In this document: in pieces, positions 1 to 61,742 of the stretch | Layout of the letters: each line of letters opens with the position of its first letter | Numbering within the stretch: the stretch's first letter is position 1 | Origin: a virus | IMG/VR virus record: IMGVR_UViG_3300037465_000034 | Length of the DNA: 61,742 bases | Strand: one strand, 5' to 3' | Translations under genes and position numbers: made by a program | Notes under the pieces: model-generated | Databases searched by the model: none | What the model was told of the DNA's origin: nothing | What the model saw: the letters and a program-made list of their open reading frames with translations, nothing else

Positions 1-127
1 GCGGTTCGAATCAGTTGGTCTGTGTCCACGCCGCCTTTTACCATGCGAGCTCGATCCCCTTGAGTGCCGCGCTAAACGTCACGGCGCGCTCGTCAGTGCG
101 AGGCGCTCCCCAATGTGCGCGCGCCTG
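1..127. repeat. 127-bp terminal direct repeat, identical to 61616..61742 (closed-circle overlap or terminal redundancy)
   Basis: Read directly: bases 1-127 (gcggttcgaatcagttggtc ... gtgcgcgcgcctg) match 61616-61742 letter for letter. Confidence 0.9.
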
Positions 128-700
128 CGCCAGCGTGACAGGACCACGGCAACCGGCGTAGTAGTGCCCGCTTGGTGATTGCAGCAGCGCCCACTCACTG
201 CGGGCGAGTTCCGTCCATCCGTCCGCGGTGGCCTGCGCCGAGTCGCGCACGTCGAGCTGCCCCTCGTCGCGCACGTCGAGCCGCGCCGAGTCGAGCGTGA
301 TGATCTGCGCCGAGTCGCGCACTTTGAGCCGGGCCGAGTCGTGCACGCTGAGTAGCGCCGAGTCGCGCACTTTGAGCAGCGCCGAGTCGCGCACAATGAG
401 CCAGGCCGAGTCGTGCACAGTGAGTAGCGCCGAGTCGTGCACGCTGAGTAGCGCCGAGTCGCGCACACTGAGCTGCCCAGACACAATGAGCTGCGCCGAG
501 TCGCGCACTTTGATCCAAGCCGAGTCGTGCACAGTGAGTCGCGCCGAGTCGCGCACTTTGAGCAGCGCCGATTCGAGCACGTTGAGAGTGCCTACCAGCC
601 GCACGGCGCCGGTGATAGTGTGGACGCCCTCAGTGAGCGTCTGCTCGCCGCGTATTTCTCGAGTCCCGTCGGCAGCGATGGTGTATTGGATGGTGGTCAT
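38..700 (-). CDS. Octapeptide-repeat protein, cassette copy 1 (220 aa)
   Basis: ORF track, starts MTTIQYTIAADG. Residues 39-156 are 15 tandem units of consensus L-x-V-[RH]-D-S-A-x. C-terminal domain ADGWTELARSEWALLQSPSGHYYAGCRGPVTLAQARAHWGAPRTDERAVTF is shared with the paralog at 60521..61240. No family recognised. Confidence 0.75.
   Translation of the reverse strand: MTTIQYTIAADGTREIRGEQTLTEGVHTITGAVRLVGTLNVLESALLKVRDSARLTVHDSAWIKVRDSAQLIVSGQLSVRDSALLSVHDSALLTVHDSAWLIVRDSALLKVRDSALLSVHDSARLKVRDSAQIITLDSARLDVRDEGQLDVRDSAQATADGWTELARSEWALLQSPSGHYYAGCRGPVTLAQARAHWGAPRTDERAVTFSAALKGIELAW
233..586 (-). repeat. 24-bp tandem coding repeat array (15 units) inside 38..700
   Basis: Plus strand reads gccgagtcgcgcacNNtgagNNgc over and over. 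It corresponds to the 8-residue protein repeat. One unit is shortened to 6 codons. Confidence 0.85.
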
Positions 701-724
701 TTCGATTGCCGTCCCGTGGACCGG

Positions 725-1225
725 TCAAAACGAGCCGGTCGGTTGGTAAAATCTGCGCTCGTTGTCGTTTGCGACCTCGCGGACAACCGCGCCGGTGTAG
801 CGCGAGCGCGGGTGCCACGACTCGTAGGTGGTGGATAGCCTGCGCGCCAAGGGCTCGGCGAACTCGCGCGAGCGGTAAATGTGCGCCCGCCACTGAGCGC
901 GCGTCCACCGGGCGCCGCTCCAATACCGCTGGCCGCGCTGGATCACGTATCCGACCCAACTCGCGGCCTCCGTTATCGCGTAGCACACGAGCAGAAGGTC
1001 CAGCCCAACCTGTTGCAGCGTCGCCGTGTTGACGAGTTTGCCGCCGGAAAAATACTCGATCACGTCGCCACGCCGACGGATTTGGCACGATTGGCCCGGT
1101 GCCCAAAACACCACTGGGTCCGGCAGTCCGTTGCGGATCGTGTCTGCGAGCACCGCTCGGTTGTAGGACACTCCGATACGGGCCGCCTCGTTTTCCGCTT
1201 CTGTGATCAGTTGGTTCGTATCCAC
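725..1225 (-). CDS. Hypothetical protein, cassette partner copy 1 (166 aa)
   Basis: ORF track. N-terminal third (..AVLADTIRNGLPDPVVF..) and last residues TGSF are paralogous to 61360..61659. Lies directly upstream of 38..700 on the same strand. Confidence 0.6.
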   Translation of the reverse strand: MDTNQLITEAENEAARIGVSYNRAVLADTIRNGLPDPVVFWAPGQSCQIRRRGDVIEYFSGGKLVNTATLQQVGLDLLLVCYAITEAASWVGYVIQRGQRYWSGARWTRAQWRAHIYRSREFAEPLARRLSTTYESWHPRSRYTGAVVREVANDNERRFYQPTGSF

Positions 1226-1337
1226 GATATTCTCCTGTAGTTGCTCCTTGCTATAACGCGTGTATGGATTTTGCGTTTACAGACTGGCGTCAGTGGACGC
1301 TCACTCACGCTAGGAAAGTGGAACCATGCGAGCTCGA

Positions 1338-1367
1338 TCGTAGGCGAGTTGCTCGTAGGCGAGTTGC
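1338..1367. repeat. 15-bp direct tandem repeat x2 (tcgtaggcgagttgc)
   Basis: Read directly at 1338-1352 and 1353-1367. Abuts a 17-nt relic of the cassette junction at 1323-1339. Confidence 0.8.
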
Positions 1368-1462
1368 ACGGCGCGAGTCTTCCAGGCATGATGCGCGCCG
1401 TGGGGGTTCGCTCGCCCTAAACGGGCGAAGGGGTCCGACTGCTGGGGTGCGGGAAACGAAAA

Positions 1463-1484
1463 GGCCGGGGAAACCCGGCCTTTT
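1463..1484. terminator. Bidirectional intrinsic terminator-like hairpin
   Basis: ggccggg-gaaa-cccggcc with an A-run before and tttt after. Sits immediately 3' of the minus-strand gene 1490..1726. Confidence 0.6.
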
Positions 1485-1489
1485 CGCTT

Positions 1490-1726
1490 CTAGGCGCGGC
1501 GCGGCAGGAGCCGGCCGCAGGTAGGACAGGTCTTGCGGTTGAGCCGCGCGGAGTGCGCGCGGTAGACGACGCTGTAGGACAGGCCGAAGAGCTTGGCGGC
1601 GGCGTAGAGGGATCGCCCCGAGCGCGCGTCGAGCCAACAATAAGTGACGACGCGGTTAGGGGTAAGGCGCCGACAACCTGCCAGATTGGGCGCTCTCCCT
1701 CGCCGGCCGGGGCGAGATCCGGCCAC
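1490..1726 (-). CDS. Small DNA-binding-like protein (HTH-like segment plus C-terminal CPTCG)
   Basis: ORF track. Contains ..SLYAAAKLFGLSYSVVYRAHSARLNRKTCPTCGRLL. Ends at the hairpin above. True start uncertain. Confidence 0.5.
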   Translation of the reverse strand: MAGSRPGRRGRAPNLAGCRRLTPNRVVTYCWLDARSGRSLYAAAKLFGLSYSVVYRAHSARLNRKTCPTCGRLLPRRA

Positions 1727-1883
1727 CTACAAGCGCGGGGTAGCTCAGTGGTTCGAGTCGTGCCCCCGCTACCAGTTCTGCCCGACGGATGCTGTCAGGA
1801 CTCCTCCTTGGCCTGGCAGATCCCGAAAGGGAGCCGTTGGCGCGGTCGCAGTCGGGCAGATTCATTTATCGATAGGGGCCAAT

Positions 1884-2345
1884 GTGAACGCCGAGCTGGT
1901 GCGGAAGCACTACTTGTCCGACACCACGGTGGGCGAGCTGCGCTTGGCGGGCGACTTCTTCTGCCACACGCTCGAGGACGTCGTGCGCGAAGTGCCTGGC
2001 CAGCCGGTCGAGGCGTGGAAGGTGAAGGGCGCGACCGCGATCCCCGAGGGCACCTACGAGCTGGTGCTCGCAACGAGCCCGAGGTTCGGGCCAGAGACGC
2101 TGACCCTGCTCAATGTCCCAGGGTTCGCCGGCATCAGGATCCACAGCGGCATGGACCATGAGGACACCGAGGGGTGCATCCTGGTGGGCGATGTCATCGA
2201 CCTTGAGCGCCACACCATCGCCGGCGGCAAGGTCCGCGGCGTATTGGCCGGCCTCAAGGCGACGGTCAAGGCCAGCATCGAGGCCGGCGAGCGAGTGTGG
2301 CTTACGGTTCGTGGTGCCTGGCGCGTCACACAGGGGAAGGCATGA
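1884..2345 (+). CDS. DUF5675-like protein, candidate endolysin (His/Cys L,D-peptidase-like motif)
   Basis: GTG at 1884 after AGGGG. Sequence TVGELRLAGDFFCHTLED...IPEGTYELVLATSPRFG...LLNVPGFAGIRIHSGMDHEDTEGCILVG matches my memory of the DUF5675 family. ATGA-coupled to the i-spanin gene. Confidence 0.7.
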   Translation: MNAELVRKHYLSDTTVGELRLAGDFFCHTLEDVVREVPGQPVEAWKVKGATAIPEGTYELVLATSPRFGPETLTLLNVPGFAGIRIHSGMDHEDTEGCILVGDVIDLERHTIAGGKVRGVLAGLKATVKASIEAGERVWLTVRGAWRVTQGKA

Positions 2346-2953
2346 GCCAGCGCGGCTTCGGGCTGCTCGGGTATCTGCTCGGGGCTGCGGCCGTCCTGGG
2401 CCTTGCCTTGGGCCTGTGGATGGCGGTGGACGCCAATTTGGTGACCTCTGCCGGGATGGCGAAGGGCGTGGCGCAGGGCCACCGCGAGCGCGACGATGCC
2501 TACGCCAAGCGCGACGATCGGGCAAAGCGGGACGCCGAGGCCGAGCTCAAGCGGCTGCGCGACACGATCGCGGTGCTCGAGGACCGGCACAACGAGGCAG
2601 TCGCCCTGGCGGGCGCCAACTACGACAAGGGGGTAGCCGATGGACGCAAGGATTTGGATGCTGCTGTTGCTCGGGTGCGCGCTGGCCACCGGCTGCGCGA
2701 CCCAGGGCGCAGACCTGCCCCCTGCCCCGCCGACGGTGGTAAGGGCTCCGGTGCCGCGCCTGGGATCACCGCCGGCGTGGGTGATGCAGCCACGGACCCC
2801 CAACTTTCAGCAGAGGCTTCGGAGTTTCTTCTCCAACTCGCCGGAGAGGCCGACGAAATCGCCCGACAACTCGGAGGAGCGCAAGCCGTGATGCGCGCCT
2901 GCTACAAGGCGTTTGATGACCTATGGATGGCCTATGGCGCCGCGCAAAAGTGA
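2342..2953 (+). CDS. i-spanin (Rz-like)
   Basis: N-terminal TM (GFGLLGYLLGAAAVLGLALGLWMAV), then a charged coiled coil. Contains the embedded lipoprotein ORF in another frame. ATGA overlap with the upstream gene. Confidence 0.75.
   Translation: MSQRGFGLLGYLLGAAAVLGLALGLWMAVDANLVTSAGMAKGVAQGHRERDDAYAKRDDRAKRDAEAELKRLRDTIAVLEDRHNEAVALAGANYDKGVADGRKDLDAAVARVRAGHRLRDPGRRPAPCPADGGKGSGAAPGITAGVGDAATDPQLSAEASEFLLQLAGEADEIARQLGGAQAVMRACYKAFDDLWMAYGAAQK
2640..2891 (+). CDS. o-spanin (Rz1-like lipoprotein) embedded in the i-spanin gene
   Basis: Signal peptide plus lipobox MLLLLGCALATGC, then a Pro-rich short mature part. Entirely nested out of frame in 2342..2953, the classic Rz/Rz1 architecture. Confidence 0.75.
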   Translation: MDARIWMLLLLGCALATGCATQGADLPPAPPTVVRAPVPRLGSPPAWVMQPRTPNFQQRLRSFFSNSPERPTKSPDNSEERKP

Positions 2954-2984
2954 CGAGCAGATCGACGGAGGGCCGGAGGTGAGA

Positions 2985-3290
2985 ATGGGGCTGCAACACG
3001 CCTTCGGCGGCCCGTGGGTGTCGTTCCGGGGCGCCGGGTTCCTGCTGATCGTGAAGCTGCTGCTGGTGGTCGCGGTGCTGGTGCTCGTCCTGATACACGA
3101 CCGAGAGGATCAGCTCGCGCGCGCCTCGATCATGGCGACCCTTACCCAGCAGGTTGCCCAGCAGACGGCGACCACCGAGGCGCTTCAGGAGCAGACCTAC
3201 GTCCTGACCCTCAAGCAGGAGGAACGAGAAAAGCTCAACCTGCGGATGCCGCCCAGCCTGCGCGCCAAGCTCAACCGAGGGACGCAGTGA
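2985..3290 (+). CDS. Single-TM membrane protein (holin/antiholin candidate) with RHH-like C-terminus
   Basis: ATG at 2985 preceded by GGAGGTG. TM segment FLLIVKLLLVVAVLVLVLI. C-terminus EEREKLNLRMPPSLRAKLN. High GC3. Confidence 0.55.
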   Translation: MGLQHAFGGPWVSFRGAGFLLIVKLLLVVAVLVLVLIHDREDQLARASIMATLTQQVAQQTATTEALQEQTYVLTLKQEEREKLNLRMPPSLRAKLNRGTQ

Positions 3291-3670
3291 TGCAGACGGC
3301 TGTCCAGCGCGCGCTCGAGGAGTCATCGACCTTCGCCTTTGGCGTGTTCATGGTCGGCCAGGCCGTCGGCGTGGTGCTGCATTGGGGTGCCAAGTGGCTG
3401 AAGGGAGAAATCGCCTGCGTTGTCGACATGGCGCGCACCGAGTTCAAGTGGACGATGGGCTCGTTCGTCGCGCAAGCACTGGCCGCGATTGGCGTATTCG
3501 CCACCGGCATCGTGGACGGCCAGCCGATCGTCAAGGCGTTCGCGCTGGGCATCGGCGGCGGCGGGCTGCTGGATGCGTTCGTCAACAAGGGCCGGCGCCG
3601 GGAGTGGACGCCGGAGCAAAGAGAGCGAGCCCGGCATCGTGCCGGGCGCAACCAAGGAGGACTAGGATGA
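3290..3670 (+). CDS. Three-TM holin candidate
   Basis: TGATG junction with the upstream gene. Three hydrophobic segments, then a charged tail NKGRRREWTPEQRERARHRAG, typical of class I holins. Confidence 0.5.
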   Translation: MQTAVQRALEESSTFAFGVFMVGQAVGVVLHWGAKWLKGEIACVVDMARTEFKWTMGSFVAQALAAIGVFATGIVDGQPIVKAFALGIGGGGLLDAFVNKGRRREWTPEQRERARHRAGRNQGGLG

Positions 3671-3825
3671 GCCCCCAAGCAAAGGCCCGCTGGGCGGCGC
3701 TCGGCCAGGCGATCGAGCGCAAGACCGACGACCTGTTTGCCTTCGCCGCCGGCCAGCCATACACGGCCGCGGCGCTGGCGGTCGCCTTCGCCGCTGTGTT
3801 CTTTCTCGGGCGCTGCTCGGCCTGA
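3667..3825 (+). CDS. Small membrane-anchored protein (52 aa)
   Basis: ATGA overlap with the upstream stop. C-terminal TM AAALAVAFAAVFFLG. Confidence 0.45.
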   Translation: MSPQAKARWAALGQAIERKTDDLFAFAAGQPYTAAALAVAFAAVFFLGRCSA

Positions 3826-3826
3826 C

Positions 3827-4153
3827 ATGGAAGAGCATGGCACTGGACCGGTGCGCGCCGGCCTGATCCGTCGCGCCATGACCCCAGCCAAGGTCGAGTC
3901 CAACCCGAAGATGCGCGACTTACAGCGCGGGCGCGCGCGGATCATCACGGACGACGAGGCCGCCGCCGACGCCGCCCAGGAGAACGCCATGCGCGAGAGC
4001 AACTTGGCCGAGATTGCCCGCGAGCTCCGGCGCCGTGACCTGGGGGAACGCCAGCGGGCCACGTTGATCGCCGAGCGCGACCGCATCCTCGCCACGCCAA
4101 AAACCGAGCCTGACGAGCGGTTCGGCCGGATCAGATTCGCTCCGTGGCGCTGA
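3827..4153 (+). CDS. Hypothetical protein
   Basis: ATG at 3827, two bases after the upstream stop. In-frame portion of ORF 3737..4153. Charged helical sequence. Confidence 0.5.
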   Translation: MEEHGTGPVRAGLIRRAMTPAKVESNPKMRDLQRGRARIITDDEAAADAAQENAMRESNLAEIARELRRRDLGERQRATLIAERDRILATPKTEPDERFGRIRFAPWR

Positions 4154-4231
4154 TGCGCTGATGGGTGGCAACGCCTACGGCACCGTCCCGCCGAGGATCG
4201 GCAGCCGGCCAAGCCCTAATAGGCTGAAACG

Positions 4232-4897
4232 ATGACGATTACTACCAACGGGCGGAAAAAAAGTTCGGCCGCCAAGCCGCGCGTGAAGGCCGGCACCAGC
4301 AAGGCAATGGCAGCCCAGCGCAGGGCCCTGTTTACAGAGGCATACCTCACCAACGGCGGCAACGCCACCAATGCCGCGATCGCCGCCGGCTACAGCCCCA
4401 ATGGCGCAGATGTCGTTGGGACTCGGCTACTAGGGGATGTTAGCGTTGCGACAGCCATCGCCGCGCGCCGCGCCGAGGCGCTTGCTGCGGCGCAGCAGAA
4501 CACAGGCGTGACGATCGAGCGGACGCTGCGCGAGCTGGCGCGGCTGGCATATGTCGACCCGCGCCGAATGTTCGACAGCGACGGCAAGATGCTCCAGATC
4601 CATCAGTTGCCAGATGACGTCGCCCCGGCGGTAGCGCAATTCGAACGTGTCGTCGAATACAAGGGCAATGGCGAGGATCGCGTCGAGGCCGGGTACACGA
4701 CAAAGGTCAAATTGTGGGACAAGGTGTCCGCGATCGAGAAGGCAATGAAGCACCTGGGCCTGTTCGAGAAGGACAATGCACAGCGACCACAGACCGCTCC
4801 GGCGGTGTTCGTTGTGATGGGGGTTGAGCCGATGGGGGTTGAGCCAACGGTGGTTGGTGGCGGCTCGGCGGCGCCTGACAAGCCGATGATCCGATGA
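4232..4897 (+). CDS. terS: Terminase small subunit (P27/Terminase_2-like)
   Basis: ..FTEAYLTNGGNATNAAIAAGYSPNGADVVGTRLL...WDKVSAIEKAMKHLGLF. Lies immediately upstream of TerL. Confidence 0.8.
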   Translation: MTITTNGRKKSSAAKPRVKAGTSKAMAAQRRALFTEAYLTNGGNATNAAIAAGYSPNGADVVGTRLLGDVSVATAIAARRAEALAAAQQNTGVTIERTLRELARLAYVDPRRMFDSDGKMLQIHQLPDDVAPAVAQFERVVEYKGNGEDRVEAGYTTKVKLWDKVSAIEKAMKHLGLFEKDNAQRPQTAPAVFVVMGVEPMGVEPTVVGGGSAAPDKPMIR

Positions 4898-6267
4898 CCG
4901 CCGTGGGGGCCGTTGCGGCACCGCCGCCCGCGGCGGCCTCGGCGATACCGCCGGCCACACCGCAGCGCGAGCAGGTGATCAAGGTCGGCAAGGTCTACCT
5001 GCCGCTGTTTGAGAGGGACGAAGCCAAGCGGTATCGCTACTACGTCTACTACGGCGGCCGCGATGCTGGTAAATCGTGGTCGGTCGCCACGGCGCTAGTG
5101 AGCTGGGCGCGCCTTGAGCCACTGCGGATCCTCTGCACACGGGAGATTCAGCGCACGATCGCGGACTCAGTTCACAGGCTGCTGGCGGACACGATCAAGC
5201 GGCTGGAGGTCGAGCATGAGTTCGAGATCACCGACAATTCGATCGCCTGCCGGCTGACGGGCGCGGAGTTCCTGTTCGTGGGATTGCGCGACCAGGACGT
5301 GCACAAAATGAAGTCCTACGAGGGGGTGGATCTGGTGTGGGTCGAAGAGGCGCACACGGTCACCGACCGCTCGTGGACCGTGCTGGTTCATACTATCAGG
5401 CGTGAGGGCTCGGAGATCTGGATCACGTTCAACCCCGAGCTCGACACGGACGCCACATACCAGCGGTTCGTGGTCAGGGGCGCGCCGCGGTCGTTCGCGC
5501 AGAAGGTCACCTGGCGGGACAACCCCTGGCCGTCGGCGGTGCTGGAGGCAGAGCGCGAGCGGATGCGGCGCGAGGATCCGGCCGAGTTCGACAACGTCTA
5601 CGAGGGCAACCCTCGCACGGCGGTGGTTGGCGCGATCTACTCCAAGGAGGTCGCAGCGATGGTGCAGGGCGGGCGGATCCAGCGCCTGCCCTACGACCCG
5701 AAGCTTTTGGTTCACGCGGTATGGGACCTGGGGTGGAACGACCAGACCACGATCGTATTCGCGCAACGGCTGCTATCCGAGGTCAGGGTGATTGACTACG
5801 AGGAGCAGTCGTTCGTCCCGCCAGACGAGTGGGCGATGCGGCTGAAGGCGAAACGCTACAACTACGGCGGGATGTGGCTGCCGCACGATGCCGACCATCA
5901 GCGGCTGGAGGCCAGGGGCGTCTCGTTCAGGGAGCAGATCAGGCCGCTTCTGCCGCCAGGGATTCCGCTGCACATCGTGCCCCGCGTTAACGAGGAGAAC
6001 GACCGCATCAGGGCAGCGCGCATGATGTTCCCGAGGGTCTACATGGACTCCGAAAAATGCGCCCGGCTGCTGGAGTGCCTGAAGCGGTTCCGGCGGGCGG
6101 TGCCCAGGACGACGGGCGAAGAAGGCGATCCGGTGAAGGACGAGTTCAAGCACGGCGCCGATGCGTTCGGGCAGATGGCGATGGTGGTGGACAAGTTCGG
6201 CAACGAAAGGCAGCAAAAGATCGTGGTGCCGGCAAGGCGCATGGCGAATCCGCGGGTGGGCTACTGA
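4894..6267 (+). CDS. terL: Terminase large subunit (PBSX/Terminase_3-like)
   Basis: Walker A YYGGRDAGKSWS, Walker B DLVWVEEA, C-terminal nuclease-like region. ATGA overlap with terS. Confidence 0.9.
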   Translation: MTAVGAVAAPPPAAASAIPPATPQREQVIKVGKVYLPLFERDEAKRYRYYVYYGGRDAGKSWSVATALVSWARLEPLRILCTREIQRTIADSVHRLLADTIKRLEVEHEFEITDNSIACRLTGAEFLFVGLRDQDVHKMKSYEGVDLVWVEEAHTVTDRSWTVLVHTIRREGSEIWITFNPELDTDATYQRFVVRGAPRSFAQKVTWRDNPWPSAVLEAERERMRREDPAEFDNVYEGNPRTAVVGAIYSKEVAAMVQGGRIQRLPYDPKLLVHAVWDLGWNDQTTIVFAQRLLSEVRVIDYEEQSFVPPDEWAMRLKAKRYNYGGMWLPHDADHQRLEARGVSFREQIRPLLPPGIPLHIVPRVNEENDRIRAARMMFPRVYMDSEKCARLLECLKRFRRAVPRTTGEEGDPVKDEFKHGADAFGQMAMVVDKFGNERQQKIVVPARRMANPRVGY

Positions 6268-6282
6268 GAAAGAGGAGAAAGC

Positions 6283-6654
6283 ATGGCTGCAATCAACCCG
6301 ACTTATAGTTATGTCGGAGCAGGCGAGCACACGGTCGTCGTGACCTGGGCGAACGTCACGCAAGCCGACACATTCACGCCGATCGGGCCGCGCTGGGCAG
6401 ATTACGCCGACCGCAACGTCCAGATTCAAGGCACGTTCGGCGGCGCAACGGTTGTTCTGACCGGCTCGAACGACGGCAGCAACTACTTCACGCTCACTGA
6501 CCCGCAGGGCAATTCGATCAGCAAGACCTCGGCCGCGCTCGAGCAGATCACGGAGGCCACGGCATTCGTGCAGCCGACGCATTCGGGCGGGGCGGGGGAA
6601 TCGGTGACGGTGGTCATGCTCATGCGCCGTGGTCGCGGCGGACTGGAGGTATAG
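6283..6654 (+). CDS. Hypothetical virion-module protein
   Basis: ORF track. SD agaggag upstream. High GC3. Confidence 0.6.
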   Translation: MAAINPTYSYVGAGEHTVVVTWANVTQADTFTPIGPRWADYADRNVQIQGTFGGATVVLTGSNDGSNYFTLTDPQGNSISKTSAALEQITEATAFVQPTHSGGAGESVTVVMLMRRGRGGLEV

Positions 6655-7188
6655 ATGGATGCAGGCAAATTCAACGCCGCTGCCGACACTCTGCAGCGGG
6701 AGGCCAATCGGTTCCAGCAACTGGCCGAGGCTGCCCAGCTCATGCGCGATTCGGGGGCGATCCTGGCGCAGCTCAACGAGGCGCAGCAGACGCTCAAGAC
6801 GCTGCGCGAGGCTTCGGTCGCCGCGCGCGCTGAACTCGAGCGGTTCGCAGAGGAGATCGAAACGGCAAGGACTCAAGCCGGCGAGATCGTCAGGCAAGCC
6901 AACGAGCAAGCCGCGCAGCGCCTGGCCGAGGCCGACGCCAAGGCCCAGGAAAGGCTCGGTGCGGCCCAGGACGAGGCATCCGAGCTGCTGGAGCAGGCGC
7001 GGGCCAAGGGCAATGGAATGATCCAAAGTGCGCAGTCCGCCGTGGACACGCACGAACAGGACATCAGGTCTCGCAAGTCCAAGCTCGCCAAGCTCGACGA
7101 CGAACTGCTCGCCAAGTCGCAGGAGCTGGAGCGCGTCAATGCAGCCCTGCGCGAGGCGCGAGAGCGCGTCGCTGCGTTCGCGCGGTGA
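6655..7188 (+). CDS. Coiled-coil protein
   Basis: ORF track. Heptad-rich Ala/Glu/Gln sequence. Starts one base after the upstream stop. Confidence 0.6.
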   Translation: MDAGKFNAAADTLQREANRFQQLAEAAQLMRDSGAILAQLNEAQQTLKTLREASVAARAELERFAEEIETARTQAGEIVRQANEQAAQRLAEADAKAQERLGAAQDEASELLEQARAKGNGMIQSAQSAVDTHEQDIRSRKSKLAKLDDELLAKSQELERVNAALREARERVAAFAR

Positions 7189-7442
7189 GCGATCCACGCA
7201 AGGATGGCTGCGGCTCATGTTTTTACGTCGGCGAGGCTGATGACGGCGAAGTAAGGCAGCATCCCAGCCGGCGCAAGAGCGTGAACGTGGAAACGGGCAA
7301 GCTAGTGTGCCTGCGCAACCCGCCGGTAGCGGTGGCGATCATGTTGCCAGGCGGGCAGCTCGACAGGGTTGCAGGCATCGTGCCGCCCGTAAGCAAGGAC
7401 TCCTGGTGCGGTGAGTGGCGGGCCGCGCTGGTGCCGCGATAA
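7185..7442 (+). CDS. Small Cys-containing protein
   Basis: GTGA overlap with the upstream gene. Contains DGCGSCFY...C...C. Confidence 0.5.
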   Translation: MSDPRKDGCGSCFYVGEADDGEVRQHPSRRKSVNVETGKLVCLRNPPVAVAIMLPGGQLDRVAGIVPPVSKDSWCGEWRAALVPR

Positions 7443-9371
7443 ATGGCCGGCGTCAAGCACGCAAAGAGCCTCGCCAGCCCGGACTCCGGCGCCGAGGACA
7501 AGGTATACGGCACCGACTGGAACGCCGAGCACGTCCTGTCGGACATCGCGTCGCAGGGCAGCCTGAATGCCTTGAGCAACGCGCTGTCGGCGCTCGAGGT
7601 CAGGGTGTCGTCGCTGTCCGTCGCGGCGACGGCAAGCGTCACCAGCGCCGAGGCGCAGGCAATTTCATCCCAAGCGGCGAGCGCGCTGTCGCAGGCGCTG
7701 TCGGTCAACGCGGTCGACCATGCAACGATGGCCGCGGCGATCAACGTGGTGTCCAACGCGCTGTCGAACGAGATCAGCGTGCGGGGAGCCGCGGACGCCT
7801 CGCTCGCGGGGCGCGCAGATTCACTCGCCCAGGCGTTCTCGCTGCTGTCCGACGGCGTGTCGGTCGCGGATGCCGCGCTGTCGCAAAGGGCGGACTCGAT
7901 CGCCGCCGGCCTGGGATCGGTGTCGGCGCGGGCCGACTCGCTCGCCAACGCCGTGTCCATTTTGTCGACCGCGAACTCCGCGTCCCATGCGTCCCTGGCG
8001 CAGGCGCTTTCGCTGCTGTCGCAGCAGAACTCGGTGGATCACGCATCCATCAGGGTGCTGATCAACAACGCCTCGAACACCGCAAGCGCAGGGGACGCGG
8101 CGCTGTCGGGGCGCGCGGACAGCCTGGCGAACGCCGTGTCGATCGTGTCGCAGTCGCTGTCGGCGCTGTCGCAGCAGAACTCCGTTGACCACGCCTCGAT
8201 CCGCAACCTGATCAACACGGCCAGCAACGCCGCGAGCGCCGCCGACCAGAAAGCGTCCAACGCGCGCTCGATCGTGGACAACGTGACGGTGCATGAATCG
8301 GCCGGCGCCATATCCACCAGGGGACTGCAGGCCGCGATGGACGCGCTGTCGCGCAGGATCAGTGCCGAGGCCCCGCTGGGCGGCGGCGGCGGCAGCGTCA
8401 ACAGCACAGAATTGTCCAATGTGCTTTCGGTGGCGAATGCGGCGAGTCAGGCGGCGTCGGTCGCAGATGCGAAAGCCTCGAACGCACAGTCGGACTTGAA
8501 CAGCGTCAGGTCGAACCTGCTGTCGCAGATCAGCCAGTTGAACAGCGTCCACTCGGCGTTGTCTCAGGCGAACTCTGCGGCCCACGTTTCGCTCAACAAC
8601 GCCGCATCGAACGCCCTGTCGGTGGCGAATGCGGCGAGTCAGGCGGCGAGCGTAGCAGATGTAAAAGGCTCAAACGCTCTTTCGGTCCTGAATAACCTCT
8701 CGGCCCACGAGTCGGCTGGCGCGGCGTCAACCACCGGGTTGCAGGCCATCATCGACGCGCTGTCCCGCAGGATCAGCGCAGAAGCGCCGGCCGGTGGTGG
8801 CGGCGGCAGCGTCACCAGCACAGAATTGTCCAACGTGCTTTCGGTGGCGAACGCCGCGAGCCAGGCGGCGTCGGCCATTTCGCAGAGGTTGTCGGAGCGC
8901 GCGCCGTGGTCGGTGGCGCGCATTGCGCAGGCAAGTGGAACGCAGTCCATCCAGGCCTCCGCGATAGCCGACATCAGCGGCATGGTCGTATCGGTCGAGT
9001 CCGGAAAGTGGGAGATTCGCGGTGGATTCGTAATCTCGACAAGCCTTCCGACAGCGCAGCTCCGAGTTGGCGTATCCTGCCCGCCGATGGCGGCTACACC
9101 AGGCTGGATCATGTTCGACTATGGTAGCGCACAGCAATCTGGACCAGGTGTTAGGGGAGCCGGTATCTTGCCAGCGTCGGCAAGTTCAGTTTATTTGTCG
9201 CTGACTTCGGTAACACCAGCAGGTTTTAATCCCATTAGATTTCATGCGTTGGCGAATGTATCGACCGCAGGCACTTTCAGGATCAAGGCAGGCACCGTGT
9301 CCTCGCTTGCCTCGAGCCCGCTGCACATCCAGGGCGGCACGGCCTACATGATCGCAACCAAGGTCGCGTGA
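7443..9371 (+). CDS. Tail fibre-like protein, Ser/Ala/Asn-rich coiled coil with a globular C-terminal domain
   Basis: ORF track. About 500 aa of SxALSxA-type helical repeats, an internal 60-aa duplication, and a non-repetitive C-terminal ~150 aa. Confidence 0.7.
   Translation: MAGVKHAKSLASPDSGAEDKVYGTDWNAEHVLSDIASQGSLNALSNALSALEVRVSSLSVAATASVTSAEAQAISSQAASALSQALSVNAVDHATMAAAINVVSNALSNEISVRGAADASLAGRADSLAQAFSLLSDGVSVADAALSQRADSIAAGLGSVSARADSLANAVSILSTANSASHASLAQALSLLSQQNSVDHASIRVLINNASNTASAGDAALSGRADSLANAVSIVSQSLSALSQQNSVDHASIRNLINTASNAASAADQKASNARSIVDNVTVHESAGAISTRGLQAAMDALSRRISAEAPLGGGGGSVNSTELSNVLSVANAASQAASVADAKASNAQSDLNSVRSNLLSQISQLNSVHSALSQANSAAHVSLNNAASNALSVANAASQAASVADVKGSNALSVLNNLSAHESAGAASTTGLQAIIDALSRRISAEAPAGGGGGSVTSTELSNVLSVANAASQAASAISQRLSERAPWSVARIAQASGTQSIQASAIADISGMVVSVESGKWEIRGGFVISTSLPTAQLRVGVSCPPMAATPGWIMFDYGSAQQSGPGVRGAGILPASASSVYLSLTSVTPAGFNPIRFHALANVSTAGTFRIKAGTVSSLASSPLHIQGGTAYMIATKVA
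8289..8468 (+). repeat. Internal 180-bp duplication in the fibre gene (second copy at 8703..8882)
   Basis: HESAGAISTRGLQAAMDALSRRISAEAPLGGGGGSVNSTELSNVLSVANAASQAAS versus HESAGAASTTGLQAIIDALSRRISAEAPAGGGGGSVTSTELSNVLSVANAASQAAS. Confidence 0.85.
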
Positions 9372-10756
9372 TGAACAAGATCATCGATATCGACGAGCCC
9401 CTCAAGACCGGATACTGCATCCCCGAGTGGCTGCGCGACGAGCAGATCAAGCTCGCGGTCGAGCGCAAGCTCAAAAGCGTCGAGCCGATGGCGGACACTG
9501 ACGAGCCGGTGGCCGTGGTGTGCTTCGGCCCGAGTCTCAAGGATACCTGGGAGGAAATACGCGCGTTCAGGAAGATCATCACCTGCTCCGGCGCGCACAA
9601 GTTCCTGCTCGAGCGCGGCATCGTGCCCACATGGCACCTGGAGGTTGACCCGCGCCAGCACAAGATCGAGCTGCTCGGAGACCCGCACCCCGGGGTGACA
9701 TACCTGCCATCATCGACGTGCCACCCGAAGTATTTCGATCACCTGCTGCAGCACGTTTCGCCAGCGAACGTGAGGATCTGGCACATCTACGAGAACGACT
9801 ACGAGACCGCGATGAAAATGCCGCGCGGCGAGATGGTCATTACGGGCGGCATCGACGCCGGCAAGCGTTGCATGACGATGGCAAGGTTCTTCGGGCACTG
9901 GAACCAGCACATTTTCGGCATGGACGGCTCTTCCTGCGAATGCACCGCCGACGACGTGCCGATAGTCGGCGAGGGCAAGACCAAGCACGCGGCCCCGCAT
10001 CCGGTGCAGGACAAGACCAAATACAACCTGGTGGAGTATCCGAAGGGCTCCGGGCGCTGGTGGCGCACCACGCCGGCGCTGCTGCAGGCGGCCAAGAACA
10101 CCTGGCACGAACTCGACATGATGCCGACGTTGCAGGCTAGCTTCTACGGTCATGGCCTGGTGCAGGAGATGGCGAAGCACTACGTCCGCAAGCATCCGCG
10201 GCCCAGCGCGATCGCCGCCTTCATGCCGAAACTGATCTCCGATGAGTATCGAGAGCTCAACGCCCGGATGCACCGGGAGAACCTGGCATTCGGCGTGGGC
10301 GGCGGCAAGCACGCCGAGACGGTGACGCGGCTCAAGATCAAGACCGGGGCGGCATCGGTGCTGGACTACGGGGCCGGAAAAGGCTATTTGGCAAAGGCGC
10401 TCAAGTTCCCGATCTGGGAATACGACCCCGCGATCCCTGGCAAGGATCACGCGCCTCGGCCGGCCGAGCTGGTCGTGTGCACCGACGTGCTGGAGCACGT
10501 CGAGCCGGATAAGCTGCAAGCCGTGCTGGACGACCTGCGCCGCGTCACCATCAGGATCGGGTTCTTCGTGATCCACACCGGGCCGAGCTCCAAGAACCTG
10601 CCCGACGGGCGCAACGCGCACCTGATCCAGCAGCCCGAGCCGTGGTGGCGCGAGCAGCTTGGGAGGTTTTTCCAGATCGGCGCAATCAATCAGGCTGGGC
10701 CGCTTCTTTACTGCGTCGTGTCGCCGATGATAGCCGCGCAGCGCAAGGTTGCGTAA
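9368..10756 (+). CDS. Fusion protein: Maf/DUF115 (MptE-like) N-terminal domain plus class I SAM methyltransferase C-terminal domain
   Basis: N-terminal part PVAVVCFGPSLKDTWEEIRAFRKIITCSGAHKFLLERGIVPTWHLEVDPR resembles DUF115. C-terminal part has motif I VLDYGAGKGYLAKAL and VVCTDVLEHVEP. ATGA-coupled to the fibre gene. Confidence 0.6.
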   Translation: MMNKIIDIDEPLKTGYCIPEWLRDEQIKLAVERKLKSVEPMADTDEPVAVVCFGPSLKDTWEEIRAFRKIITCSGAHKFLLERGIVPTWHLEVDPRQHKIELLGDPHPGVTYLPSSTCHPKYFDHLLQHVSPANVRIWHIYENDYETAMKMPRGEMVITGGIDAGKRCMTMARFFGHWNQHIFGMDGSSCECTADDVPIVGEGKTKHAAPHPVQDKTKYNLVEYPKGSGRWWRTTPALLQAAKNTWHELDMMPTLQASFYGHGLVQEMAKHYVRKHPRPSAIAAFMPKLISDEYRELNARMHRENLAFGVGGGKHAETVTRLKIKTGAASVLDYGAGKGYLAKALKFPIWEYDPAIPGKDHAPRPAELVVCTDVLEHVEPDKLQAVLDDLRRVTIRIGFFVIHTGPSSKNLPDGRNAHLIQQPEPWWREQLGRFFQIGAINQAGPLLYCVVSPMIAAQRKVA

Positions 10757-10964
10757 ATGTTCAGTTGCTCTTTCAGCAACCAGTTCTCGAACGACTGCTG
10801 CGAGCAGTGGAGCTTCAGCAGGTTCTCCTTCAGCGGCGCCCTTGGGGGCTTTCACGTCGATTGCGGCCCTGGCGTGGCGCAGGCCGACGAGTGGATCATC
10901 CGCTGGCGCCGCAGAAGGCACATCACATGAGGCGGCGTTCTGCCAGGGTTAACGGAGGGCATCG

Positions 10965-13232
10965 GTGAGCATCAGGACGACGATGGGCGAGATGGCCGCT
11001 GACGCAGACGCCGGGCCTTCGCTCGAGGACGAGGCCGCCGAGCAAGAGCGCGAGCAGGCGCTCGCGCTGCGCCGGCAGAAACTCGAGGCGCTCGCGCTGT
11101 CGCTCGCCAAATCGCGCAGCGACGCCATTGCGGCGCGCCTGTCCTCGGGCATCGAAACGGAATGGATGCAGGACGAGGAGTATTACGAAGGCATCGACGA
11201 CGCCAACCGCGGCGACATGGCCGCATGGCGCTCCAAGCCCCCAGGCCAGACCACGGAGAGCGCCGAGCAGCGGGCGCAGGCAGCGAGCGTGTTCATCAAC
11301 ATCACGCGCCCCTACGTTGACGCGGCGGCATCCAGGGTGGGCGACATGCTGCTGCCAACGGACGATCGCGCCTGGGAGATCAAGCCCACGCCCATTCCAG
11401 AGCTCGAAGGCATGGCAAAGGGCAACTTCCCGCCGCAGGTGCTGCGCCAGGCGCTCGCCGCGAACAACGGCAACGCCGATTTGGCGAAGGCCCAACTGCA
11501 CAAGGCCGTGGATCAGGCCGTGGCATCGATGACAGAGGCCAGGAAAAGGGCCGCGTCAGCGCAGTCGCAGATAGAGGACTGGCATGTCGAGTGCCAGTTC
11601 CACAACCACGCGCGGCGCGTGATCGACGACGCCGCAAAGGTCGGAAGCGGCGTGCTCAAGGGGCCGTTCCCGACCAGGAACCGCGGGCTCGCGTTCATGG
11701 ATGGCGCGCTGGTGCTCAAGGACGAGATCCAGCCAGCGAGCATCCGGGTAGATTACTGGAATTTCTATCCAGACCCGGCCTGCGGCGAGAACATCCACAA
11801 CGGGTCGCACTGCTGGGAGCGCGACGACATAAGCAAGAAATCCCTCATGGATCTCATCGATCATCCAGGCTACATGGCCGAGGAAATCATGGCCTGCCTG
11901 GAAGAGGGGCCGATGCGAGCCTCGTCGCAGGCGCCGGAGCGCCAGACGCCGAGCGGCCACAAGCCCGACACCAAGTCGATGTTCGAGATCTGGTATTTCC
12001 ACGGATTGCTCGAGCGCGAAGACCTGGACGCGATCGGATGCGAGTGTGAGCCCGGCGAGCATCCGATCGTGGCGGCCGAAGTCACGATGGTGAACAACCG
12101 CATCATCAAGGCCATTCCTTGCACCATTCCCAACGGCGGGCTGCCCTATGACGTAATGGTCTGGCAGCGCCGCGCCGGGAGCTGGGCTGGCATCGGGGTT
12201 GCGCGCCAGATCAGGACGCCGCAGGAGATCGTGGTCGGCGCCGGGCGCAACCTGCTGGACAACGCAGGCCGCGCCGGCGGCCCGCAGCTCGTCATCCAGC
12301 AGGGCATCGTGGTGCCGCACGACGGCATCTACGAAGTCACGCCCTGGAAAATCTGGCTCGCTGGCACCGACGCCGACCTCGAGCACATCGACAAGGCGTT
12401 CCGGTTCGTCACGATCCCGGCGCTGCAGCAGGAGTTGATGGCGATCATCCAGTTGGGGTTGAAGCTCGCCGAGGATGTCACCGGCCTGCCGCTGCTCCTG
12501 CAAGGACAGAAAGGCTCGTCGCCCGAGACGCTGGGCGGCCAGCAGATGGCGATGAACAACGCGAGCTCCGTGCTGCGCCGCGAGGCGAAGTTGTTCGACG
12601 ACCTCATCACCGAGCCGCACATCCGCCGCTACTACGCATTCCTCATGCTCTACGGAGAGGACGAGCACAAGGGCGACTTCCAGATCGACGCGCGCGGGTC
12701 TTCCGCGCTGGTGCAGCGCGACATCGAGAACCAGGCGATCGCCGAGATGGCGAAGGTGGTGGTGAACCCGATCTTCGGTATCGACCCCAAGAAGTGGGCC
12801 GAGGAGTGGCTGAAGTCCAAGCACCTGGACGCGAAGCGGTTCCAGTTCGACGACGAGAAGTGGCAGCAGGTCGTCTCCAACATGGCGAAGGGCGGAGACC
12901 CGCGCCTGGCGGTGGCGCAGTTGCAGGCCGAATTGAAGGTCAAGATCACGCAGATGGAGCAGGCGTTCGAGGCCGATCAGAATAACCGCGACCGCGAGCT
13001 CAAGATGATGGTCGCGCAGATCGACGCGCAGCTCGCGCAGGCGGGCCTCACCAGCGACCAGCAAAAGGTGCTCGCCGAGATCAAGGGCAGGCTCTCCGAC
13101 ACCGTGCTGCGGCTGCGTGCCCAGCGCGAGATGCAGATCGCCGACCAGCAACAGGAGCGCGCGATCCAGGTCATCGAACCCAGGGCAGAACCCAAGGGCA
13201 AGGCTCCCGACGGCAAGGCTTTCATCCAATGA
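10965..13232 (+). CDS. Portal protein
   Basis: 755 aa. GTG start after GGAGGG. Acidic N-terminus followed by EWMQDEEYYEGIDD. Size and position upstream of scaffold and capsid genes. Confidence 0.75.
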   Translation: MSIRTTMGEMAADADAGPSLEDEAAEQEREQALALRRQKLEALALSLAKSRSDAIAARLSSGIETEWMQDEEYYEGIDDANRGDMAAWRSKPPGQTTESAEQRAQAASVFINITRPYVDAAASRVGDMLLPTDDRAWEIKPTPIPELEGMAKGNFPPQVLRQALAANNGNADLAKAQLHKAVDQAVASMTEARKRAASAQSQIEDWHVECQFHNHARRVIDDAAKVGSGVLKGPFPTRNRGLAFMDGALVLKDEIQPASIRVDYWNFYPDPACGENIHNGSHCWERDDISKKSLMDLIDHPGYMAEEIMACLEEGPMRASSQAPERQTPSGHKPDTKSMFEIWYFHGLLEREDLDAIGCECEPGEHPIVAAEVTMVNNRIIKAIPCTIPNGGLPYDVMVWQRRAGSWAGIGVARQIRTPQEIVVGAGRNLLDNAGRAGGPQLVIQQGIVVPHDGIYEVTPWKIWLAGTDADLEHIDKAFRFVTIPALQQELMAIIQLGLKLAEDVTGLPLLLQGQKGSSPETLGGQQMAMNNASSVLRREAKLFDDLITEPHIRRYYAFLMLYGEDEHKGDFQIDARGSSALVQRDIENQAIAEMAKVVVNPIFGIDPKKWAEEWLKSKHLDAKRFQFDDEKWQQVVSNMAKGGDPRLAVAQLQAELKVKITQMEQAFEADQNNRDRELKMMVAQIDAQLAQAGLTSDQQKVLAEIKGRLSDTVLRLRAQREMQIADQQQERAIQVIEPRAEPKGKAPDGKAFIQ

Positions 13233-13471
13233 ACGAGGTGATTCTCGAGGCGCTGGTGGTGTTCAAGACCGTCGGCGGCAAGCGGCCGGTGCCGGTTCAG
13301 CAGAAGGATGTGCCGGATTGGGTCAAGGATCCCGTGATCATGTCCAGGCTTGCACAAGGCTTGTTCGTGTCCAATGACGCAGAGGACACCGATCCAGAAG
13401 ACGTCGCGTGGTGGAGCGCGCTCAAGATCGAGGAGTTGCGGCGCAGAGCAAAGGGGAAGATACTGCGCTGA
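13229..13471 (+). CDS. Hypothetical protein
   Basis: ATGA overlap with the portal stop. ORF track. Confidence 0.55.
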   Translation: MNEVILEALVVFKTVGGKRPVPVQQKDVPDWVKDPVIMSRLAQGLFVSNDAEDTDPEDVAWWSALKIEELRRRAKGKILR

Positions 13472-13746
13472 TGGAAGCACTCACCAGGATCGAGCGAGAG
13501 TCCCCGGTGGTGGTCAAGGTGGCCGACCATCTGCGCGCGCGGCTGGCAATGCTGCGGAGGAAAAACGACGCCGACGCCGACGCAGAGACCACCGCGGCAC
13601 TGAGGGGGCAGATCCGCGAGTGCAAGGACATGCTGTATTACCTCGAGGGCGGGATCGAGAAAGCCATCGAGGAAATGAGACGGCCGCAGCCAGTGGCTGC
13701 CGCCACCTGGCCCGCAAGGGCAAGTGAAACTGGAGCGAGACGATGA
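13471..13746 (+). CDS. Hypothetical protein
   Basis: TGATG junction. In-frame part of ORF 13408..13746 (MEALTRIERESP...). Confidence 0.55.
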   Translation: MEALTRIERESPVVVKVADHLRARLAMLRRKNDADADAETTAALRGQIRECKDMLYYLEGGIEKAIEEMRRPQPVAAATWPARASETGARR

Positions 13747-14678
13747 GCGAAGCGCAAGCGGCTGCCGCCGACAAGGCCGCGGCTGAGCAGGAGCAGTTGG
13801 AAGAGCAGGAACATGCCGCAGCGGAACGTGCCTTCAAGCATGTCGTCACGGGAGAGCCGCAGGAGGTCGTAAAAGACGACCTGCCGCCATCCGAGGAGAC
13901 GCCGGAGCAGAAGAAGGCGCGCGAGGCAGAGCAGAAGAAAGCCGCGCAGGAAGCCGCGAAGAAAGCCTACGACGAGTGGATGGCCGCTGTGCCTTCGGCC
14001 GTGCGCGAGAAGATCGAGCGCGTGGACAAGATGGCCGAGACGGTCAACCAGGTCGGCAGGTTCGAGCGGCACCTGAACAAGGTCGAGGAGCGCGTGTCGG
14101 CGGTCGAAAAGGCCGGCAAAGCGGCGGCCGCGGCTGCCAGGGCTGCAGGAGGCGAGGCGCCCAGCGCCGATCAGATCAAGGCTGCTGTGGCGAACCTCAA
14201 GAAGTGGAATCAGATGAAGGATGACTTCCCCGATTGGGCAGACGCGATGGAAGAGCGCCTGTCGGTCTTCGGTGCGCCGGCTGCAAATACAGAACCCGCG
14301 CAGAAGATCAACCAGGACGAGATCGTCGGCAAGATCAGATTCCAGTTGAACGCCGAACGGGTCGAAGAGGTTCACGAAGGGTGGCAGGACACCGTGAAGA
14401 CGCCTGAGTTCAAGGAGTGGCTGCAACGTCAGCCCGATGATGTGAGGGCGCTGGCGGAAAGCGAGCGGGTCAAGGACGCCGTGTCGCTGCTGGACAAGTT
14501 CAAGGAACACCGGAACAAGGCCGCGGACATTCCGCCGCCTGAGACGCCGGAGCAGAAAAAAGCGCGCCTCGCCGCTGCGATGCCGCCCACCACGGGCCGC
14601 ACGATGCAGCAGCGCGGCGAAACCGAAACCGAAGCCGAGGCGGCGGCGAAGAGATTCGCGCAAATCCGCTCCGGCTAA
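13743..14678 (+). CDS. Scaffolding-like protein
   Basis: Acidic Ala/Glu/Lys-rich helical protein immediately upstream of the major capsid gene. Confidence 0.6.
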   Translation: MSEAQAAAADKAAAEQEQLEEQEHAAAERAFKHVVTGEPQEVVKDDLPPSEETPEQKKAREAEQKKAAQEAAKKAYDEWMAAVPSAVREKIERVDKMAETVNQVGRFERHLNKVEERVSAVEKAGKAAAAAARAAGGEAPSADQIKAAVANLKKWNQMKDDFPDWADAMEERLSVFGAPAANTEPAQKINQDEIVGKIRFQLNAERVEEVHEGWQDTVKTPEFKEWLQRQPDDVRALAESERVKDAVSLLDKFKEHRNKAADIPPPETPEQKKARLAAAMPPTTGRTMQQRGETETEAEAAAKRFAQIRSG

Positions 14679-14696
14679 ACCAAAAGGAGAGCCATC

Positions 14697-15749
14697 ATGG
14701 CTCAGCAGGCATACAACACCCCGACCGCCGCACGAATCGGGGCAGTGAAAGGCGAGATCCTCGCCCACGCGGCGCCGGTGGAAGTGCTGGGGATCACCGG
14801 CGAGCAGAAAAAGCTCGGCAAGAATCAGAGCGACACCATCAAGTTCCGGCGCTGGCTGCCCTACGGCGGCACCACGGCGAGCGCGAACACGATCAACCGC
14901 TGGGTCGTGGACGCAAGCGCCCATGTCCTGACGGAAGGCGTGACGCCGGCCGCGGACACGCTCTCGGCGCAGGACATCACCGTCACCATCCAGCAATACG
15001 GGTGCCTCTATCAGATCACCGACAAGGCGTTCGACCTCTACGAGGACGACATCGCCGGCGAGATGAGAAAGCAGGTCGGCGAGCGCATGGGCCTGGTGCG
15101 CGAGCTGGTGCGCTACGGCGAAGTGAAGGCGGGAACCAACGTCTTCTACGCCGGCGGCACAAGCCGCGTGACGGTGAACGCGAAGATCAACCTGAACACC
15201 ATCCGGCGCGCGACGCGGAACCTCCGCGCCAACCACGCCGACATGGTGACCAGGGTGCTCTCGCCATCGCAGATGGTGGGCACCGCCCCCGTGGAAGCCG
15301 GGTTTCTCGTATTCGTGCACAGCGATGCCGAGCCAGACATCCGCGATCTGCCGGGCTTCAAGCACTGCTCGGAATACGGGCAGAGGAAGCCCGTGCATCC
15401 GAACGAAGTGGGGTCGGTCGAGACGTTCCGCTTCGTCATCAGCCCCGAGCTCGCGTCCTACCCGGATGCGGCGACCTCGGTGACGGCCTCGACCTTCGGC
15501 CTTTACTCGACCACCGGCACCAACCCGGACGTCTACCCGTTCATCGTGTGCGGCGAGATGGCCTGGGCGCAGGTGTCGATGCGCTCGGTGGACGGCCTGG
15601 ACCTCACCTGGATCCCGCCCGGCCAGAAGGACAAGAACGACCCGCTCGGGCAACGCGGCTACGTCGGCGCGACGCACTACCACGCCGTCAAGATCACCAA
15701 CCAGGGCTGGATGGCGGTGATCGAAGCGGGAGTCTCGGCCCTGACGTAA
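14697..15749 (+). CDS. Major capsid protein
   Basis: 350 aa. Strong SD aaaggaga. Position after the scaffold gene. N-terminus ...GKNQSDTIKFRRWLPYGG resembles N4 gp56-type capsid proteins from memory. Confidence 0.8.
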   Translation: MAQQAYNTPTAARIGAVKGEILAHAAPVEVLGITGEQKKLGKNQSDTIKFRRWLPYGGTTASANTINRWVVDASAHVLTEGVTPAADTLSAQDITVTIQQYGCLYQITDKAFDLYEDDIAGEMRKQVGERMGLVRELVRYGEVKAGTNVFYAGGTSRVTVNAKINLNTIRRATRNLRANHADMVTRVLSPSQMVGTAPVEAGFLVFVHSDAEPDIRDLPGFKHCSEYGQRKPVHPNEVGSVETFRFVISPELASYPDAATSVTASTFGLYSTTGTNPDVYPFIVCGEMAWAQVSMRSVDGLDLTWIPPGQKDKNDPLGQRGYVGATHYHAVKITNQGWMAVIEAGVSALT

Positions 15750-15770
15750 TCGGGGTGAAGCTGTAGCAGA

Positions 15771-15794
15771 CCCTCCGGCCTTCGGGCCGGAGGG
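15771..15794 (+). other. GC-rich hairpin after the capsid gene (no T tract)
   Basis: ccctccggcc-ttcg-ggccggaggg, a perfect 10-bp stem. Confidence 0.5.
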
Positions 15795-15854
15795 GGCAGA
15801 GCGAGTGGCGGGGTTGTAGACCCGTCGTCCTCAACTTGAGAGAAGGAGAAGCAC

Positions 15855-16349
15855 ATGCAAGCGAAAGACCTGATCGGTGCGACGTTCAACACCGTGAAAA
15901 CCGGCCTCACCGGCATCTCTGGCGCGGCCACGACCTACTCCACCGGCTCGACATCGCTGCAGTATGCGGTGCGCGGCAAGGCGGCGACCAAGGCGCAAGT
16001 CTCTGGTGGCACCACGCCGACCACGGATGCGGTGACGGGTGCTGCGATCACGCTCACGGCGAACCAGGCGCGCGCGGTGGTGTGGATGCTGAATTCCGCC
16101 GGAACAGTGTTCGTGCAGGCAGGGCCGGTGGTGGATCTGGACAGCGCCGGCAACTACATCGGCGGCAAGCCCCCGGCGATGCCCTGGGTGGATCTGGCGA
16201 CCTACTGCCCGATCGCCTACACGCTGCACAAGGCGAGTTCGAGCCTGTCCGGCACGTTCACGTTCGGCTCGAGCAACTGGAACACGACCGGCATGACGCA
16301 CACGGTCGTGGACCTGCTCACGCTGCCCGACCGGCCGCAGACGTCGTAA
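15855..16349 (+). CDS. Virion structural protein (possible head decoration)
   Basis: SD gaaggaga. Thr/Gly/Ala-rich beta-type sequence. Follows the capsid gene. Confidence 0.6.
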   Translation: MQAKDLIGATFNTVKTGLTGISGAATTYSTGSTSLQYAVRGKAATKAQVSGGTTPTTDAVTGAAITLTANQARAVVWMLNSAGTVFVQAGPVVDLDSAGNYIGGKPPAMPWVDLATYCPIAYTLHKASSSLSGTFTFGSSNWNTTGMTHTVVDLLTLPDRPQTS

Positions 16350-16358
16350 TGCAGCCAG

Positions 16359-16391
16359 GCGCGGGGCGGGTGGCGCCGCCTCGCGCGCTTT
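16359..16391 (+). terminator. Terminator-like hairpin
   Basis: gcgcggggcgg-gtggcg-ccgcctcgcgc (11-bp stem with one G-T pair), then gcttt. Confidence 0.45.
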
Positions 16392-16467
16392 GCCTTGCCC
16401 GGCACGCCGTCCGCTACGGCGCACGGCTGGAAGCGCCCTACGTGGCGCATGAGACAGGAGAACGAAC

Positions 16468-16968
16468 ATGAGATCGTTGTGGAACAGGTTGGCGAACCTC
16501 GCCATCACCAAGGAGCTGATTGCGCCCAGCGGGCAGGTCTTCGACACCAACCGCTCGGTCACGCTGACGGGCGCGACGGTGCTCAACGTCAGGCAGCACG
16601 CGGACAAGCCCATCATCCTGAACAACGCCACCGGCTTCCAGGTCACGCTGCCGGCCGCGATCGGGAGCGGCGCGAAATTCGAGATCCATGTCGGCACCAC
16701 GGTCACCTCGGGGTCGATGACGATCAAGGTGGCGAACTCGACCGATGTGATGAACGGCCTGGCGCTGCAGTCGCAGGACGCGGGCGCTACCCTGCAGGCG
16801 TTCGAGACCGCGGCGAGCGACGACACCATCACCTTCAACGGCACCACCACCGGCGGGATCATCGGCGACAAGGTGGAGCTGGTGGACGCCAAGCCCGGCT
16901 TCTGGCTCGTCCAGATCCGCGGCGCGGCGACCGGGACCGAGGCGACACCGTTCTCCGCAACGGTGTAA
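16468..16968 (+). CDS. Virion structural protein
   Basis: SD caggaga. ORF track. Beta-rich sequence. Confidence 0.6.
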   Translation: MRSLWNRLANLAITKELIAPSGQVFDTNRSVTLTGATVLNVRQHADKPIILNNATGFQVTLPAAIGSGAKFEIHVGTTVTSGSMTIKVANSTDVMNGLALQSQDAGATLQAFETAASDDTITFNGTTTGGIIGDKVELVDAKPGFWLVQIRGAATGTEATPFSATV

Positions 16969-17031
16969 GCAATTTCAGCGAAGTGCTCTCCCGCCCGATG
17001 AGGGCGGGGGAGATTCACGAAGGAGTAAACG

Positions 17032-17487
17032 ATGCGACGCAAGGAGCAGGACAGCAGGGACTACCAGGCGCCAGAGAAGGTCATCGAGGCAACGCAGGGT
17101 GGCGTGGAGATCGAGCAGCCGGAGATCGCGGTCGCGTCAGGACCGAAGGCCGAAGACTACGCAGCCGAGATGGCGTTCAACGAGGATATGCTGACGATCG
17201 TCATCCATCAGTCGGCCGATCCCAAGCCGGAAGACCCCGTGCAGGTCGGCGTCAACGGCCGCAACGCCTACATCTGGCGCGGCCAGAAGACGATGGTGCC
17301 GCGCAAATACGTCGAGGTGCTGCTGCGCGCGCAGACCAACGCCGTGCAGCAGGACGTCACGGCGCGCGAGGAGGTGGACTTCAACCGCCTCACCATCCGG
17401 CCGACGCAACGCTATCCGCTGTCGGTGCTGCACGACCCCAGCCCACGCGGTCAGGCCTGGCTTCAGGCGATCACGCAGGGCGCGTAA
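17032..17487 (+). CDS. Virion structural protein
   Basis: SD gaaggag. ORF track. Confidence 0.6.
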   Translation: MRRKEQDSRDYQAPEKVIEATQGGVEIEQPEIAVASGPKAEDYAAEMAFNEDMLTIVIHQSADPKPEDPVQVGVNGRNAYIWRGQKTMVPRKYVEVLLRAQTNAVQQDVTAREEVDFNRLTIRPTQRYPLSVLHDPSPRGQAWLQAITQGA

Positions 17488-18207
17488 GTGTCCACCTACT
17501 TGCAGCTCTGCCAGAAGATGCGCCGGGAGTGCGGCATCCCCGGCGTCACGGCGTCGCCGTCCACGGTCACGGCGCAGTCTGGCGTGCTGGAAAAGGTGGT
17601 GGCTTGGGTGGCGGACTCCTGGCGCGACATTCAGATCCGCCACAACAACTGGCGCTGGATGCGCTCGGGGTTCACGGTCAACACCGTCGTTGACGACGAC
17701 GCCTACGCATACGGCGATTGCACCGACACGCGCTCGGGGAGCGCGATCGACAGGTTCCGGCAGTGGTGGATGCACGATCGGCTGGACCCGCCGAAGTGCT
17801 ACCTGACATCCGGCGGGGTGGCGGGCGAATACCGGCTGATCTGGATGCCTCCCGAGGACTTTCGCAGGATCTACAAGTTCGGCATCCAGCAAAGCACCAA
17901 CGGCCAGCCCATTCACATCACGGTGGACGACGACAACAAGTTCCTGCTGGGGCCAAAGCCCAACTCGGTCTACACCGTGTCAGGCAGGTTCCAGCGCGGC
18001 GCGCAGACTCTGGACGATGATAGCGATGTGCCGGACATGCCGGCGGACTTCCACGACCTGATCGTCTACTACGGCATGGAACGCTACGCCTTCAATTCGG
18101 TGGCGCCGGAAGTGCTCTCCAGGGCCAAGCTCGAAGCCTCGCGCCTGATGCGGGCGCTCGAGCAGGATCAACTGCCGCCCATCCGCCTGGGAAGGGCGCT
18201 CGCGTGA
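17488..18207 (+). CDS. Virion structural protein (possible head-tail adaptor / tail tubular A-like)
   Basis: ORF track. Abuts the upstream stop. Function inferred from position only. Confidence 0.5.
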   Translation: MSTYLQLCQKMRRECGIPGVTASPSTVTAQSGVLEKVVAWVADSWRDIQIRHNNWRWMRSGFTVNTVVDDDAYAYGDCTDTRSGSAIDRFRQWWMHDRLDPPKCYLTSGGVAGEYRLIWMPPEDFRRIYKFGIQQSTNGQPIHITVDDDNKFLLGPKPNSVYTVSGRFQRGAQTLDDDSDVPDMPADFHDLIVYYGMERYAFNSVAPEVLSRAKLEASRLMRALEQDQLPPIRLGRALA

Positions 18208-20327
18208 GAGCATCGCGCGGGCTTGGCGCGCTCGGCCTGGGCCAGCAACTGATGCGCCGCGGCGAGGCCGCTCTCGCGCAGGTCCGGGTGCTGCCCGACC
18301 AGATCAAGCTCATTGGCGGCCTGGATGAAGTGACGCCGCCCTACGAGCTCGGATCAGGATTCGTGCGCGAGGCGAAGAATTTCGAGGCCATCAGCGAGGG
18401 CGGCTACCGCAGGATCTACGGCTACGAGCGATTCAGCGGCCAGCCCAAGCCTTCGGAAGCGATCTACTACATCCTGAATCTCACCATCAGCGACACGATC
18501 AATGTCGCCGACACGGTGAACGGGCAGACAAGCGGTGCCACCGGCGTGGTGCTCGCGGTGGTGACCACCGCCTCGCCGAATTACCTGGTGCTGACGAAAG
18601 TCAGCGGCACCTGGCAGTCGGGCGAGAACGTAAGGGTTGGGGTGGCCGTGAAGGGCGTGAGTTCTTCCGCCGCTGTCGCCGGCGGCGCGGCAACGCCGCT
18701 GCTAAATGCCACCTACGCCGGGCTCGCCGCCGACAACTATCGCGCCGACATCTCGGCAGTGCCTGGATCCGGCAGTGTGCGCGGGGTGGTGGAATACCTG
18801 GACACGGTATACGCCTTCCGCAACAACGCCGGCGGGACCGCTGTGGACATCTACAAGTCATCCAGCGGCGGCTGGGTCAACGTGCCGCTGATGGAGGAGA
18901 TCAGCTTCTCCAACGCCAACACAAGCGTCGGGGAAGGCGACACGCTCACGCAAGGCGGCGTGACCGCCACCATCCAGCGGCTCATTGTGCAGACCGGAAC
19001 GCTCGCATCCGGCACCAACACTGGGCGGCTCGTCATCAACGGCCGCTCTGGCGGCAACTTCGCCGCCGGGGCCGCGACCTCGACCGGAGGCGGCGCACTC
19101 ACGCTCTCGGGCGCGCAGACCGCGATCACGCTCTCGCCCAACGGCGACTTCGAGTTCTTCATCGAAAACTTCGCCGGCGGCACGCAAACCAAGCGCGTCT
19201 ACGGCTGCGACGGCGTGAACCGCGGCTTCGAGTTCGACGGCACGGTGCTCGCCCCCATATCGACGGGCATGGCAAGCGACGCGCCGAACCATGTGTTCGG
19301 CCACAAGAACCACCTGTTCTTTTCCTTCGGGCCTTCGGTGCAGCACTCGGGGCCAGGAACGCCATACGTCTGGACGCCTGTGGTCGGGGCCTCTGAGTTG
19401 GCGATGGGGGACACGGTGACCGGGTTCCTGGCGCAGCCTGGCAGCGCAGACGGCGGCGCACTTTCGATCTTCTCTCGCAACAAGATCTCCATTCTCTACG
19501 GCACCGGGGTGTCCAATTGGCAGTTGAACACCTACCGCTACGAGCTGGGCGCCTACGCGCGCACCATGCAGGACATCGGCTACTCGGTGTATTTGGACGA
19601 TCGCGGCATCACGGACCTGAAGACCACGGCGGACTACGGCAACTTCACCGCCGCGACGATTACCGACCGCATCAAGAATTCGATCAACGCGGCCCGCACC
19701 ACGGCGATCGCCTCCTGCATCTCGAGGAACAGCAACCAGTATCGCCTGTTCTTCTCGTCGGGCGGCGCCTACTACCTCACCTTCAAGCTGGGCAGGCTGG
19801 TCGGCATCATGCCGATGCTTTTCCCGAACGTGGTGCGCTGTGTGTGGTCTGGCGAGCGGATCGACGGCTCGGAGGCGATCTACTTCGGCTCGGACTCGGG
19901 GCACGTTTACCAGATGGAGAAGGGAACGAGTTTCGACGGCGCGGCGATCGAGGCCTACTTCGCGCTCGCCTACGACTTCCAGGGCGCGCCGCGCGTCAAC
20001 AAGCGATACCGCGACGCCACCTTCGAGCTGCGAGGCACTGGCTACGCCAACTTCCAGTTCGGCTACGCGCTGGGCTACGCCTCGACCGACATCCCGCAGC
20101 CCGTGGACACGCAGGTCAGCGTGAATTTCTCGCCGGTGTTTTGGGACTCCTTCACCTGGGACGCCTTCTTTTGGGACGGCGTGACGCTGGGGCCATCGAG
20201 CCTTGAGATCGACGGCGAGGCCGAGAACATCAGCCTGGCGGCGCGCAGCAACTCGTCGATCATGGCTCCGATTACGGTCAGTTCCATCCTGCTTCACCAC
20301 TCACCGCGCGGGAGACTCAGAGGATGA
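18204..20327 (+). CDS. Large tail structural protein (possible nozzle / tail tubular B-like)
   Basis: 707 aa. GTGA overlap. Function inferred from position and size only. Confidence 0.55.
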   Translation: MRASRGLGALGLGQQLMRRGEAALAQVRVLPDQIKLIGGLDEVTPPYELGSGFVREAKNFEAISEGGYRRIYGYERFSGQPKPSEAIYYILNLTISDTINVADTVNGQTSGATGVVLAVVTTASPNYLVLTKVSGTWQSGENVRVGVAVKGVSSSAAVAGGAATPLLNATYAGLAADNYRADISAVPGSGSVRGVVEYLDTVYAFRNNAGGTAVDIYKSSSGGWVNVPLMEEISFSNANTSVGEGDTLTQGGVTATIQRLIVQTGTLASGTNTGRLVINGRSGGNFAAGAATSTGGGALTLSGAQTAITLSPNGDFEFFIENFAGGTQTKRVYGCDGVNRGFEFDGTVLAPISTGMASDAPNHVFGHKNHLFFSFGPSVQHSGPGTPYVWTPVVGASELAMGDTVTGFLAQPGSADGGALSIFSRNKISILYGTGVSNWQLNTYRYELGAYARTMQDIGYSVYLDDRGITDLKTTADYGNFTAATITDRIKNSINAARTTAIASCISRNSNQYRLFFSSGGAYYLTFKLGRLVGIMPMLFPNVVRCVWSGERIDGSEAIYFGSDSGHVYQMEKGTSFDGAAIEAYFALAYDFQGAPRVNKRYRDATFELRGTGYANFQFGYALGYASTDIPQPVDTQVSVNFSPVFWDSFTWDAFFWDGVTLGPSSLEIDGEAENISLAARSNSSIMAPITVSSILLHHSPRGRLRG

Positions 20328-21298
20328 GCAACAACTTTTATACACCGAGCGGCAACCCAGCGACTTCCTCGTCGGGCAGCTCGGCGGTCATGCGCTCGGA
20401 GCTCTCGCTCATCGAGGCGGGATTCGACAAGCTGCCAACGCTCACCGCCAACGGCTTCAAGATCGTCCGTGTCAACTCTGGCGGCACCGGGCTGGAAGCG
20501 GTGGATCCGCTGTCGATCTTCGGCACCACCTTCGGGTTGTCCAGCATCATCAGCCCGTCGCAGATCACAGCCAACCAGAACGACTACTCGCCCACGGGGT
20601 TGTCCACGGCGACGGTGCTGCGCCTCAATTCGGACGCCAGCCGCGACATCACGGGACTCGCAGGCGGCGCCTCGGGGCGCATCATCCTCATCCACAACGT
20701 CGGCAGCCAGAACATCGTCCTGAAGGACGAGAACGGCAGCTCGAGCGCGGCCAACCGCTTCGCGCTATTCGCCGACTACACGCTGCCGCCAGACTTCTTC
20801 CTGTGGCTGCAATACGATTCGACCTCGGCGCGCTGGCGCTGCTCGGGGCTGCAGGGCTCGGCGGTGGGGCAGTCGCTCGTCCAGGCCGCGAGCGTCTCGG
20901 CGGCGCGCGCCGTGATCTCGGCGGCGGCATCTGGAGCAAACGCCGACATCACCAGCCTGCAGGCCGGCGTCACGCTCACCAATCCAGCGATGACGCACCA
21001 GATCTTGACGGACGCGGCTACCGTGAATTGGGCGATGGACTCCGGCAGCTCGGCGCAGGTCACGATCGCCGGCAACCGCTACTTCGCCACGCCCACGGAG
21101 ATGCGACGCGGCACCTGGGTGCTGCTGGTCATTCAGGACGGCACGGGCGGCCGGGATCCCACGTTCAGCTCGAACTGGAAGTGGTCGGCCGGCGTGAAGC
21201 CCGTGTTTTCGACGGCGGCTAACGCCACGGACATCCTGTCGGGCTACTGCGACGGCACCAATATGCACGGCGGCCTGTTCTCGAGGGGCTCGGCATGA
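20324..21298 (+). CDS. Tail fibre/spike protein
   Basis: N-terminus MSNNFYTPSGNPATSSSGSSAVMRSELSLIEAGFDKLP is typical of phage tail fibre N-termini. ATGA overlap. Confidence 0.7.
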   Translation: MSNNFYTPSGNPATSSSGSSAVMRSELSLIEAGFDKLPTLTANGFKIVRVNSGGTGLEAVDPLSIFGTTFGLSSIISPSQITANQNDYSPTGLSTATVLRLNSDASRDITGLAGGASGRIILIHNVGSQNIVLKDENGSSSAANRFALFADYTLPPDFFLWLQYDSTSARWRCSGLQGSAVGQSLVQAASVSAARAVISAAASGANADITSLQAGVTLTNPAMTHQILTDAATVNWAMDSGSSAQVTIAGNRYFATPTEMRRGTWVLLVIQDGTGGRDPTFSSNWKWSAGVKPVFSTAANATDILSGYCDGTNMHGGLFSRGSA

Positions 21299-22263
21299 TG
21301 ATGCTTATGCCCACCGGCATCCTCGCGGTGGTCGTCTCGGGGGCTCAAGCCTCCGGCTACAACGCCTTTACGGGGGCGGGGTCGCCGGTGTGGGCGCGTC
21401 GCGTCGAGGTTTTCCTCAACAACACGGTGAGCGGCGCAGACCCTTCTCTGGATGCTGGCTACGCGAGCTGGAGGGCCGGAAGCCAGGTGTTCATCAGAAA
21501 CAACTCGACCGTGAGTTCCACCACCGGTTCCACTGGAAGCACGGGGTCCACTGGCGGAACGGGGCCTGATGGTGCAGGAGGGGCTGGCGGCAGAGGGGGA
21601 GACGACTACACAAGTCCTTCCTATTACGGCAATCCCGGCAGCAGCGGATCCCCTGGATCACCTGGCGCGCAGGGCGGCACTGGCGGCACGGGTGGCACGG
21701 GTGGCACTGCGTTCAGCGCCTCTGGATCGAACACGGTCGGGCTGGGCGTGCATAACGGTTCTGGCAGCATCATCGGCGGCCCCGGAGGAGTTGGGGGGCC
21801 CGGGGGCCCCGGAGGCCCAGGCGGGACAGGCGGCGGCGGCGGCGGCGGCGGCGGCGGATTGGGTGCTGGCAGCGTTCCTGTTCCGAAAAGTCCTCCCGCA
21901 CCAGATAATTCCGGCGGCGGCGGTGGTGGTGGCGGAACATCCGGCGGCGGTGGTGGACCAGGAGGCAGCGGGCCAAGCGTAAATAATGCTGGATCACCAG
22001 GCTCATCCCCTGGCGGCGGCGGTGCTGGCGGCGTCGGAAGCGTCCCCGGTGGGGCTGGCGGCCCTGGTGGCGGGCTTGGTTCTTCTGGCGCAGGAGGAAC
22101 CCCATCGAGTTATCCAGGCGGCTCTGGCGCTGGCGCTGGCAGCACCGGTCCAGTTGGGCCGACCGGGCCAACCGGAAGCACGGGGCCACAGGGCAACGCC
22201 GTGACCGGCAACGCGAACATCTACTGGCACGCCACGGGCACGCGAAGCGGGCCTATCACATGA
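21295..22263 (+). CDS. Collagen-like (Gly-X-Y) glycine-rich fibre protein
   Basis: Runs of GST GST GST GGT GPD.., GNP GSS GSP GSP GAQ GGT.., GGP GGV GGP GGP GGP.., GST GPV GPT GPT GST GPQ. Confidence 0.8.
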   Translation: MMMLMPTGILAVVVSGAQASGYNAFTGAGSPVWARRVEVFLNNTVSGADPSLDAGYASWRAGSQVFIRNNSTVSSTTGSTGSTGSTGGTGPDGAGGAGGRGGDDYTSPSYYGNPGSSGSPGSPGAQGGTGGTGGTGGTAFSASGSNTVGLGVHNGSGSIIGGPGGVGGPGGPGGPGGTGGGGGGGGGGLGAGSVPVPKSPPAPDNSGGGGGGGGTSGGGGGPGGSGPSVNNAGSPGSSPGGGGAGGVGSVPGGAGGPGGGLGSSGAGGTPSSYPGGSGAGAGSTGPVGPTGPTGSTGPQGNAVTGNANIYWHATGTRSGPIT

Positions 22264-22856
22264 GCTGCGTAGCCGCGCCGCTGCTTTCGACAACGCACGC
22301 GCAGACGCCGTGCCATTGGGCCAACGGCTGGTCGAATGAGGACATCCAGCGCATCGTCGAGCACTGCGAGACGCTGCCCAAGCTCGACGCGAAGATCGGC
22401 GGCGATGGCGCAGGCGGCGTGGATCGCACCGTGCGCCGCGGGCAGGTTGCCTGGGTCGGCGTCACTGAGGAAAGCCGCTGGTTCATGCAGCGCCTCATGG
22501 AGCAGGCGATGGCCCTGAACCGCGACTTCTGCGGCTTCGACCTGTGGGGCTTCGAGACCGCGCAATACACGGTCTACCAGGCCGAGGGCCAAGGCGACAC
22601 CTACGATTGGCACATCGACACGATGGGCAAGGGCAACGCCGGGCAGAGGAAACTTTCTATCGTGCTTCAGCTCTCGGACCAGCAGGAATACGAGGGCGGC
22701 GAGCTCTGGCTGCACGGCCACACGAAGGAGGTCGTGCAGAAGGCGAAGGGGCTGCTGGTCGCTTTCCCGTCCTACACTCTGCATCGCGTGACGCCGGTCA
22801 CGGCGGGCATCCGGCGCACGCTGGTCACGTGGATCCTTGGCCCGCAATTCAGGTGA
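22260..22856 (+). CDS. 2OG-Fe(II) oxygenase, prolyl-4-hydroxylase / PKHD type
   Basis: YDWHIDT (HxD) ... RKLSIVLQLSDQQEYEGGEL ... GLLVAFPSYTLHRVTPVTAGIRRTLVTW (distal His, Arg). ATGA-coupled to the collagen-like gene. Confidence 0.8.
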   Translation: MSCVAAPLLSTTHAQTPCHWANGWSNEDIQRIVEHCETLPKLDAKIGGDGAGGVDRTVRRGQVAWVGVTEESRWFMQRLMEQAMALNRDFCGFDLWGFETAQYTVYQAEGQGDTYDWHIDTMGKGNAGQRKLSIVLQLSDQQEYEGGELWLHGHTKEVVQKAKGLLVAFPSYTLHRVTPVTAGIRRTLVTWILGPQFR

Positions 22857-22860
22857 CATC

Positions 22861-23307
22861 ATGCACATCAAGATGAAAATCCTCGCCCTGAATCCAGCCG
22901 AGCACTCGGTGCTGGTGCGCTACTACACCGACAAGATGGGAGAAGAGGAGCTGGCGCTCCACGACGGCCGCGGTCATGTCGATCGCCGCGAGGATGGCTC
23001 GCCCGCGCGCTGCCGCACGGACGTCTACCTCAACATCCATGACCTGAGTGGCGCGCTCACCGAAAAGCGCCTGGTGGACTACATCTTCAAGTTCGCGCCG
23101 CCGAATCACGCCTGGTTCGAGCTGATGGAGAAGGTTGCGGATCCTGCGGTGGACACCAGCATGAACGCCGTGCGCGAGTCCGTCGGCAGGGAGTTCGCCT
23201 ACGAGCCGCCGCCGCCCCCGCCGCCCCCAGGAAGCGATCAGGTCGTCGCGGTGCCGCTGCGGGCCGCGCGCGAGCCGCAGCGCCAGATCAAGACCACCGT
23301 GCTATGA
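22861..23307 (+). CDS. Hypothetical protein with a C-terminal poly-Pro tract
   Basis: ATG at 22861 (MHIKMKILALNP...). Contains ..YEPPPPPPPPGSD.. Confidence 0.55.
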   Translation: MHIKMKILALNPAEHSVLVRYYTDKMGEEELALHDGRGHVDRREDGSPARCRTDVYLNIHDLSGALTEKRLVDYIFKFAPPNHAWFELMEKVADPAVDTSMNAVRESVGREFAYEPPPPPPPPGSDQVVAVPLRAAREPQRQIKTTVL

Positions 23308-23852
23308 GCGGCGGCCACCTGAAGCAGTCTCCGTTCTACCGCGACGGGCGCTTCGCGGTCGCGGTGTGGGACGGCGACGCCGGCGACAAGCTGCTCATCA
23401 ATGTGCATGAGCCCACGCCGAGATCGCGCTTTGCCTGCGTCACGGTGATGATGCGGGGAAAACTCGAGATGTTCGACCCCGAGGGCAAGCGGCGGTGGAG
23501 CTACACGCCTGGCAATACGAGTCTGGACGGCGGGGACTTCGACCTGCATGGCATTTGGGAGTGGCGCGCGCTCGCAAGCCCGACGCAGGAGATCTGCATC
23601 TCGCAGTTGGGCGCGAACGGCCGCGAAACGGATGAGGCGCCCGAGGCTCATGTGATTGACATGGCGGTGGGCGAAACCGCGACGGTGCGCGCAGGAAGCC
23701 TGATCGTGATCCCTGTGGGCGGGGTCGTCGTGGACGCGGGCGCGCACTCGGAGCGCCAACTCCTTGCGCCGCACTTCGCGCGCGTGGATCACGACAAGGA
23801 TGTGACCGCGCACTACTCCGAGACGCGCATCGTGGTGGTGAGGCCAAGGTGA
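23304..23852 (+). CDS. Beta-rich (jelly-roll/cupin-like) protein
   Basis: ATGA overlap. The GSLIVIPVGGVVVD segment resembles GGLFILSVGD / GTLFVLSRGP of the two downstream paralogs. Confidence 0.5.
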   Translation: MSGGHLKQSPFYRDGRFAVAVWDGDAGDKLLINVHEPTPRSRFACVTVMMRGKLEMFDPEGKRRWSYTPGNTSLDGGDFDLHGIWEWRALASPTQEICISQLGANGRETDEAPEAHVIDMAVGETATVRAGSLIVIPVGGVVVDAGAHSERQLLAPHFARVDHDKDVTAHYSETRIVVVRPR

Positions 23853-24499
23853 ACCCGCTTGATGCCCGCTTCGCGCCGCTCGCGTTCGACTACGACCGCA
23901 AGCGCGCCTTCGAGGAAGCCTTCGACCTGCTGCCGCAGCTCGAGGTCACCCGGTTCGTGCATCCGCCGGAGTTCTCCGCGCCGTTCATGGTCGAAGATGC
24001 GCCGGTTGGCGCGATGGACATGACACACACCTGGCGCTCGATCGGCCTGACCTGGGTTCCAGGCGACGAGTTGACCAAGGGCGGCAGGGGGAGTCGCCGC
24101 AATCGCCATGTCGAGGACGAGTGGATCTGGCGAGACGATGTTCACGCGCCCTACCTGCGCGAGCTTGTCGAGCGCCTGCCCATCGAGCGGATGCTGTGCG
24201 TGCGGCTGGTTGTGCTGCTCCCAGGCTGCGTAGGTTCGGTTCACAACGACGACCTGGCAGGACTCTACTACCCCAGCGGCGCGCGCTCGGTGACGCTCAA
24301 CCTCGCCTCTGGCGGGGCCATGATGCGGATGTTGCACGACGGCGAGTTCTACGATGTGAGCGACCATCCGGCGTTCCTGTTCAGGGACGACTGCTGGCAC
24401 GGCGTTCCGCGCGTCGAGCGGGTTCGCATCCAGATGCGCGTCAACGCCTTTTTCTCGCAACGCATGGCAGAGCTGATCGGCAAGCCGGTGCTTCAATGA
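23849..24499 (+). CDS. Cupin-fold protein, weakly aspartyl/asparaginyl beta-hydroxylase-like
   Basis: LLPGCVGSVHNDD ... VTLNLASGGAMMRML ... FLFRDDCWHGVPRVERVRIQMRV. The pattern recalls the AspH family, but the match is weak. Confidence 0.45.
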   Translation: MNPLDARFAPLAFDYDRKRAFEEAFDLLPQLEVTRFVHPPEFSAPFMVEDAPVGAMDMTHTWRSIGLTWVPGDELTKGGRGSRRNRHVEDEWIWRDDVHAPYLRELVERLPIERMLCVRLVVLLPGCVGSVHNDDLAGLYYPSGARSVTLNLASGGAMMRMLHDGEFYDVSDHPAFLFRDDCWHGVPRVERVRIQMRVNAFFSQRMAELIGKPVLQ

Positions 24500-25083
24500 C
24501 CTTCCCACTCGAAGACGCGAATCATCGCCCGGTGAACAACCTGCCGGTGGGCGCGCTGGTGTTCCCGGCGCCGGGATGGTGCGTGCAGACCTACGCCGGC
24601 GGCGTGGGCGACTTCTTCGAGCTGGTCTACCCGCCCGGCACCTTCACCAAGGATCTGACATCGTTCGTGCTCTATGTGAGCGGCGGCATCGACGGCGTGC
24701 GCGAGGACACGGGACAGTGGTTCCGCGCCGACCGCGACCGGGTGTTCGGCTGCTACTTCCTGCCCGATGGCTCGATCGGAGAAGAGGAGGCACTGCATCG
24801 CGCCGGGAAGTTCCGATTCTACCTGCTCGCCGATACCCAGCGGCTTTGTGTGCTGCCGGTGAACGAGTTCGGCCAGAAGAGCTACGAGCCTACCGAGTGG
24901 CACCACCTGAAGGGTCCGGCATCCATCGACGTTCCGGCGGGCGGCCTGTTCATCCTTTCGGTTGGTGATATGAGGATCAACTTCCGCATGGCGAGCGGGC
25001 CGCACATCGTCGATTGCACTACGCCGCGGCGCTTCGACATTCCGGCGGGTTGCTACGGCGGCGCGATCTGGCGGCGGCCATGA
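24496..25083 (+). CDS. Jelly-roll-like protein, paralog 1
   Basis: ATGA overlap. Shares DG..E..GQWF..D...F..DGS..EE..L.R.G..R....D..RLC..PV..FGQ.S.E with 25080..25673. Confidence 0.6.
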   Translation: MTFPLEDANHRPVNNLPVGALVFPAPGWCVQTYAGGVGDFFELVYPPGTFTKDLTSFVLYVSGGIDGVREDTGQWFRADRDRVFGCYFLPDGSIGEEEALHRAGKFRFYLLADTQRLCVLPVNEFGQKSYEPTEWHHLKGPASIDVPAGGLFILSVGDMRINFRMASGPHIVDCTTPRRFDIPAGCYGGAIWRRP

Positions 25084-25673
25084 ACAAGTTCACGCGCGAC
25101 GTTCTCACGCATCCGCGAGCGCGCCGCAAGGCCGATGCGAAGATCATCTTCGAGGGCCACGGTTTCCAGATCACGGAGCTCTCAGGCAACGAGGGCTCAT
25201 ATTGGGATGTGCGCTGGCCTAGCGAGTTGGATGTGCGCGAGGCGGGCTACACCAACCTGTGCATCGCCGGTCGCGTGGACGGCCTGAACGAAGTGGACGG
25301 CCAGTGGTTCTACAACGACGCGCAGCATCCGATGAGCGCGCGCTTCGCCGACGACGGCTCGCTTACAGAGGAGCCACACCTGATCCGCAGCCCCGGCATC
25401 ACGCGGCTTTTTTTCGGCGACGGCACAAAGCGCCTGTGCATCTATCCGGTGGACGCCTTCGGGCAGCACAGCGGCGAGAAGGTGGGCGGCGGCTACATGG
25501 ACGGCCCGTGCGGATTCACGCTGCGGCGAGGCACACTGTTCGTGCTCTCGCGCGGCCCGATCTTCGCGGCAGGCAGTGAAGTGCAGGCGCCGAACGTGAT
25601 CTTTGCGAAGACGATGGACGTTCCCATCGTCATGTCCGATGACAGCCACGGAGCGATCGTATGGAAAGCATGA
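25080..25673 (+). CDS. Jelly-roll-like protein, paralog 2
   Basis: ATGA overlap. Tandem paralog of 24496..25083. Confidence 0.6.
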   Translation: MNKFTRDVLTHPRARRKADAKIIFEGHGFQITELSGNEGSYWDVRWPSELDVREAGYTNLCIAGRVDGLNEVDGQWFYNDAQHPMSARFADDGSLTEEPHLIRSPGITRLFFGDGTKRLCIYPVDAFGQHSGEKVGGGYMDGPCGFTLRRGTLFVLSRGPIFAAGSEVQAPNVIFAKTMDVPIVMSDDSHGAIVWKA

Positions 25674-26254
25674 GACTCAAGTCAGACCAATTGAAGCCGA
25701 TCGTGCCCACCGCGGAGCCGCCCGCCGAGGGCTGGCCGACGCTGGAAGCCTTCGCGGAGTGGTTCTGCGCGATGGGCTTTCCGATGCAATTGCCGCAGCT
25801 CGATCACCAGCGGATCTTCTGCACCGACAGCTCGAAGTCCTTCGTGTGGTTCCGGCACGGCTGCTACCAGGCCGAGATGTATATGTTCCATCCGAATCAG
25901 AACGTGCCCAGGCACTCGCATCCGATGGAGCAGGTCTTCATTCCTCTCGCCGGGCACTGCCGCACATACACGCAAGTCTCTGGCGGCACCGAAGGATGCT
26001 GGCGGCCGAAGCACTCCGGCAAAATCATCAGCAAGAAGCTGCCGGCGAATTACTGGCACAAGCTCAAGACCACCGAGCGTGGCCTGGCTGCCTTCGTGCT
26101 GCAGAAGTTCCCCGAGGGCTACCCGATGGTGAGCGCGGCGGTTGACTACGACGGCGCGGTGACGGGCGATGAGCAGCGCCGCCAGAAGGAGTTGTTGGGC
26201 CGTCCCGCCGAGACGCCGCCCGGCTGGGTCGGTGCCGGCAGCGGAGGGGTCTGA
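25670..26254 (+). CDS. Cupin-domain protein
   Basis: ATGA overlap (alternative ATG at 25661). Cupin motif-1-like NQNVPRHSHPMEQVFIPLAG. Confidence 0.55.
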   Translation: MRLKSDQLKPIVPTAEPPAEGWPTLEAFAEWFCAMGFPMQLPQLDHQRIFCTDSSKSFVWFRHGCYQAEMYMFHPNQNVPRHSHPMEQVFIPLAGHCRTYTQVSGGTEGCWRPKHSGKIISKKLPANYWHKLKTTERGLAAFVLQKFPEGYPMVSAAVDYDGAVTGDEQRRQKELLGRPAETPPGWVGAGSGGV

Positions 26255-26256
26255 CA

Positions 26257-26598
26257 ATGACGCCGCGCAAGATCGCCAGAAAGTGCGCCGCGCTGTGCTA
26301 CGAGATGGCGCAGGTTGCGAACGAATCCGACCCCAGCGGGCGCGACCGCAAGGTCTGGCTCGCGGCGCAGGCGAGGCTCGAGAAGTTCGCCGCCACGCAG
26401 CCCGATGTCGAGGAGCGCAGCGCCGAGCAGCGCGTGCTGGATGCGATCTGCAAGGCAAGCGGCTTCGATGATTGGTGGATCTGGAACGGCCGGCTGATCT
26501 TTCATGTCAGCGGCGAGGACGGCAATCAATCGACCAGCGTGATCGAGACGGTCGGCAGCACCGTGCAGGAGCCGAAATATGCACATCCAATGGCGTGA
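26257..26598 (+). CDS. Hypothetical protein
   Basis: ORF track. Starts 3 nt after the upstream stop. Confidence 0.55.
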   Translation: MTPRKIARKCAALCYEMAQVANESDPSGRDRKVWLAAQARLEKFAATQPDVEERSAEQRVLDAICKASGFDDWWIWNGRLIFHVSGEDGNQSTSVIETVGSTVQEPKYAHPMA

Positions 26599-27058
26599 CG
26601 CGCTGATCGACTGTCCGCCGGAGGTCGTGAATCTGGCGCTCGAATTGCACCTTGAGCTGCGGCGCACCTATCCCTACGTCATCGAGCTGCTGACCGGGGC
26701 CGAGAAGACGCTGTGGGCCGAGGTCGATGGCAAGCCCGCCGGGGTGTTCATGTGGACGGTCCACGACTTCGGCCGGCGCTGGTGGGTGGACTTCGCGGCG
26801 GTCGCCGCCGAGCACCGCGGCAAGCGCGTTTTCGTCACGCTGCGCGATGCTTTCCGCGAGCTGTTCAACGCCGACCCTCTGGCGCGCTGCTACGAGAGCC
26901 ATGTGAAGCTCACCAACGGCGTGATGCGCGAGCTGAACGAAAGAGGCGGCAGCCGTGCGGTATCGGTGAAATACCGCTACGATAAGGGGCAGGCCGCGCC
27001 ACCGAAGATATTGCAGCGCCCCAGCCCGTTGCCGGGCTGGGCTATTGACGGAGGCTGA
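26579..27058 (+). CDS. GNAT-like acetyltransferase (weak)
   Basis: ..WWVDFAAVAAEHRGKRVFVTLRDAF.. resembles the GNAT motif A region. ORF track. Confidence 0.45.
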   Translation: MHIQWRDALIDCPPEVVNLALELHLELRRTYPYVIELLTGAEKTLWAEVDGKPAGVFMWTVHDFGRRWWVDFAAVAAEHRGKRVFVTLRDAFRELFNADPLARCYESHVKLTNGVMRELNERGGSRAVSVKYRYDKGQAAPPKILQRPSPLPGWAIDGG

Positions 27059-27059
27059 C

Positions 27060-28001
27060 ATGGCCTTGGTGAACGATGCGATGGTCGAGGACGAAGATGT
27101 CGCCCTTCCTGCACAGAACAGCAACGTCCTCCTGCCCAACTCCGTAGCGCAGGCAGACAGCACGCTGCAAGCCGCGCCGCCGCCTGGCTACGTCAGGAAG
27201 GCGGACGTCGCCTCGGTGGATCCGAGCATCCGTCATATCGACCAAGCGAAGGAAACGGTGAGCGGGCAACTGGACGCGCTCATCAGAGCCGATAGCCCCT
27301 ACCTGCAGATGGCGCGCTCCGGCGCGATGCAGGCAGCGAACGCGCGGGGGCTTCTCAACACCAGCATGGCAGCCGGGGCTGGCGAAGCTGCGGCGATCGG
27401 CGCGGCGACGCCGATCGCGCAGTCAGATGCCGCGATCTACGGCACGGCAAGCCGCGACAATCAGGCTGCCGAAAACGCAGCGCGCGCGCTCAATGCCGAG
27501 GCGTCGAACAGGGCTTCGCTGCAGACCGCCGACGCAGCGAACAAGACCACGCTCATGGCACAGGAGCAGTCGCATCAATACGCGATGCAGACGCTCAAGG
27601 GCGAGCAAGCTGAAATGCTTGCGAACATCGAGGCCAACTACAAGACGCTCATCCAGGCCAGCGCCTCGGCGGCGCAGTTTTACACGGCGATGGCGAACAA
27701 CATCGCAGCCGTGATGGCGGATCCGAAGACGGACGCCGCGACCAAGCAGGGCGCGGTGGACAAGCTCAACACGCTGCTGCAGTCCGGGCTCACGATCATC
27801 GGCGCGACCGGAAACATCGACCTGACGGGGCTGCTCGACTTCACCGGCGAGGGCGCGCTGAATTACGCGCCGCCGCAGCCGGAGCCGGAGCCAACGCCAG
27901 CGCCGGCCTACAACCCGTGGAGCTGGATGGACCCGAGTTGGGGCCTGGGCGGAGACGCCGGCGGCGGGATCGGCGGGGACGGCGCCGGAGCGCCGCTGTA
28001 A
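27060..28001 (+). CDS. Internal virion protein candidate
   Basis: ATG at 27060 after GGAGG with 6-nt spacing. Ala/Gln/Asn-rich helical protein with a Gly-rich tail. Confidence 0.55.
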   Translation: MALVNDAMVEDEDVALPAQNSNVLLPNSVAQADSTLQAAPPPGYVRKADVASVDPSIRHIDQAKETVSGQLDALIRADSPYLQMARSGAMQAANARGLLNTSMAAGAGEAAAIGAATPIAQSDAAIYGTASRDNQAAENAARALNAEASNRASLQTADAANKTTLMAQEQSHQYAMQTLKGEQAEMLANIEANYKTLIQASASAAQFYTAMANNIAAVMADPKTDAATKQGAVDKLNTLLQSGLTIIGATGNIDLTGLLDFTGEGALNYAPPQPEPEPTPAPAYNPWSWMDPSWGLGGDAGGGIGGDGAGAPL

Positions 28002-28453
28002 TGGGCAAGCTCGCGCACGATCTGTCTCGCCCGATGGCGCCGGCCCAGCTCGAGGCCACCGTCATGCGCGCGCAGGAAGTGATCGGCAAAATGCCGCAGG
28101 TCGAGGCGCCCATCAGGCACCTGTTCGCCGACGGGCTCTACGCGAGGGAAATGACGATTTGCCGCGGCATGGTCTTCGTCGGACGGCTGCACTTGCAGAG
28201 CCAGGTCAACATCATCAGCAAGGGCGACATCAGCGTGCTCACGGCGCAAGGTCTGATTCGGATGCGCGCGCCGTTCTCCTACGTCGGCGAGGCCGGGGCG
28301 AAGCGCGTCGGGTTCGCGCACGATGACACCGTATGGACCACGATCCTCGGGACCAGGCTGACCGACCCGCAGGAAATTTTCGAGACGCTGACGGTGATGG
28401 ACTTCGAGGACTACAGGAACCTGCTTCACAAAATTCGCGGGGGGGAACAATGA
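28001..28453 (+). CDS. Cupin-like small protein
   Basis: TAATG junction. ..PIRHLFADGLYAREMTICRGMVFVGRLHLQSQVNIISKGDISVLT.. Confidence 0.5.
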   Translation: MGKLAHDLSRPMAPAQLEATVMRAQEVIGKMPQVEAPIRHLFADGLYAREMTICRGMVFVGRLHLQSQVNIISKGDISVLTAQGLIRMRAPFSYVGEAGAKRVGFAHDDTVWTTILGTRLTDPQEIFETLTVMDFEDYRNLLHKIRGGEQ

Positions 28454-29403
28454 CATTCGCGGTCGTGACAAGCGTGGTCGTTGCGGAGGTTGCGGGCGCT
28501 GCCATAGCCGCGACCGTCGCCACGGAGGTTGTCGGCGCAGAGCTGGTAGCCGGCGCAATTGCCGGTGATCTCGCCTTCGATGCAGCCGCGATGGGGCTTG
28601 TCGGCGAATTGGGGTCTACCTTCGTGGGTGAGTTCCTGGCCGGAACCGCCGGCGCGGTGGAAGCCGCGGCGCCGGAGCTTGCCGCATCGCTCGCCGCAGA
28701 GGGCGCCGGCGCCGTGGAAGCGACCACGGGCGCAGCCGAGGCCGCGGCCAGTCAGGCAGGCATCGCAACGCCGGCCCAGGTTGCCGGGGTGGCCGACACC
28801 GCCAGCGAGGCGCTCGCCGCGACCGCCGGACAGACGGCCGATACCGCCGCGACAGCCGCGAAGGGCGTGGAAGCCGCGGCAGGCACCGCCGAGACGGCGC
28901 AAAACGCGAGCCAAGCCCTGCAGTTCGTGGGTGACACCGGAGCGCCTACCAGCCAGGCCGTCGAGTTCGTGGGCGACACCGGGATGCCGACCGCCAGCAG
29001 CGCGCCTAGCGCGCCGAGCACCGCGGGTGCGCCGACCAACACCAGCAGCCCGACGTTCCTCGAGGATCTTGGAAAGTGGGCAGAGAAGAACAAGGGCCTG
29101 ATCCAGATGGCGAGCCTTGGGATGCAGATGGCAGGCGGCGCCGGGAAGGCGATGCTGGACAGCTCCGCGCAGGAAAAGCGCATCGCCGCCGAGCGCGAGT
29201 TCGCGCAGAACCGGACGCTGTGGGATCTCCAAGGCGCGCAGTCCGCCGCGGCGCAGTCAGGCGCTTTCCAGCAGAATCTAGGCTTCAGACCCTACATTGA
29301 CCCGTTGACCGGCAAGCCCGTGACGCCGGTGGCGCGCAGGCCCAGCGGCGCGCCGGTCTACAAGCAGCCTGGAATGGTCATGGGCGCGATGCAGGGACGA
29401 TAG
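28450..29403 (+). CDS. Internal virion protein candidate (Ala/Gly-rich, hydrophobic N-terminus)
   Basis: ATGA overlap. MTFAVVTSVVVAEVAGAAIAATVATEVVGAELVAGAIAG... Confidence 0.55.
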   Translation: MTFAVVTSVVVAEVAGAAIAATVATEVVGAELVAGAIAGDLAFDAAAMGLVGELGSTFVGEFLAGTAGAVEAAAPELAASLAAEGAGAVEATTGAAEAAASQAGIATPAQVAGVADTASEALAATAGQTADTAATAAKGVEAAAGTAETAQNASQALQFVGDTGAPTSQAVEFVGDTGMPTASSAPSAPSTAGAPTNTSSPTFLEDLGKWAEKNKGLIQMASLGMQMAGGAGKAMLDSSAQEKRIAAEREFAQNRTLWDLQGAQSAAAQSGAFQQNLGFRPYIDPLTGKPVTPVARRPSGAPVYKQPGMVMGAMQGR

Positions 29404-29412
29404 GAGGCGGCG

Positions 29413-29961
29413 ATGGCAGCCACACCGAAGCAAAAGCCGACCGCGCAGGCCGCGCAACCGGCCGGGGCGCCAGCCGCGCCAGAGCGCGGGCATGGAAAGC
29501 CAGAGGACAACCCCAAGCGCGAGCAGGGCAAGCAGGTCTGGCGGCACCTGGTCGCCGCCGCGATGAAGATCATCTACAGCGAGCAGGTCACAGCGGCGAT
29601 CCTCCAAGTTCTGCAGCAAAGCGCCGACAACCCGCCGCACGGCGTTGCGATGGCGACGAAGTTCGTCATGGAAGCGATTGCCAGGCAGCTCCGCGGCATC
29701 GACCCGCGCGTGGTCGTATCGGCCGCTCCGGCGATCGCCTCGATGATCTTCGAGCTGGGCAACAAGGCCGGAGTGTTCAAGGCCGACGCGACGATGCTCG
29801 CGCCGACGTTGAAGATTATCGCTCAGTCGATGCAGAGCGGGCCTGGCCATCAGGCTGCGCCAGAAGCGCCCCAGGCCGGCGCACCGCCGGCTGGTGCGCC
29901 TCCGCAAGCGCCCGGCGGATTGGTGGGGGGCGCGATGCAGCAACCGATGATGGGAGGCTGA
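29413..29961 (+). CDS. Internal virion protein candidate
   Basis: ORF track. SD taggagg upstream. Confidence 0.55.
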   Translation: MAATPKQKPTAQAAQPAGAPAAPERGHGKPEDNPKREQGKQVWRHLVAAAMKIIYSEQVTAAILQVLQQSADNPPHGVAMATKFVMEAIARQLRGIDPRVVVSAAPAIASMIFELGNKAGVFKADATMLAPTLKIIAQSMQSGPGHQAAPEAPQAGAPPAGAPPQAPGGLVGGAMQQPMMGG

Positions 29962-29962
29962 C

Positions 29963-31015
29963 ATGGCTGGACTCGGGTTGGTCGGCACCGCGCTCGCCGG
30001 TGCTGCGATGGGCGCAGGCACGGTCGGCGCCGAGGCGATGGATTGGGTGAAGCGCAGCACGCTCAACGACCAGCTCGCCGAGTTGCAGAAACAGCGCGAC
30101 GAAAGGCTCGAGGGCTTCGCCAAGGGACGCGAGGAGCGCGGCTACGCGCACGCCGAGAAAACGCAGGAGAGAGGCTTCACGCACGCCGAGCGAATGCAGC
30201 AGAGCGGCCAGGAGTTCACGAAGGGCGAGAACAACCTGAACCGGCAGCTCCAACAGAACATCGCCCAGCTTCACGAAAAAGCCGCGACCGAGCGCCACAA
30301 CGAAACGATCCGCGTGCAGATGGCACGGCTCGGCCTGGCGCAGCAGCAGTTCAACCTCGCCAAGGAGCAGATCACGCTCATGCCGATGGCCGACGGCACC
30401 TTCCAGAAGGTCGATCGGCATGGCAACTCCAAGGGCACCGCGACAGACCTGAACGGCAATCCCTTGCAGGGCGCGAAGGACATCTCGAAGTCCACGCAGA
30501 TGCTGATGGAAGCGAACAACGTGCTGCTCAAGGGCTTGGAAGCGGAAATGCGAGCCGAAACAGATCCGGCCGAGAAAGCGAAGATCAGGGAGCGCGTCGA
30601 CTTCTTCCACAAGTATCAGGAAACCCTCGCTGGCGTCGGCGGCAACAAGCGGCCGGAGCAGACGTTCCAAGCACCGAGCGAAGAGCACATCAAGGCAGCG
30701 CGCGCGCGCCAGAACAACCCGCAGGCCAAGACCGCGTTCGAGCAGCAGTTCGGGCCGGGATCGTGGGACAAGTTCGTCAAGCCTGCGCCAGCCAAACCTG
30801 GGCCAGCGCCACAAGCCGGCGCCGCTCCTAGCGCGGCTGCGCCTAGCGCGGCCGACTACAGCGCAGATCAGTTGAAGGCGATGCGTATCGGGCCGCTCAC
30901 GCCGCTGGGGCTCATCAACCAAGCCGCAGCCGCAGGCAATCCTGCCGCGATTCAGTGGAAACAGCAGAAGGCTGACGAAGAACAGGCGCGCGTCGAAGCG
31001 AACGCACCATACTGA
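29963..31015 (+). CDS. Internal virion protein candidate (N-terminal Gly-zipper TM, coiled coil)
   Basis: MAGLGLVGTALAGAAMGAGTVGA..., then Gln/Glu/Lys-rich helices. Confidence 0.55.
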   Translation: MAGLGLVGTALAGAAMGAGTVGAEAMDWVKRSTLNDQLAELQKQRDERLEGFAKGREERGYAHAEKTQERGFTHAERMQQSGQEFTKGENNLNRQLQQNIAQLHEKAATERHNETIRVQMARLGLAQQQFNLAKEQITLMPMADGTFQKVDRHGNSKGTATDLNGNPLQGAKDISKSTQMLMEANNVLLKGLEAEMRAETDPAEKAKIRERVDFFHKYQETLAGVGGNKRPEQTFQAPSEEHIKAARARQNNPQAKTAFEQQFGPGSWDKFVKPAPAKPGPAPQAGAAPSAAAPSAADYSADQLKAMRIGPLTPLGLINQAAAAGNPAAIQWKQQKADEEQARVEANAPY

Positions 31016-31018
31016 CCA

Positions 31019-34000
31019 ATGGGCGCGTTCGACGACTACCTGAACGGGAAGCCGCCGGCCGAGCCGGCGAAGCCTTCTGGCGCCTTCGATCAGATGGTCG
31101 CTGCCGATTCGCAGCGCGGCGACTTCTGGCGCGCGGTCAAGCAGACCTATCAGCAGGTTCCCGAGCTGGCCTACGGCATCACCGCGCTCGGCGCCTCGGC
31201 GATCGAGACTGCGATGGGCGAGGGCGGGCTTGCCACTTCGGCCAAGAATTGGTCGGTCGGCAAGATGCTGGAATGGAAGCACGCCATTCAGGAAACCTCT
31301 AAGGAGAGCGACGACATCAATTTCTCCTGGGAGCGCGCGCGCGAGGGCGATTACGGCGCCCTCGTCGATTGGCTGCAATACGGCGTCGGCTACGGTGTGG
31401 GGCAGGCCAGCCAGATCCTCGCCACCGCAGGGGTTGGGGCCATCGCCGGCAAGATCGGTCTGCGCGCCGCTGTGGACAGGTTCGCGGCTCCCTTGGTCGA
31501 GAAGGAGGCCGAGAGGCTGGTCATGGCCTCGATGGCCGAGAAGGGCGGCAAGGCCACCGCTGAGCAGATCGCCAAGGCGGCAGCCCTGCCGGAAGTCAGG
31601 AAAGCTGCGGTCGGCAGGCTTGCGAGTCAGGCTGGGGCGATCGGTGCCACCGGCGCCTACGCCTTCGGCATGGAGGGTGGTGAGATCGGCGGCGACGTCG
31701 CCGAAAGCAGTGTTTCACGTGGAACACAGCTCACCGGGTCCGAGCTCGCCAAGGCGTTCGGGGCCACCATGCTGGCAGGCACGGTCGAGTTCGCAGGCGA
31801 CCTGCTGGGCCTTGGGGCCATGATGGGCAAGATCCCGGTCGGCAGGAGGCTTGCCGAGGCCACCGGGTTGAAGGGTCGCGCCGCGCGCGGGATCGTTGGT
31901 GGCGCGATGGTTGCGCCGGCCGAGGGGGCGCAGGAGTTCTTTCAGACCGGCATCGAGGAGTGGGGCAAGGGCAAAGAGGAAAGCATGTTGCCCTGGGAAC
32001 AATCCCCAGAAAATCAGCGCCAGGCGTTGAATGCAGCCGCGCTAGGCTTCGTAGCCGGCGGGGTAATGGGTGGGGGTGGTGGCGTCCTGCGGGCCGCAGA
32101 AAAGGCCCGTGGCAGGCCGTTCGTGCCAGCACCAGCCAGGACTGCAGGCGAGACGATTGCGCCGATTCTGGATGCTCCTGACGTGCAGTCGGCCGTGGAT
32201 GCAGCCACGGCCGCCTACGAAAGCGATGTTGGCGCCTCGATCATCGCGCAGGTTCAGGACACCGAGTCGATTCAGGACGGCATCACGCTGGCGGTGGGCG
32301 CGGCGCGCGACGCCGCGGAGCGCGCCGCAACCTCCGGCTTCGCCTACCGCCAGCACCTTGAGCAGCAGGCAGACGCCGCCATAGCCGAGAGCCTCGGCCT
32401 CGAGGCGCGCCAGGCAGCCGAGGAAGCCGCAAGGCCCAAGACGGCCATGCAGCTCGCGCTGGAACGCGCCTTCCAGGTCGCCGCGGAACGTCCGGCCAAG
32501 GCTGCTGCTGCGCCCACCGCTGGCAGGCCAAGCACCAGCGAGGCGAAAGCCTTCGGGCGGCAGATCAAGGAATTGAGCGACGAGGAGCTGGCCGACGTCG
32601 CCGAGCGGCACACCATGTCCGCGCAGCGCGAGGCGGCGCGCGCCGAGTTGACGCACCGCACCGCGGTGCTGATGGCGCGCATCCCCGAGGAAAAGCCCCC
32701 GGAGAAGCAAGCGGCGCCGCCTGTGAGGATCTACGGGCAGTTGCCCGAGGACATGAGCCTCACGCAGTTGCAGAGTGCCGCGCAGCTCCTGCCCAACGGC
32801 AAGCCAAAGAACGTGGCGTTCGCCTATCAAGCTGCTGCGGCACAACGCGAGCTGGCGTTCCGCGAGAAGGTCGGCCAGATCTTCGAGGGCAAGACGGTGG
32901 AGCAGATGTCGGTGGCCGCGCTCGATCGCCTGATCGCCAACCCGACCGCCAAGCGCCAGTTGAAGCTGTTCGCGCAGGCCGAGAAGCGCCGCCGCGCCAA
33001 GGCCGACGCCGACATTCGCCGCCGCATCGCCAACCCCGGCATCGCCGATGAGCTGAAGGCATTCGCCGCTGAAGCCGGATGGGCTCAGAAGGGCGGGTTC
33101 TTGGTGAGGTCCAAGCGCAGCGAGCGCGCGGGCGACGAAACCGTGACCCGCACGCAATGGATCCCGCGGGCAGAGTGGTGGAGAGGCCGCCCTGTCGCCG
33201 AGAACGAGGACTTCTACCGGAAGGCCGTTGCCGACGCCATAGCAGGCAAGCCGTTGGGCGAGAAGCAGAAGCGGGTGGTGAATTTCCTTCTCGGCATGGC
33301 CGAGGAGGTCGGCAGGATGCTGGCCGAAGCCGATGTCGATGGAGTCGTGGACCAGGGGCTGGGGTTCAGCGTGGAAGATGACATGACCCATGAGTCCGTA
33401 GACTTGGCGATCGAGCGCGCCGATCGGCATTTCACCGAGGTCAAAGGACAGATCACGAAGGAGGAAGCCGATGCAATCGAAGACAGGCTCTTTGGGGCCG
33501 ACACGCGACCTGCCGTTCGGCGTGAGGAAGCTCGCGCGGCAGCTATTCCGGCGGAAGCTCGAACAGAACGGGTTGTTGAAGGACAGCGACGCGAACCTGC
33601 CGCCGCAGCCCCGGCAGAGCGAGGCCCGCCTGCCGCAGAAGCCGGCGCAGAACGAGGCAAGATCGTTGTCGCCGGAAAGCCAGCGGCCGGAGGAGTGAGC
33701 GGCGAGCCTGCATCGGATGAGCGCATCGCCGCCGCCAAGCGCAACCTGCGGAAGGCCTTGGACGGCAAACAGGCGTGGGAAGTTCCGCTCAAGAAGTGGG
33801 CGGCAGCGCACGACGCCTATCTCGAGGAGGCGTTCGGCGCCGGTCCAGAGGTTCCAAGGGAAAACGACGAAGAGATCGCCACGCAGCACCTTGAGCACAT
33901 CGAAAGCGCGATCGAGAACGCGCACAAGCCGCCGCGCGCCGCGCTGGCGAGCCACAAGGACATCGACGCCAAGGAGTTCCCGAGGGCGGCCGCGCTCTGG

Positions 34001-37000
34001 AATGAGTATTTCGGCCAACCAAAAGAGAAGGGGGCTGCAGATGCCAGCGCAATACGAAAGGATCAGGGACAGCTATTTGCGGGCGGGCAAGCCGAAGAAA
34101 GAGGCGAAGCGGCTCGCGGCGATGACCTACAACGCGCACCGGCCGAAGGGGGCGAAGCCCGTGGGGCCGCACAGCGACAAGAAGGGGCTCGTCCAGAAGG
34201 CGATGAAGTAGGGTCGAAGGCATGGTATGCCGCCTTACGTCGTGCTGCTCACCAAAATGAGTCGAGGCCCAAAGGCAAGCCCAGCTTGAGCAACAACCTG
34301 GTGCTGGCCTTGATGAGCTTCGCCGACGCAGATAGCAGATGGGCCGAACGCTTCTCATCTGGAAGGACTGACGATGAGTTGAGGCTTGACATCGGCCACG
34401 AGTTCGGCATGCAGGGCGGCGGTTATTCCCAGGCGCACAAGGGCGGCGAAAATCCCAAGTTTTATTTCAGCGCCGAGGGACACATACCAGTAGCGCACGG
34501 CAAGCCTACGCTGCAAGGCAAGGCTCTGATCGACGCGGTGCGGGCATTGTTCAAGATCCCGAAGCGCAAGGCGCAGGCAGCGCAGGTCGAGCGCCGCGTC
34601 GAGCCTACGCCAGAACAACAGGCGATGCTCGATTACGAGCGTGAGTTCGAGGAGGACATTGCCGGTCGCCGCGAGATCGCGCCTGATGATGCCGGGCTCG
34701 ATGAGCAGGCCATGCAGCGCGAGGAGGCAGAGGCAGAGGCGCAGCCGACCAAGCCCACTCCGAAAGCCGAGTCGCGGATCGAGCGCATGCGCGCGGTGGA
34801 TTCCGCCTTGATGGAAGGCGACATCAATTCCGTGGTCGAGTGGATGCGCGACGGCTTCGACGCCACGATCGTCATGGACGCGATTCGCGGCCTTGCCGAG
34901 ACGACGGCCTGGCCGGAGCGGCTGGCCTATGTAGCGAACAGGGCGGCAGAAGTGCTGCGGAGCGCCGATGAGAATGGCGTCGCCGATCTCGCCGAGCGCA
35001 TCCTCAAGCGCGGCTGGACCTACACGACGCACCAGGTCAAGAAGGGCGCGAAGCCTGATGACGTTGACGCCTGGGAGGCGCACCTAGCGCGCCGCAAGGC
35101 ACTGGCAGCGCGCCGCGCCGACATCGACGGGCTGCTCGAGCGCCGCGCCATGAAGCTCGTCGAGGACCGGCTCTACGAGAAGCGCATCAAGCCCGGCGAC
35201 ATGGTTACCTTCAACGCCACAGTCTACGACCGCTACGGCGAAGCGCGCGAGCGCACGACCGCGGAGCTTCGCAAGGGCGTCGGCGGCTATGCGATGAGCG
35301 GCATCGACACCGGCGGCGGCATCCTCAACATCGGCACCGAGGATGTTAGATACCTGACGAAGGCGAGCGAGACGGATCTCGCCGCGCTGCGCGAGCGCGA
35401 GCGGCAGGCATTTATGGAGCAGGACACAGGCGCGGCTCTCGAACGCCTGCGCGCGCCGGAGGGCGTCGGGATCCTGAAAGGCACCGAGTCGGCTGGCACT
35501 CCTGCCGCCCAGCAGCGGTGGATGACGTCGGAAGCTCTCGGCTCCGTCGATGGCATCGTTCTCGGCTACGCCGATGTTCAAGGCACGGATCGCGTCATCT
35601 TCCAGACCGACGATGGCAACCGCTACCTACTGGCACCGCACAGCCTGTTCCCGGTGGAAACAGGTGGCGAGCAGGTCATCCCGCAGCCCTACGCTTCCGG
35701 CATGAGCCGACGACGCGACATGAGGGCCGCGATCGAAAGCGCGGTCGGCGTCGGGGTGGCGGCTGCCTCGGAGAAGCCTGCTCTCGGCGCGAATGTTGAT
35801 GAAACCGTCCTGGCTCGCTACCTGCTCGCCGAGGCGCGCGTCGGCAACCGGATGATGGGGCCGCTCATCATCGACCGGATCTATGGGCCGGAGCATGGCG
35901 AGATGCGCCAGCGCATCATGCAGCGGCTCACCGGCGAGAATGTGTCCAAGGAGAAGTCTGGCGTCGGCGTGGTCAAGGCAGCCCTGTTCAAGCACTTCGG
36001 CATCCAGGGGGATTCGGAGCGCGCGCGCGAGGAGGCGCTGCAGGAAACTCTGGAACGCCTGGCTTACGGCGGGAAGACCGAGCGCGAGGCGCTGGATGCG
36101 GGCTGGGCGAATCTGAGCGCGGAAGAGCGCGCCCAGGTCGAGCGCGAGGTCGGCAGGCACCGCTTCGATGAGAACGCAGTCACCTGGATGCAGGGCGCCC
36201 GCGAGGGCGTCCAGAAGTGGCTGGCATCGGTCAGCGAGTCGGTCAGGGCGGCCTTCCGCAAGTTCGTCGCCTTTCTCGCCGCCGTTGCAGTGGCGCTCAA
36301 CGTCAGCACCGTGCAGGAGGCCGACGCTGTAGCGAGGCCCGCCGCGCAGCAGCAGGAAGTGACGGTGCGCGAGCTGGTCGAAAGACCGAAGGCCGACTTC
36401 GGCTACGCGCGGCCCGGCTGGGCCGCTCGCCTCACGGCCAACTGGATCATGGCAAGCGGCGCTCACGAAGGTCGCAGCTTCCTCGTCGCCGACAAGAACG
36501 CCGGCACGCTCTACGCTTTCGGCTCAGACGGCAAGCTGATCGAGCAGACTGCGGCGCTCTACGGCGAATCGAAGGCAGACGAGTTGACACCAGAGCAGTG
36601 GAAGGTGTCGGTGGACAAGATGCGGACCGCCGACAAGGTGACGCCTGCAGGGCGCTGGACGGTCGGCCTGCAGCCAGATTCCGAGCGCGGCTGGACGATG
36701 GACTTCGAGGGCGGCGAGGGGCTGGCGATCCACGCGGTCTACCTCGGCAACCCGAAAGAGACGCGCGCGCAGCGGCTTGTCACCGAGACGGCCGAGGACA
36801 ACTTCATCACCTACGGCTGCATCAACGTGCCGAAGGACTACTTCGAGCGCGTGCTCAAGCCCAACTTCGGCGACAAGCACGGGCTTTTCATCATTCCGCA
36901 CCAGGAGGCCAATACCGAGCGGGTGCTGGGGATCGTGGCCGCCGACATGGCGCCGCAGCTCGTCGAGCGCAAGGTGACGCTGCCTGCCGGCGCGCCGAAG

Positions 37001-40000
37001 CGCGAGAGGCCATCCGGCCGCCGCCGCAGCAAGGGCAAGTTCCGGTCGCGCGATCTGGACGCGCTCGGCGCGAAGGAGCGCGCCGCTGCCGAGCGCCAGA
37101 TCGAGCGCCGCGGCGCCGACGCTGCGCGCCTGGCGCAGCAACTCGAGCTGCATCAGGGAACGCCGTGGGCGAAGCAGACCATTCAGGGCTTGATCGTCAG
37201 GGCCGCGATCGACGAATACGTCGCTGGGCGCACGCCCGACTTCGCCTCGATGCTGGACAGTCCGCATACGACGAACGCCAAAGCCGCCGCCAAGGCCGGC
37301 GTGGATGGCATCTGGCGCTATCTCATGCAGCGCGGCCTGATCGGCGAGGCTGGCAAGCCAGCGAACAGCGTCAATTCCAGCTTCGCCAACTGCACGCCGT
37401 CGGCCGACTGCGCGAGATTCTGCTACGCGGCGACCGGCAACTACACGGCGCCGAATCCGATCGTGAAGTCGGAGCTAACGAGCTGGGCCGTGGAGAACAA
37501 CCCGCAGCGCGCCGGCGACCAGATCGCGCACGAATACAAGACCACCGCCGAGTTCTACGTCAAGAAGGCACTGCGCCTGTTTGACAAGGGCGACGGCACG
37601 ATGAATTGGATCCCTGTGATACAGCGCCTGAACGCGCATGGTATCCGGGTTCAGGTGTTCAGCAAGAACCCCGACTTTTTGCGCGCCGTGCCGAAGATGA
37701 ACCTGCGGCTGCTCTCTGCCGACAAGTCCAACCTGGGGATGGTGCGGGCCAACCCTGATCTGCCGGTCGCCTTCGTCTACTCGGATGCAAGCCAGATTGC
37801 CTTCCTCAACGAGATCCGCGACCGCGTGCAGGTCATCCTGCCAATTAAGCTCGGGTCGAGACTGCTCTCGAAGGCCGAACTCGAAGAGCTGCCGGCCTGG
37901 ACGCGGCCCTACCAATGCCCGGTCAACAACGGCCACCGCAAGATTGGCCGCCAGCCGAATCAGTGGACCTGCGGGCGCTGCGACTACCGCGGCGGGGTTG
38001 GGTGCTTCTACGGCACGCCCAGCGCGAAGGCGTTGGAGGCGATTGATCGCCCAGCGGAGTATGATAGCGAAACCAGGTCGCTAGTTGAGGAGTTGACCCA
38101 TGCGAGCCGACAGCTCAGACCGACAGAACGTCGAAAACTACTTGGAGAGATCGATCGCCTCATATCTGCAATACGGGCTGGCGTTGACATCGGAACAGCG
38201 GGCGGCAGTGCGCGCGAAAATGCTGCGGCGGTTCAAGGAGATGATCGAGGGCTGGGACGAGGTGTCTATCCGATCACTTTCCATCCCTCCCGAGTTCGTG
38301 AAACTCGCCCCGAAGCGGATCTTGCGCGGTTTGAGGGAGAGGGCGGACGACTAGGGGCCGAGCGTGAGGTATCCGAAGATCAAGGAGAAGCGCCTCCTGG
38401 CGCGCGCGAACCGGCCGCCGAAGGTGGGGACGTTTACTCCGTCGCCGCGCTACAGGGTGCGCCGGGCGAAGCAGCGCAGGCCAGTGACGACCAACTCAAG
38501 CTGACCGTCGCCGAAGGCGGCACAGCAGCTCGCTTCAGCCTCGAGGATGGCGCCGCAGAGAGCGTCGGCGCAAGGCTGCTGGGAAGCGTCGTCACAAAAA
38601 CCGGGGAGCCGTGGCTGCGACCGGGCGATGAGAAGCGCGTCTATCACGGCACCAGTAGGTCATTCAATAACTTCGAGGCTCAATACGGTCTGCCGTGGTT
38701 CTATTTCTCGGAAAAGCACGAGATGGCAGAGAAGTTCGCTGCCTCAGACGAGCCCATTCCGCCGACACCAGACAAGCCGGAGCGCCCAGCAGATCGCAAG
38801 GTGACGATCGCAACGAAGGACGGCCCCGCCAATGTTGATGCATGGGACGTTGGCGTGCCCGGTCTTGTCGTCACCTATCAAGTGAAGTCTGGCTTATACA
38901 GCGTCACGCACGAGGCATCAGGATACGCCGCTGGTGGCGCATCCGAGTATTTCGTCGCCGTCATGGAAGCAGCCAGGCGGCTTGGCAGAGCTGGCAAGAA
39001 GCTCGGTGTCGATTGGAGGCGTGGCGCAGAGTTCTTAGACGCGCTGCCGCGAGACGAAAAGCGCAAGCTGGCCGTCGCTGCTCGCATTGTCGAGCCCGAG
39101 CAGCCAGACCCAATCGCCGCGATGTTCGGCTACAAGGGCCGCGCTGGCATCGGCGTCGGCAGCAACATTCGCCCGGCTTACCTTGCGATCAAGAAACCGA
39201 TCGATCTGCGCGGATTGCGCGGCGGCACGCATCAGACGCCGAGGCAATTGCTGGAAGCTCTAGCCAGTCACGGCATCAACCTGACGATTCGGGACATGCC
39301 GTTCTCGCATCGCAAGGTCTATCAGATGCTCAACAGTCCTAGCGTGGCCGAAAAGATCATGGCGGTGGCCCAGGAGCGCGGATACGACGGCCTGATTTTC
39401 AACGACGAGTTCGATGCCAGGCTGAAGGCCGTCAGTTACATCGTGTTCAGTCCGTCCCAGGTGATCCCGGCGTTCGTGCCGCGTTTCAGCCGCAACGAGC
39501 GCGGGTCAGAACTAGAGCGCCGCGGCGCGCGCGTCGCGGCGATGGTGAAGGCGCTGGAGAAGCGCGTCGATCGCGCCTATCGGCGTGGCGATCCTCGCGC
39601 AGAGGATTGGGACGCCATTCTCTCGGAGCTCAAAGCCATTGAGGAAGGCATCGCCGAGGCGCTGCAGGAGGGCTCGGTCGAGGATGTTGGCGAGCCATCT
39701 GCCGATGATGTTGGAGAACCCGCAGGCATCGAAGAGAACCTTGTCAGGTTGTATTGGGAATACCTGCAGGGCGGCCTGGTGCGCGGCGGGGAGCAGGAAA
39801 CCATAGCCGCCATGCGTGATGCGCTGTTCGCGCCCGAGGGCATCGTCGGATCAACGAAGATGCAGCCGCGCACAGACGCGACGGATGAAGAAGTTCTGGC
39901 TGCGGCGAAGGATGCGTTCGAGGCATGGGCGGCGCGACAGGCGCGCAATGCCGGCGCCTACTACACCACCGACGCCAAGGGCCAGCCGCTCTTGCACCTG

Positions 40001-43000
40001 GACACGGTGCAGCTCGTCGATCCACAGCCATTCCCTGGCGCGGTGCGCGGCGGGCAGGCCTACCAGCACTCGATCTACCGCGACGGCAGGCCGGTGGGCG
40101 TTGTGTCGCTGGTGTGGGAGCAGGGGCGCGTCAAGTCGCTCTTGCACATCCTCACCTACGACGAGGAGCAGGGCCGCGGGGTGGCGGAAGCGGTGGTGCG
40201 TGGCATCCTCATGCACAACCGCGGCGGGCTGCACATCATGTCGATTCAGGACACGGCGCGCGGCTTTTGGGAGAAAATGGGGACTGAGTATCTGGAGACC
40301 GAGGGGACAGAACCCGATGGCTACATCACACCGGAGAGTTACCGTGCAGCGCGGGGTGCTGAGGGAGATCAGGAGGCGCGACGCAGAGCGCGCGAAGCGG
40401 GAACGCGCCCAGCCGCCGTCGGAGAAGGCGCGCCTCGACCTGGCGACGCTCGATTCTCTCCGGCAGACGAAGCACTAGATGTAGACCGCGCGCTCAACGA
40501 CATCCGCCGTGCCGGCACCACAAGATATGACGAGCAGGCACAAAGCGACCTCGCCGTCCTTGAGCGCGAGCTGGGGCCGTTCAGTTCGACGGGTCGGGTT
40601 CCTCGCGGTCTTTACAGACCTGTTCGCCTGCCTGACGATTCATACCTTCAGGAGCTCGCCGGGACCTTCGGAAGGCGAGTCCTCGGGATCAGCTTCGACG
40701 AATCCAGAGCACCACCGAATTCCCCGCTTCTGACGGATTGGCAGGGCGTCAGCGTCGGCGCCGATTCCGGCATCATCGGCATCCGCTACGGCGCGAGGCG
40801 CCCGTCGATCGCGCTCACCATGCACGAACTGTCGCATGAGATTGAGCGCGAGGATCCCGAGACGTTCAACGAGCTGGTCGAGGCGCTGCGGCCATATATC
40901 CGCCAGGAGGAATACGGCCGGCGCTTTGCTGCCGTATATCGCGGGATGCCGGATGCCCGCATTCGCGGCGAATTTGTCGCGGAGGTGATGAGCGACGGCG
41001 CGATGTATCCCAAGTTTTGGGATTACGTCGGCCAATACAGCCCGGAGCTTCTGAGAAAGCTGGTCGGCGCCGTGCGCCGGCTGCTCGATCGCGTGGCGCG
41101 CGGGCTGGGCATGGGCTACAAGTGGAAGACCGCGCAATACGTCACCGACTTCGACGCCGTGATGAACGAGGCGGCGCGCGCCCTCGCCAAGTATCACGAC
41201 AAGCGCGCTCTCGCCGATATGCAGCGCGCCGAAGAGCGGCGGCATCCTGCCTTCCAGCGCGACGACCTGCCTGCGATGGACCTGGACGCGGACCGCCCGT
41301 TCCAGACCGTGGACAGAATCGAGGACATCGAGTGGAAGGAGATGATGGATTACTTCTCGGCGAACGTGAACGAGCGCCGGGTGCTGATCTACAAGCCGAT
41401 GCTGCCCGAGGATCTGACGTTATCGAAGGCGCACCGTGGTGGCGGAAGAACATGGTGGCACGCCGTCGTGGCGGGCAGCAGCAAGCACCTGAGAAACGGC
41501 GGCAAGGCTGACAGCTTCGAGGATGCCGCGCGCATCGCCTGGGAAGCATTGACACTGCTACCGCCGGTTACTGACACGGTAGAGACCCGCTCTGCGATGT
41601 ATAGCAAGCGCATGGTGGCGAAAATGGGTGGGCGCCGTGGCAAGCAATACGGCTATTACCACCGCAACACCGGCCGCGAGTCCGAATACATCGAGGGCGA
41701 AGAGCTGGTCGATGGCGTGGAGCCTAGCGAAGGCGACATCGAGCGCGGGCCAGACTTCTCGCGCGAAGGCACGGCAGCGCCAGTCTTCTACTACGCGCTG
41801 GACCGCCAGCTCGTCGCCTCTCCCATGAAGGCCGGCCCGGCGAAAGCCTGGCGCGACTACATCAAGGGATTGGTAGCGAAGGGTCTTGTCAAGCAGGACG
41901 AGGTTAATTGGAGCGGCATCGACGACCTGCTGCAAATCGACACCGAAGGGCATCGCATCCAGCGCGAAGAGCTGCTGTTCTACCTGCGCCAGATGAACAA
42001 GGAGATCGGGGATGTCGTCGCCGGCGAAGCCATTGACGCAGAATTCGAGGGTGGTGGTGCGCCAAGCGCCGCCCACAGGGCCAGCAATAAGGTGAATGAG
42101 CTGCGAGTTCAGCTCGATGCGCTGGGCTATGACGTAGAGTTCGAGGCGAACGGCCCGGACGCCGGGATGCCGCTTTATGTGCTCCGGCGCTCGGATAGGT
42201 CGGCGTTCTCGTTCGGTGACAGGTTCGCGCTCGGAGACGCGCTGCACGTTGATGAGCTGCCAGACGGCCCGCGTGAACTCGCCGAAGATATTTATCAGGA
42301 GGCGCAAAAAGCCTTGGAGGACGAGGACGGAATCGTCGCCCAACACCAGCAATCGTTGCAACCAAGGTATGTGAAGACGCGCTACGAGACCTACGGCCTG
42401 CCGGGATCTGAGCCGGGCACCTACCGCGAGATCCTGATGACGCTGCCATCGTTCACGATGGAAGGCGTCGCTGGCCGCGTCGTGTTCGAGGGGCGCTGGC
42501 GGGAAGCTGTCGTCGATGAGTTCATGAGCGAGATCGCCGAAGAGCATCCAGAGGTGTATTTGGCGGCCATCGAGGAAGATGGCGTTCGGAACATCGTCGA
42601 GTTCAGTGGGGCAGGAGAAACAGCGCGCGACAGCATCGACAATTTCGCCAGGATGAATAGTGGCGATGTCACCTACACGAAGGGCGCTGGCCCGGTGCCG
42701 ATGTTCACTTCAGCCCACTGGCAGCAAGGCAACGTCGTGGCGCACATCCGCGCCGATGTCGTGAAGGCCGAGGATGGCAAGAGCTATCTGCGCGTGATCG
42801 AGATTCAGTCCGATTGGGCTCAGCGCGCGCGCAAAGTCAGAAAGCAAGAGGTCGTCCGCGTCGCCACTGAAAAAGGCATCAGCCGCGAGGAAGCCGACAA
42901 GCTGGTGGCGAGGGACTTCGGATTCTCCGAGCCCCGAGCGATCAGGGACGCTTCTGACAAGGTGATCGTCACCGAGCGCCACTACCGCGATCTCGTCAAG

Positions 43001-46000
43001 AAAATGCTCGCTCAGATCACCGAGCACGACTACTTCGGCTTCGAGGATGAACATGGGGCTTTGGAGGACATCACCTACAATCCGATCACCTGGGAGCAGA
43101 GTTGGCAGACTCAGCGTAAAGTCGTCCCCGCTGAGTTCCGTCGCCTCGCCAAGGAATATCTTGAAGCCTACGATGCGTGGCGGCGGGCGACGCGCGAACA
43201 GGTTGCGATCTCGCCGTATCCTAAGGCGCCGTTCGTGGACAAGACAGAGGCGTGGGTGTCGCTCGCGGTCAAGCGCGCGCTGCGCTACGCCGCCGACAAG
43301 GGGCTCGCAGGCGTGGTCTTCGCCAGCGGCAAGCAGAATCTTTCCCTCTACGAAGGCATCCGACGGCGGGTCAAGCGCATCGAGTGGCAGCCGGAGAAGA
43401 GGCAGCTCAACATCGTGTTCAAGCCAACCCGCGACGGGCATGGTCTGCAAAACGCGGAGCCCGACCGCCTGGTAGAAGCTGTCGGCCCCAAGGAGTTGCC
43501 GGAATACGTTGGCGAGAACATCGCCAAGCAACTGCTCGAGCCAACACCATCCGCAGGCACGGATGCCTTCAACGTGACCAAGAAGGATGGTTCGGTGTGG
43601 CGCGTTGTCGAGGGCGAGAAGCTTCGTGTCGGCGGCGAAGGGCTAGTAGCTTTCTACGACAAGCTGCTGCCAGCCGTCGCATCCGGCGTCGTGAGGAAAC
43701 TCGGCGGCAAGCTCTCCAAGGTGACGACGCAAAAGAAAGAAGGATCGCCGCTCGCCAAAAAAGAGATGACCGATACGGTGGTCGCCTATATGGCAGGGGA
43801 CATCAGCGCAGAGGAATTCATCGACAACACCGGCTTGAACATGACGGTGAGCGACGTCGAGGCGGACGAGGACATGAATGGAGCATGGGACAGGCACGAC
43901 GCGCGAACGAGGACAGTCGCCAAAACGATAGCCAATCGCCTCACGCGGCAACACGGCCCCGCGCGCTCAACGACTTACAACGCGGTCGAGCTCACGCCGG
44001 AGATGCGCGACAAGGCGCTGGGCGGCCTGCCGGCGTTCAGCCCATACTACACGCCAGATCTAAAGATGCGCCTGGCCAAGGGTAGAGAATCGCCAGATGA
44101 GTGGGTGAAAGGGTTGCAGAAAAAATACCCGGTGACCTGGCGCGAAGTCGGCGAGCGCGAGCTGAATTCACTTGAGCGCGAGATCGGGCTGCGCCCGATC
44201 CCGTCCGAGCATGAACCAGGCCACGGCCCTGCGCTCGAGGACAGGTATGCGTCGTTCAGGTGGGTGACGGATGCGCGCTACGCGCTACGAAACGCCGGGG
44301 AACCGGAGCCTCCGGCCGGCATCGAGCGGCCGTTGTTCAGCCGCGAGGAGCGCGAGCCGCGCGAGGCCGCGCCAGTGGCGGCTGGGATTCGCAAGAAGTT
44401 CGAGACGGCCGGAAATTTTGACAAGACGACCATCAGGCAATACGACGACTACGTTGCCGGTGCGCCAGAGCTGGCGTCGGCGCAAGCCGGGCCGATCACC
44501 GTTCGCGTGATGCGTGACACCAATGGCATCTGGTTCGGGCCAGGCTATTTCATACTCACGCACCGCGACTTTCCGCAATACCCGGTGCCGGCGCACAGGT
44601 GGATGGACGAGTGGGAACCCTATATGCAGTCCGTCGAGGGCGTCTCCCGGGCCGACTACGCGAAACTGCCGCAGGAGGAGCGCGCGGCGATCGAGGCCAG
44701 ACGCCAGGCGAGGACCTACGCAGAGAAGCAATTCTTCGGCGATCTGGCCGAGTTCTACTGGAACGACAGGTGGCAAAAGCGCCTCGACGAGAAGTTCAAG
44801 AAGCGCACACAAGGAGTCGCCGGCCACGATTGGGTCAAGGCCCGCAGCGCCGCCGAGAACGACTACTGGAAGGCGCTGGTCTACGACGAGCTGGGCCAGC
44901 GCGCGTTCACGCCGCACGACTACCCGCCGGCCGACAAGCCGAATCATCCAGTGCGGAAGATCGTCCACGGCATCAAGGACAACATGGAGTCCGCGATTCG
45001 CGAGGCTCGCGCCATGATCGCGGAGAAAGGCTGGAAGTCCGTCGCCGAGGCCTTCTCCTGGTTTAGCGATGATCGCTCTCACGGCGGCGAGGACGTAGCC
45101 GAGGCCGCGCGCGCTGTGGTCAAGCAGTTCGGCGGCACCGAAAGCACGGCGGACCCCTTCGATTTCGTGACGCGAGTCCTGACTGACGCTGAGGCCGAGC
45201 CTGTTCTGAGCGCCTACACCGAGGCCGAGCTGCGCGCCAAGGAGCGCCGCGAGAAGGAAGGCAAGCCGGTGCCGACGCCGACCACGGGACCGGAGCCGCC
45301 ACTGCTGACGACGCCAGAAGGCGTGGCGCCCGCGCGCTTTGGAGAGGTGCCGAAGAGCCCGACCGGTCAGGGCAGCCTGTTCAGCCGCGAGACGAGGCGC
45401 GCCCGGCGCCGTGGATCCGATGTGCGATTCAGCCCGATGGAGGCGATCGGTGCGAGCGGTGTGCGCGGCGACCACGAGGACGGCCTGGCGCGTCGCGGCA
45501 GCAATTTCGTGCGCGACCTGCTGCACAGCTCGGGCAAGTTGTCCTGGTGGTCCAGAACCGTCGGCACTCCGCAGCACGTTGCCGAGACGAACGCCGAGTT
45601 CCGGCCCGTGTTCGACGAGGGGCAAGCCTTCATTCACGACGTCAGCCGCTTCGCCAACGAGGCCGCTGACGCCGCGAACGGGGATCCGAACGACCCGAAC
45701 GCCATGCACATCCTCCCTCGCATCGAGCAGTTCATGGACTTCCTCAAGAAGCACGCCAGCAACGAGGACCAGGAGCGGGTCATGGGCGCGCTGATGACGG
45801 GAACGCTGTGGGGCGGCGGCGACCCGCTGCAGGGCCGTATCTGGACCGACGAGGAGCTGCGCGCCGGCAGGGAGGTCGATGGCGACATCCGCCTGCCGGC
45901 CTTCACGCCGATGACGGAGGCGCAGATCAAGCTCTACCGCCAGGCGCTCAACTCGACGCGCGTGAGCTTGGACAACACCGCGAAGTCGATGATCGCGCGC

Positions 46001-48322
46001 CACGCAAGGCAGCACGACATCGGCTTTGACCGCGACATGAGCCTTGAGGACGTTGCCGAGTCCGTGAGGCAGACGGCCGACAACACCATCACCGACCTGT
46101 CCGTCGATCTGGAAACGATCGCCGACGAGGGCTACGTCAATGAGATGGCGCAGGAAGCCTACGAGCAGGCCGGCGAAGGGGCGCCGGGCCGGCGCGCGGC
46201 GGCGCGCGTCAGCGCGAAGCTCGCCGAGGACGCCGAGAAGCTGCGCGAGCAGATCGCGCAGCTCGAGCAGTTGAAGAAGGATGTGACAGACATCGAGGAA
46301 AAGACCACCGGCTTGAAGAACAGCGGCTACTTCCCGGCGATGCGGTTCGGGCAATACGCCGTCCAAGTGCTGCGGCCACGGCTGGGCGAAGAGCCAGAAC
46401 AGCTCTACTTTTCCATGTTCGATACGCAGTTGAAGGCGAACCTCGCCAAGCGCGAGTTGCGCCGCGAGTTCGGGCCGGACGTTGACATCGTTGACGGCAT
46501 GATTTCTTTGCAGCAGTTCAGGTTATTCAGGGGCCTGAACCTGGAAATGATCGAAGCCTTCGCCGACAACATCGTGGACGAGAGCGGCGGCCGGCTCTCG
46601 AAGGACCCGGTGGTGCAGGGCTTCATCAAGGCCGCGGCGAGCGAACGCTCGAACCTCAAGCGCCATCTGCATCGCAAGGGCGTGGCTGGCTACTCGCGCG
46701 ACCTGCCCAGGGTGCTCGCGGCTTTCACGGTGTCGTCGGCGCGCGCGGCGGCGAGCGGCTACCACTCGGCCGACATGGCGCGCCTGGCGCAGCGGATCAG
46801 GACCGGAGATGTGAAGGACTACGCCATCGACCTGGTGCGCTACCTGCAGGATCCCGAGGAGGAGGCGCACTGGCTGCGGGCGTTCCTGTTCGTGCAGTAT
46901 CTAGGCGGCTCGATCGCGCACGGCATGGTGAACATGACCCAGCCGGCGCTGGTGACGGTCCCCTACCTGAGTCAATTCACGACGCCGAAGGATGCTGCGG
47001 CGAAGGTGTCGAGCGCCGCAGCGACGAAGGAGTCGGAGCTCACCGGCTCGTTGAAGGACGACTTCACCAGGGCGAAGGGCGAGGGGGTCGTTGCACCGCA
47101 GGAGATCCACCAGCTCCGCGCCGAGGCGGGCGGCCTCCCCGTCGGCAGCAGCCTGATCGCCCGGAAGCTCTCGTTCCTGTGGGGCTCGATCTATTCGATC
47201 ACCGAGCAGTTCAATCGCAAGACGACCTTCATCGCCGCGCATCGCATCGCGCAGGACATGAGCAGTGCTGATCTGGCGAAGGCTGGTGCCCGCAGCGCCT
47301 ACGAGTTCGCGGTGAACGCGGTCAACCGGACGCAGTTTATCTACAACAAGGGCAACCGTCCGGCGTGGGCGCGCGGCCCAATCGGCGCGACGGTGTTCAC
47401 CTTCAAGCAGTTCTCGATCAGCTATCTCGAGCTGGCGAAACGAATCTATAGGAATGACAAGAAGGCCTTCGCGCTGATGATGCTGCTCTTGATCGCAGCC
47501 GCTGGCCTCGAGGGGTTGCCCTTCGCCGAGGACATCGAGGACATCGTGGACACCGTGGGCCAGTGGATGGGCTACGCGACCAACTCCAAGAAAAAGCTCC
47601 GCGAGTGGGCCGCTGCCTCGGTTGGCATGGATCTCGCCCAGGTCGCCATGAAGGGCGTGAGCGGGCTGCCCTTCATGCCGGTGGACATCAGCGTCAGGAT
47701 GGGCCTGCAGAACCTCATTCCAGGCACCGCGGCGCTCAAGCCTAGCGAGAAGAGCAAGGTGCGCGACGTATTGGAGATGATGGGGCCGGCCGGGCAGCTC
47801 GTTCCTGCCGAGGGCACGATGGCTGGCCGCGCCATCGAGCGCCTGGCGAAGGGCGATGTGCTGGGGGCGGTGCGCGAGGGCGCCCCGGTCGCCGTGCAGA
47901 ACGTCGTGAAGGGCGCGCAGATGATGGACAGTGGCTACGCCACCGACTACGAGGGGAAGCGCACCGTGGGCGTAAGCCCAGGCGAGGCCGCGTTCAAGAT
48001 GGTTGGCCTCAACCCAGCAAGCGTGGCGCGCGAGGGCGAGAAGATGCGCCTGGCGAAGTCAGACATGGACCTGCAACGCCGCATGGAGGACGAGATCGCG
48101 GAGAAGTGGGCGCGCGGCGTCGCGGACGGCGACCGCGAGGCCGTCAGGGATGCCATGAAGAAACTCAACCGCTGGAACGTGGACAACCCCGAGTTGCGTG
48201 TCCGCATCACCATGCAGCAGATCCAGCAGCGCGTCAGGGACATCAAGCGCACACGCGCCGAGCGCACCATCAAGCACGCGCCGCCGGAGATCCGGCCAGG
48301 CGTGAGAGATGCGCTGCGGTGA
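31019..48322 (+). CDS. Giant multi-domain ('polyvalent') virion/ejection protein, 5767 codons in one open frame
   Basis: Uninterrupted ORF with strong codon bias over most of its length. Contains Gly-zipper/TM segments and YkuD-like, Cys-rich, ART-like, GNAT-like, HExxH and PLxRFG-like modules (listed separately). Follows the internal virion protein genes. Confidence 0.8.
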   Translation: MGAFDDYLNGKPPAEPAKPSGAFDQMVAADSQRGDFWRAVKQTYQQVPELAYGITALGASAIETAMGEGGLATSAKNWSVGKMLEWKHAIQETSKESDDINFSWERAREGDYGALVDWLQYGVGYGVGQASQILATAGVGAIAGKIGLRAAVDRFAAPLVEKEAERLVMASMAEKGGKATAEQIAKAAALPEVRKAAVGRLASQAGAIGATGAYAFGMEGGEIGGDVAESSVSRGTQLTGSELAKAFGATMLAGTVEFAGDLLGLGAMMGKIPVGRRLAEATGLKGRAARGIVGGAMVAPAEGAQEFFQTGIEEWGKGKEESMLPWEQSPENQRQALNAAALGFVAGGVMGGGGGVLRAAEKARGRPFVPAPARTAGETIAPILDAPDVQSAVDAATAAYESDVGASIIAQVQDTESIQDGITLAVGAARDAAERAATSGFAYRQHLEQQADAAIAESLGLEARQAAEEAARPKTAMQLALERAFQVAAERPAKAAAAPTAGRPSTSEAKAFGRQIKELSDEELADVAERHTMSAQREAARAELTHRTAVLMARIPEEKPPEKQAAPPVRIYGQLPEDMSLTQLQSAAQLLPNGKPKNVAFAYQAAAAQRELAFREKVGQIFEGKTVEQMSVAALDRLIANPTAKRQLKLFAQAEKRRRAKADADIRRRIANPGIADELKAFAAEAGWAQKGGFLVRSKRSERAGDETVTRTQWIPRAEWWRGRPVAENEDFYRKAVADAIAGKPLGEKQKRVVNFLLGMAEEVGRMLAEADVDGVVDQGLGFSVEDDMTHESVDLAIERADRHFTEVKGQITKEEADAIEDRLFGADTRPAVRREEARAAAIPAEARTERVVEGQRREPAAAAPAERGPPAAEAGAERGKIVVAGKPAAGGVSGEPASDERIAAAKRNLRKALDGKQAWEVPLKKWAAAHDAYLEEAFGAGPEVPRENDEEIATQHLEHIESAIENAHKPPRAALASHKDIDAKEFPRAAALWNEYFGQPKEKGAADASAIRKDQGQLFAGGQAEERGEAARGDDLQRAPAEGGEARGAAQRQEGARPEGDEVGSKAWYAALRRAAHQNESRPKGKPSLSNNLVLALMSFADADSRWAERFSSGRTDDELRLDIGHEFGMQGGGYSQAHKGGENPKFYFSAEGHIPVAHGKPTLQGKALIDAVRALFKIPKRKAQAAQVERRVEPTPEQQAMLDYEREFEEDIAGRREIAPDDAGLDEQAMQREEAEAEAQPTKPTPKAESRIERMRAVDSALMEGDINSVVEWMRDGFDATIVMDAIRGLAETTAWPERLAYVANRAAEVLRSADENGVADLAERILKRGWTYTTHQVKKGAKPDDVDAWEAHLARRKALAARRADIDGLLERRAMKLVEDRLYEKRIKPGDMVTFNATVYDRYGEARERTTAELRKGVGGYAMSGIDTGGGILNIGTEDVRYLTKASETDLAALRERERQAFMEQDTGAALERLRAPEGVGILKGTESAGTPAAQQRWMTSEALGSVDGIVLGYADVQGTDRVIFQTDDGNRYLLAPHSLFPVETGGEQVIPQPYASGMSRRRDMRAAIESAVGVGVAAASEKPALGANVDETVLARYLLAEARVGNRMMGPLIIDRIYGPEHGEMRQRIMQRLTGENVSKEKSGVGVVKAALFKHFGIQGDSERAREEALQETLERLAYGGKTEREALDAGWANLSAEERAQVEREVGRHRFDENAVTWMQGAREGVQKWLASVSESVRAAFRKFVAFLAAVAVALNVSTVQEADAVARPAAQQQEVTVRELVERPKADFGYARPGWAARLTANWIMASGAHEGRSFLVADKNAGTLYAFGSDGKLIEQTAALYGESKADELTPEQWKVSVDKMRTADKVTPAGRWTVGLQPDSERGWTMDFEGGEGLAIHAVYLGNPKETRAQRLVTETAEDNFITYGCINVPKDYFERVLKPNFGDKHGLFIIPHQEANTERVLGIVAADMAPQLVERKVTLPAGAPKRERPSGRRRSKGKFRSRDLDALGAKERAAAERQIERRGADAARLAQQLELHQGTPWAKQTIQGLIVRAAIDEYVAGRTPDFASMLDSPHTTNAKAAAKAGVDGIWRYLMQRGLIGEAGKPANSVNSSFANCTPSADCARFCYAATGNYTAPNPIVKSELTSWAVENNPQRAGDQIAHEYKTTAEFYVKKALRLFDKGDGTMNWIPVIQRLNAHGIRVQVFSKNPDFLRAVPKMNLRLLSADKSNLGMVRANPDLPVAFVYSDASQIAFLNEIRDRVQVILPIKLGSRLLSKAELEELPAWTRPYQCPVNNGHRKIGRQPNQWTCGRCDYRGGVGCFYGTPSAKALEAIDRPAEYDSETRSLVEELTHASRQLRPTERRKLLGEIDRLISAIRAGVDIGTAGGSARENAAAVQGDDRGLGRGVYPITFHPSRVRETRPEADLARFEGEGGRLGAEREVSEDQGEAPPGAREPAAEGGDVYSVAALQGAPGEAAQASDDQLKLTVAEGGTAARFSLEDGAAESVGARLLGSVVTKTGEPWLRPGDEKRVYHGTSRSFNNFEAQYGLPWFYFSEKHEMAEKFAASDEPIPPTPDKPERPADRKVTIATKDGPANVDAWDVGVPGLVVTYQVKSGLYSVTHEASGYAAGGASEYFVAVMEAARRLGRAGKKLGVDWRRGAEFLDALPRDEKRKLAVAARIVEPEQPDPIAAMFGYKGRAGIGVGSNIRPAYLAIKKPIDLRGLRGGTHQTPRQLLEALASHGINLTIRDMPFSHRKVYQMLNSPSVAEKIMAVAQERGYDGLIFNDEFDARLKAVSYIVFSPSQVIPAFVPRFSRNERGSELERRGARVAAMVKALEKRVDRAYRRGDPRAEDWDAILSELKAIEEGIAEALQEGSVEDVGEPSADDVGEPAGIEENLVRLYWEYLQGGLVRGGEQETIAAMRDALFAPEGIVGSTKMQPRTDATDEEVLAAAKDAFEAWAARQARNAGAYYTTDAKGQPLLHLDTVQLVDPQPFPGAVRGGQAYQHSIYRDGRPVGVVSLVWEQGRVKSLLHILTYDEEQGRGVAEAVVRGILMHNRGGLHIMSIQDTARGFWEKMGTEYLETEGTEPDGYITPESYRAARGAEGDQEARRRAREAGTRPAAVGEGAPRPGDARFSPADEALDVDRALNDIRRAGTTRYDEQAQSDLAVLERELGPFSSTGRVPRGLYRPVRLPDDSYLQELAGTFGRRVLGISFDESRAPPNSPLLTDWQGVSVGADSGIIGIRYGARRPSIALTMHELSHEIEREDPETFNELVEALRPYIRQEEYGRRFAAVYRGMPDARIRGEFVAEVMSDGAMYPKFWDYVGQYSPELLRKLVGAVRRLLDRVARGLGMGYKWKTAQYVTDFDAVMNEAARALAKYHDKRALADMQRAEERRHPAFQRDDLPAMDLDADRPFQTVDRIEDIEWKEMMDYFSANVNERRVLIYKPMLPEDLTLSKAHRGGGRTWWHAVVAGSSKHLRNGGKADSFEDAARIAWEALTLLPPVTDTVETRSAMYSKRMVAKMGGRRGKQYGYYHRNTGRESEYIEGEELVDGVEPSEGDIERGPDFSREGTAAPVFYYALDRQLVASPMKAGPAKAWRDYIKGLVAKGLVKQDEVNWSGIDDLLQIDTEGHRIQREELLFYLRQMNKEIGDVVAGEAIDAEFEGGGAPSAAHRASNKVNELRVQLDALGYDVEFEANGPDAGMPLYVLRRSDRSAFSFGDRFALGDALHVDELPDGPRELAEDIYQEAQKALEDEDGIVAQHQQSLQPRYVKTRYETYGLPGSEPGTYREILMTLPSFTMEGVAGRVVFEGRWREAVVDEFMSEIAEEHPEVYLAAIEEDGVRNIVEFSGAGETARDSIDNFARMNSGDVTYTKGAGPVPMFTSAHWQQGNVVAHIRADVVKAEDGKSYLRVIEIQSDWAQRARKVRKQEVVRVATEKGISREEADKLVARDFGFSEPRAIRDASDKVIVTERHYRDLVKKMLAQITEHDYFGFEDEHGALEDITYNPITWEQSWQTQRKVVPAEFRRLAKEYLEAYDAWRRATREQVAISPYPKAPFVDKTEAWVSLAVKRALRYAADKGLAGVVFASGKQNLSLYEGIRRRVKRIEWQPEKRQLNIVFKPTRDGHGLQNAEPDRLVEAVGPKELPEYVGENIAKQLLEPTPSAGTDAFNVTKKDGSVWRVVEGEKLRVGGEGLVAFYDKLLPAVASGVVRKLGGKLSKVTTQKKEGSPLAKKEMTDTVVAYMAGDISAEEFIDNTGLNMTVSDVEADEDMNGAWDRHDARTRTVAKTIANRLTRQHGPARSTTYNAVELTPEMRDKALGGLPAFSPYYTPDLKMRLAKGRESPDEWVKGLQKKYPVTWREVGERELNSLEREIGLRPIPSEHEPGHGPALEDRYASFRWVTDARYALRNAGEPEPPAGIERPLFSREEREPREAAPVAAGIRKKFETAGNFDKTTIRQYDDYVAGAPELASAQAGPITVRVMRDTNGIWFGPGYFILTHRDFPQYPVPAHRWMDEWEPYMQSVEGVSRADYAKLPQEERAAIEARRQARTYAEKQFFGDLAEFYWNDRWQKRLDEKFKKRTQGVAGHDWVKARSAAENDYWKALVYDELGQRAFTPHDYPPADKPNHPVRKIVHGIKDNMESAIREARAMIAEKGWKSVAEAFSWFSDDRSHGGEDVAEAARAVVKQFGGTESTADPFDFVTRVLTDAEAEPVLSAYTEAELRAKERREKEGKPVPTPTTGPEPPLLTTPEGVAPARFGEVPKSPTGQGSLFSRETRRARRRGSDVRFSPMEAIGASGVRGDHEDGLARRGSNFVRDLLHSSGKLSWWSRTVGTPQHVAETNAEFRPVFDEGQAFIHDVSRFANEAADAANGDPNDPNAMHILPRIEQFMDFLKKHASNEDQERVMGALMTGTLWGGGDPLQGRIWTDEELRAGREVDGDIRLPAFTPMTEAQIKLYRQALNSTRVSLDNTAKSMIARHARQHDIGFDRDMSLEDVAESVRQTADNTITDLSVDLETIADEGYVNEMAQEAYEQAGEGAPGRRAAARVSAKLAEDAEKLREQIAQLEQLKKDVTDIEEKTTGLKNSGYFPAMRFGQYAVQVLRPRLGEEPEQLYFSMFDTQLKANLAKRELRREFGPDVDIVDGMISLQQFRLFRGLNLEMIEAFADNIVDESGGRLSKDPVVQGFIKAAASERSNLKRHLHRKGVAGYSRDLPRVLAAFTVSSARAAASGYHSADMARLAQRIRTGDVKDYAIDLVRYLQDPEEEAHWLRAFLFVQYLGGSIAHGMVNMTQPALVTVPYLSQFTTPKDAAAKVSSAAATKESELTGSLKDDFTRAKGEGVVAPQEIHQLRAEAGGLPVGSSLIARKLSFLWGSIYSITEQFNRKTTFIAAHRIAQDMSSADLAKAGARSAYEFAVNAVNRTQFIYNKGNRPAWARGPIGATVFTFKQFSISYLELAKRIYRNDKKAFALMMLLLIAAAGLEGLPFAEDIEDIVDTVGQWMGYATNSKKKLREWAAASVGMDLAQVAMKGVSGLPFMPVDISVRMGLQNLIPGTAALKPSEKSKVRDVLEMMGPAGQLVPAEGTMAGRAIERLAKGDVLGAVREGAPVAVQNVVKGAQMMDSGYATDYEGKRTVGVSPGEAAFKMVGLNPASVAREGEKMRLAKSDMDLQRRMEDEIAEKWARGVADGDREAVRDAMKKLNRWNVDNPELRVRITMQQIQQRVRDIKRTRAERTIKHAPPEIRPGVRDALR
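33471..33698 (+). CDS. Embedded +1-frame small ORF s1 (75 aa) inside the giant gene
   Basis: AAGGAGG, 6 nt, then ATG. G/C-ending codons dominate in this frame while the giant frame loses its bias over exactly this interval. Confidence 0.55.
   Translation: MQSKTGSLGPTRDLPFGVRKLARQLFRRKLEQNGLLKDSDANLPPQPRQSEARLPQKPAQNEARSLSPESQRPEE
34041..34211 (+). CDS. Embedded +1-frame small ORF s2 (56 aa, basic helical)
   Basis: AAGGGGG, 6 nt, then ATG. Product MPAQYERIRDSYLRAGKPKKEAKRLAAMTYNAHRPKGAKPVGPHSDKKGLVQKAMK. Codon bias switches frame here. Confidence 0.6.
   Translation: MPAQYERIRDSYLRAGKPKKEAKRLAAMTYNAHRPKGAKPVGPHSDKKGLVQKAMK
36475..36900 (+). other. YkuD-type L,D-transpeptidase-like domain of the giant protein
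   Basis: FLVADKNAGTLYAFGSDGKLI ... TPAGRWTV ... GLAIHAVY ... ITYGCINVPKDYF (His ... Gly-Cys). Preceded by the TM helix FRKFVAFLAAVAVALNV. Confidence 0.6.
37379..38015 (+). other. Cys-rich domain of the giant protein (possibly GP88-family-like)
   Basis: NCTPSADCARFCYAATGNY ... CPVNNGHRKIGRQPNQWTCGRCDYRGGVGCFYG. Family name is from memory only. Confidence 0.35.
38100..38354 (+). CDS. Embedded +1-frame ORF s3 (84 aa) inside the giant gene
   Basis: GAGGAG, 7 nt, then ATG, with a stop codon just upstream in this frame. Protein-like helical product (MRADSSDRQNVENYLERSIASYLQYGLALTSEQRAAVRAKMLRRFKEMIEGW...). Locally lower G+C. The giant frame has weak bias here. Confidence 0.6.
   Translation: MRADSSDRQNVENYLERSIASYLQYGLALTSEQRAAVRAKMLRRFKEMIEGWDEVSIRSLSIPPEFVKLAPKRILRGLRERADD
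38364..38504 (+). CDS. Embedded +1-frame ORF s3b (46 aa, very basic)
   Basis: GTG 9 nt after the s3 stop, same frame. Nearly all codons end in G/C. Product VRYPKIKEKRLLARANRPPKVGTFTPSPRYRVRRAKQRRPVTTNSS. Confidence 0.4.
   Translation: MRYPKIKEKRLLARANRPPKVGTFTPSPRYRVRRAKQRRPVTTNSS
38636..39465 (+). other. ADP-ribosyltransferase-like (ART-PolyVal-type) module of the giant protein
   Basis: RVYHGTSRSFNNFEAQYGLPWFYFSEKHEMAEKFA ... RPAYLAIKKPIDL ... ERGYDGLIFNDEFDARLKAVSYIVFSPSQV. Assignment is from memory. Confidence 0.45.
40060..40285 (+). other. GNAT-like module of the giant protein
   Basis: VGVVSLVWEQGRVKSLLHILTYDEEQGRGVAEAVVRGILMHNRGGLHIMSIQDTARGFWEKMG. Confidence 0.45.
40317..40478 (+). 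CDS. Embedded +1-frame ORF s4 (53 aa)
   Basis: GAGGGG, about 10 nt, then ATG. Product MATSHRRVTVQRGVLREIRRRDAERAKRERAQPPSEKARLDLATLDSLRQTKH. The giant frame is a weak-bias Arg/Ala/Glu/Gly linker here. Confidence 0.5.
   Translation: MATSHRRVTVQRGVLREIRRRDAERAKRERAQPPSEKARLDLATLDSLRQTKH
40823..40837 (+). other. HExxH zinc-metallopeptidase motif (HELSH) in the giant protein
   Basis: ..IALTMHELSHEIEREDPETF.. read directly. Confidence 0.5.
46331..46351 (+). other. PLxRFG-like motif (FPAMRFG) opening the C-terminal membrane-associated module of the giant protein
   Basis: NSGYFPAMRFGQYAV. Downstream TM segment AFALMMLLLIAAAGLEGLPF. Family name is from memory. Confidence 0.45.
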
Positions 48323-48453
48323 CGGTCACGGCCTTGTGCGCCTTCGCGGCGAGTTTCTTCGTGGCGGTGGCGCTCGCCGGCGAGCGCAACGCCATGTTCA
48401 TCCCGGCCGCGGTCGCGGTCTTCGCCGGCCTTGCCCAATGGACCCTCGCATGA
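48319..48453 (+). CDS. Small two-TM membrane protein (44 aa)
   Basis: GTGA overlap with the giant ORF stop. VTVTALCAFAASFFVAVALAGERNAMFIPAAVAVFAGLAQWTLA. ATGA-coupled to the next gene. Confidence 0.45.
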   Translation: MTVTALCAFAASFFVAVALAGERNAMFIPAAVAVFAGLAQWTLA

Positions 48454-48833
48454 ACCTCGCACAAGCAGTGAATCTCGACGACCCCATGACCATCGACTAC
48501 CAGCGCGCGAGCGCGGGTGACGGCAGCCCGCCTCCTGGCTACGCAGCCGGAGTCAGGGGGGTGGTGACCCATCTGCGGCGCAAAGAAAGGATGACGCCCA
48601 GCCGCACTGGCTCGATCAAGGGCACGCTGCGCGCCGAGGGGCAGGAAACGATGGCGGCGCTGCGTGCGCTGGGTGCCGAGTGGCGGTGGGTGAAGGAGAT
48701 GGCGCTTCGGGCGCGATTGCGCCAAGCGCCCAAGAAGGTGCTCTCGGTGCGGCTGTGGCACCTGTGCCAGCAAGGCCGCCTGCGCCGCAGAGGCATGAAG
48801 GGCGCTCTGGAATATCGCATCGTTACGGCATAA
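48450..48833 (+). CDS. wHTH-like protein, last gene of the late operon
   Basis: ATGA junction. ..ETMAALRALGAEWRWVKEMALRARLRQAPKKVLSVRLWHLCQQGRLRRRGMKGALEYRI. Confidence 0.5.
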   Translation: MNLAQAVNLDDPMTIDYQRASAGDGSPPPGYAAGVRGVVTHLRRKERMTPSRTGSIKGTLRAEGQETMAALRALGAEWRWVKEMALRARLRQAPKKVLSVRLWHLCQQGRLRRRGMKGALEYRIVTA

Positions 48834-48862
48834 AATATCCTGTGGTTTGCCGACACCGGCAC

Positions 48863-48893
48863 CCTTCACGTTCGTTGTGATCGTGAAGGTTCT
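48863..48893 (+). terminator. Hairpin between the convergent late and early-left operons
   Basis: ccttcacg-ttcgttgtgat-cgtgaagg, then ttct. Confidence 0.4.
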
Positions 48894-48964
48894 CGCGGCC
48901 ACATGGCGTTCCTCGATGGCTGTGTCCGCCTTCTGCGCCCGATCCAGCGGACTGATGATGTCTC

Positions 48965-49315
48965 CTACCCGATCTGATCGACGTCGATCGAAGGCGACAT
49001 CGGAGGCATGGCCTCGCCCAGCGGCAGCGCAACGTCGCCGTTGGCGGTGTGCTGGTGTCGCTCGAGGATCTTCCTCACGCCAATCAGGTCGCCCTGCAGG
49101 GCCTGGACGCTCTTTTGCATCTTGTAGACCACGCCGCGCAGCGTCTCGATGCGCTCATGTTCCAGTTGCAAGCCCCATTTCTTTACTTCCGGCTTGATGG
49201 GGGCCGCCTGAGAGGCTGGCACCACCACCGGCTTCACCTTGTCTTTCATGTTCTCCGGCAAGGCATTGGCGGCTGCTGCCGTCTCGGCTACAGCTTGTGG
49301 CAAATTGTCGGACAT
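48965..49315 (-). CDS. Hypothetical protein
   Basis: ATG at 49315 after AAGGAGAG (MSDNLPQAVAE...). Confidence 0.6.
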   Translation of the reverse strand: MSDNLPQAVAETAAAANALPENMKDKVKPVVVPASQAAPIKPEVKKWGLQLEHERIETLRGVVYKMQKSVQALQGDLIGVRKILERHQHTANGDVALPLGEAMPPMSPSIDVDQIG

Positions 49316-49385
49316 AGTTCTCTCCTTCGGTTGTGCCGCTGTGCGGCGGGTTGCGTCTCGCTGCCTGATATAGGCAGCGATCGTG

Positions 49386-49736
49386 CTAAAAGATGAATTT
49401 CCACACAATGCACTTGCGCCCCGTCGGTCCTGGTCTGCGCTGGTCGCTGTTTTCGATTTTGCCAGAACGTATCAGCGGGGCGTGTTGCCTTGCCACCTGA
49501 ACGTGGTCGAGCTCGCCGTTGCTGCGCTCCGCTATCTCGTAGCAGGTCAGGTAATTTTCCCGGCGCAGGATCCCGAGGATAACATTCTGTTGGTGTGCGG
49601 TGACCGGCCCTGACTTCGCGTAGGCTTCGTGGCTTGTGTCTGGCAGGGCGCCGACCTTGCGCGGCCTGATGGCCTTGGTCGGCGTGTCAAAGAGGTCTTG
49701 CTGTTCAAAGAGGTATAGCCGTTTGCTGCGTTCCAT
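49386..49736 (-). CDS. Winged-helix DNA-binding-like protein
   Basis: ..QQNVILGILRRENYLTCYEIAERSNGELDHVQVARQHAPLIRSGKIE.. Confidence 0.55.
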   Translation of the reverse strand: MERSKRLYLFEQQDLFDTPTKAIRPRKVGALPDTSHEAYAKSGPVTAHQQNVILGILRRENYLTCYEIAERSNGELDHVQVARQHAPLIRSGKIENSDQRRPGPTGRKCIVWKFIF

Positions 49737-49745
49737 CGGCGCCTC

Positions 49746-50045
49746 TCACGATGACCGTCGTTTTGGCACGGCAGAATTTCGCGTCGCGCCCTGGCCGAAC
49801 AGTCGCTTCGCAAATTTACGCGCCGCAGCAGCCGCGGACGCAAGAGACGATGCCAAGTCGTTTTTGCCCTGTTCTGCGGCTCGCATGGATCGCGCCTCTA
49901 AGATGCGCGCGTCGCGTTCGTGCGCGCGGCGCAACTCGCGGCGCTCCTTCTTGGGCGAGTAGTTTCCCGGCCAATTGGATGGCGGCACCCCGGCACCGCG
50001 CGCGTGAGCAAGCGGTTGGTGCGTGAAGCGGTGGCTGCGTCTCAT
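49746..50045 (-). CDS. Small basic protein
   Basis: ATGA overlap with the upstream gene's stop. Fills the gap between neighbouring genes. Good GC3. Confidence 0.5.
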   Translation of the reverse strand: MRRSHRFTHQPLAHARGAGVPPSNWPGNYSPKKERRELRRAHERDARILEARSMRAAEQGKNDLASSLASAAAAARKFAKRLFGQGATRNSAVPKRRSS

Positions 50046-50467
50046 TGACTGTTGCAGCGCGGGCTCTCGTCGTGCCCGTCAAGCCTGCTGAGCCCGTTCG
50101 GCGTCCAGTAGCCGAGCATCCCTACCACGAAGTTCCCCACCATCGCGTCGGGGTCGTAGTCTTCGGCACCGTTCATCGTTGACGCGCGGATCGCGTATCG
50201 CGCCGCCAGCCTGATCTTCGCGGCGAATTCTTCACGGTTGGCGATCTGCGGCAGGACGTAGGCTCCTGCCTCACAGGTGCCGATGCGGAACGGCATCGGC
50301 GGATTATTCACGCCCGGCTGGGTGAGCCAATGGTCCTTCGGCAGAGGCATGGATAGGGTTGCAAAGCCGCTGCCGTCGGGGAGCTTGCCGACTTTCTCGA
50401 TCTTGCCGCTGGTGTTGTCAACGATGGCCTTGAGCAGGCCGAGGACGCGCTCTGGCTTGACGTTCAT
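50042..50467 (-). CDS. Hypothetical protein
   Basis: ATGA overlap. MNVKPERVLGLLKAIVDNTSGKIEKVGKLPDGSG... Confidence 0.6.
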   Translation of the reverse strand: MNVKPERVLGLLKAIVDNTSGKIEKVGKLPDGSGFATLSMPLPKDHWLTQPGVNNPPMPFRIGTCEAGAYVLPQIANREEFAAKIRLAARYAIRASTMNGAEDYDPDAMVGNFVVGMLGYWTPNGLSRLDGHDESPRCNSQ

Positions 50468-51414
50468 AGTGACCTCGACACGGCCTTCGGCCTGTTCACA
50501 CAGCGCAGGCCGGGGATATTGAAGTGCTGCTTGAGGGCGGTTCCCTGCCGACGCAGCGCGACCCAATCCAGCTTCAACACCGCGACCAGCTCGGGGCGCT
50601 CTGCGAGTTGCCCGGCGATCGCCTTGATGACGTCGGCCTCACATGGGGCGGTCAGCTCCACGATCCAGTTGGCGGCGGTCCCAAAGCCCTCCGGCACCGA
50701 CGCAGCGGCCACCGGCTGCTGCGCCGCCTCTGCCTTGGCGTTGGCTGCGAGCTGGGCCTCCTGCGCCTTCCTCTCGCCTTCCAGCCGCGCCTGGCGCCCC
50801 TGTTCCTCGCGCTTGGCCTGTTCTACTGCAGCAGAACAGGCCCGGCGCTCGGCCGCGGCGGCGGCTTCCTTGTCGCCGGCCTTGCGCGCCGCCTCGGCCG
50901 CAGCCTGGGCTTCGAGGCGGCGCCTCTCGGCGGCCTCTGCCTCGGCGCGAGCCTTCCTCTCGACCTCTGCCGCCTTGGCGCGTTCGGCCGCTGCTGTTCT
51001 GTCGGCTTCCTCGCGGATCCTGCGCGCCTCGGCCTCCTGCTCTCGGCGCTGGTCCTCGACGCGCTTGTCCTCGGCCTGTTTCCACGCCACCAGCTTCGCC
51101 TTGAGAATTTCCTCTTTGCGCTCGTAGGCGTCGATGGTCGGCTTGAACCACTTGAGCGCGCTGGCGAGGATTGCCTTGGCCGGAGACACGAAGTCTTCGC
51201 GCATCGCCTTGATTTCCTTGAGCTTTATCTTGGTTCCGCGCAGCTCGGCGTTCGCCATTTCCGCGACCTCCTGGCAGTCCACCGTGAAGACCTCGGCCTC
51301 GGCGACGATCTCTTCCGCGCGCGCGAGTATGCGCTGCTGCTGGTCGGTCAGCCTGAGAATGACTGCAAGCTGCTCGTTGGTGGGTGGTGCGGCGGTGTCG
51401 GTTGCGGTGTTCAT
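50464..51414 (-). CDS. Coiled-coil protein of the recombination module
   Basis: ORF track. Central Ala/Glu/Arg/Lys coiled coil. Lies next to the exonuclease and RecT genes. Confidence 0.65.
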   Translation of the reverse strand: MNTATDTAAPPTNEQLAVILRLTDQQQRILARAEEIVAEAEVFTVDCQEVAEMANAELRGTKIKLKEIKAMREDFVSPAKAILASALKWFKPTIDAYERKEEILKAKLVAWKQAEDKRVEDQRREQEAEARRIREEADRTAAAERAKAAEVERKARAEAEAAERRRLEAQAAAEAARKAGDKEAAAAAERRACSAAVEQAKREEQGRQARLEGERKAQEAQLAANAKAEAAQQPVAAASVPEGFGTAANWIVELTAPCEADVIKAIAGQLAERPELVAVLKLDWVALRRQGTALKQHFNIPGLRCVNRPKAVSRSL

Positions 51415-52016
51415 CCTGCTTGCTCCTTTGGGGTGGGGTAGTGCCGTTGCCGCCAGCGATACTGCTGCAGGCAGGCGATGAAGGCGATGCGGTCGTCCTC
51501 GTCCTCGTATGGCGTCAGGTTGTATTTGCCGTCTTCGTGCAGTTCAAGCGCCCAGCGAGAAGAAGTGCGCCTGCACCGCTCGACCGTTTCGTTGCGCGCC
51601 ATTTCGTAGGCCGCGAGCTGCAGCCCGATCGCCGGGCCTGCGTAGAGGCTGCGCTTTATGTCGATCAGGACTCCACCGCCCTTGTGAATCGTGCCTGCGA
51701 GATCGAGAGTGCCGGCGTAGCCCATCCGATGATGATAGACCCGCTGTTCGCTCTCCCACGGCTCGAAGCGCGCGAAGGCGACGAAACTTCTCCATGCCTG
51801 GTGGTATGGCCGCAGCCATTCGGGCAGCTCGGCCAGGTCGTCGCGGATGGCGAGGGCAACCATCTTGTGGATTGCCTTGCCGCGCTCCTGCAGCTCGCGC
51901 AGCCGGTCTGCTGGTATGTGGCTGTAGTCGGTCAGGTGCGCGATGATGGAAGTTACGTTCGGAACGCGCTTTCCGTTCCAGAAGTAGGTGTGGCTCGCTT
52001 CGTCGAAGGTCAGCAC
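51411..52016 (-). CDS. PD-(D/E)XK-type exonuclease
   Basis: GTG at 52016 (GTGCTGA overlap). LTFDEASHTYFWNGKRVPNVTSII ... GYAGTLDLAG ... VLIDIKRS (D ... D/E-x-K). Confidence 0.7.
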   Translation of the reverse strand: MLTFDEASHTYFWNGKRVPNVTSIIAHLTDYSHIPADRLRELQERGKAIHKMVALAIRDDLAELPEWLRPYHQAWRSFVAFARFEPWESEQRVYHHRMGYAGTLDLAGTIHKGGGVLIDIKRSLYAGPAIGLQLAAYEMARNETVERCRRTSSRWALELHEDGKYNLTPYEDEDDRIAFIACLQQYRWRQRHYPTPKEQAG

Positions 52017-52276
52017 TCGATCCCCACCTTGAGGGCGTGTTCGTGAATGTCGGCGGCATCCTTCCTGCACAGCAGCACCGCGTTCTCGATCGCTCCGTGC
52101 TTTCTGTGGGTCTGAACTGCGTCGATCAGCAGCATTCCGACCTGATCGTGTTGATACCATGTCAGGACGCAGTTGGGTTCCTCCGTGACGTAAATAACAG
52201 TGGCGCCGGTTTCCTCGCGTTGATTTACCGGGGTGATGGTTTTGCGCCACAAAATGTTGGTCAACTCCATGGTCAT
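52010..52276 (-). CDS. Hypothetical protein
   Basis: ATGA overlap with the RecT stop. MTMELTNILWRKTITPVNQ... Confidence 0.55.
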   Translation of the reverse strand: MTMELTNILWRKTITPVNQREETGATVIYVTEEPNCVLTWYQHDQVGMLLIDAVQTHRKHGAIENAVLLCRKDAADIHEHALKVGIEC

Positions 52277-53319
52277 CCCTTCCTGTTGGCGTCGATCCAT
52301 TCGAGGATCGCGTTGGCCTCGGAGGCATCGAACAACACGAAGTCGGCCTTTGGCTCAAGGCTCTTGCCGGGGAAGGCGGCTTCCAGGTCTAGTTCGCTCA
52401 ACGCGGCGAGCTGCAGCTTCTTGCGGATGATCGTGATCTGCGACGGCCGCAGCGCGCTCTTGAAGTCGCCGTTGCCGGTCTTCTTCGGCTTCTGGCTGCC
52501 GGTCGGCTCTTCTGTGACGACTTCGCCCTCGACCACCTTCGGCTCGGCCCGCGCCTCGCTCTTGGACTTTGGCTGCTCGACCCTCGGGGGTGGCGGCTCA
52601 TCAGGCACAGGAGCGCCGGTGTCGTGTTCGATCACGCGACCGATCATTTCCTCCATCGTCGGCTGGGCGCCGATCTCGGGGAAGGCGCGGCGCAGCGCCA
52701 TCGCCTCGGCGCACTTCTCGAGCTGGCCGCGGGTGCGCTTCTCCCACATTTCGTTCGGCAGACTGGTGTCGCGCCCAGCGGTGGCGTAGGTCTCGCGCCA
52801 GTAGACCCTGCCGCTCGGGAACGGGCACCGTTGCCCTGCGATCAGGCGATACACCGTGACCTCGCACCACAGAGGGTAGGTGATTTGCTTGGTCGGCCAC
52901 TTGCCGACCACGATGCGCTTCCTCGCCTGTTCGTCCCATTCCACCTTGTCTTCTCCGCCCAGGGTCTCGGTGACGTCCGCGCCCCACTCGGCGCTGTCCA
53001 TGCCGGCGTAGACCCCGGTGCGCGCTGCCTTGGTGCGGTAGAGCTCGATGCCCTGCATCACAACGTCGCGCTTTTTGTAGGCAAAGCCGCCGTCATCCTT
53101 CTTCACCTTGACTGTCATGGGGACGATGTGAAACGGCTTGCTCATGGCGTCCAGGCCCTGCGCCTCGCAGGCCGCGATCACTAGCGCAATGGATTTTTTG
53201 TCGGCGCCTGGATAGATGGTGGACTCGAGAACGTCGATGCGTTGGTCTAACGTCAGTAGCTCGAAGCGCCGCTCGGGCTGAGCGGGGACTACCTGCTGCT
53301 TGTTGCTGGGTGCATTCAT
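52273..53319 (-). CDS. recT: RecT-family single-strand annealing recombinase
   Basis: ATG at 53319 after AAGGAG. ..KSIALVIAACEAQGLDAMSKPFHIVPM ... ELYRTKAARTGVYAGMDSAEWG ... GQLEKCAEAMALRRAFPE. Confidence 0.85.
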   Translation of the reverse strand: MNAPSNKQQVVPAQPERRFELLTLDQRIDVLESTIYPGADKKSIALVIAACEAQGLDAMSKPFHIVPMTVKVKKDDGGFAYKKRDVVMQGIELYRTKAARTGVYAGMDSAEWGADVTETLGGEDKVEWDEQARKRIVVGKWPTKQITYPLWCEVTVYRLIAGQRCPFPSGRVYWRETYATAGRDTSLPNEMWEKRTRGQLEKCAEAMALRRAFPEIGAQPTMEEMIGRVIEHDTGAPVPDEPPPPRVEQPKSKSEARAEPKVVEGEVVTEEPTGSQKPKKTGNGDFKSALRPSQITIIRKKLQLAALSELDLEAAFPGKSLEPKADFVLFDASEANAILEWIDANRKG

Positions 53320-53321
53320 GG

Positions 53322-53492
53322 TCACTCCTTGGTAATTGCCATGCAGCCTTCCGGGTGGGTTCGCGTGGCGTTGGCGCGCCACACATCTGCGTCCCGCGCT
53401 GCCTCTTGTGGCGCGCGGAGGGAATAGACCAGATCAGTGACGATCACGCCAAGCGCGAACGACACCACGATGACTGTCAGCTTCTCTATCAC
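53322..53492 (-). CDS. Small TM protein (56 aa)
   Basis: GTGA overlap with the upstream stop. TM segment KLTVIVVSFALGVIVTDLVY. Confidence 0.4.
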   Translation of the reverse strand: MIEKLTVIVVSFALGVIVTDLVYSLRAPQEAARDADVWRANATRTHPEGCMAITKE

Positions 53493-53626
53493 AGAGATCC
53501 CAGACAAAACGAGATCACGGCCAGGAGCGCGCCCATCGAGAACCAAAAGGCGCGATCAATATAGATCCACTCGCGGATCCGTTGCTTTGCATCGTCGCTG
53601 TGCGACAGGTAGTTGACCCAAGTCAC
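53489..53626 (-). CDS. Small TM protein (45 aa), first gene of the leftward operon
   Basis: GTG at 53626 after AAGGAG. C-terminal TM AFWFSMGALLAVISFCLGSL. Confidence 0.4.
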   Translation of the reverse strand: MTWVNYLSHSDDAKQRIREWIYIDRAFWFSMGALLAVISFCLGSL

Positions 53627-53729
53627 TGTGGCTCCTTGGCCCGGCACGTCATTGTCACCCCGGTTGCTGTCGGTGGTCAAGCGCCTACTTAACGGCCCCG
53701 GGCCGCGTGGTGAGCCCCCCTAGCCAGAC

Positions 53730-53759
53730 TTGCGCTCTCGGTGCAATGTCGCCTAGAAT
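53730..53759 (+). promoter_or_regulatory. Sigma70-like promoter (TTGCGC, 18 nt, TAGAAT) that would give a near-leaderless Cro-like mRNA
   Basis: -35 at 53730-53735 and -10 at 53754-53759. The ATG of the next gene is at 53766, and no SD lies between. Confidence 0.4.
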
Positions 53760-53765
53760 ACCGCC

Positions 53766-53963
53766 ATGAACCCCTACACCGATGGACTGAACAGGCTGCG
53801 CCGCGATAGGCGCTCGACCTATACCCTAGCCGCAGAGATCGGGATTCCTAGGGAGACCGTCCGCGACATCAAGACTGGCCGCATTCGTGCGCCGCGCTGG
53901 ACGACGATGCAGAAGATCGCCGGCCACTACCTGCGCCGCAGGGGCGGCAAAAAGCGCGCCTGA
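53766..53963 (+). CDS. Cro-like small HTH regulator
   Basis: ..STYTLAAEIGIPRETVRDIKTGR.. HTH. First gene of the rightward operon, divergent from the leftward operon. Confidence 0.55.
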   Translation: MNPYTDGLNRLRRDRRSTYTLAAEIGIPRETVRDIKTGRIRAPRWTTMQKIAGHYLRRRGGKKRA

Positions 53964-54010
53964 ATGGGTCGCGGGACAGTGCGGCGCAAGCGCGCAGGAT
54001 AAGCCAGGCC

Positions 54011-54814
54011 ATGTATAACAAGCTGTTCACGAAGATCTTGGACAGCACCGTGTGGCTCGAACCTGACGCGACCAGGCTTGTGTGGATCACGATGCTTGCG
54101 GCGATGGACGAGGACGGGTTCGTGGCGCTTTCGTCTGTGGGCAACGTCGCTGCGCGCGCCCGCGTGTCGCTGGAAGACGCTCAGAAGGCGGTGGCCGCGC
54201 TCGAGGCCGACGATCGCCACGACCCAGGCCAAGAGCATGGTGGTCGCAGAATAGAGCGGGTTCCGTATGGCTGGATGGTAGTAAATGCCAGCAAATACAG
54301 GGACATAGTTGCCAGAGAGACTGCTCGAGCGAGCAACAGGGAGAGGGTTCGAATGCACCGCGCACGTAATGCCTCTGTAACGCATGGTAATGCGGTGTCA
54401 CCAAATGTAACGCATGGTAATGCGGTGTCACCAAATGTAACTCATGGTAATGCGGTGTCACCAAATGTAACGCAATCAGAAGCAGTATCAGAGGCATTAT
54501 ATAAACCCATTGTCGGGCTGAAGCCCGACGACGCGAGGTCTTTGAAGGCAGGGCGCGTAAGGCATGCCATCGAGATCCTCGCGTTCCTGAACGAGAAAGC
54601 CGGCAAGCACTTCCAGCCGGTCAAGCAGAACGTCGATCTGATCGTAGGACTACTGGCAAGCGGATCCACGCCGGAGGACATTCGCGCGGTCGTTGCGAAG
54701 AAGGTGCGCGAATGGAAGGGTTCTCCAGACATGGAGCGATACCTGCGCCCGGCAACGCTGTTCGGCCCGAAGAATTTCCACAGCAAGTATAGAGGGGAGA
54801 TCCCGCCAGAATGA
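54011..54814 (+). CDS. Replication initiator (lambda O-like: N-terminal wHTH plus phage conserved C-terminal domain) with internal iterons
   Basis: MYNKLFTKILDSTVWLEPDATRLVWITMLAAMDEDGFV.. C-terminal part ILAFLNEKAGKHFQPVKQNVDLIVGLLASG.TPEDIRAVVAKKVREWKG...YLRPATLFGPKNF. Linker VTHGNAVSPN x3 is encoded by the iterons. Confidence 0.75.
   Translation: MYNKLFTKILDSTVWLEPDATRLVWITMLAAMDEDGFVALSSVGNVAARARVSLEDAQKAVAALEADDRHDPGQEHGGRRIERVPYGWMVVNASKYRDIVARETARASNRERVRMHRARNASVTHGNAVSPNVTHGNAVSPNVTHGNAVSPNVTQSEAVSEALYKPIVGLKPDDARSLKAGRVRHAIEILAFLNEKAGKHFQPVKQNVDLIVGLLASGSTPEDIRAVVAKKVREWKGSPDMERYLRPATLFGPKNFHSKYRGEIPPE
54376..54474 (+). repeat. Iteron array: 30-bp unit gtaacgcatggtaatgcggtgtcaccaaat x3 plus a partial fourth; probable replication origin
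   Basis: Units at 54376-54405, 54406-54435 and 54436-54465 (one mismatch), with a partial unit at 54466-54474. Followed by the AT-rich cattatataaaccca at 54495-54509. Locally low G+C. Confidence 0.75.
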
Positions 54815-54869
54815 GCACTCGTCGGCATCGCGCTTCTGCTGTTTGTTAACGCCCGCGGCGTGATGGCAA

Positions 54870-55082
54870 GTGATCTGCGCTGAATGCAACGGGCGTATCA
54901 ATGACGGCGCCGAAAGGTGTCGCTGCGGCTGGGTGGTGCCGCCACCGTTGAATTCCACCCCTCCTGTCGAGCGCCCAAGGCCGATCGTTGACCGCCCAAG
55001 CCGGTGCTCCAACAGCTTCTGCAACGAGATACGCGAGGCGTATCGGCGCAGCGCGGCCTACGCGCGCAGGAACAGGTCGTGA
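54870..55082 (+). CDS. Small zinc-ribbon protein
   Basis: GTG start. MICAECNGRINDGAERCRCGW. Confidence 0.45.
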   Translation: MICAECNGRINDGAERCRCGWVVPPPLNSTPPVERPRPIVDRPSRCSNSFCNEIREAYRRSAAYARRNRS

Positions 55083-55111
55083 TCCGAGTAACTTTCTGCG
55101 TAGGGGGGGCG

Positions 55112-55381
55112 GTGTATGTCTTAGAGCTCCAAGAGGGCCGCGAGCAGGAGGTTCTCGAGCTTGCGGCGAAGAGGATCTTCCCGACGCCAGACCCAGCGAG
55201 AGAGCGCGAGAGCGCAATGCGGTTTGAGGCGATGATGCGAGCCAGGAAGAAAGTCTCCCATGAGCAGAACAGGCATCTACGATTGCAGCGCCAGCAGGTT
55301 AGCCCTAAAGAGCATGTGGAGGGGAGCTGGGCCACGATCCCTCCGTCTGCTGGCGCTGCATCAGGCCCTGGGTGCTTATGA
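55112..55381 (+). CDS. Hypothetical protein
   Basis: GTG at 55112 after a G-rich SD. In-frame part of ORF 55004..55381. Confidence 0.4.
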   Translation: MYVLELQEGREQEVLELAAKRIFPTPDPARERESAMRFEAMMRARKKVSHEQNRHLRLQRQQVSPKEHVEGSWATIPPSAGAASGPGCL

Positions 55382-55405
55382 TGCGCGACAGCATCTAACT
55401 GAGGA

Positions 55406-55669
55406 ATGCACGTGGCCTACTTTCCTAACGCCAGCACGCCTGGCGCCGAGGCGTTTGACGACCTATGCTCGCGTTGCAGGTTCGGTGGCGGCCAGGTGCC
55501 GTGCCCTATCTGGATGGCGCAGCAAACATACAACTACGAGGCGGCCAACAATGAAGTGGCGACTGCGATCCTCGGTATGCTCGTCACCGACGATGGCGCG
55601 TGCCAGATGTTCGCGCTAGACCCCGAGCTGTTCTTATCTGACACTTGGTTGGCCCTATCTGTGACCTGA
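55406..55669 (+). CDS. Hypothetical Cys-containing protein
   Basis: ORF track. ..CSRCRFGGGQVPCPIWMAQQ.. Confidence 0.5.
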   Translation: MHVAYFPNASTPGAEAFDDLCSRCRFGGGQVPCPIWMAQQTYNYEAANNEVATAILGMLVTDDGACQMFALDPELFLSDTWLALSVT

Positions 55670-55764
55670 ACGAGCTGCTGGACGAATCCAGGTGTTGCAT
55701 TGGTCGGAGACCGGACATAGCACACACCACGCCGCCCGGCGAGGGCGACACCACAGGAGGTCAC

Positions 55765-56115
55765 GTGTCAACCATACAGACGCTCTACACGATGCACGAC
55801 GCGGACGCCGGCAAGCTGATCGGAGTCGTGGCCGCTGTGCGCGCTCTCGGCGCCCCCACGATCCGGGTGGTCGATTGCGGTGATCATTACGTCGCGCTCG
55901 AAGGAGTGCATCGGCTCGCCGCCTGCGCGCAACTCGGCATCGCGCCCGTCCTCGATGTGCTGGAGCAGGACGATCTGGTCGCGGCTGACTCGCTCGACTG
56001 GCCCGATCTGCGTCGAGGGGAGCAATACACCGCGGGCGAGCTGGCTGGAGAGGCTTACAGTCCGGGCAGCGGCGTCTACACCATCAACCCGGACGGAACC
56101 ATTGACGCGCTGTAG
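55765..56115 (+). CDS. ParB/Srx-fold (ParB-like nuclease domain) protein
   Basis: GTG at 55765 after CAGGAGG. ..IRVVDCGDHYVALEGVHRLAACAQLGIAPV.. Confidence 0.6.
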   Translation: MSTIQTLYTMHDADAGKLIGVVAAVRALGAPTIRVVDCGDHYVALEGVHRLAACAQLGIAPVLDVLEQDDLVAADSLDWPDLRRGEQYTAGELAGEAYSPGSGVYTINPDGTIDAL

Positions 56116-56228
56116 CGTGCGACAGGCGATAACCGGAGGATCGACATGACCACCATCCAGCACACCCTCCCTGCTTACGGGGCGCGTGAAAGGACGAGTG
56201 ACCATGACGACACTCAACGAGCGCGAAC

Positions 56229-57098
56229 TTGTTAACGCGCGATCCGTTCCGTATCGCAGGCCCGGCGGTCATCTCCGTCAGTGGCGGACGCACCAGCGGC
56301 TATATGCTCTGGCGCATCCTGCAATCCCACGGCGGACAGTTGCCAGATGATGTGCGAGCGATGTTCGCCAACACGGGCAAGGAGATGCCCGAGACTCTTG
56401 ACTTCGTGCGCGACATGGGCGAGCGGTGGGGAGTGCCGATCACTTGGGTTGAGTATCGCCCAAAGACAGATGCCGGCAAGCAACACGCCATCGTTGATTG
56501 GCACAACGCGAGCAGACTCTGGGAACCATACGCCGCGCTGATCGCAGACAGGAAATACCTGCCGAATCCAGTTGCCAGATTTTGCACGATTGAACTCAAA
56601 ATCAGGCCGATGCACCGAGTTGTGCGTAAGTGGGGATGGGAGGAATGGACTAGCTGCATCGGAATACGCGCCGACGAACCTCGCAGGGTAGCCAAGTTGG
56701 CGGCTCGATCAGGCGCTGAAACTGCGTATGAAACTGCCATTGCACCACTCGCGCAAGCAGGCATCGCGGTGAAGGACGTGTCCGAGTTTTGGCGACAACA
56801 GCCGTTCGACTTGCGACTACCGAATATGGGCGACAGGACAATGCACGGTAACTGTGACTTGTGCTTCCTCAAAGGCGCAGACCAAATTTATTCCTTAATC
56901 CGAGAACAACCCAAGCGTGCCATCTGGTGGATGGAGCAGGAGGCAAAGATTTACAGTAGCGGCCAATTCAGGGGCGATGGTGCTAGATTCAGGTCAGACC
57001 GCCCATCTTACAAACAAATGTATGAGTCCGCGATTAGCCAAAAGGAGTTGTTCGAGTTTGGGGACGAACCACTTCAGGATTGCTTCTGTGTTGATTGA
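56229..57098 (+). CDS. PAPS-reductase-family (PP-loop ATP pyrophosphatase) protein
   Basis: PP-loop VISVSGGRTSGYM. ..NTGKEMPETLDFV.. C-terminal Cys pair HGNCDLCFLKG. Only a TTG start is available in frame. Confidence 0.8.
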   Translation: MLTRDPFRIAGPAVISVSGGRTSGYMLWRILQSHGGQLPDDVRAMFANTGKEMPETLDFVRDMGERWGVPITWVEYRPKTDAGKQHAIVDWHNASRLWEPYAALIADRKYLPNPVARFCTIELKIRPMHRVVRKWGWEEWTSCIGIRADEPRRVAKLAARSGAETAYETAIAPLAQAGIAVKDVSEFWRQQPFDLRLPNMGDRTMHGNCDLCFLKGADQIYSLIREQPKRAIWWMEQEAKIYSSGQFRGDGARFRSDRPSYKQMYESAISQKELFEFGDEPLQDCFCVD

Positions 57099-57126
57099 CA
57101 GGGGTCGTGGACATGATGGTGCGACT

Positions 57127-57816
57127 GTGAAAGTTGCCGTGCTCTACGAGCGCAGCGGGATCGTGCGCGACGCCTTCGCTGCCCTGGGGCATGACGCCGC
57201 CAGTGTTGACCTGGAACCAAGCGAGCGTAGCGGGCCGCATTTCGTGGAGGACGCCCTTCACTGGCTGTCACGCAACCACGTCGATCTCGCCATTGCGCAT
57301 CCGCCATGCACATACCTCTCGGTCAGCGGGCTGCACTGGAACCACCGGCGGCCGGAGAGGGCCGCCCTGACCGAGGTAGCTGTGAGGCACTTTCTCGATC
57401 TGATCGGGCTGCTGAATGAATCCGCAGGAACTTGGGCGATCGAGAATCCAGTGGGCTGCATGAGTAAATTGTGGCGCAAGCCCAATCAAATTATTCAGCC
57501 GCACCAATTTGGCCATGACGCGAGCAAGGCGACGTGCCTGTGGCTGAAAAATCTGCCGCTGCTGCGCCCAACCAAGCAAATTCCACCAATTTTCGGGTGT
57601 GAATGTGGCACGCGGTTTCCATTGGAGCTGGGCAAACATGGTTGTCCCAACTGTCGCGGCGACGGCCGTGTGCGACGGATTTGGGGAAACCAGACCCCGA
57701 CGGGTCAGAACAGGCTCGGCCCAAGCGCGAAGCGGGCGATGGACAGGGCGCGCACCTATCCCGGCATAGCAGAGGCTATGGCATTTCAATGGGGGCGGCT
57801 GATAAGCGCGCCGTGA
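57127..57816 (+). CDS. DNA C5-cytosine methyltransferase-like protein (compact, with a zinc-ribbon insert)
   Basis: VAVLYERSGIVRDAF (motif I-like), AHPPCTYLSVSG (motif IV PC), WAIENPVG (motif VI ENV-like). Insert CECGTRFPLELGKHGCPNC. Start uncertain (GTG 57127, GTG 57088 or TTG 57091). Confidence 0.65.
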   Translation: MKVAVLYERSGIVRDAFAALGHDAASVDLEPSERSGPHFVEDALHWLSRNHVDLAIAHPPCTYLSVSGLHWNHRRPERAALTEVAVRHFLDLIGLLNESAGTWAIENPVGCMSKLWRKPNQIIQPHQFGHDASKATCLWLKNLPLLRPTKQIPPIFGCECGTRFPLELGKHGCPNCRGDGRVRRIWGNQTPTGQNRLGPSAKRAMDRARTYPGIAEAMAFQWGRLISAP

Positions 57817-57845
57817 CGTTTCGCGCGGCACCCAAATAAACAACC

Positions 57846-58046
57846 ATGACGAAGCCGCTCGAATGTCACAGATGGCCGCGCAGGCGTAGATACGGATGTG
57901 TTCGTGTTGCCTCATGGCTGATTGGCACGGAGAAAGTGCCATACTGCCAAGTGTGCGCGGAGCGATACCCCAGAAAAATCGCAGGGCGCACAGTCCAGCG
58001 CATTCCAATTCGGCGAGTGCAGGATGAAACTGAAGTTCTACGTTGA
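57846..58046 (+). CDS. Small Cys-containing protein
   Basis: ORF track. ..VPYCQVCAERY.. Confidence 0.4.
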   Translation: MTKPLECHRWPRRRRYGCVRVASWLIGTEKVPYCQVCAERYPRKIAGRTVQRIPIRRVQDETEVLR

Positions 58047-58224
58047 CATCTATCCAGGGCTCGACTATCACCGAGCCGTGCTCTACGCGACGACCCAGCC
58101 CTGCCAGAAAGGCGGCGGCGTCAGGCGCTTCGCGTTCGAGGTCGAGCTTGACGACACCATCATCAACGATGTCGATGTCGAGGTGTCGCCGGCGAAGGTA
58201 GGGGCTCCGCTGTTGCAGCCGTGA
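58024..58224 (+). CDS. Hypothetical small protein
   Basis: ATG at 58024 (MKLKFYVDIYPGLDYHRAVLY...). In-frame part of ORF 57922..58224. Confidence 0.45.
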   Translation: MKLKFYVDIYPGLDYHRAVLYATTQPCQKGGGVRRFAFEVELDDTIINDVDVEVSPAKVGAPLLQP

Positions 58225-58237
58225 CGATCAGGATCGC

Positions 58238-58708
58238 GTGAGCCGCATCACGGTTAGGAAGGGCGAGGACGGCAAGCTCTGCGGGTTCAGCCAGGCCGAC
58301 AAGCGCGCCTACGCGCGCTTCCGCAAGGCACTCGACGAGCTGGAGATCGGAGATTTGCTGACATTCTCGACCTGGTTCCCGAGGAACCCTGCCTTCCACA
58401 AGATGCACTTCTCGATGATTGGCGGCCTCTTTGACGCGCAGGAGCAATTCGCCGATCCAGACGACCTCCGCCGCTGGCTATACGTCGGTGCGGGTTACTG
58501 CGAGATCGTGCCTGGCCCAAGGGGTCGCATGGTGGCGCTGCCGAAGTCGGTGGCCTACGATAAGCTGGACGATGCCGAGTTCAGCGAGCTGCACCGCAAG
58601 GTGATCGAGTTCCTGCGGAGCGAACACGCGCAAGCCTTCCTCTGGCCGCACCTGAGGCCGGCCCAGCGCGCCGACGCGATCGAGACGATGCTGACGGGGT
58701 ATGAATGA
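58238..58708 (+). CDS. DUF1367-like phage protein
   Basis: ..FHKMHFSMIGGLFDAQEQFADPDDLRRWLYVGAGYCE...PKSVAYDKLDDAEFSELHRKVIEFL.. Family is from memory. Confidence 0.55.
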   Translation: MSRITVRKGEDGKLCGFSQADKRAYARFRKALDELEIGDLLTFSTWFPRNPAFHKMHFSMIGGLFDAQEQFADPDDLRRWLYVGAGYCEIVPGPRGRMVALPKSVAYDKLDDAEFSELHRKVIEFLRSEHAQAFLWPHLRPAQRADAIETMLTGYE

Positions 58709-58784
58709 CGCAGGGCGATTGGCAGCAGATGGCCGGCGGATCTTGAGGCGCGATAATCGTGCTCCTCGGATCGCCGCTGAAACA

Positions 58785-59711
58785 ATGAGGGCATTCTACA
58801 ATGAGATCGACGACCACTCTTGCGGCTGGCTCTCGAACCTCATGGACGCCGGGCTCATCACGCCTGGCAAGATAGATGACCGCGACATTCGACTTGTTCG
58901 GCCAGAAGACCTCAGAGGCTACGAGCGCGCCCATTTCTTCGCCGGCATCGGCACCTGGGACTACGCCCTCAACCTCGCCGGCTGGCGCGGGCCAGTCTGG
59001 ACAGGGAGTTGTCCCTGCCAGCCATTCAGCAACGCCGGGCGCCGTGGCGCTTTCGGTGATGAGCGCCATCTCTGGCCGCACTGGCTCGGGATCATCCGCG
59101 AGCAAAGACCTGACGTTATCTTTGGCGAGCAGGTATCGAGCGCGCACGGCCTGGCTTGGATCGACTTTGTTTGCGCTGACCTGGAAGCAGAGGCTTACGC
59201 CGTCGCGGCGCTCGATACCAGCGCAGCGGGCGTCGGCGCACCGCACATCCGCAACCGGCTTTACTTCGTCGCCGACGCCATGCGCCACAGCAGCGCAGAC
59301 TGCTACTTGGCCGACCACCACGGCGAAGGACGGCAACTCGAGCGCGCGGCACGGCTACATGGTGACGGGCAGGGGCGGCAAGACGCTGCTGGATGCGGCG
59401 AGGCTATGCGCGTGGGCCACGCCACTAAACAAGACCAGCCCCCATGCACACTGCGATCTGGCGAGGGAGGCTCCGCTTGCGGCGGCTTCTGGCGCAACGC
59501 CCGCCCCATCTTCTGCAAGGACGGGTTCGTCAGGTTCGCTGAACCCGGCATTTTCCCTATGGTTGATGGCGCTGCCTTCCGAGTGGGTAGTGGCAGCACC
59601 TTGGAAGGCAAGGCGCGCACGAAAATGCTTCAGGCCGCAGGAAATGCCATCGTTGCCACGCAAGCCGCTGAGTTCATAGCGGCATTCATGGAGTGCGATG
59701 AAGTGCGATGA
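58785..59711 (+). CDS. DNA C5-cytosine methyltransferase (central region appears frame-scrambled)
   Basis: Motif I HFFAGIG, motif IV GSCPCQPFS, motif VI FGEQV, motif VIII RNRLYFVA, motif X GNAIV. Alternative ATG at 58701. See the finding for 59280..59485. Confidence 0.8.
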   Translation: MRAFYNEIDDHSCGWLSNLMDAGLITPGKIDDRDIRLVRPEDLRGYERAHFFAGIGTWDYALNLAGWRGPVWTGSCPCQPFSNAGRRGAFGDERHLWPHWLGIIREQRPDVIFGEQVSSAHGLAWIDFVCADLEAEAYAVAALDTSAAGVGAPHIRNRLYFVADAMRHSSADCYLADHHGEGRQLERAARLHGDGQGRQDAAGCGEAMRVGHATKQDQPPCTLRSGEGGSACGGFWRNARPIFCKDGFVRFAEPGIFPMVDGAAFRVGSGSTLEGKARTKMLQAAGNAIVATQAAEFIAAFMECDEVR

Positions 59712-60019
59712 ACACCGCCGAGGGCCATCATGTTAGGCGCGTCGCGCGGCTCGGCTGCGTCGTGTGCCGCCGGGTATTAAGCACCGTCACGCCGGCCGAG
59801 ATGCACCACGTTGCGGAGGGCTCCGGGTTGCGGAGCTGGTTTTCAGTGGCGCCGCTGTGCAGCGAACATCACAGAGGGGCCACCGGGATCCACGGGCTGC
59901 ACGGCGAGTTCATGGCGCGCTACAAGGTGCCGGGGCTCTCGGAATACGGGCTGCTGGTGTGGGTGAACGAAGACCTGGCACTGCTGGACCTCGGCCGGCT
60001 GCGCCCTGCGATCGCGTGA
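59708..60019 (+). CDS. Ref-like HNH-type nuclease (P1 Ref / DUF968-like)
   Basis: HHVRRVARLGCVVC...EMHHV...APLCSEHHRGATGIHGL..F. ATGA overlap. Confidence 0.55.
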   Translation: MNTAEGHHVRRVARLGCVVCRRVLSTVTPAEMHHVAEGSGLRSWFSVAPLCSEHHRGATGIHGLHGEFMARYKVPGLSEYGLLVWVNEDLALLDLGRLRPAIA

Positions 60020-60042
60020 CAACATGACCACAAGGAGGGCAA

Positions 60043-60552
60043 GTGGATCCAACAACAAAAAGGGCTGCAGTCGCCAAGCTGCTTGCCAAGCTCGGAGTCA
60101 GGGAACGCCTCAAGCAGCTCGCACAGGCATATCACGCGCACCAGCTCAGTGCCGATGAGCTAGAACTCGCTCGGGTGCGCGACTACCTGGATGCATGGGT
60201 GCGGCACCAGGAGAAATACCGTCCGCGGCTGGGTCTGCCATCGTCGTCAGCCTTCGCCCCCGCGCTGAGCAACGCGCGCACCGCGAGCGAATACCATGAG
60301 CGGTCTGACGCATGGATGCTGCAGCAGGTCGATGCCGCGGTCGAGGAGGATCTGCCTATCCTCGAGCCGGACGGGCGAGCGATGTGGCTCGCGCTGCGGA
60401 TGCGCTGGCTCAACGTCAAAGTGGGGCCGCGCGTGTTCCGCTCCGGCCGGCTGCGGCACCTGGACCCAGCCGAGGTCGATGATCTGGCAGACGCGGCCGA
60501 ACGCGCCCTGATACCCATGTTCAAGCGGCGGAAGCTGCCCCTGTTGCCTTGA
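60043..60552 (+). CDS. Hypothetical protein in the lambda Q position (possible late-gene regulator)
   Basis: Last gene of the rightward early operon. Function inferred from position only. Confidence 0.4.
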   Translation: MDPTTKRAAVAKLLAKLGVRERLKQLAQAYHAHQLSADELELARVRDYLDAWVRHQEKYRPRLGLPSSSAFAPALSNARTASEYHERSDAWMLQQVDAAVEEDLPILEPDGRAMWLALRMRWLNVKVGPRVFRSGRLRHLDPAEVDDLADAAERALIPMFKRRKLPLLP

Positions 60553-61240
60553 GTGCCGCGCGAAACGTCACGGCGCGCTCGTCAGTGCGAGGCGCTCCCC
60601 AATGTGCGCGCGCCTGTTCGAGTGTGAAATGGCCACGGCAACCGGCATAATAGTATCCATCGGGTGATCGTAGCAGCGCCCACTCATTGCGGGCGAGTTC
60701 GGTCCAGCCATCTGCGATGAGCTGCCCCTCGTCGCGCACGTCGAGCTGCCCCGAGTCGCAGATGTTGAGCTGCGCCGAGCCGCGCACGTTGAGCCGCGCC
60801 GAGCCGCGCACTTTGAGCCGGGCCGAGTCGTGCACGTTGAGCTGCGCCGAGTCGTGCGCGCTGAGTAGCGCCGAGTCGCGCACAATGAGCCACGCCGAGT
60901 CGCGCACGTTGAGTCGCGCCGAGTCGAGCACAATGAGCCGGGCCGAGTCGCTCATGTTGAGCCGCGCCCAGCCGTGCACACTGAGCCGCGCCCAGCCGTG
61001 CACACTGAGCCGGGCCGGGCCGAGCACGCTGAGTATCGCCGATTCGAGCACAATGAGCTGCCCCGATTCGATCACGCTGAGCTGCGCCGAGTCGAGCACA
61101 ATGAGCCGGGCCGATTCGCGCACGTTGAGAGTGCCTACCAGCCCCACGGCGTTCGTGATGAAATGGACGCCCTCGGTGAGCGTCTGCTTGCCGCGTATTT
61201 CGCGTGCTCCGTCGGCAGCGATGGTGTATTGGATGGTCAT
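60521..61240 (-). CDS. Octapeptide-repeat protein, cassette copy 2 (239 aa)
   Basis: ATG at 61240 (MTIQYTIAADG). 17 tandem 8-residue units at residues 38-173. Same C-terminal domain as copy 1. The 3' end overlaps the convergent gene 60043..60552 by 32 nt. Confidence 0.75.
   Translation of the reverse strand: MTIQYTIAADGAREIRGKQTLTEGVHFITNAVGLVGTLNVRESARLIVLDSAQLSVIESGQLIVLESAILSVLGPARLSVHGWARLSVHGWARLNMSDSARLIVLDSARLNVRDSAWLIVRDSALLSAHDSAQLNVHDSARLKVRGSARLNVRGSAQLNICDSGQLDVRDEGQLIADGWTELARNEWALLRSPDGYYYAGCRGHFTLEQARAHWGAPRTDERAVTFRAALKATGAASAA
60722..61129 (-). repeat. 24-bp tandem coding repeat array (17 units) inside 60521..61240
   Basis: Same gccgagtc[gc]NgcacNNtgagNNgc-type unit as at 233..586. 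Confidence 0.85.
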
Positions 61241-61359
61241 GCCGATCCCCCTGTTTCCCCTGTTGCATCGCACCTGAACTCGTAGACAGGCACGACGATG
61301 TTGCGCTCACCGACTGTCACGCGCCGACACAGCGGGCTGTTTGCCGGCCCGTGGACCGG

Positions 61360-61659
61360 TCAAAACGAGCCGGTCCCCAGATACGCTCGCGATATCGCGT
61401 AGTTGACGAGCAGGCGATCTGCACCGACCTGCAAGAGTGTGGCCTGACGGACGATCTTGCCGTCGCGCACAAATGCGATGAGTTCTCCGGTTTTGCGCAC
61501 GACACCCAATCCCTCGGGCGAATCAAAAACCACGTTATCCGGCAACCCGCCGCGGATCGTGTCTGCGAGCACCGCAGTATTGATCCCTATGCCCGCCTTG
61601 AGTGCCTGCGCCTGTGCGGTTCGAATCAGTTGGTCTGTGTCCACGCCGCCTTTTACCAT
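61360..61659 (-). CDS. Hypothetical protein, cassette partner copy 2 (99 aa)
   Basis: ORF track. Its start lies inside the 127-bp terminal repeat (equivalent to position 44) and overlaps the stop of 38..700. Paralog of 725..1225. Confidence 0.6.
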   Translation of the reverse strand: MVKGGVDTDQLIRTAQAQALKAGIGINTAVLADTIRGGLPDNVVFDSPEGLGVVRKTGELIAFVRDGKIVRQATLLQVGADRLLVNYAISRAYLGTGSF

Positions 61660-61742
61660 GCGAGCTCGATCCCCTTGAGTGCCGCGCTAAACGTCACGGC
61701 GCGCTCGTCAGTGCGAGGCGCTCCCCAATGTGCGCGCGCCTG
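61616..61742. repeat. 127-bp terminal direct repeat, identical to 1..127
   Basis: Read directly. Confidence 0.9.

What the first reader, a model, noticed from the sequence alone, without database searches (positions are those of the whole stretch)
38100..38504. Embedded genes s3 and s3b between the Cys-rich and ART-like modules, in a locally lower-G+C patch
A stop codon in the +1 frame (38094-38096) is followed by GAGGAG (38087-38092), 7 nt, then ATG at 38100. This opens an 84-codon ORF: MRADSSDRQNVENYLERSIASYLQYGLALTSEQRAAVRAKMLRRFKEMIEGWDEVSIRSLSIPPEFVKLAPKRILRGLRERADD. It has good G/C-ending codon usage. The giant frame over the same bases uses mostly A/T-ending codons and encodes a featureless linker (..RQLRPTERRKLLGEIDRLISAIRAGVDIGTAGGSARENAAAVQGDDRGLGRGVYPITFHPSRVRETRPEADLARFEGEGGRLGAE..).

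Nine nucleotides after the TAG, a GTG in the same frame opens a 46-codon, extremely basic ORF running to 38504, again with almost all codons ending in G/C. The patch is visibly less G+C-rich than its surroundings. That is compatible with an inserted small-gene module over which the giant frame has been kept open.
Basis: seen in the sequence. Interest (0 to 1): 0.8.

Follow-up and report, generated by a model that had tools for sequence, protein, structure and literature searches.

The report
Hidden small gene inside giant phage gene
A small, previously uncatalogued protein gene (s3) sits in a second reading frame inside a linker of a 5,767-codon phage gene and is conserved across about 30 distant relatives, so it is a real hidden gene; the second ORF (s3b) is probably a by-product of base composition.

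Summary
The coordinates are correct: GAGGAG at 38087-92, ATG at 38100, an 84-codon +1 ORF ending in TAG at 38352-54, then a 46-codon GTG ORF (s3b).

In this window alone the open frame is not unusual (P=0.18). The real anomaly is that giant-frame GC3 drops to 0.42, against 0.80±0.04 expected.

Relatives settle the question. Thirty fetched loci (G+C 41-70%) carry a homologous +1 ORF at the same place, just after the Zn-ribbon end of a Cys-rich module. Most have an ATG and a Shine-Dalgarno core (24/31 vs 9% background).
- Substitutions shift towards the s3 wobble position (chi-square P=5e-13).
- pN<pS in the s3 frame in all 18 pairs tested.
- Both frames stay open, and both stay more alike, than the other frame alone would force.
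- Free-standing copies lie beside a bacterial tRNA-His. There s3 is intact and the "giant" frame is broken.

So s3 is a genuine embedded gene for a small helical-hairpin protein. It matches no Pfam, PHROG or PDB entry. Its function is inferred only; my best guess is a trans-acting partner of the giant virion protein.

s3b has no homologue and looks compositional. The low-G+C patch is modest, and the giant-frame linker is not featureless.

The parts
31019..48322 (+). Host gene: a giant polyvalent-type virion protein gene (5767 aa) whose frame is read through the s3 region.
   Evidence: ORF list. Pfam ART-PolyVal E=1.8e-10, above its cut-off. In relatives the frame stays open for >800 codons past the overlap.
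37046..38090 (+). Cys-rich module of the giant protein (CX5CX3C motif, beta/alpha region, C-terminal Zn-ribbon-like CxxC...GxGC at 37970-38005). s3 always follows it.
   Evidence: Alignments A1/A3 show invariant Cys residues. Weak Pfam GP88 hit. L37Ae-type Zn-ribbon match E=0.0013. The AF2 model is confident only in the beta/alpha part.
38087..38092 (+). Shine-Dalgarno sequence GAGGAG, 7 nt upstream of the s3 ATG.
   Evidence: Read directly. An SD core is present upstream of 24 of 31 s3 homologues, against 9% of background ATGs, P=2e-19.
38100..38354 (+). s3: an embedded +1-frame gene of 84 codons plus TAG. It encodes a small alpha-helical hairpin protein from a family that is not catalogued.
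   Evidence: Homologous ORFs at the same place in 30 loci. pN<pS in 18/18 pairs. Substitution shift P=5e-13. AF2 pLDDT 80. No Pfam, PHROG or PDB match.
38117..38242 (+). Doubly constrained core. In the s3 frame it reads DRQNVENYLERSIASYLQYGLALTSEQRAAVRAKMLRRFKE. In the giant frame it reads RPTERRKLLGEIDRLISAIRAGVDIGT...
   Evidence: Giant-frame third-position identity peaks here at 0.47-0.54, against about 0.36 in the module. 38157-38201 is about 93% identical to L001, while third positions elsewhere differ at 60% of sites. The symmetric codon-redraw test shows both frames are constrained.
38364..38504 (+). s3b: a 46-codon GTG ORF in the same +1 frame. It is not supported as a gene.
   Evidence: No homologue in 50 loci. 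The region is absent in L001. GC3 is as expected from giant-frame composition, and openness has P=0.28.
39155..39463 (+). ART-PolyVal domain of the giant protein, the downstream module in this phage. In relatives a different module follows s3.
   Evidence: Pfam hit. Downstream identity collapses to about 20% in pairs whose upstream module is 91-100% identical.

Best explanation
s3 (38100-38354) is a genuine protein-coding gene. It is embedded in the +1 frame of an inter-module linker of a giant polyvalent-type virion protein gene.

Shown:
- The ORF, its ATG and an SD-like core recur at the same position in about 30 relatives spanning 41-70% G+C.
- Its protein is under purifying selection.
- The giant frame over it is also kept open and is also constrained.
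- Free-standing copies of the gene exist.

Inferred, mode of expression: ribosomes start independently at the internal SD/ATG on the giant gene's late mRNA. They make a protein of about 60-120 aa whose conserved core is a two-helix hairpin (motif [YF][LF]xRW[TI]HS[WY][VL]x[YF][GS]xx[LM]TxxQ[KR]).

Inferred, function (about 0.45 of the probability mass): it acts in trans as a partner or assembly-type factor of the Cys-rich module, or of the giant protein it is always linked to. The embedding guarantees co-expression.

Inferred, origin: a small independent gene lay between two virion-protein genes. These were fused by reading across it in another frame, so the linker is the younger reading.
For: - Same-place +1 ORFs occur in L001-L007, L014-L032, L041-L048 and L053.
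- The +1 frame is open beyond expectation in low-G+C loci (P=0.0004-0.03). Fisher combination over 16 clades gives P=5e-5.
- Differences by giant codon position are 378/280/795 in the upstream module and 173/132/162 inside s3 (P=5e-13). In close pairs the fastest position is the s3 wobble.
- NG86 gives omega 0.14-0.83 in the s3 frame in the pairs where it could be computed, against 0.57-2.1 for the giant frame on the same bases.
- A synonymous-site conservation peak lies at 38117-38215.
- s3-frame identity is 0.245 against 0.131±0.005 expected from the giant protein alone.
- SD enrichment has P=2e-19.
- The free-standing homologue P0007, beside tRNA-His, has an intact ORF with pN 0.145 and pS 0.75 against phage copies. 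The overlapping 'giant' frame there has at least 3 stops.
- On short contigs, gene callers chose this frame 17 times.
- For the link to the upstream module: the downstream module is swapped right after s3 in L018/L031 (aa identity 100%/95%/20%) and L002/L003 (91%/62%/22%).
- For retention: one mutation that is synonymous in the giant frame would kill the ATG, yet at least 16 clades keep it.
Against: - There is no expression data of any kind.
- In the window alone the ORF is not longer than chance allows.
- The function is pure inference. AF2 gives a generic helical hairpin with no Foldseek match (E>1).
- The free-standing copies sit on 1-3 kb contigs with no Cys-rich module in view. That fits an independent accessory role as well as a partner role.
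- In several close pairs the s3 segment diverges faster than both flanks, which is more typical of accessory or conflict genes.
- L044 lacks the ORF, and L008, L009 and L010 have only unrecognisable +1 ORFs there.
- The codon-redraw tests remove shared nucleotide ancestry, so related sequences inflate the observed identities somewhat.
Confidence: 0.8

Rival explanations
1. s3 is real, but it is an independent accessory gene such as a counter-defence or host-takeover 'moron'. It merely rides in a mutation-tolerant linker and has no functional tie to the giant protein.
For: - Free-standing homologues lie in an island next to tRNA-His and a PrtN-family gene.
- The s3 segment diverges faster than both flanks in L042/43, L017/20 and L007/21.
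- Its C-terminal tails are variable, acidic and Pro-rich.
- Many embedded viral proteins are suppressors of host defence (review PMC8227390).
- The host gene class is itself a conflict system (PMC5512222).
Against: - Accessory genes are usually patchy. This one is kept at one fixed position behind one module in at least 16 clades, although a mutation silent in the giant frame could remove it.
- It stays with the upstream module when the downstream module is exchanged.
Confidence: 0.3
2. s3 is a chance ORF. The +1 frame is open because the DNA is G+C-rich, and its G/C-ending codons only mirror G-starting codons (Gly/Ala/Glu/Asp/Val) of a linker.
For: - Within the window, P(open)=0.18 and s3 GC3 equals the compositional expectation.
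- For s3b this is the best explanation.
Against: - It does not explain giant-frame GC3 of 0.42 against 0.80±0.04.
- It does not explain ORFs kept in loci of 41-50% G+C (P down to 0.0004).
- It does not explain the conserved ATG and SD, the substitution pattern, or the intact free-standing copies.
Confidence: 0.03
3. The conserved thing is a nucleic-acid element (an RNA structure or a binding site) inside the giant gene, not a second protein.
For: 38157-38201 is about 93% identical between the window and L001, although the neighbouring module is only 53% identical at the protein level.
Against: - Differences concentrate at the s3 wobble position, and pN<pS in the s3 frame.
- The frame is kept free of stops from a conserved ATG.
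- There is no Rfam match.
- The free-standing copy keeps the ORF at 72% aa identity while pS is saturated.
Confidence: 0.03
4. Recoding or an annotation artefact. Either s3 is reached by a ribosomal frameshift and is part of, or a C-terminal variant of, the giant protein. Or the giant ORF is really two genes with s3 between them, and the linking frame is open by accident.
For: - Phage structural genes do use programmed frameshifts (established knowledge; PMC5009743 is listed).
- In distant relatives L011-13 and L033-38 the Cys-rich gene does end in a stop and the next gene starts in the +1 frame.
Against: - +1-frame stops lie 1 and 5 codons upstream of the ATG here, and within 0-5 codons in the ten loci examined, although several others (L014, L016, L022, L042/43) have a longer stop-free run upstream. 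A conserved ATG and SD point to independent initiation.
- With the s3 protein held fixed, the giant frame is open far beyond chance (P<=0.004 in 10 loci; Fisher P=7e-14).
- The giant frame is more conserved than s3 alone would force.
- It is broken exactly where no giant gene exists.
Confidence: 0.04

Closest known systems
Phage lambda Rz/Rz1 (embedded spanin genes; established knowledge)
   Same: A small gene lies wholly inside a larger gene of a dsDNA phage, on the same strand in the +1 frame, with its own start. The two products are made from one mRNA.
   Different: Rz1 is an outer-membrane lipoprotein with a signal sequence and a lipobox Cys, and it sits in a lysis cassette. s3 has no Cys, no signal peptide and no hydrophobic segment. 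It lies in a virion-protein gene. There is no sequence or fold similarity.
PhiX174/G4 overlapping genes (B in A, E in D; cited in PMC8227390)
   Same: Out-of-frame embedded genes whose two frames both code.
   Different: Those occur in tiny ssDNA genomes under capsid size limits. Here the genome is a dsDNA phage of at least 60 kb, and the overlap sits in a linker of a 17-kb gene.
Hepadnavirus polymerase spacer / preS-S overlap (Pavesi's modular model; PMC8227390)
   Same: The tolerant linker ('spacer') of a multidomain protein is read across another gene in a different frame. The proposed origin is a short gene lying between two genes that later became one. This is the best analogue of the origin inferred here.
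   Different: It is a eukaryotic reverse-transcribing virus with unrelated proteins. The direction of overprinting here is inferred only from codon-position G+C and from free-standing homologues.
Polyvalent proteins of phages and conjugative elements (Iyer et al. 2017, PMC5512222)
   Same: The host gene is of this type: a giant multi-module protein with an ART-PolyVal domain and swappable modules.
   Different: That paper's text contains no mention of 'overlapping', 'frameshift' or 'cysteine'. Embedded genes are not part of the described architecture.
Programmed-frameshift products of phage structural genes (lambda G/GT, T7 10A/10B; established knowledge)
   Same: A second product is made from an alternative frame within a late structural operon.
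   Different: Those lack an independent start and continue from the upstream frame. s3 is bounded by stops and has its own SD and ATG.

Membership tests
Same-strand out-of-frame embedded (overlapping) gene | An ORF wholly inside another coding sequence, in a different frame on the same strand. | tested here: met
   38100-38354 lies in frame +1 of 31019-48322.
Same-strand out-of-frame embedded (overlapping) gene | Both frames are kept open in relatives beyond what the other frame's protein would allow. | tested here: met
   Codon-redraw tests give Fisher P=5e-5 for the +1 frame and P=7e-14 for the giant frame over 16 clades.
Same-strand out-of-frame embedded (overlapping) gene | Purifying selection acts on the embedded protein. 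| tested here: met
   pN<pS in 18/18 pairs. The position shift has P=5e-13. Identity is 0.245 against 0.131±0.005. The free-standing copy has pN 0.145 and pS 0.75.
Same-strand out-of-frame embedded (overlapping) gene | The embedded gene has its own translation-initiation signals. | tested here: met
   ATG in nearly all loci and an SD core in 24/31, against 9% background. This is sequence-level evidence only.
Same-strand out-of-frame embedded (overlapping) gene | The product is detected (Ribo-seq or proteomics). | not testable with these tools
   No cultured relative exists in INPHARED or PLSDB, and no expression data are held.
Rz1-type embedded spanin | A lipoprotein signal peptide with a lipobox Cys, and a host gene that is a membrane-anchored spanin in a lysis cassette. 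| tested here: not met
   The s3 sequence has no Cys and no hydrophobic N-terminus (translation). The host gene is a polyvalent virion protein.
Programmed ribosomal frameshift product | The alternative frame is continuous with the upstream frame, with no intervening stop and no independent start. | tested here: not met
   +1-frame stops lie at 38082-84 and 38094-96. They lie within 0-5 codons upstream of the ATG in the ten loci examined, though several other loci have a longer open run upstream.
Polyvalent protein (host gene) | A very large multi-module phage protein carrying conflict-type domains such as ART-PolyVal. | tested here: met
   The protein is 5767 aa and matches ART-PolyVal at 42.2 bits against a cut-off of 31.2. 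Modules are exchanged between relatives.
Any catalogued protein family for s3 (Pfam, PHROGs, PDB, BFVD) | A significant match by sequence profile or by fold. | tested here: not met
   Pfam and PHROGs find nothing shared by members. Foldseek best hits are E=3.2 against PDB and E=1.0 against BFVD.
Immunity/antitoxin to the ART toxin module | Strict genetic linkage to the toxin domain it neutralises. | tested here: not met
   s3 stays with the upstream Cys-rich module. The downstream module varies: ART-like in some relatives, HExxH peptidase in L003, L006, L048 and L053.

The most novel reading that the evidence does not exclude
Module boundaries of phage polyvalent giant genes may routinely hide small, independently translated genes in a second frame. 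s3 would be the first well-supported case. Two more codon-position flips containing +1 ORFs lie in this same gene, at 33471-33698 and about 34041-34211.

On this reading, the giant genes were built by reading across pre-existing small genes. s3 and the linker helix encoded by the same bases might even bind each other, forming a helical bundle that controls folding, packaging or release of the Cys-rich module. Bacterial islands would have captured s3 as a decoy against these phages.
Probability: 0.25. Interest if true: 0.85.

Novelty: new variant of a known kind. Interest (0 to 1): 0.66.

Why it matters
Gene callers forbid fully embedded genes. As a result this conserved family is invisible in every long contig, including the GenBank record LR796839.1. 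It was called only by accident on short fragments, and it has no name and no Pfam or PHROG entry.

The case shows that a mutation-tolerant linker of a giant virion protein can carry a second gene that is the more strongly constrained of the two. It offers a phage counterpart of the hepadnavirus spacer/preS arrangement. It also gives a concrete model of gene fusion by reading across a small gene.

It gives a clean experimental handle as well. Single bases can knock out s3 without changing the giant protein. Finally, it warns that synonymous recoding or domain swapping of such giant genes may destroy a hidden gene.

Tried and rejected
- blastn and tblastn of the region, of s3 and of three versions of the Cys-rich module against INPHARED phages and PLSDB plasmids found no match. 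No cultured or annotated relative exists.
- Pfam and PHROGs searches on s3 and on 25 family members found nothing consistent.
- Rfam found nothing in 37500-39000.
- The sigma-70 scan found no + strand promoter upstream of s3, so I assume s3 is expressed from the giant gene's mRNA.
- Foldseek of the s3 model against PDB and BFVD gave only generic helical matches with E>1.
- AF2 of the Cys-rich module with 4 sequences reached pLDDT 53. Its PDB search gave only weak TIM-barrel-like partial hits, which are not usable.
- The third protein search, with the module profile, returned only 2 hits.
- I considered and rejected five readings: a chance ORF, an RNA element, a frameshift product, two separate genes, and an ART immunity protein (see rivals and membership tests).
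- s3b as a gene is rejected.
- An s3 paralogue elsewhere in the window is rejected. hmmsearch hits only 38097-38351.
- tblastn of the second embedded-ORF candidate against phages found no match.
Full report
**1. The observation**

The window is a 65% G+C tailed-phage genome. It has a large terminase at 4894-6267 and an SU10-type portal at 10965-13232. It also has one ORF of 5767 codons, 31019-48322.

That ORF carries an ART-PolyVal domain at about 39155-39463 and a weak GP88-like match at about 37360-37690. It is therefore a 'polyvalent' giant protein in the sense of PMC5512222.

All the coordinates in the finding are correct:
- GAGGAG at 38087-92, a 7-nt spacer, then ATG at 38100.
- 84 codons ending at TAG 38352-54.
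- +1-frame stops at 38082-84 and 38094-96.
- GTG at 38364, opening 46 codons that end at TGA 38502-04.

Codon-position G+C flips. It is 0.75/0.57/0.42 at 38099-38278, against 0.68/0.47/0.80 for the whole gene.

**2. Chance, judged from the window alone**

Keeping the giant protein and redrawing its codons leaves the +1 frame open over the s3 span in 18% of trials. In addition, 16 of 159 +1-frame runs in this gene are at least as long.

s3's GC3 of 0.77 is what the giant protein's first codon positions give anyway (0.75±0.02).

What is abnormal is the giant frame's own GC3 over these bases: 0.42 against 0.80±0.04.

**3. Relatives**

A protein search found one relative, UFOVP891_63 (P0001, locus L001), at 53% identity. 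Its giant-frame sequence is conserved through the first half of s3 (…LxSAIRAGVDIGT…). Taken alone, that looked like the refuting case.

However, L001 also has an ATG-initiated +1 ORF at the same spot: MPLDPFHQENVDNYLLRWTASYLQYGPALTSEQR…. Bases 38157-38201 are about 93% identical to L001, whereas third positions in the neighbouring module differ at 60% of sites.

Pattern scans of IMG/VR, metagenomes and GTDB genomes gave 45 more loci. Look-ups of called proteins added L047-L053.

Thirty fetched loci (27 distinct sequences, G+C 41-70%) carry a homologous +1 ORF of 54-119 codons. It starts 19-43 codons after the Zn-ribbon-like motif CxxCD..GG.GC that ends the Cys-rich module. The giant frame then runs on for more than 800 codons in nearly all of them.

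The core motif is [YF][LF]xRW[TI]HS[WY][VL]x[YF][GS]xx[LM]TxxQ[KR].

Exceptions:
- L044 has no such ORF.
- L008, L009 and L010 have +1 ORFs there that the profile does not recognise.
- In L011-13 and L033-38 the Cys-rich gene ends in a real stop and a different gene follows.

**4. Is the +1 frame coding?**

- (a) Openness. In low-G+C relatives, P is 0.0004-0.03. Fisher combination over 16 clades gives P=5e-5.
- (b) Start signals. An SD core lies 5-17 nt upstream of 24 of 31 starts, against 9% of other ATGs (P=2e-19).
- (c) Where substitutions fall. In nine independent pairs, differences by giant codon position are 378/280/795 in the upstream module and 173/132/162 inside s3 (chi-square P=5e-13). 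In close pairs (L004/5, L017/20, L042/43, L007/21) the fastest position is giant position 1, which is the s3 wobble.
- (d) Nei-Gojobori estimates. pN<pS in the s3 frame in 18 of 18 pairs, with omega 0.14-0.83 where computable. The same bases read in the giant frame give 0.57-2.1.
- (e) Across 26 loci, giant-frame third-position identity peaks at 0.47-0.54 in 38117-38215, against about 0.36 through the module.
- (f) A symmetric test on a 41-codon gap-free core of 20 representatives. s3-frame identity is 0.245, against 0.131±0.005 expected if only the giant protein were conserved. One caveat applies: redrawing codons also removes shared nucleotide ancestry, so the excess is somewhat inflated by related sequences.
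- (g) No Rfam family matches.

**5. Is the giant frame real across s3?**

Yes.
- With the s3 protein fixed, the giant frame is open with P<=0.004 in ten loci (Fisher P=7e-14).
- Its identity is 0.221 against 0.142±0.005 expected from s3 alone.
- It shows a recurrent amphipathic pattern, LLxE[VL]DxL[LI]…D…G.

The region is therefore truly doubly coding, with s3 the more strongly constrained reading. The linker is not featureless.

**6. A natural experiment**

P0007 (87 aa, 72% identical to the L016 phage copy) lies about 0.4 kb downstream of a chromosomal tRNA-His. It sits between unnamed small ORFs, with a PrtN-family gene on the opposite strand beyond the downstream one. It is seen on three contigs from different samples.

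There is no Cys-rich module upstream on these contigs. The frame corresponding to the giant frame has at least 3 stops. s3 and its TAAGGAGG-type SD are intact, with pN 0.145 and pS 0.75.

L052 has a tandem second copy that is a pseudogene.

**7. s3b and the 'patch'**

s3b has no counterpart in any locus (tblastn E>1). Its region is a gap in L001. Its GC3 of 0.89 equals the 0.88 expected from a linker that is 60% Gly/Ala/Glu/Asp/Val, and its openness has P=0.28. Giant GC3 there is 0.60 against 0.78±0.06, a mild dip that also occurs elsewhere in the gene. I treat s3b as a compositional by-product.

The low-G+C patch is modest and is confined to the first half. s3 is not a recent insertion. It is older than the divergence of lineages ranging from 41% to 70% G+C.

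**8. What the protein is**

AF2, using 14 sequences returned by the protein search, gives pLDDT 80 and pTM 0.68. The model has two long helices (residues 5-26 and 31-49) forming a hairpin, followed by short helices.

Foldseek finds nothing against PDB or BFVD (E>1). Pfam and PHROGs find nothing.

The profile search of 5.8 billion proteins returned only 17 unnamed proteins, almost all on short contigs where the caller could not see the giant ORF. An exhaustive phmmer search returned one. In L001's record only the giant gene is called.

**9. How it most likely works**

Shown: s3 is a conserved, selected, separately bounded ORF with an SD and an ATG.

Inferred: it is translated by internal initiation on the late mRNA of the giant gene, since no + strand promoter match was found.

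Function is inference only. I favour a trans-acting partner or assembly-type factor of the Cys-rich module or the giant protein (about 0.45), for three reasons:
- The gene has been kept at one position behind that module in at least 16 clades.
- A single mutation that is silent in the giant frame could abolish it.
- It stays with that module when the downstream module is swapped. Amino-acid identity upstream/inside/downstream is 100%/95%/20% in L018/L031 and 91%/62%/22% in L002/L003.

The main rival is an independent accessory or counter-defence gene (about 0.3). It is suggested by the free-standing island copies, by faster divergence than both flanks in some pairs, and by the general rule that embedded viral proteins are often defence suppressors (PMC8227390).

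Origin is also inferred. The giant frame has the aberrant codon-position G+C. s3 has free-standing homologues. Distant relatives end the Cys-rich gene with a stop. By the codon-usage and phylogenetic criteria reviewed in PMC8227390, s3 would be the older reading and the linker the overprinted one. On that view, two virion genes were fused across a small gene.

**10. Comparison with what is known, and novelty**

The principle, a same-strand +1 embedded gene, is known from lambda Rz/Rz1 and phiX174 (established knowledge). The closest analogue of the architecture is the hepadnavirus polymerase spacer over preS/S (PMC8227390).

s3 is not a member of any of those families. It has no lipobox and no membrane segment, so it is not Rz1-like. 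It is bounded by stops and has its own start, so it is not a frameshift product. It is not linked to the ART module, so it is not an immunity protein.

Neither the polyvalent-protein paper nor four full-text literature searches turned up an embedded gene in such proteins.

I rate it a new variant of a known kind. The protein family is new, the host context is new, and the embedded frame is the more constrained one.

**11. Limits**

- There is no expression evidence and no cultured relative.
- Function is unknown beyond inference.
- My statistics are pairwise or use redrawn codons rather than a tree.
- The s3 profile was built from many of the loci it then 'finds'. Independent confirmations are L020, L031, L047-L053 and the 17 database proteins.

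Noticed in passing
window 33471-33698 (+1 frame of the giant gene): A second ATG-initiated embedded ORF of 75 aa shows the same codon-position flip (its GC3 is 0.88, giant-frame GC3 is 0.48). It is not an s3 paralogue, has no Pfam or PHROG hit, and is not covered by the fetched loci.
   Followed up: partly
window ~34041-34211 (+1 frame; inside flip patch 33989-34288): The +1 frame reads MPAQYERIRDSYLRAGKPKKEAKRLAAMTYNAHRPKGAKPVG…, which looks like a small basic phage protein. It has a weak PHROG hit (phrog_32268, E=0.0066) that starts exactly at this Met, and no tblastn match in INPHARED.
   Followed up: partly
window 40289-40560: A third patch shows high G+C at giant position 1 and lowered GC3. 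The +1 frame there contains stops and has no long ORF, so the patch is probably compositional.
   Followed up: partly
L049 2816-3079, L050 183-446, L051 489-752, L052 472-987: Free-standing s3 homologues lie in an island beside chromosomal tRNA-His, which follows a SurA/PpiD-like gene and tRNA-Val. The island has small unnamed genes and a PrtN (pyocin activator) family gene on the opposite strand. L052 has a tandem second copy with an in-frame stop. The island could be a satellite, a prophage end or a defence island.
   Followed up: partly
L018 vs L031; L002 vs L003; L003 vs L016 (just 3' of the s3 ORF): Homology between otherwise near-identical giant genes breaks immediately after s3 (aa identity 100% to 20%, and 91% to 22%). 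The end of the s3 overlap therefore marks a module-exchange junction.
   Followed up: partly
window ~38285-38305 (giant frame GVYPITF); same place in L001-L005, L016, L047, L048, L053: A giant-frame motif, R-R-[VT]-I-P-I / VxPIxF, recurs near the 3' end of the s3 overlap in several clades. It may be a processing or docking site of the polyvalent protein. It is destroyed in the free-standing copies.
   Followed up: no
window 37046-38090: The Cys-rich module has an invariant CX5CX3C (NCxPSxDCAK[FY]CYA), alternating beta/alpha elements (KALRLFDKGD, VQIFSK, LRLLS.D, LPVAFVY, VQVILPVK) and a C-terminal Zn-ribbon. It looks like a metal or Fe-S enzyme on a partial TIM-like barrel, but nothing reached significance.
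   Followed up: partly
window ~36479-36844 (giant frame): A weak YkuD (L,D-transpeptidase) match (E=0.0083, below the cut-off) lies just upstream of the Cys-rich module. This suggests a cell-wall-acting module in the giant protein.
   Followed up: no
window 9368-10756: A gene between the 642-aa ORF and the portal combines an MptE-like (DUF115-type) domain with a methyltransferase domain. That pairing is unusual in a phage head-gene region.
   Followed up: no

Follow-up and report, generated by a model that had tools for sequence, protein, structure and literature searches.

s4, a probable embedded protein-coding gene in the +1 frame of a giant phage polyvalent-protein gene

Introduction

Bacteria and phages rarely have same-strand genes that are fully embedded in another reading frame, and such genes are discarded by annotation pipelines. 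Phage lambda offers the spanin pair Rz/Rz1, in which the whole of Rz1 lies in the +1 frame of Rz; Rz1 is a lipoprotein that binds Rz in lysis. Immunity genes, which bear on the possible role of the small product considered here, are also seen elsewhere as orphan copies. Overprinted genes have been described in small viruses, for example B within A and E within D of phiX174, together with an overprinting model (PMC8227390, PMC3494269), and polyvalent proteins, as set out in the account of Iyer et al. (2017, PMC5512222), occur in phages and conjugative elements.

The window analysed here, a 61,742-nucleotide stretch of viral DNA (IMG/VR record IMGVR_UViG_3300037465_000034), contains an ORF, s4, with a layout like that of Rz1: it lies on the same strand as a larger phage gene, wholly within that gene and in its +1 frame, and has its own start codon (Table 1). 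Comparative sequence evidence indicates that s4 is probably a real protein-coding gene in the +1 frame of a gene for a giant polyvalent protein.

Table 1. Features of the s4 locus and its host gene, in window positions
Feature	Position	Strand	Details
Giant polyvalent virion-type protein gene	31019..48322	+	5767 aa; ORF list and Pfam ART-PolyVal match
s1, embedded +1 ORF	33471..33698	+	75 codons; SD AGGAGG, 6-nt spacer
s2, embedded +1 ORF	34041..34211	+	56 codons; SD GAAGGGGG
s3, embedded +1 ORF	38100..38354	+	84 codons; SD GAGGAG, 7-nt spacer
GNAT acetyltransferase module	39851..40363	+	Approximately residues 2945-3115; AlphaFold2, Foldseek, homologous modules
Shine-Dalgarno-like GAGGGG	40301..40306	+	10 nt upstream of s4 ATG; giant frame encodes conserved E-G
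s4, probable embedded +1-frame gene	40317..40478	+	53 codons, ATG 40317-40319, TAG stop 40476-40478; frame signal, positional homologues, group-A HMM
Giant-frame reading of the s4 DNA	40364..40480	+	Low-complexity G/A/E/R/P linker from GNAT to next module
HExxH motif (HELSH)	40823..40837	+	Downstream metallopeptidase-like module

Results

The host gene of s4 sits within the phage structural gene block, with the terminase, portal, and major head protein genes upstream. The giant protein is matched by the ART-PolyVal family (PF18760, E = 1.1e-11) and belongs to the polyvalent proteins, being a multidomain phage protein of very large size whose enzymatic domains, such as ART-PolyVal, are of the conflict type. 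A search with a 1200-aa segment of it returned 376 homologues at E ≤ 0.001; among the 150 matches listed, most are long, with many of 1000–5700 aa and the shortest of about 220 aa. The module that ends within s4 was modeled with AlphaFold2 (pLDDT 89.3), and a Foldseek search against the PDB gave 84 matches at E ≤ 1e-3, with only GNATs at the top of the list (SpeG, GCN5, AtaT, and KacT). As modeled, this upstream module has a GNAT fold; Pfam sequence matches alone are below threshold (E = 0.055). Many polyvalent proteins carry homologous GNAT modules with the motif ARGFWEKMG..EDG.LT.E.Y, and a low-complexity linker of 35–50 aa is found at the same place in every homologue. In the window, the last strand and helix of the module (DGYITPESYR) overlap codons 1–15 of s4. 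The HExxH-containing metallopeptidase-like module likewise has many homologues (query positions 515–750 of the 1200-aa segment search). The placement of s4 between GNAT-like and HExxH modules, made in an initial annotation of this DNA, is borne out by the fold model and by the HELSH motif.

The ORF itself is as that annotation had described it, an ATG-to-TAG frame of 53 codons inside the giant frame with GAGGGG 10 nt before the ATG, and the giant-frame reading quoted for the same bases also agrees with the sequence. The s4 frame is +1 relative to the giant ORF, and its translation reads MATSHRRVTVQRGVLREIRRRDAERAKRERAQPPSEKARLDLATLDSLRQTKH. The +1 frame is open from 39807, and the s4 start is an internal ATG in a 223-codon open stretch. 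As a Shine-Dalgarno (SD) sequence, GAGGGG with its 10-nt spacer is weak, and both the SD and the ATG arise in part from conserved residues of the giant frame (E-G for the SD, D-G for the ATG). The translated product is basic (pI 11.7, charge +7.7). AlphaFold2 places helices at residues 6–31 and 36–52 and no strand (pLDDT 71, monomer only), and the product is predicted to be a helix-loop-helix protein. No match to s4 or its family was found in Pfam, PHROGs, PDB sequences, or a Foldseek PDB fold search. Around s4, no flanking repeats hinting at insertion were found, nor any Rfam family, promoter-like site, or terminator-like site.

The GC content at codon positions 1/2/3 is 0.69/0.52/0.83 in the s4 frame and 0.84/0.69/0.52 in the giant frame over the same bases, with values of 0.68/0.47/0.80 for the whole giant ORF. 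In synonymous resampling of the giant frame, a GC3 as low as that at s4 has P < 2e-4, and the codon scores at s4 correspond to z = −5.1 for the giant frame and z = +4.0 for the +1 frame. The best-scoring segment in which the +1 frame beats frame 0 spans 40343–40474 and ends at the s4 stop codon. The G/C-ending codons of s4 and the weak bias of the giant frame, both pointed out initially, are thus present. Under a null fitted to the observed low giant GC3 (the matched-GC3 null), the +1 codon score of s4 is unexceptional (z = 0.2); s1 and s2 have z = 1.2 and z = 1.0, and s3 alone of the four exceeds this null (z = 1.8, P = 0.03). The +1 codon score of 3.6 for s4 is the lowest among s1–s4, and the +1 frame is still open in 80–93% of resamples. 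An abnormally low giant-frame GC3 (0.52 vs 0.80), together with the amino-acid composition, is enough to make the +1 frame look coding, so the G/C-ending codons do not by themselves prove that s4 is coding. Because low GC3 accounts for the +1 signal in the window alone, the case for s4 is decided by comparison with other sequences.

The other embedded ORFs of the giant gene, s1–s3, look like the same phenomenon as s4. A weak homologue of s1 lies in the +1 frame of L028 (6501–6635, pairwise E = 4e-4) and one of s3 in the +1 frame of L031 (8460–8666); two +1-frame stop codons are located just upstream of s3. The initial annotation had counted s4 as the fifth case of a pattern in the same frame, which it took to argue against coincidence. 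The series is supported, with four strong cases (s1–s4) verified rather than five.

The comparison set comprised 10 embedded lineages, among 12 high-GC loci in which the linker accompanies the GNAT module. Each of the 10 lineages, which are divergent and of high GC, has an ATG-to-stop +1 ORF of 49–65 codons that starts 28–55 nt past the FWxKMG motif, and a purine-rich stretch precedes the ATG in most of them. At the small ORF, the giant-frame GC3 drops to 0.27–0.5 vs 0.68–0.90 in the rest of the ORF. A control locus with a P/A/S-rich linker (L016) has no +1 ORF and only a slight GC3 dip (0.53–0.8). The ATG of the small ORF always uses a minor T-ending giant-frame codon (usage 0.04–0.43) and is made in two different ways, TAT-GAC or GAT-GGC; the stops are often made from rare CTA, TTA, or GTA codons. 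Divergent phages conserve the ORF as well as its position.

The +1 ORFs make up a single family of basic helix-loop-helix proteins with the motif M[AT]xS..KPTPKPRT.EQR.AL...V.QRVK..TP.QKA, and the subgroup that contains s4 has P.SEKA[KR].D...L in common. A profile search of 5.8 billion protein clusters returned seven gene-called family members (E of 5e-10 to 1e-3). Most gene-called homologues are artefacts of the embedded arrangement: as stand-alone genes, L022 was rejected as a frameshifted locus, and L023–L025 were rejected as contig-edge gene calls. When the window was translated in six frames, a group-A HMM built without s4 retrieved s4 (E = 8e-5 at full length, and E = 1.6e-3 over the C-terminal part that lies past the GNAT overlap); an HMM of the giant-frame linker retrieved no homology in the window. 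In leave-one-out comparisons, the +1 HMM scored 24.5, 23.3, 15.5, 12.1, and 11.4 bits, vs 10.8 and 12.7 bits in two cases and none in the others for the giant-frame HMM. By this frame competition, conservation over these bases is stronger in the alternate-frame product than in the host-frame product. Within the family s4 diverges most, and a whole-family profile built without it and dominated by the other subgroup did not retrieve s4, giving instead a weak match to an out-of-frame fragment of the window (39039–39260). Between the window and L003, the ORF aligns gap-free at 54% nucleotide identity, with 36–38 gap positions in the flanks, and both ORFs have 53 codons and the same ...KH-stop ending; amino-acid identity is equal in the two frames (14/38 each). 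Pairwise nucleotide alignments at about 50% identity do not separate the frames.

Several other searches gave no relatives. There was no match for the DNA of 36500–44000 in phage and plasmid collections, for the concatenated s1–s4 proteins by tblastn against phages or in the 5.8-billion-cluster protein database, or for segment 2900–3600 of the giant protein in a word-indexed search; single-protein locus scans of viral, genome, and metagenome collections found no relatives either. The only return from an exact-protein lookup was an independent Logan contig, identical for 19 kb. One relative, L001, has only the ART domain in common with the giant protein. In low-GC phages with the GNAT module at the gene end, no s4-like gene was found downstream.

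The phase of substitutions was compared in the two close sequence pairs available. Between L012 and L013, the differences at giant codon positions 1, 2, and 3 number 6, 2, and 23 in the GNAT domain and 9, 1, and 1 in the ORF, a switch to the wobble position of the +1 frame (Fisher p = 1.9e-4). The L009/L011 pair has a flat pattern with suppression and no clean phase switch. In both pairs, the synonymous rate of the giant frame is suppressed over the ORF (p = 0.009 for L012/L013 and p = 0.004 for L009/L011). As read from these substitutions, selection acts on the +1 frame, with purifying selection indicated by two close pairs, one of them without a clean switch.

Finally, two copies of the small gene are free-standing, with neither the GNAT module nor the giant frame around them (L026 and L027). 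The L026 copy has its own AGGAG and lies between opposite-strand genes with no GNAT upstream; its giant-like frame contains a stop. The L027 copy, which adjoins a gene that by eye resembles a small terminase subunit gene, is tandem-duplicated. Blocks of nucleotide homology stop at the small-ORF borders (L027 219–383 vs ORF 229–381). In L023 and L024, the GNAT module and the small ORF are common to both, and divergence begins exactly past the small-ORF stop codon. Judged by these copies and borders, the small gene behaves as an independent cassette.

Discussion

The initial proposal that s4 is an embedded gene is upheld by ORFs at the same position in about 10 other lineages, by conservation specific to the +1 frame, and by the free-standing copies; with the single family, the frame competition, the substitution phase, and the ATG codons, these observations make s4 very probably a real embedded gene. 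It is quite unlikely that there is no second gene and that the linker is only a cluster of rare, A/T-ending codons in a disordered, G/A/E/R/P-rich segment, acting for example as a translational pause between domains. Such a segment would automatically give an open +1 frame, good-looking codons, and a charged, helical-looking translation, and the results for the matched-GC3 null (s1, s2, and s4) and for the openness of the resampled +1 frame agree with this explanation, as do the positions of the ATG and SD on conserved D-G and E-G residues and the linkers of the same composition that follow the GNAT module in all homologues. It leaves unexplained, however, the L012/L013 substitution switch to giant position 1, the far stronger homology in the +1 than in the giant frame, the conserved stop-codon position and narrow range of ORF lengths, the two different minor-codon solutions for the ATG, the confinement of homology with the free-standing copies to the small ORF, and the other linker type (L016), with its slight GC3 dip and no +1 ORF. 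The divergence of s4 within its family, its weak SD with a long spacer, and its +1 codon score, the lowest of the four, would fit a relic, that is, an independent small gene that was swallowed by the upstream ORF and is no longer expressed or needed, with only the linker function left. This too is unlikely, as the ATG and reading frame are intact, the 53-codon length and ...KH-stop match those of L003 with no indels at a nucleotide divergence of about 46%, the C-terminus still carries the motif P.SEKA[KR].D..TL, and the HMM picks up s4 in the +1 frame alone.

A compensated double frameshift or assembly error, with the true giant protein reading the s4 frame at this point, would agree with a codon periodicity that changes phase only locally. 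It is effectively refuted by the stop codon that the s4 frame has inside the segment, by the conservation of the giant-frame residues DGYITPESYRAARG within the confidently folded GNAT model, by the same layout in more than 10 independent assemblies, and by the identical Logan contig. The initial annotation had also likened the N-terminus of s4 to the strand that opens ribbon-helix-helix (RHH) proteins, and an RHH antitoxin-like protein, kin to AtaR, TacA, and KacA, might neutralize the adjacent GNAT module. The tight linkage of the small gene to this module, the presence of the GNAT toxins AtaT and KacT among its structural matches, and the RVTVQ at the s4 N-terminus speak for such a protein. 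This suggestion is unsupported and very unlikely: no Pfam RHH or DUF1778 match was found at E ≤ 1 for s4 or for 18 family members, the AlphaFold2 monomer has a helix rather than a strand from residue 6, most members have a Pro-rich KPTPKPRT in place of RVTVQ, GNAT-RHH toxin-antitoxin modules have the opposite gene order, and AtaT and KacT are structurally no closer than SpeG or GCN5. RVTVQ overlaps with the last strand of the GNAT fold, which is conserved.

With s4 taken as an embedded gene, ribosomes would start internally at its ATG on the late mRNA and produce a strongly basic protein of 53 aa with the predicted helix-loop-helix fold. In the giant frame, the same bases would be read as the last GNAT strand and then as the disordered linker that joins GNAT to the HExxH module. 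The small gene may be the older reading and the linker its overprinted frame, the two modules having been fused by reading through the small gene between them. Since the small gene travels with the GNAT module, the leading but tentative suggestion is that s4 acts with that module in the producing cell, either as an immunity-like inhibitor or as a partner in assembly. A nucleic-acid-binding role, suggested by the charge, would be the next option. More speculative, and rather doubtful at present, is the generalization that giant polyvalent proteins of phages arise when effector modules fuse across intervening small genes, which stay alive in a second frame. Linkers would then double as embedded genes, with products that serve as dedicated partners or inhibitors of the neighboring effector in the producing cell, and would form a general, previously unannotated coding layer (s1–s4, and several per giant ORF in L028–L031).

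The findings point to a conserved small-protein family hidden in the linkers of giant injected multi-effector proteins, with several ORFs per gene and in many uncultured phages. If confirmed, it would add an unannotated set of phage proteins and suggest candidates for regulating the GNAT and ART effectors that phages deliver. It would also provide a concrete mechanism by which polyvalent proteins take up new modules and yet keep the intervening genes, in which an upstream ORF reads through a small gene in the other frame and thereby acquires a disordered linker. A search for such genes can use low linker GC3 in high-GC genes as its signal, given added comparative evidence.

In comparison with known systems, the host gene of s4 resembles the described polyvalent proteins (PMC5512222) in having ART-PolyVal beside a RimI-like GNAT and a metallopeptidase-like module within a late structural block. 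Unlike here, genes embedded in a second frame are apparently not described in that account, since the sole mention of a reading frame that a term search of it found concerns separate small ORFs near a polyvalent gene. As in effector-immunity and GNAT-RHH pairs (AtaT/AtaR and KacT/KacA), the small gene is inherited with a GNAT enzyme and has orphan copies elsewhere; in contrast to AtaT/AtaR and KacT/KacA, s4 is without sequence or predicted-fold similarity to RHH/DUF1778 antitoxins, and the gene order is reversed, so that the likeness to GNAT toxin-antitoxin or immunity pairs is one of functional analogy only. With overprinted genes of the phiX174 type, s4 shares the use of one DNA for two frames, one reading being ordered with better-adapted codon usage and the other disordered and compositionally odd. 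Here, however, the disordered and poorly adapted reading belongs to the linker of the large host protein, the small ORF looks like the older frame, and the overlap seems to serve module fusion rather than genome compression. Finally, as for Rz and Rz1, both products are predicted to come from one late mRNA. In contrast to Rz1, s4 occupies a linker between domains of a 5,767-aa polyvalent protein, its family is basic, helical, and unrelated, and several such ORFs, s4 among them, share a single gene.

+1-frame ORFs in the giant polyvalent-protein gene

The window (65% GC) is a phage genome segment in which genes for a large terminase, a portal or head-tail adaptor, a major head protein and a tail fibre precede a giant ORF with GC of 0.68/0.47/0.80 at the three codon positions. 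Its ART-PolyVal domain makes the product of this ORF a polyvalent protein as Iyer et al. 2017 (PMC5512222) use the term. When codon log-likelihood was scanned along the full length of the giant ORF, the giant frame was clearly outscored at only four places, always by the +1 frame, and each of these segments coincides with an ATG-initiated ORF behind a Shine-Dalgarno (SD)-like sequence (s1 to s4, see table). The initial annotation had counted five cases of this pattern; the repetition and the shared frame are borne out, with four clear places instead of five. Re-reading of the sequence confirmed s4 as described: GAGGGG (40301-40306), a 10-nt spacer, the ATG at 40317, and 53 +1-frame codons ending in TAG (40476-40478). 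The SDs of s1 to s3 are canonical. That of s4 is weak and falls on conserved giant-frame E-G, as the s4 ATG does on conserved D-G; this ATG is internal to a longer stretch that is open in the +1 frame from 39807. Across s4, GC at the three codon positions is 0.69/0.52/0.83 when read in its own frame and 0.84/0.69/0.52 when read in the giant one.

Coordinates of the giant ORF, embedded +1-frame ORFs and related features (+1-favoured segments score 23-57; noise ≤12.5)
Feature	Sequence	Coordinates	Strand	Description
Giant ORF	window	31019-48322	+	5,767 codons
s1	window	33471-33698	+	embedded +1 ORF, SD AGGAGG
s2	window	34041-34211	+	embedded +1 ORF, SD GAAGGGGG
s3	window	38100-38354	+	embedded +1 ORF, SD GAGGAG
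s4	window	40317-40478	+	embedded +1 ORF, SD-like GAGGGG
+1-favoured segment	window	33506-33655	+
+1-favoured segment	window	34034-34258	+
+1-favoured segment	window	38105-38425	+
+1-favoured segment	window	40343-40474	+
HExxH module motif HELSH	window	40823		downstream of linker in giant frame
Embedded +1 ORF	L029	3951-4358		weakly TnpV-like (Pfam E=0.009)
Embedded +1 ORF	L030	9080-9284 (= L005 2033-2284)		83 aa, W/F/Y-rich, MKRSASGYWIPSPVSEYYDKFGEH...
s4-family gene	L026	2256-2408		own AGGAG; between opposite-strand genes, one an SRAP peptidase gene
s4-type gene	L027	67-381		104 aa; two diverged tandem copies of s4-type module

Codon usage in the window

When synonymous codons were resampled with the giant protein sequence held fixed, s1 to s4 gave z=-5.1 to -10.7 for the giant-frame score and z=+4.0 to +6.8 for the +1 score, and the giant-frame third-position GC (GC3) over them was 0.42-0.52 versus 0.82 expected. 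The signal is therefore not explained by the amino-acid composition of the giant protein. Resampling tilted to match the observed low GC3 removed the +1 excess (z=0.2 for s4, 1.2 for s1, 1.0 for s2 and 1.8 for s3), because A-ending giant codons in a G/A/E/R/P-rich segment automatically give GAG, CAG and AAG in the +1 frame. The G/C-ending codons initially taken to mark s4 are present (third-position GC of 0.83), but they are not sufficient by themselves to prove a gene. On the window alone, an embedded gene is thus indistinguishable from a linker of rare codons without a second gene, which fits these data equally well. The low giant-frame GC3 itself is the part of the single-sequence signal that the matched null leaves standing.

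TAG is the stop codon of three of the four embedded ORFs (34209-34211, 38352-38354 and 40476-40478) and of only 2 among the window's 30 ordinary genes; in the giant frame, the three embedded stops fall on the rare codons GTA and CTA. The giant gene has 18 CTA codons, five of them within s1 to s4, which cover 4.7% of the gene. s3 reads like a folded protein and is delimited by two +1-frame stops that lie a short way ahead of its SD. Beyond its own stop, a further 49 codons are open in the +1 frame (38355-38504, GPSVRYPKIKEKRLLARANRPPKVG...); their codon usage is good, they include a GTG at 38361 and no ATG, and the frame-switch signal continues to about 38425; this stretch may be a further small ORF or a longer low-GC3 linker.

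The s4 ORF in relatives

Giant residues 2650-3849, used as query in a full HMMER search, retrieved 376 relatives. The module immediately preceding s4 (motif ARGFWEKMG..TE.GEDG.LT.E.Y) is common to 12 of those inspected, and a 35-50 aa low-complexity linker follows it in all 12. This module is modelled as a GNAT fold (pLDDT 89.3; best PDB matches SpeG, GCN5, AtaT and KacT), of which DGYITPESYR, the giant-frame reading of s4 codons 1-15, forms the confidently modelled last strand and helix. DNA of the relatives was fetched from viral and metagenomic contigs with alignment of the GNAT module, and the high-GC loci with module and linker represent ten embedded lineages. Directly after the GNAT motif, giant GC3 drops to 0.27-0.5 in each lineage, and a +1 ORF of 49-65 codons, from ATG to stop, fills the low-GC3 stretch in all ten. 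At a control locus (L016) with a different, P/A/S-rich linker, the +1 ORF is absent and GC3 dips only slightly (0.53-0.8). The ATG is always supplied by a minor T-ending codon (usage 0.04-0.43) in one of two ways, TAT-GAC or GAT-GGC, and rare CTA, TTA or GTA codons carry many of the +1 stops.

The +1 products of the lineages align as one family. Searching its profile against 5.8 billion protein clusters identified seven gene-called members (E 5e-10 to 1e-3); no match to the family was found in Pfam, PDB sequences or PDB folds. s4 is the most divergent member and is missed by a profile dominated by the other subgroup. Among its nearest relatives, L003 (MASSPSKITVTRRQLETMRARADVALERAKGKPLSAKARKDQATLEAKVAVKH) has the same start, 53-codon length and ...KH-stop ending, and L009, L011 and L027 have ...KPLSEKAKQD...L.... 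in common. The predicted s4 product (53 aa) has a computed pI of 11.7 and a net charge of about +8, and its AlphaFold2 model contains two helices (6-31 and 36-52, pLDDT 71). Pfam, the family alignment and this model give no support to the ribbon-helix-helix resemblance suggested initially as a speculation. A +1 fragment in the ART domain region (39039-39260, SSPSSQTQSPRCSATRAALASASAATFARLTL) matches the s4-family profile at 19-21 bits (E about 1e-5 to 7e-5); it lacks an ATG and resembles out-of-frame sequence, and the match is probably compositional.

Conservation of the two frames

When an HMM was built from the s4 subgroup with s4 left out, it recovered s4 among the six translated frames of the window (E=8e-5 at full length; E=1.6e-3 outside the GNAT overlap), and a giant-frame linker HMM from the same bases found no match there. 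In leave-one-out comparisons across the ten lineages, the +1 profile scores 24.5, 23.3, 15.5, 12.1 and 11.4 bits, and the giant-frame profile scores 10.8 and 12.7 bits in two cases with no match in the others. Between the window and L003, amino-acid identity is equal in both frames; at 54% nucleotide identity, the ORF contains 0 indels and the flanks 36-38 gap positions. Substitution phase was compared in two close pairs only, L012/L013 and L009/L011. In the former, differences at giant positions 1, 2 and 3 number 6, 2 and 23 in the GNAT domain versus 9, 1 and 1 in the ORF (Fisher p=1.9e-4). Within the ORF, both pairs show suppression of synonymous change in the giant frame (L012/L013, p=0.009; L009/L011, 5/36 versus 83/215, p=0.004). 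Sites that are non-wobble in both frames change least (14 versus 24 and 35, summed per-pair counts of ungapped pairs), as dual coding predicts. On balance, s4 is very likely a genuine embedded gene.

Free-standing copies and other embedded ORFs

Two free-standing copies of the s4-type gene were found. The L026 copy has no GNAT module upstream and a stop within the giant-like frame; it may be an orphan that resides in a prophage or host genome. The tandem gene of L027 is followed by a gene that, by eye, resembles that of a small terminase subunit. Nucleotide homology between free-standing and embedded copies covers only the small ORF and 10-30 nt upstream (in L027, a block at 219-383 for an ORF at 229-381). 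In L023 and L024 (1-700), an identical GNAT tail and small ORF are followed, from the codon after the small-ORF stop, by unrelated modules, which suggests that the end of the linker is a module-shuffling breakpoint. L022 to L025 were rejected as stand-alone genes, because these gene calls are artefacts that a frameshift or a contig edge produces from the embedded arrangement. L022 (1289-9248) is closely related to L018; its polyvalent gene is broken by a frameshift within the GNAT module, so that the small ORF (P0152, labelled 'transposase' at source) and the downstream pieces are called separately. The locus reflects either prophage decay or faulty assembly.

Conservation of the small products as a set in related genomes was not observed: there is no fixed set, and each product follows its own neighbouring module. 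In the larger loci of four relatives, each giant ORF has several low-GC3 stretches, each with an ATG-initiated +1 ORF of 44-85 codons, and their translations look like real proteins. Weak +1-frame homologues were found for s1 (L028 6501-6635; VKKFARKLLRKKW versus VRKLARQLFRRKL) and s3 (L031 8460-8666; YGPALTQEQR versus YGLALTSEQR), both at a pairwise E=4e-4. Longer embedded +1 ORFs occur in other giant polyvalent ORFs (L029 and L030).

Proposed origin and role

Internal initiation at 40317 would yield a putative basic protein of 53 aa. In the giant frame, these bases encode first the final part of the GNAT fold and after it a disordered linker leading to the HExxH module. The better conservation of the small frame, the low complexity and atypical codons of the giant-frame reading, and the independent occurrence of the small gene elsewhere suggest that, of the two readings, the small gene came first and the linker was overprinted on it. 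The modules may have been joined by reading through the intervening small gene. Because the small ORF moves together with the GNAT module, the favoured, still tentative, role of its product is that of a partner or inhibitor of this module in the producing cell, with nucleic-acid binding as the next option.

A text search of Iyer et al. 2017 (PMC5512222) found nothing on overlaps or linkers, and its sole 'reading frame' passage concerns separate small ORFs near a polyvalent gene. A search of open-access papers and bioRxiv found no report of genes embedded in polyvalent-protein linkers. Same-strand embedded genes as such are already known in phages, including Rz1 within Rz and the overlaps of phiX174.

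What the first reader, a model, noticed from the sequence alone, without database searches (positions are those of the whole stretch)
60521..61742. Tandemly duplicated two-gene module in the Q-to-lysis 'moron' slot, homogenised in patches
On the minus strand the circular order is: partner-1 (1225-725), repeat-protein-1 (700-38), partner-2 (61659-61360), repeat-protein-2 (61240-60521). The module lies between the last early-right gene (in the lambda Q position) and the lysis genes, transcribed against both. That is the slot where lambdoid phages carry cargo such as toxin or exclusion genes.

The two copies are mosaic. A 70-nt stretch encoding the end of the C-terminal domain (58-127 versus 60547-60616) differs at a single base. 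A 28-nt block at the partner-gene stop is identical. The neighbouring sequence has diverged. This pattern indicates ongoing gene conversion or recombination between copies. The module has its own upstream small HTH gene (1490..1726) and a terminator. I cannot assign its function. A two-component accessory system, such as exclusion, anti-defence or host manipulation, is the working hypothesis.
Basis: partly seen in the sequence, partly recalled or inferred. Interest (0 to 1): 0.7.

Follow-up and report, generated by a model that had tools for sequence, protein, structure and literature searches.

The report
Duplicated phage operon, uncatalogued repeat proteins
A phage genome carries two tandem copies of a small two-gene cassette whose larger protein belongs to a widespread but undescribed family of phage proteins (a variable repeat rod plus a conserved 55-residue tail domain), and its function is still unknown.

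Summary
The contig ends overlap by exactly 127 nt, giving a 61,615-bp circular unit. Across the join, the minus strand reads partner-1, rep-1, partner-2, rep-2 as one tightly coupled operon. It sits between a nin-like early region and the lysis genes, antisense to both.

The two copies diverged unevenly:
- Partner genes are near saturation (dS about 1.5).
- The rep gene ends are much closer (dS 0.3-0.9).
- One 70-nt block is 69/70 identical and a 28-nt block is exact.
- That 70-nt block is also nearly identical in a rep gene on an unrelated, low-GC phage contig. Exchange therefore happens between phages, not only between the two copies.

Each rep protein has a cap, 15-17 copies of an 8-residue repeat (confidently predicted beta-solenoid) and a C-terminal domain of about 55 residues. 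That domain defines at least 129 protein clusters. All 13 that carried source labels are metagenomic and unnamed, and every context examined is phage-like. It is absent from Pfam, PHROGs and NCBIfam and has no PDB fold match. It sits behind at least eight unrelated repeat types, or almost alone.

The partner proteins are orphans found nowhere else, so a general two-component system is not supported. Function is inferred only: probably a host- or phage-conflict accessory protein whose tail domain is the working part.

The parts
725..1225 (-). partner-1: 166-aa orphan protein, GTG start with an AGGAG Shine-Dalgarno 8 nt upstream
   Evidence: ORF. GC by codon position is 0.63/0.51/0.78. It matches only itself in the protein database (P0002). 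No Pfam, PHROG, NCBIfam, PADLOC or PDB hit.
38..700 (-). rep-1: 220 aa, made of a 40-residue cap, about 15 units of [D/G]SAxLxVx, and the C-terminal domain
   Evidence: AF2 predicts a beta-solenoid with pLDDT above 90 for residues 10-120.
61360..61659 (-). partner-2: 99 aa, sharing the 87-residue N-domain and the C-terminal TGSF with partner-1. Its ATG overlaps the rep-1 stop (ATGGTAA).
   Evidence: For the N-domains, dS is 1.49 and omega 0.32.
60521..61240 (-). rep-2: 239 aa, made of a cap, about 17 repeat units and the C-terminal domain. Its 3' end overlaps the convergent 169-aa gene by 32 nt.
235..586 (-). 24-nt tandem repeat array of rep-1 (8-residue units)
   Evidence: TRF reports period 24 and 14.9 copies.
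60718..61129 (-). 24-nt tandem repeat array of rep-2
   Evidence: TRF reports period 24 and 17.2 copies, plus a 72-nt super-period.
38..220 (-). Coding region of the conserved C-terminal domain of rep-1 (residues 161-220)
   Evidence: HMM match E = 3e-25. AF2 with 70 sequences gives pLDDT 93 and four strands followed by two helices.
60521..60709 (-). Coding region of the conserved C-terminal domain of rep-2 (residues 178-239)
   Evidence: HMM match E = 1.6e-25.
58..127 (-). Homogenised block, 69/70 identical to 60547-60616 and also near-identical in L002
60547..60616 (-). Second copy of the homogenised block
713..740 (-). 28-nt exact block covering the last four partner codons (TGSF), the stop and 13 nt downstream. 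It is identical to 61348-61375.
   Evidence: The two copies do not share a predicted RNA structure.
61348..61375 (-). Second copy of the 28-nt block
61241..61359 (-). 119-nt spacer between partner-2 and rep-2 (copy 1 has only 24 nt here)
61616..61742 (.). Assembly overlap, identical to 1-127. It closes the circle inside the rep-1/partner-2 junction.
1453..1490 (.). Bidirectional terminator-like hairpin (17-nt arms, T-runs on both sides). It insulates the module from the lysis side.
1338..1367 (.). Two exact 15-nt direct repeats in the putative promoter region upstream of partner-1
1490..1726 (-). Unverified.
   Evidence: HTH_23 E = 0.041, below the Pfam cut-off. No phage homologue. GC2 is 0.67, which is atypical.
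60043..60552 (+). 169-aa orphan gene in the 'Q position', convergent with rep-2
   Evidence: No hit in any library.

Best explanation
**Shown**
- The locus is one minus-strand operon, partner-1 > rep-1 > partner-2 > rep-2. It arose by tandem duplication of a two-gene cassette in the accessory slot between the nin-like early genes and the lysis cassette of a lambdoid-layout phage.
- Each rep protein has no hydrophobic N-terminus when read by eye, so it is probably cytoplasmic (not tested with a predictor). It consists of a beta-solenoid rod built from 15-17 eight-residue units, followed by a conserved alpha/beta domain of about 55 residues.
- That domain has near-invariant residues: A-G-C-(R) at a hairpin, H-W at the end of helix 1, and R-x-D-x-R-A leading into helix 2.
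- The domain defines a large, unnamed family. All contexts I examined are phage or prophage. It is always the C-terminal element and is preceded by many unrelated repeat types, or by almost nothing.
- The family evolves by gain and loss of repeat units and by patchwise recombination, both between the two copies and between phages.

**Inferred**
- The C-terminal domain is the functional core, because it alone is conserved and can make up nearly the whole protein.
- It most likely binds a conserved cellular or phage target. The solenoid would be an exchangeable, fast-evolving surface or spacer, because the variable residues sit at repeat positions 4, 6 and 8, alternating with the conserved Ala, Leu and Val that would fill a solenoid core.
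- Its placement among early, recombination and lysis-adjacent accessory genes makes a role in phage-host or phage-phage conflict the most likely one (host takeover, anti-defence or exclusion).
- The two copies would then provide two specificities.
- The lineage-specific partner would be a cofactor, chaperone or regulator of its cognate rep protein. It is translationally coupled to it and duplicated with it.
For: - **Anatomy and coupling:**
- **Purifying selection on both gene types:** omega 0.14-0.33.
- **Solenoid:** AF2 pLDDT above 90. Units are listed.
- **C-domain family:** 129 cluster representatives at E below 1e-3 among 1.84 billion. The domain ends a median of 1 residue from the C terminus.
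- **N-terminal diversity:** RHS/YD, DUF4116, LRR, pentapeptide, LRV/HEAT and MORN repeats. At least 15 different repeat periods occur, and 16 of 128 members have fewer than 30 residues before the domain.
- **Domain fold:** pLDDT 93 and pTM 0.79. There is no PDB match, best E = 2. The best BFVD matches are phage 'pentapeptide repeat' proteins.
- **Not catalogued:** no Pfam, PHROG or NCBIfam model.
- **Contexts:** Cro/CI and integrase regions, YqaJ/RecT/ERF/SSB genes, C5 methylase, lysozyme and spanin genes.
- **Paralogue pairs elsewhere:** L010 and L027.
- **Repeat-number change:** P0003 and P0004 have identical flanks but 2 versus 8 units.
- **Exchange between phages:** the L002 gene has 57% GC, with 31-38% GC on both sides. 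It is 87% identical to rep-1 over 166 nt, and 94% identical over 67 nt that include part of the homogenised block.
Against: - No experiment or annotated homologue bears on function.
- No hit in PADLOC, and no anti-defence library was available.
- The partner is unique to this contig, so its role is guesswork.
- No sigma-70-like promoter was found upstream of partner-1.
- The module's GC content (66%) equals that of the genome, so it is not a compositional island here.
- The solenoid could be a passive spacer rather than a binding surface.
- I had no model coordinates, so I could not test whether the invariant Cys, His, Arg and Asp residues cluster.
Confidence: 0.45

Rival explanations
1. The module is a toxin-antitoxin-like or abortive-infection/exclusion pair. 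The small upstream partner neutralises the downstream rep protein, and the prophage expresses the pair to exclude other phages.
For: The gene order is small gene first, then a tightly coupled larger gene, and the pair duplicated as a unit. The unit is insulated and antisense, with a terminator hairpin, which is typical of morons expressed from prophages.
Against: There is no partner homologue next to any of at least 14 other family members. No PADLOC, Pfam or NCBIfam toxin or antitoxin hit was found. The partner has no recognisable DNA-binding domain. No integrase was identified in the genes I scanned, so lysogeny is unproven.
Confidence: 0.15
2. The protein is a timing or regulatory factor of the lysis or late programme. 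The C-domain would bind DNA or RNA, or a lysis or late protein, and the gene's antisense position would let late transcription and module transcription interfere with each other.
For: Three contexts are adjacent to lysis genes: the window, L004 after a protein that by eye resembles a spanin C-terminus and before one that by eye resembles a SleB-type hydrolase (neither was scanned), and L010 beside a lysozyme cassette. The tail of the domain has a strand-helix-helix order.
Against: Most other contexts are early or recombination regions. Foldseek found no ribbon-helix-helix or other DNA-binding fold. Nothing links the domain to nucleic acid.
Confidence: 0.1
3. The protein is a virion structural part. 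The 8-residue repeats would form a trimeric intertwined beta-helix like the T4 gp5 or P2 gpV spike, and the C-domain would be a tip whose Cys and His residues bind a metal on the three-fold axis.
For: The 8-residue period matches gp5C. P0001 has weak hits to Gp5_trimer_C (E 0.085) and to a beta-helical trimerisation domain (E 0.024). One family member hits PHROG 430, a baseplate hub (4e-5).
Against: The genes lie outside the structural module and on the opposite strand. There is no N-terminal OB or hub domain. Relatives carry LRR, MORN, HEAT and DUF4116 repeats, which are monomeric solenoids. Relatives also sit in early operons. The AF2 monomer model is already confident.
Confidence: 0.05
4. 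The tandem arrangement is an assembly artefact. Two strain variants of a single cassette would have been stitched together through the shared block when the contig was circularised.
For: The contig break lies inside the module, and the edge of the 127-nt overlap coincides exactly with the edge of the homogenised block.
Against: The 127-mer itself spans the specific rep-1 tail and the start of partner-2, so that junction exists in the reads' k-mers. The flanks of the two copies are not homologous, as strain variants would require. The exact shared run is only 54 nt, far below k = 127. Partner dS of about 1.5 is not strain-level variation.
Confidence: 0.05
5. The module is functionally neutral, selfish or decaying repeat DNA that happens to stay open in frame.
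For: All six frames are open across the repeats, and repeat number changes freely.
Against: Omega is 0.14-0.33 in non-repeat parts. The C-domain is conserved across at least 129 clusters with near-invariant residues. The conserved positions within the repeat alternate in the way a beta-solenoid core requires.
Confidence: 0.05

Closest known systems
Phage 'pentapeptide repeat' proteins of uncultured Caudovirales (BFVD A0A6J5P4I3, A0A6J5NJK4, A0A6J7X720), EBPR siphovirus 2 gp1 and the L010 141-aa protein
   Same: The C-terminal alpha/beta domain is homologous (Foldseek probability 0.91-0.97 and 26-31% identity for the three best BFVD matches, falling to 0.51 and 20% for A0A6J7X720). The AGCR core motif is shared. 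The architecture is a solenoid followed by the domain, and the genes are phage accessory genes.
   Different: Those proteins have 5-residue repeats matching PF00805 and a more divergent form of the domain (RAGCRY..T..[EY]..H). The window proteins have 8-residue repeats and no Pfam match. None of these proteins has a known function either.
Lambdoid 'morons' (self-contained accessory transcription units such as lambda bor/lom or stx between Q and the lysis genes; from my own knowledge of Hendrix and colleagues' definition)
   Same: The slot lies between the nin-like early region and the lysis cassette. The unit is insulated by a strong hairpin and its orientation is independent of its neighbours. 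The gene is horizontally mobile between phages.
   Different: No promoter was identified. In this genome the module shows no compositional contrast (66% versus 64.6% GC). Expression in lysogens and lysogeny itself are unproven. The neighbour in the Q position is an orphan.
T4 gp5 C-terminal beta-helix and related spike needles (8-residue VxGxxxxx repeats)
   Same: The period is 8 residues, with alternating small and hydrophobic inward-facing positions. There are weak profile hits.
   Different: The motif differs ([D/G]SAxLxVx). There is no hub or lysozyme domain, the genes are outside the structural module, and a monomeric solenoid is predicted.
Modular adaptor proteins with a constant small domain and exchangeable repeats (F-box proteins; ankyrin-PRANC proteins of poxviruses). 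This is an analogy from my own knowledge.
   Same: One small conserved domain at a fixed terminus is combined with many unrelated repeat scaffolds.
   Different: There is no sequence or fold similarity. No ubiquitin-like machinery exists in bacteria, and the adaptor role is purely hypothetical.
Type II toxin-antitoxin operons
   Same: Two small genes are translationally coupled and duplicated together.
   Different: No family hit was found. The partner is absent from every other locus that holds a family member.

Membership tests
Solenoid + 'AGCR-HW' C-terminal domain family (uncatalogued; defined here) | Significant match to the C-domain profile | tested here: met
   rep-1 E = 3e-25 and rep-2 E = 1.6e-25 against the 70-sequence profile. 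The profile was seeded with these proteins, but independent members score equally well: L004 9e-26 and L009 1e-25.
Solenoid + 'AGCR-HW' C-terminal domain family (uncatalogued; defined here) | The domain lies at the extreme C terminus and carries the near-invariant residues L, A-G-C, H-W, R, D, R-A, F, A | tested here: met
   All near-invariant columns are present in both window proteins. The domain ends a median of 1 residue from the C terminus.
Solenoid + 'AGCR-HW' C-terminal domain family (uncatalogued; defined here) | Phage or prophage genomic context | tested here: met
   The window holds terminase, spanins and NinB. Other loci hold Cro/CI, integrase, RecT/ERF, YqaJ, SSB and lysozyme genes.
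Pentapeptide repeat family (PF00805) | Tandem 5-residue A(D/N)LXX repeats matching the Pfam model | tested here: not met
   The period is 8 residues. No Pfam hit at E up to 0.1.
gp5-type trimeric beta-helix spike | 8-residue repeats matching Gp5_trimer_C above the cut-off | tested here: not met
   Only P0001 gives E = 0.085, at 13.5 bits against a cut-off of 30.9. The window proteins give no hit.
gp5-type trimeric beta-helix spike | N-terminal hub/OB domain and a location in the baseplate or tail module | tested here: not met
   The cap is 40 residues with no domain hit. The genes are antisense and lie between the early and lysis regions.
gp5-type trimeric beta-helix spike | Homotrimeric intertwined helix | not testable with these tools
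   Only monomer prediction was available.
Lambdoid moron | Own terminator or insulation from the flanking operons | tested here: met
   A 17-nt-arm hairpin with T-runs on both strands lies at 1453-1490. There is no terminator after rep-2.
Lambdoid moron | Own promoter | tested here: inconclusive
   No sigma-70-like match on the minus strand in 1226-1452. A 15-nt x2 direct repeat is present.
Lambdoid moron | Base composition differs from the host phage genome | tested here: not met
   The module has 66% GC against 64.6% for the window. The feature is met in L002, where the gene has 57% GC in a backbone of 31-38%.
Lambdoid moron | Expressed from the prophage | not testable with these tools
   This needs transcriptomics.
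Type II toxin-antitoxin | Recognisable toxin and antitoxin families, and conserved co-occurrence of the pair | tested here: not met
   No hits. A partner-like gene is absent from all other loci.
Lambda Q-type antiterminator (the 169-aa neighbour) | Similarity to a Q family | tested here: not met
   No Pfam, PHROG, NCBIfam, PDB or GenBank-phage hit.
Diversity-generating retroelement target | Nearby reverse transcriptase and template repeat | not tested
   No reverse transcriptase appeared among the genes I scanned. I did not run a dedicated search.

The most novel reading that the evidence does not exclude
The C-terminal domain is a new, phage-specific effector or docking module, and these proteins form a previously unrecognised class of modular phage factors. 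A constant 'warhead' would engage one conserved cellular machine, for example a protease, a nucleoid protein or a defence hub. Freely exchangeable solenoids of any repeat type would supply rapidly evolving target specificity or reach. This would be a prokaryotic-virus counterpart of F-box or PRANC-type adaptors. In this phage the pair would be kept diversified by duplication plus recombination, with a private partner protein for each copy.
Probability: 0.2. Interest if true: 0.85.

Novelty: new variant of a known kind. Interest (0 to 1): 0.6.

Why it matters
Small accessory genes in the early and lysis-adjacent slots of phages are where many anti-defence and host-takeover functions have been found, and most such genes remain unannotated.

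This locus points to a domain of about 55 residues with four notable properties:
- It has a confident fold prediction with no match among solved structures.
- It is missing from Pfam, PHROGs and NCBIfam.
- It recurs in at least 129 sequence clusters. All 13 that carried source labels are metagenomic and unnamed, and every context examined is phage-like.
- It is fused to at least eight unrelated repeat scaffolds.

That gives a concrete, testable handle: one small domain with a few invariant residues. It also gives a natural example of how tandem repeats, duplication and recombination between phages diversify a protein family.

If the function turns out to be mundane, the result still supplies a new family definition for phage annotation.

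Tried and rejected
**Searches that found nothing**
- Pfam, PHROGs, NCBIfam and PADLOC on all four module proteins, the 78-aa ORF and the 169-aa neighbour gave nothing above cut-off. The one exception is PHROG 15773 (unknown function), which matches the repeats only.
- PDB sequence searches for the C-domain profile, partner-1 and the 169-aa protein gave nothing meaningful.
- Foldseek of the full rep-1 model returned only generic beta-helices at E of 0.2 or worse. Foldseek of the C-domain against the PDB gave a best E of 2.
- GenBank phages: megablast with the first 25 kb of the window (1-25000) found no match. The repeat region hits only Mycobacterium phage Squirty gp51. A consensus C-domain found no hit in phages or plasmids.
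- The genome-contig scan gave one false positive in a Clostridia MAG, which I rejected on reading the ORFs.
- The first degenerate DNA pattern found nothing in IMG/VR, and the window contig itself is not found there.
- The search for related loci could not use the 70-sequence alignment.
- Literature searches (pentapeptide repeat plus anti-defence, DUF4116 plus phage, motif strings) found no description of this domain.

**RNA-level explanations for the conserved blocks, rejected**
- The 70-nt block folds no better than shuffled sequence (z = +1.6).
- The 28-nt block has no shared structure in the two copies.
- Rfam and ARAGORN found nothing in the window or in the upstream region.

**Other rejected readings**
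- Opposite-strand and other reading frames across the repeats, because homologues share the non-repeat termini.
- A chimeric origin for L002. It is disfavoured because low-GC sequence flanks the GC-rich island on both sides, although the left flank is only 48 nt.

**Could not do**
Full report
**1. The observation**

The window has 64.6% GC, and its first and last 127 nt are identical. That is the signature of a circular path cut by a k = 127 assembler, so the real unit is 61,615 bp. Across the join, the minus strand reads:
- partner-1 (1225-725, 166 aa)
- rep-1 (700-38, 220 aa)
- partner-2 (61659-61360, 99 aa)
- rep-2 (61240-60521, 239 aa)

Partner-1 stops 24 nt before rep-1. The rep-1 stop overlaps the partner-2 start (ATGGTAA). 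A 119-nt spacer precedes rep-2. This is one coupled operon.

58-127 versus 60547-60616 is 69/70 identical, with a 54-nt exact run. 713-740 equals 61348-61375. rep-1 and rep-2 are 66% identical. The partners share an 87-residue N-domain (52% identical) and the last four residues, TGSF.

**2. Is the patchiness real?**

Yes. Nei-Gojobori estimates are:

| Region compared | dS | omega |
|---|---|---|
| Partner N-domains | 1.49 | 0.32 |
| rep caps | 0.28 | 0.33 |
| rep C-domain, first 31 codons | 0.87 | 0.14 |
| rep C-domain, next 23 codons | 0 (no synonymous change) | not defined |

Column shuffling gives P = 0.002 for the 54-nt run within the C-domain. No shuffle in 20,000 reached it across all non-repeat module columns. 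So both gene types are under purifying selection, and the rep genes are far less diverged than the partners that duplicated with them. Parts of the rep genes have therefore been replaced since the duplication.

A third gene changes the reading. L002 is an IMG/VR contig whose backbone has 31-38% GC, while its rep gene has 57% GC. That gene carries nearly the same block, and 87% identity to rep-1 over 166 nt at the 5' end. In places it sides with rep-1 and in others with rep-2. Low-GC sequence lies on both sides of the GC-rich island in L002, so the island looks acquired rather than chimeric.

The mosaic therefore reflects recombination within a pool of related genes carried by different phages. 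Conversion between the two resident copies is only part of it. RNA-structure explanations for the blocks failed.

One oddity remains. The block ends exactly at position 127, where the assembly overlap ends. A branch in the assembly graph at that point would fit recombinant variants in the sample, but I cannot test that without reads.

**3. What the proteins are**

Each rep protein has three parts: a 40-residue cap, then 15 (rep-1) or 17 (rep-2) units of [D/G]-S-A-x-L-x-V-x, then a tail of about 55 residues.
- AF2 predicts the repeats as a regular beta-solenoid, with pLDDT above 90.
- The conserved Ala, Leu and Val alternate as a solenoid core would. The variable positions 4, 6 and 8 fall between them, which in a beta-strand places them on the opposite, outward face. 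I had no model coordinates to confirm this.
- Foldseek finds only generic beta-helices.
- None of the four proteins matches Pfam, PHROGs (apart from a repeat-only family of unknown function), NCBIfam or PADLOC.

The tail is the informative part. A three-sequence profile of it, searched with HMMER against 1.84 billion cluster representatives, found 129 proteins at E below 1e-3.
- In nearly all of them the domain is at the very C terminus of a small protein of 62-286 aa.
- What precedes it varies widely: the same 8-residue solenoid, other 8-residue repeats, 17-21-residue LRR-like repeats, classical LRR, YD/RHS, DUF4116, MORN, LRV/HEAT and pentapeptide repeats.
- In 16 of 128 members fewer than 30 residues precede it.
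- P0003 and P0004 have identical flanks and differ only in having 2 versus 8 repeat units.
- Near-invariant residues are L, A-G-C, H-W, R, D, R-A, F and A.

With a 70-sequence alignment, AF2 gives pLDDT 93 and pTM 0.79 for a fold of four strands and two helices.
- Nothing in the PDB resembles it; the best Foldseek E is 2 and the sequence profile finds nothing.
- In BFVD the best matches are 'pentapeptide repeat' proteins of uncultured phages (probability 0.97). These are further family members with a more divergent domain, like the 141-aa protein in L010.
- All database members that carried source labels are metagenomic and unnamed.
- A consensus domain finds nothing in 50,697 GenBank phage records or in PLSDB plasmids.
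- The divergent form hits only two environmental phage records.

The partners match nothing except partner-1's own database entry. No partner-like ORF occurs in any of the other loci.

**4. Context**

In the window the module is flanked as follows:
- **Early side:** PAPS-reductase-like gene, a DNA methylase, NinB, a C5 methylase, a RecA-dependent nuclease and an orphan 169-aa gene.
- **Late side:** a DUF5675 protein (proposed to be a C82-peptidase-like lysin in bioRxiv 10.64898/2026.04.11.717860), Rz/Rz1 spanins, TerS and TerL.

However, the 'Q' identity of the 169-aa gene and the 'HTH' identity of ORF 1490-1726 are unsupported. A 17-nt-arm bidirectional hairpin (1453-1490) and a 15-nt x2 direct repeat (1338-1367) lie upstream of partner-1. 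I found no consensus promoter.

Elsewhere, family members sit in several kinds of region:
- next to Cro/CI and integrase (L005-L007)
- next to YqaJ, RecT/ERF and SSB genes (L028, L033, L039)
- near a C5 methylase (L016)
- beside a lysozyme cassette (L010)
- after a spanin-like gene, judged by eye (L004)

Two loci (L010, L027) hold two family members with different repeat types close together. Paralogue pairs therefore recur, but the interleaved partner gene does not.

**5. Mechanism**

Shown:
- the operon anatomy
- the solenoid-plus-domain architecture
- purifying selection
- repeat-number change
- patchwise recombination, including between phages
- family breadth and phage association

Inferred: the conserved tail is the working part and the solenoid is an exchangeable surface or spacer. 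The likely arena is phage-host or phage-phage conflict, judged from gene position, small size, rapid diversification and horizontal mobility. The partner is probably a private cofactor or regulator.

I put 0.45 on this package. Most of the uncertainty lies in the functional half. The rivals are scored in the report sections:
- a toxin-antitoxin or exclusion pair
- a lysis or late-timing factor
- a spike-like structural protein
- an assembly artefact
- neutral repeat DNA

**6. Comparison with known systems and novelty**

The locus behaves like a moron in position and insulation, but it fails or cannot be tested on promoter, composition and expression. The repeat resembles the gp5 needle only in its period. 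It is not a pentapeptide-repeat protein, although some relatives are. No toxin-antitoxin, defence or regulator family fits.

The kind of thing, an accessory cassette of small repeat proteins in a phage, is familiar. The defining domain, its predicted fold and its range of fusion partners are not described in any library or paper I could search. I therefore file it as a new variant of a known kind. I give a 0.2 chance that it represents a new class of modular phage factor.

Noticed in passing
window 31019-48322 (+): There is a single 5,767-aa ORF (17.3 kb, 28% of the genome) at the end of the structural region. Its first half carries an ART-PolyVal ADP-ribosyltransferase domain (E = 2e-10) and a weak GP88 match. 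This looks like a giant 'polyvalent' protein, and I suspect it is injected with the DNA.
   Followed up: partly
window 54376-54474: A 30-nt unit (TGTAACGCATGGTAATGCGGTGTCACCAAA) is repeated 3.3 times at 97% identity. It lies between the Cro-like gene and the early-right genes. It may be an iteron or operator array.
   Followed up: no
L002 1-1300 (IMGVR_UViG_3300043177_000144): A GC-rich island (55-64% GC) holds a rep-family gene and a RyR-domain gene. Sequence of 31-38% GC flanks it on both sides. The rep gene is 87% identical to window rep-1 over 166 nt, and 94% identical over 67 nt within the C-domain coding region. This suggests recent transfer between phages of very different base composition.
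   Followed up: partly
L010 1771-2913; L027 2855-4708: Two family members with different repeat types lie side by side or close together. L010 has YD-type plus pentapeptide. L027 has LRR-type plus a GNAxVY repeat (6 residues by eye). In each pair the second carries a divergent form of the C-domain.
   Followed up: partly
P0003 and P0004 (metagenomic proteins): The two proteins have identical flanking sequence but 2 versus 8 copies of the 8-residue unit. This is a direct example of repeat-number change in the family.
   Followed up: no
window 127/128 and 61742: The edge of the assembler's 127-nt terminal overlap coincides exactly with the edge of the 54-nt exact block shared by rep-1 and rep-2. 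A branch in the assembly graph, meaning recombinant variants in the sample, would explain this.
   Followed up: no
window 1733-1775 (+): GCGGGGTAGCTCAGTGGTTCGAGTCGTGCCCCCGCTACCA looks like a tRNA acceptor stem and D-arm joined directly to a 3' acceptor strand and ACCA. ARAGORN and Rfam do not call it. It may be a tRNA remnant or an att-like site.
   Followed up: partly
window 56229-59711 (+): There is a dense set of DNA-modification genes: a PAPS-reductase-like gene (56229-57098), a DNA methyltransferase (56917-57816) and a C5 cytosine methyltransferase (58701-59711). NinB lies between the two methyltransferases and a RecA-dependent nuclease follows them.
   Followed up: partly
window about 1884-2345 (+): The first lysis-side gene is a DUF5675 protein (E = 9e-26). 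The long ORF from 1644 probably starts near 1884. A 2026 preprint groups DUF5675 with C82-type peptidase lysins. It is probably the endolysin, placed ahead of the embedded Rz/Rz1 pair.
   Followed up: partly
window 4894-6267 (+): The closest TerL relatives in GenBank are only 44-45% identical (Bacillus phage Dartukuta; Pseudomonas phages H66 and LKA5). The first 25 kb of the window has no nucleotide match in GenBank phages. The phage lineage itself is undescribed.
   Followed up: no
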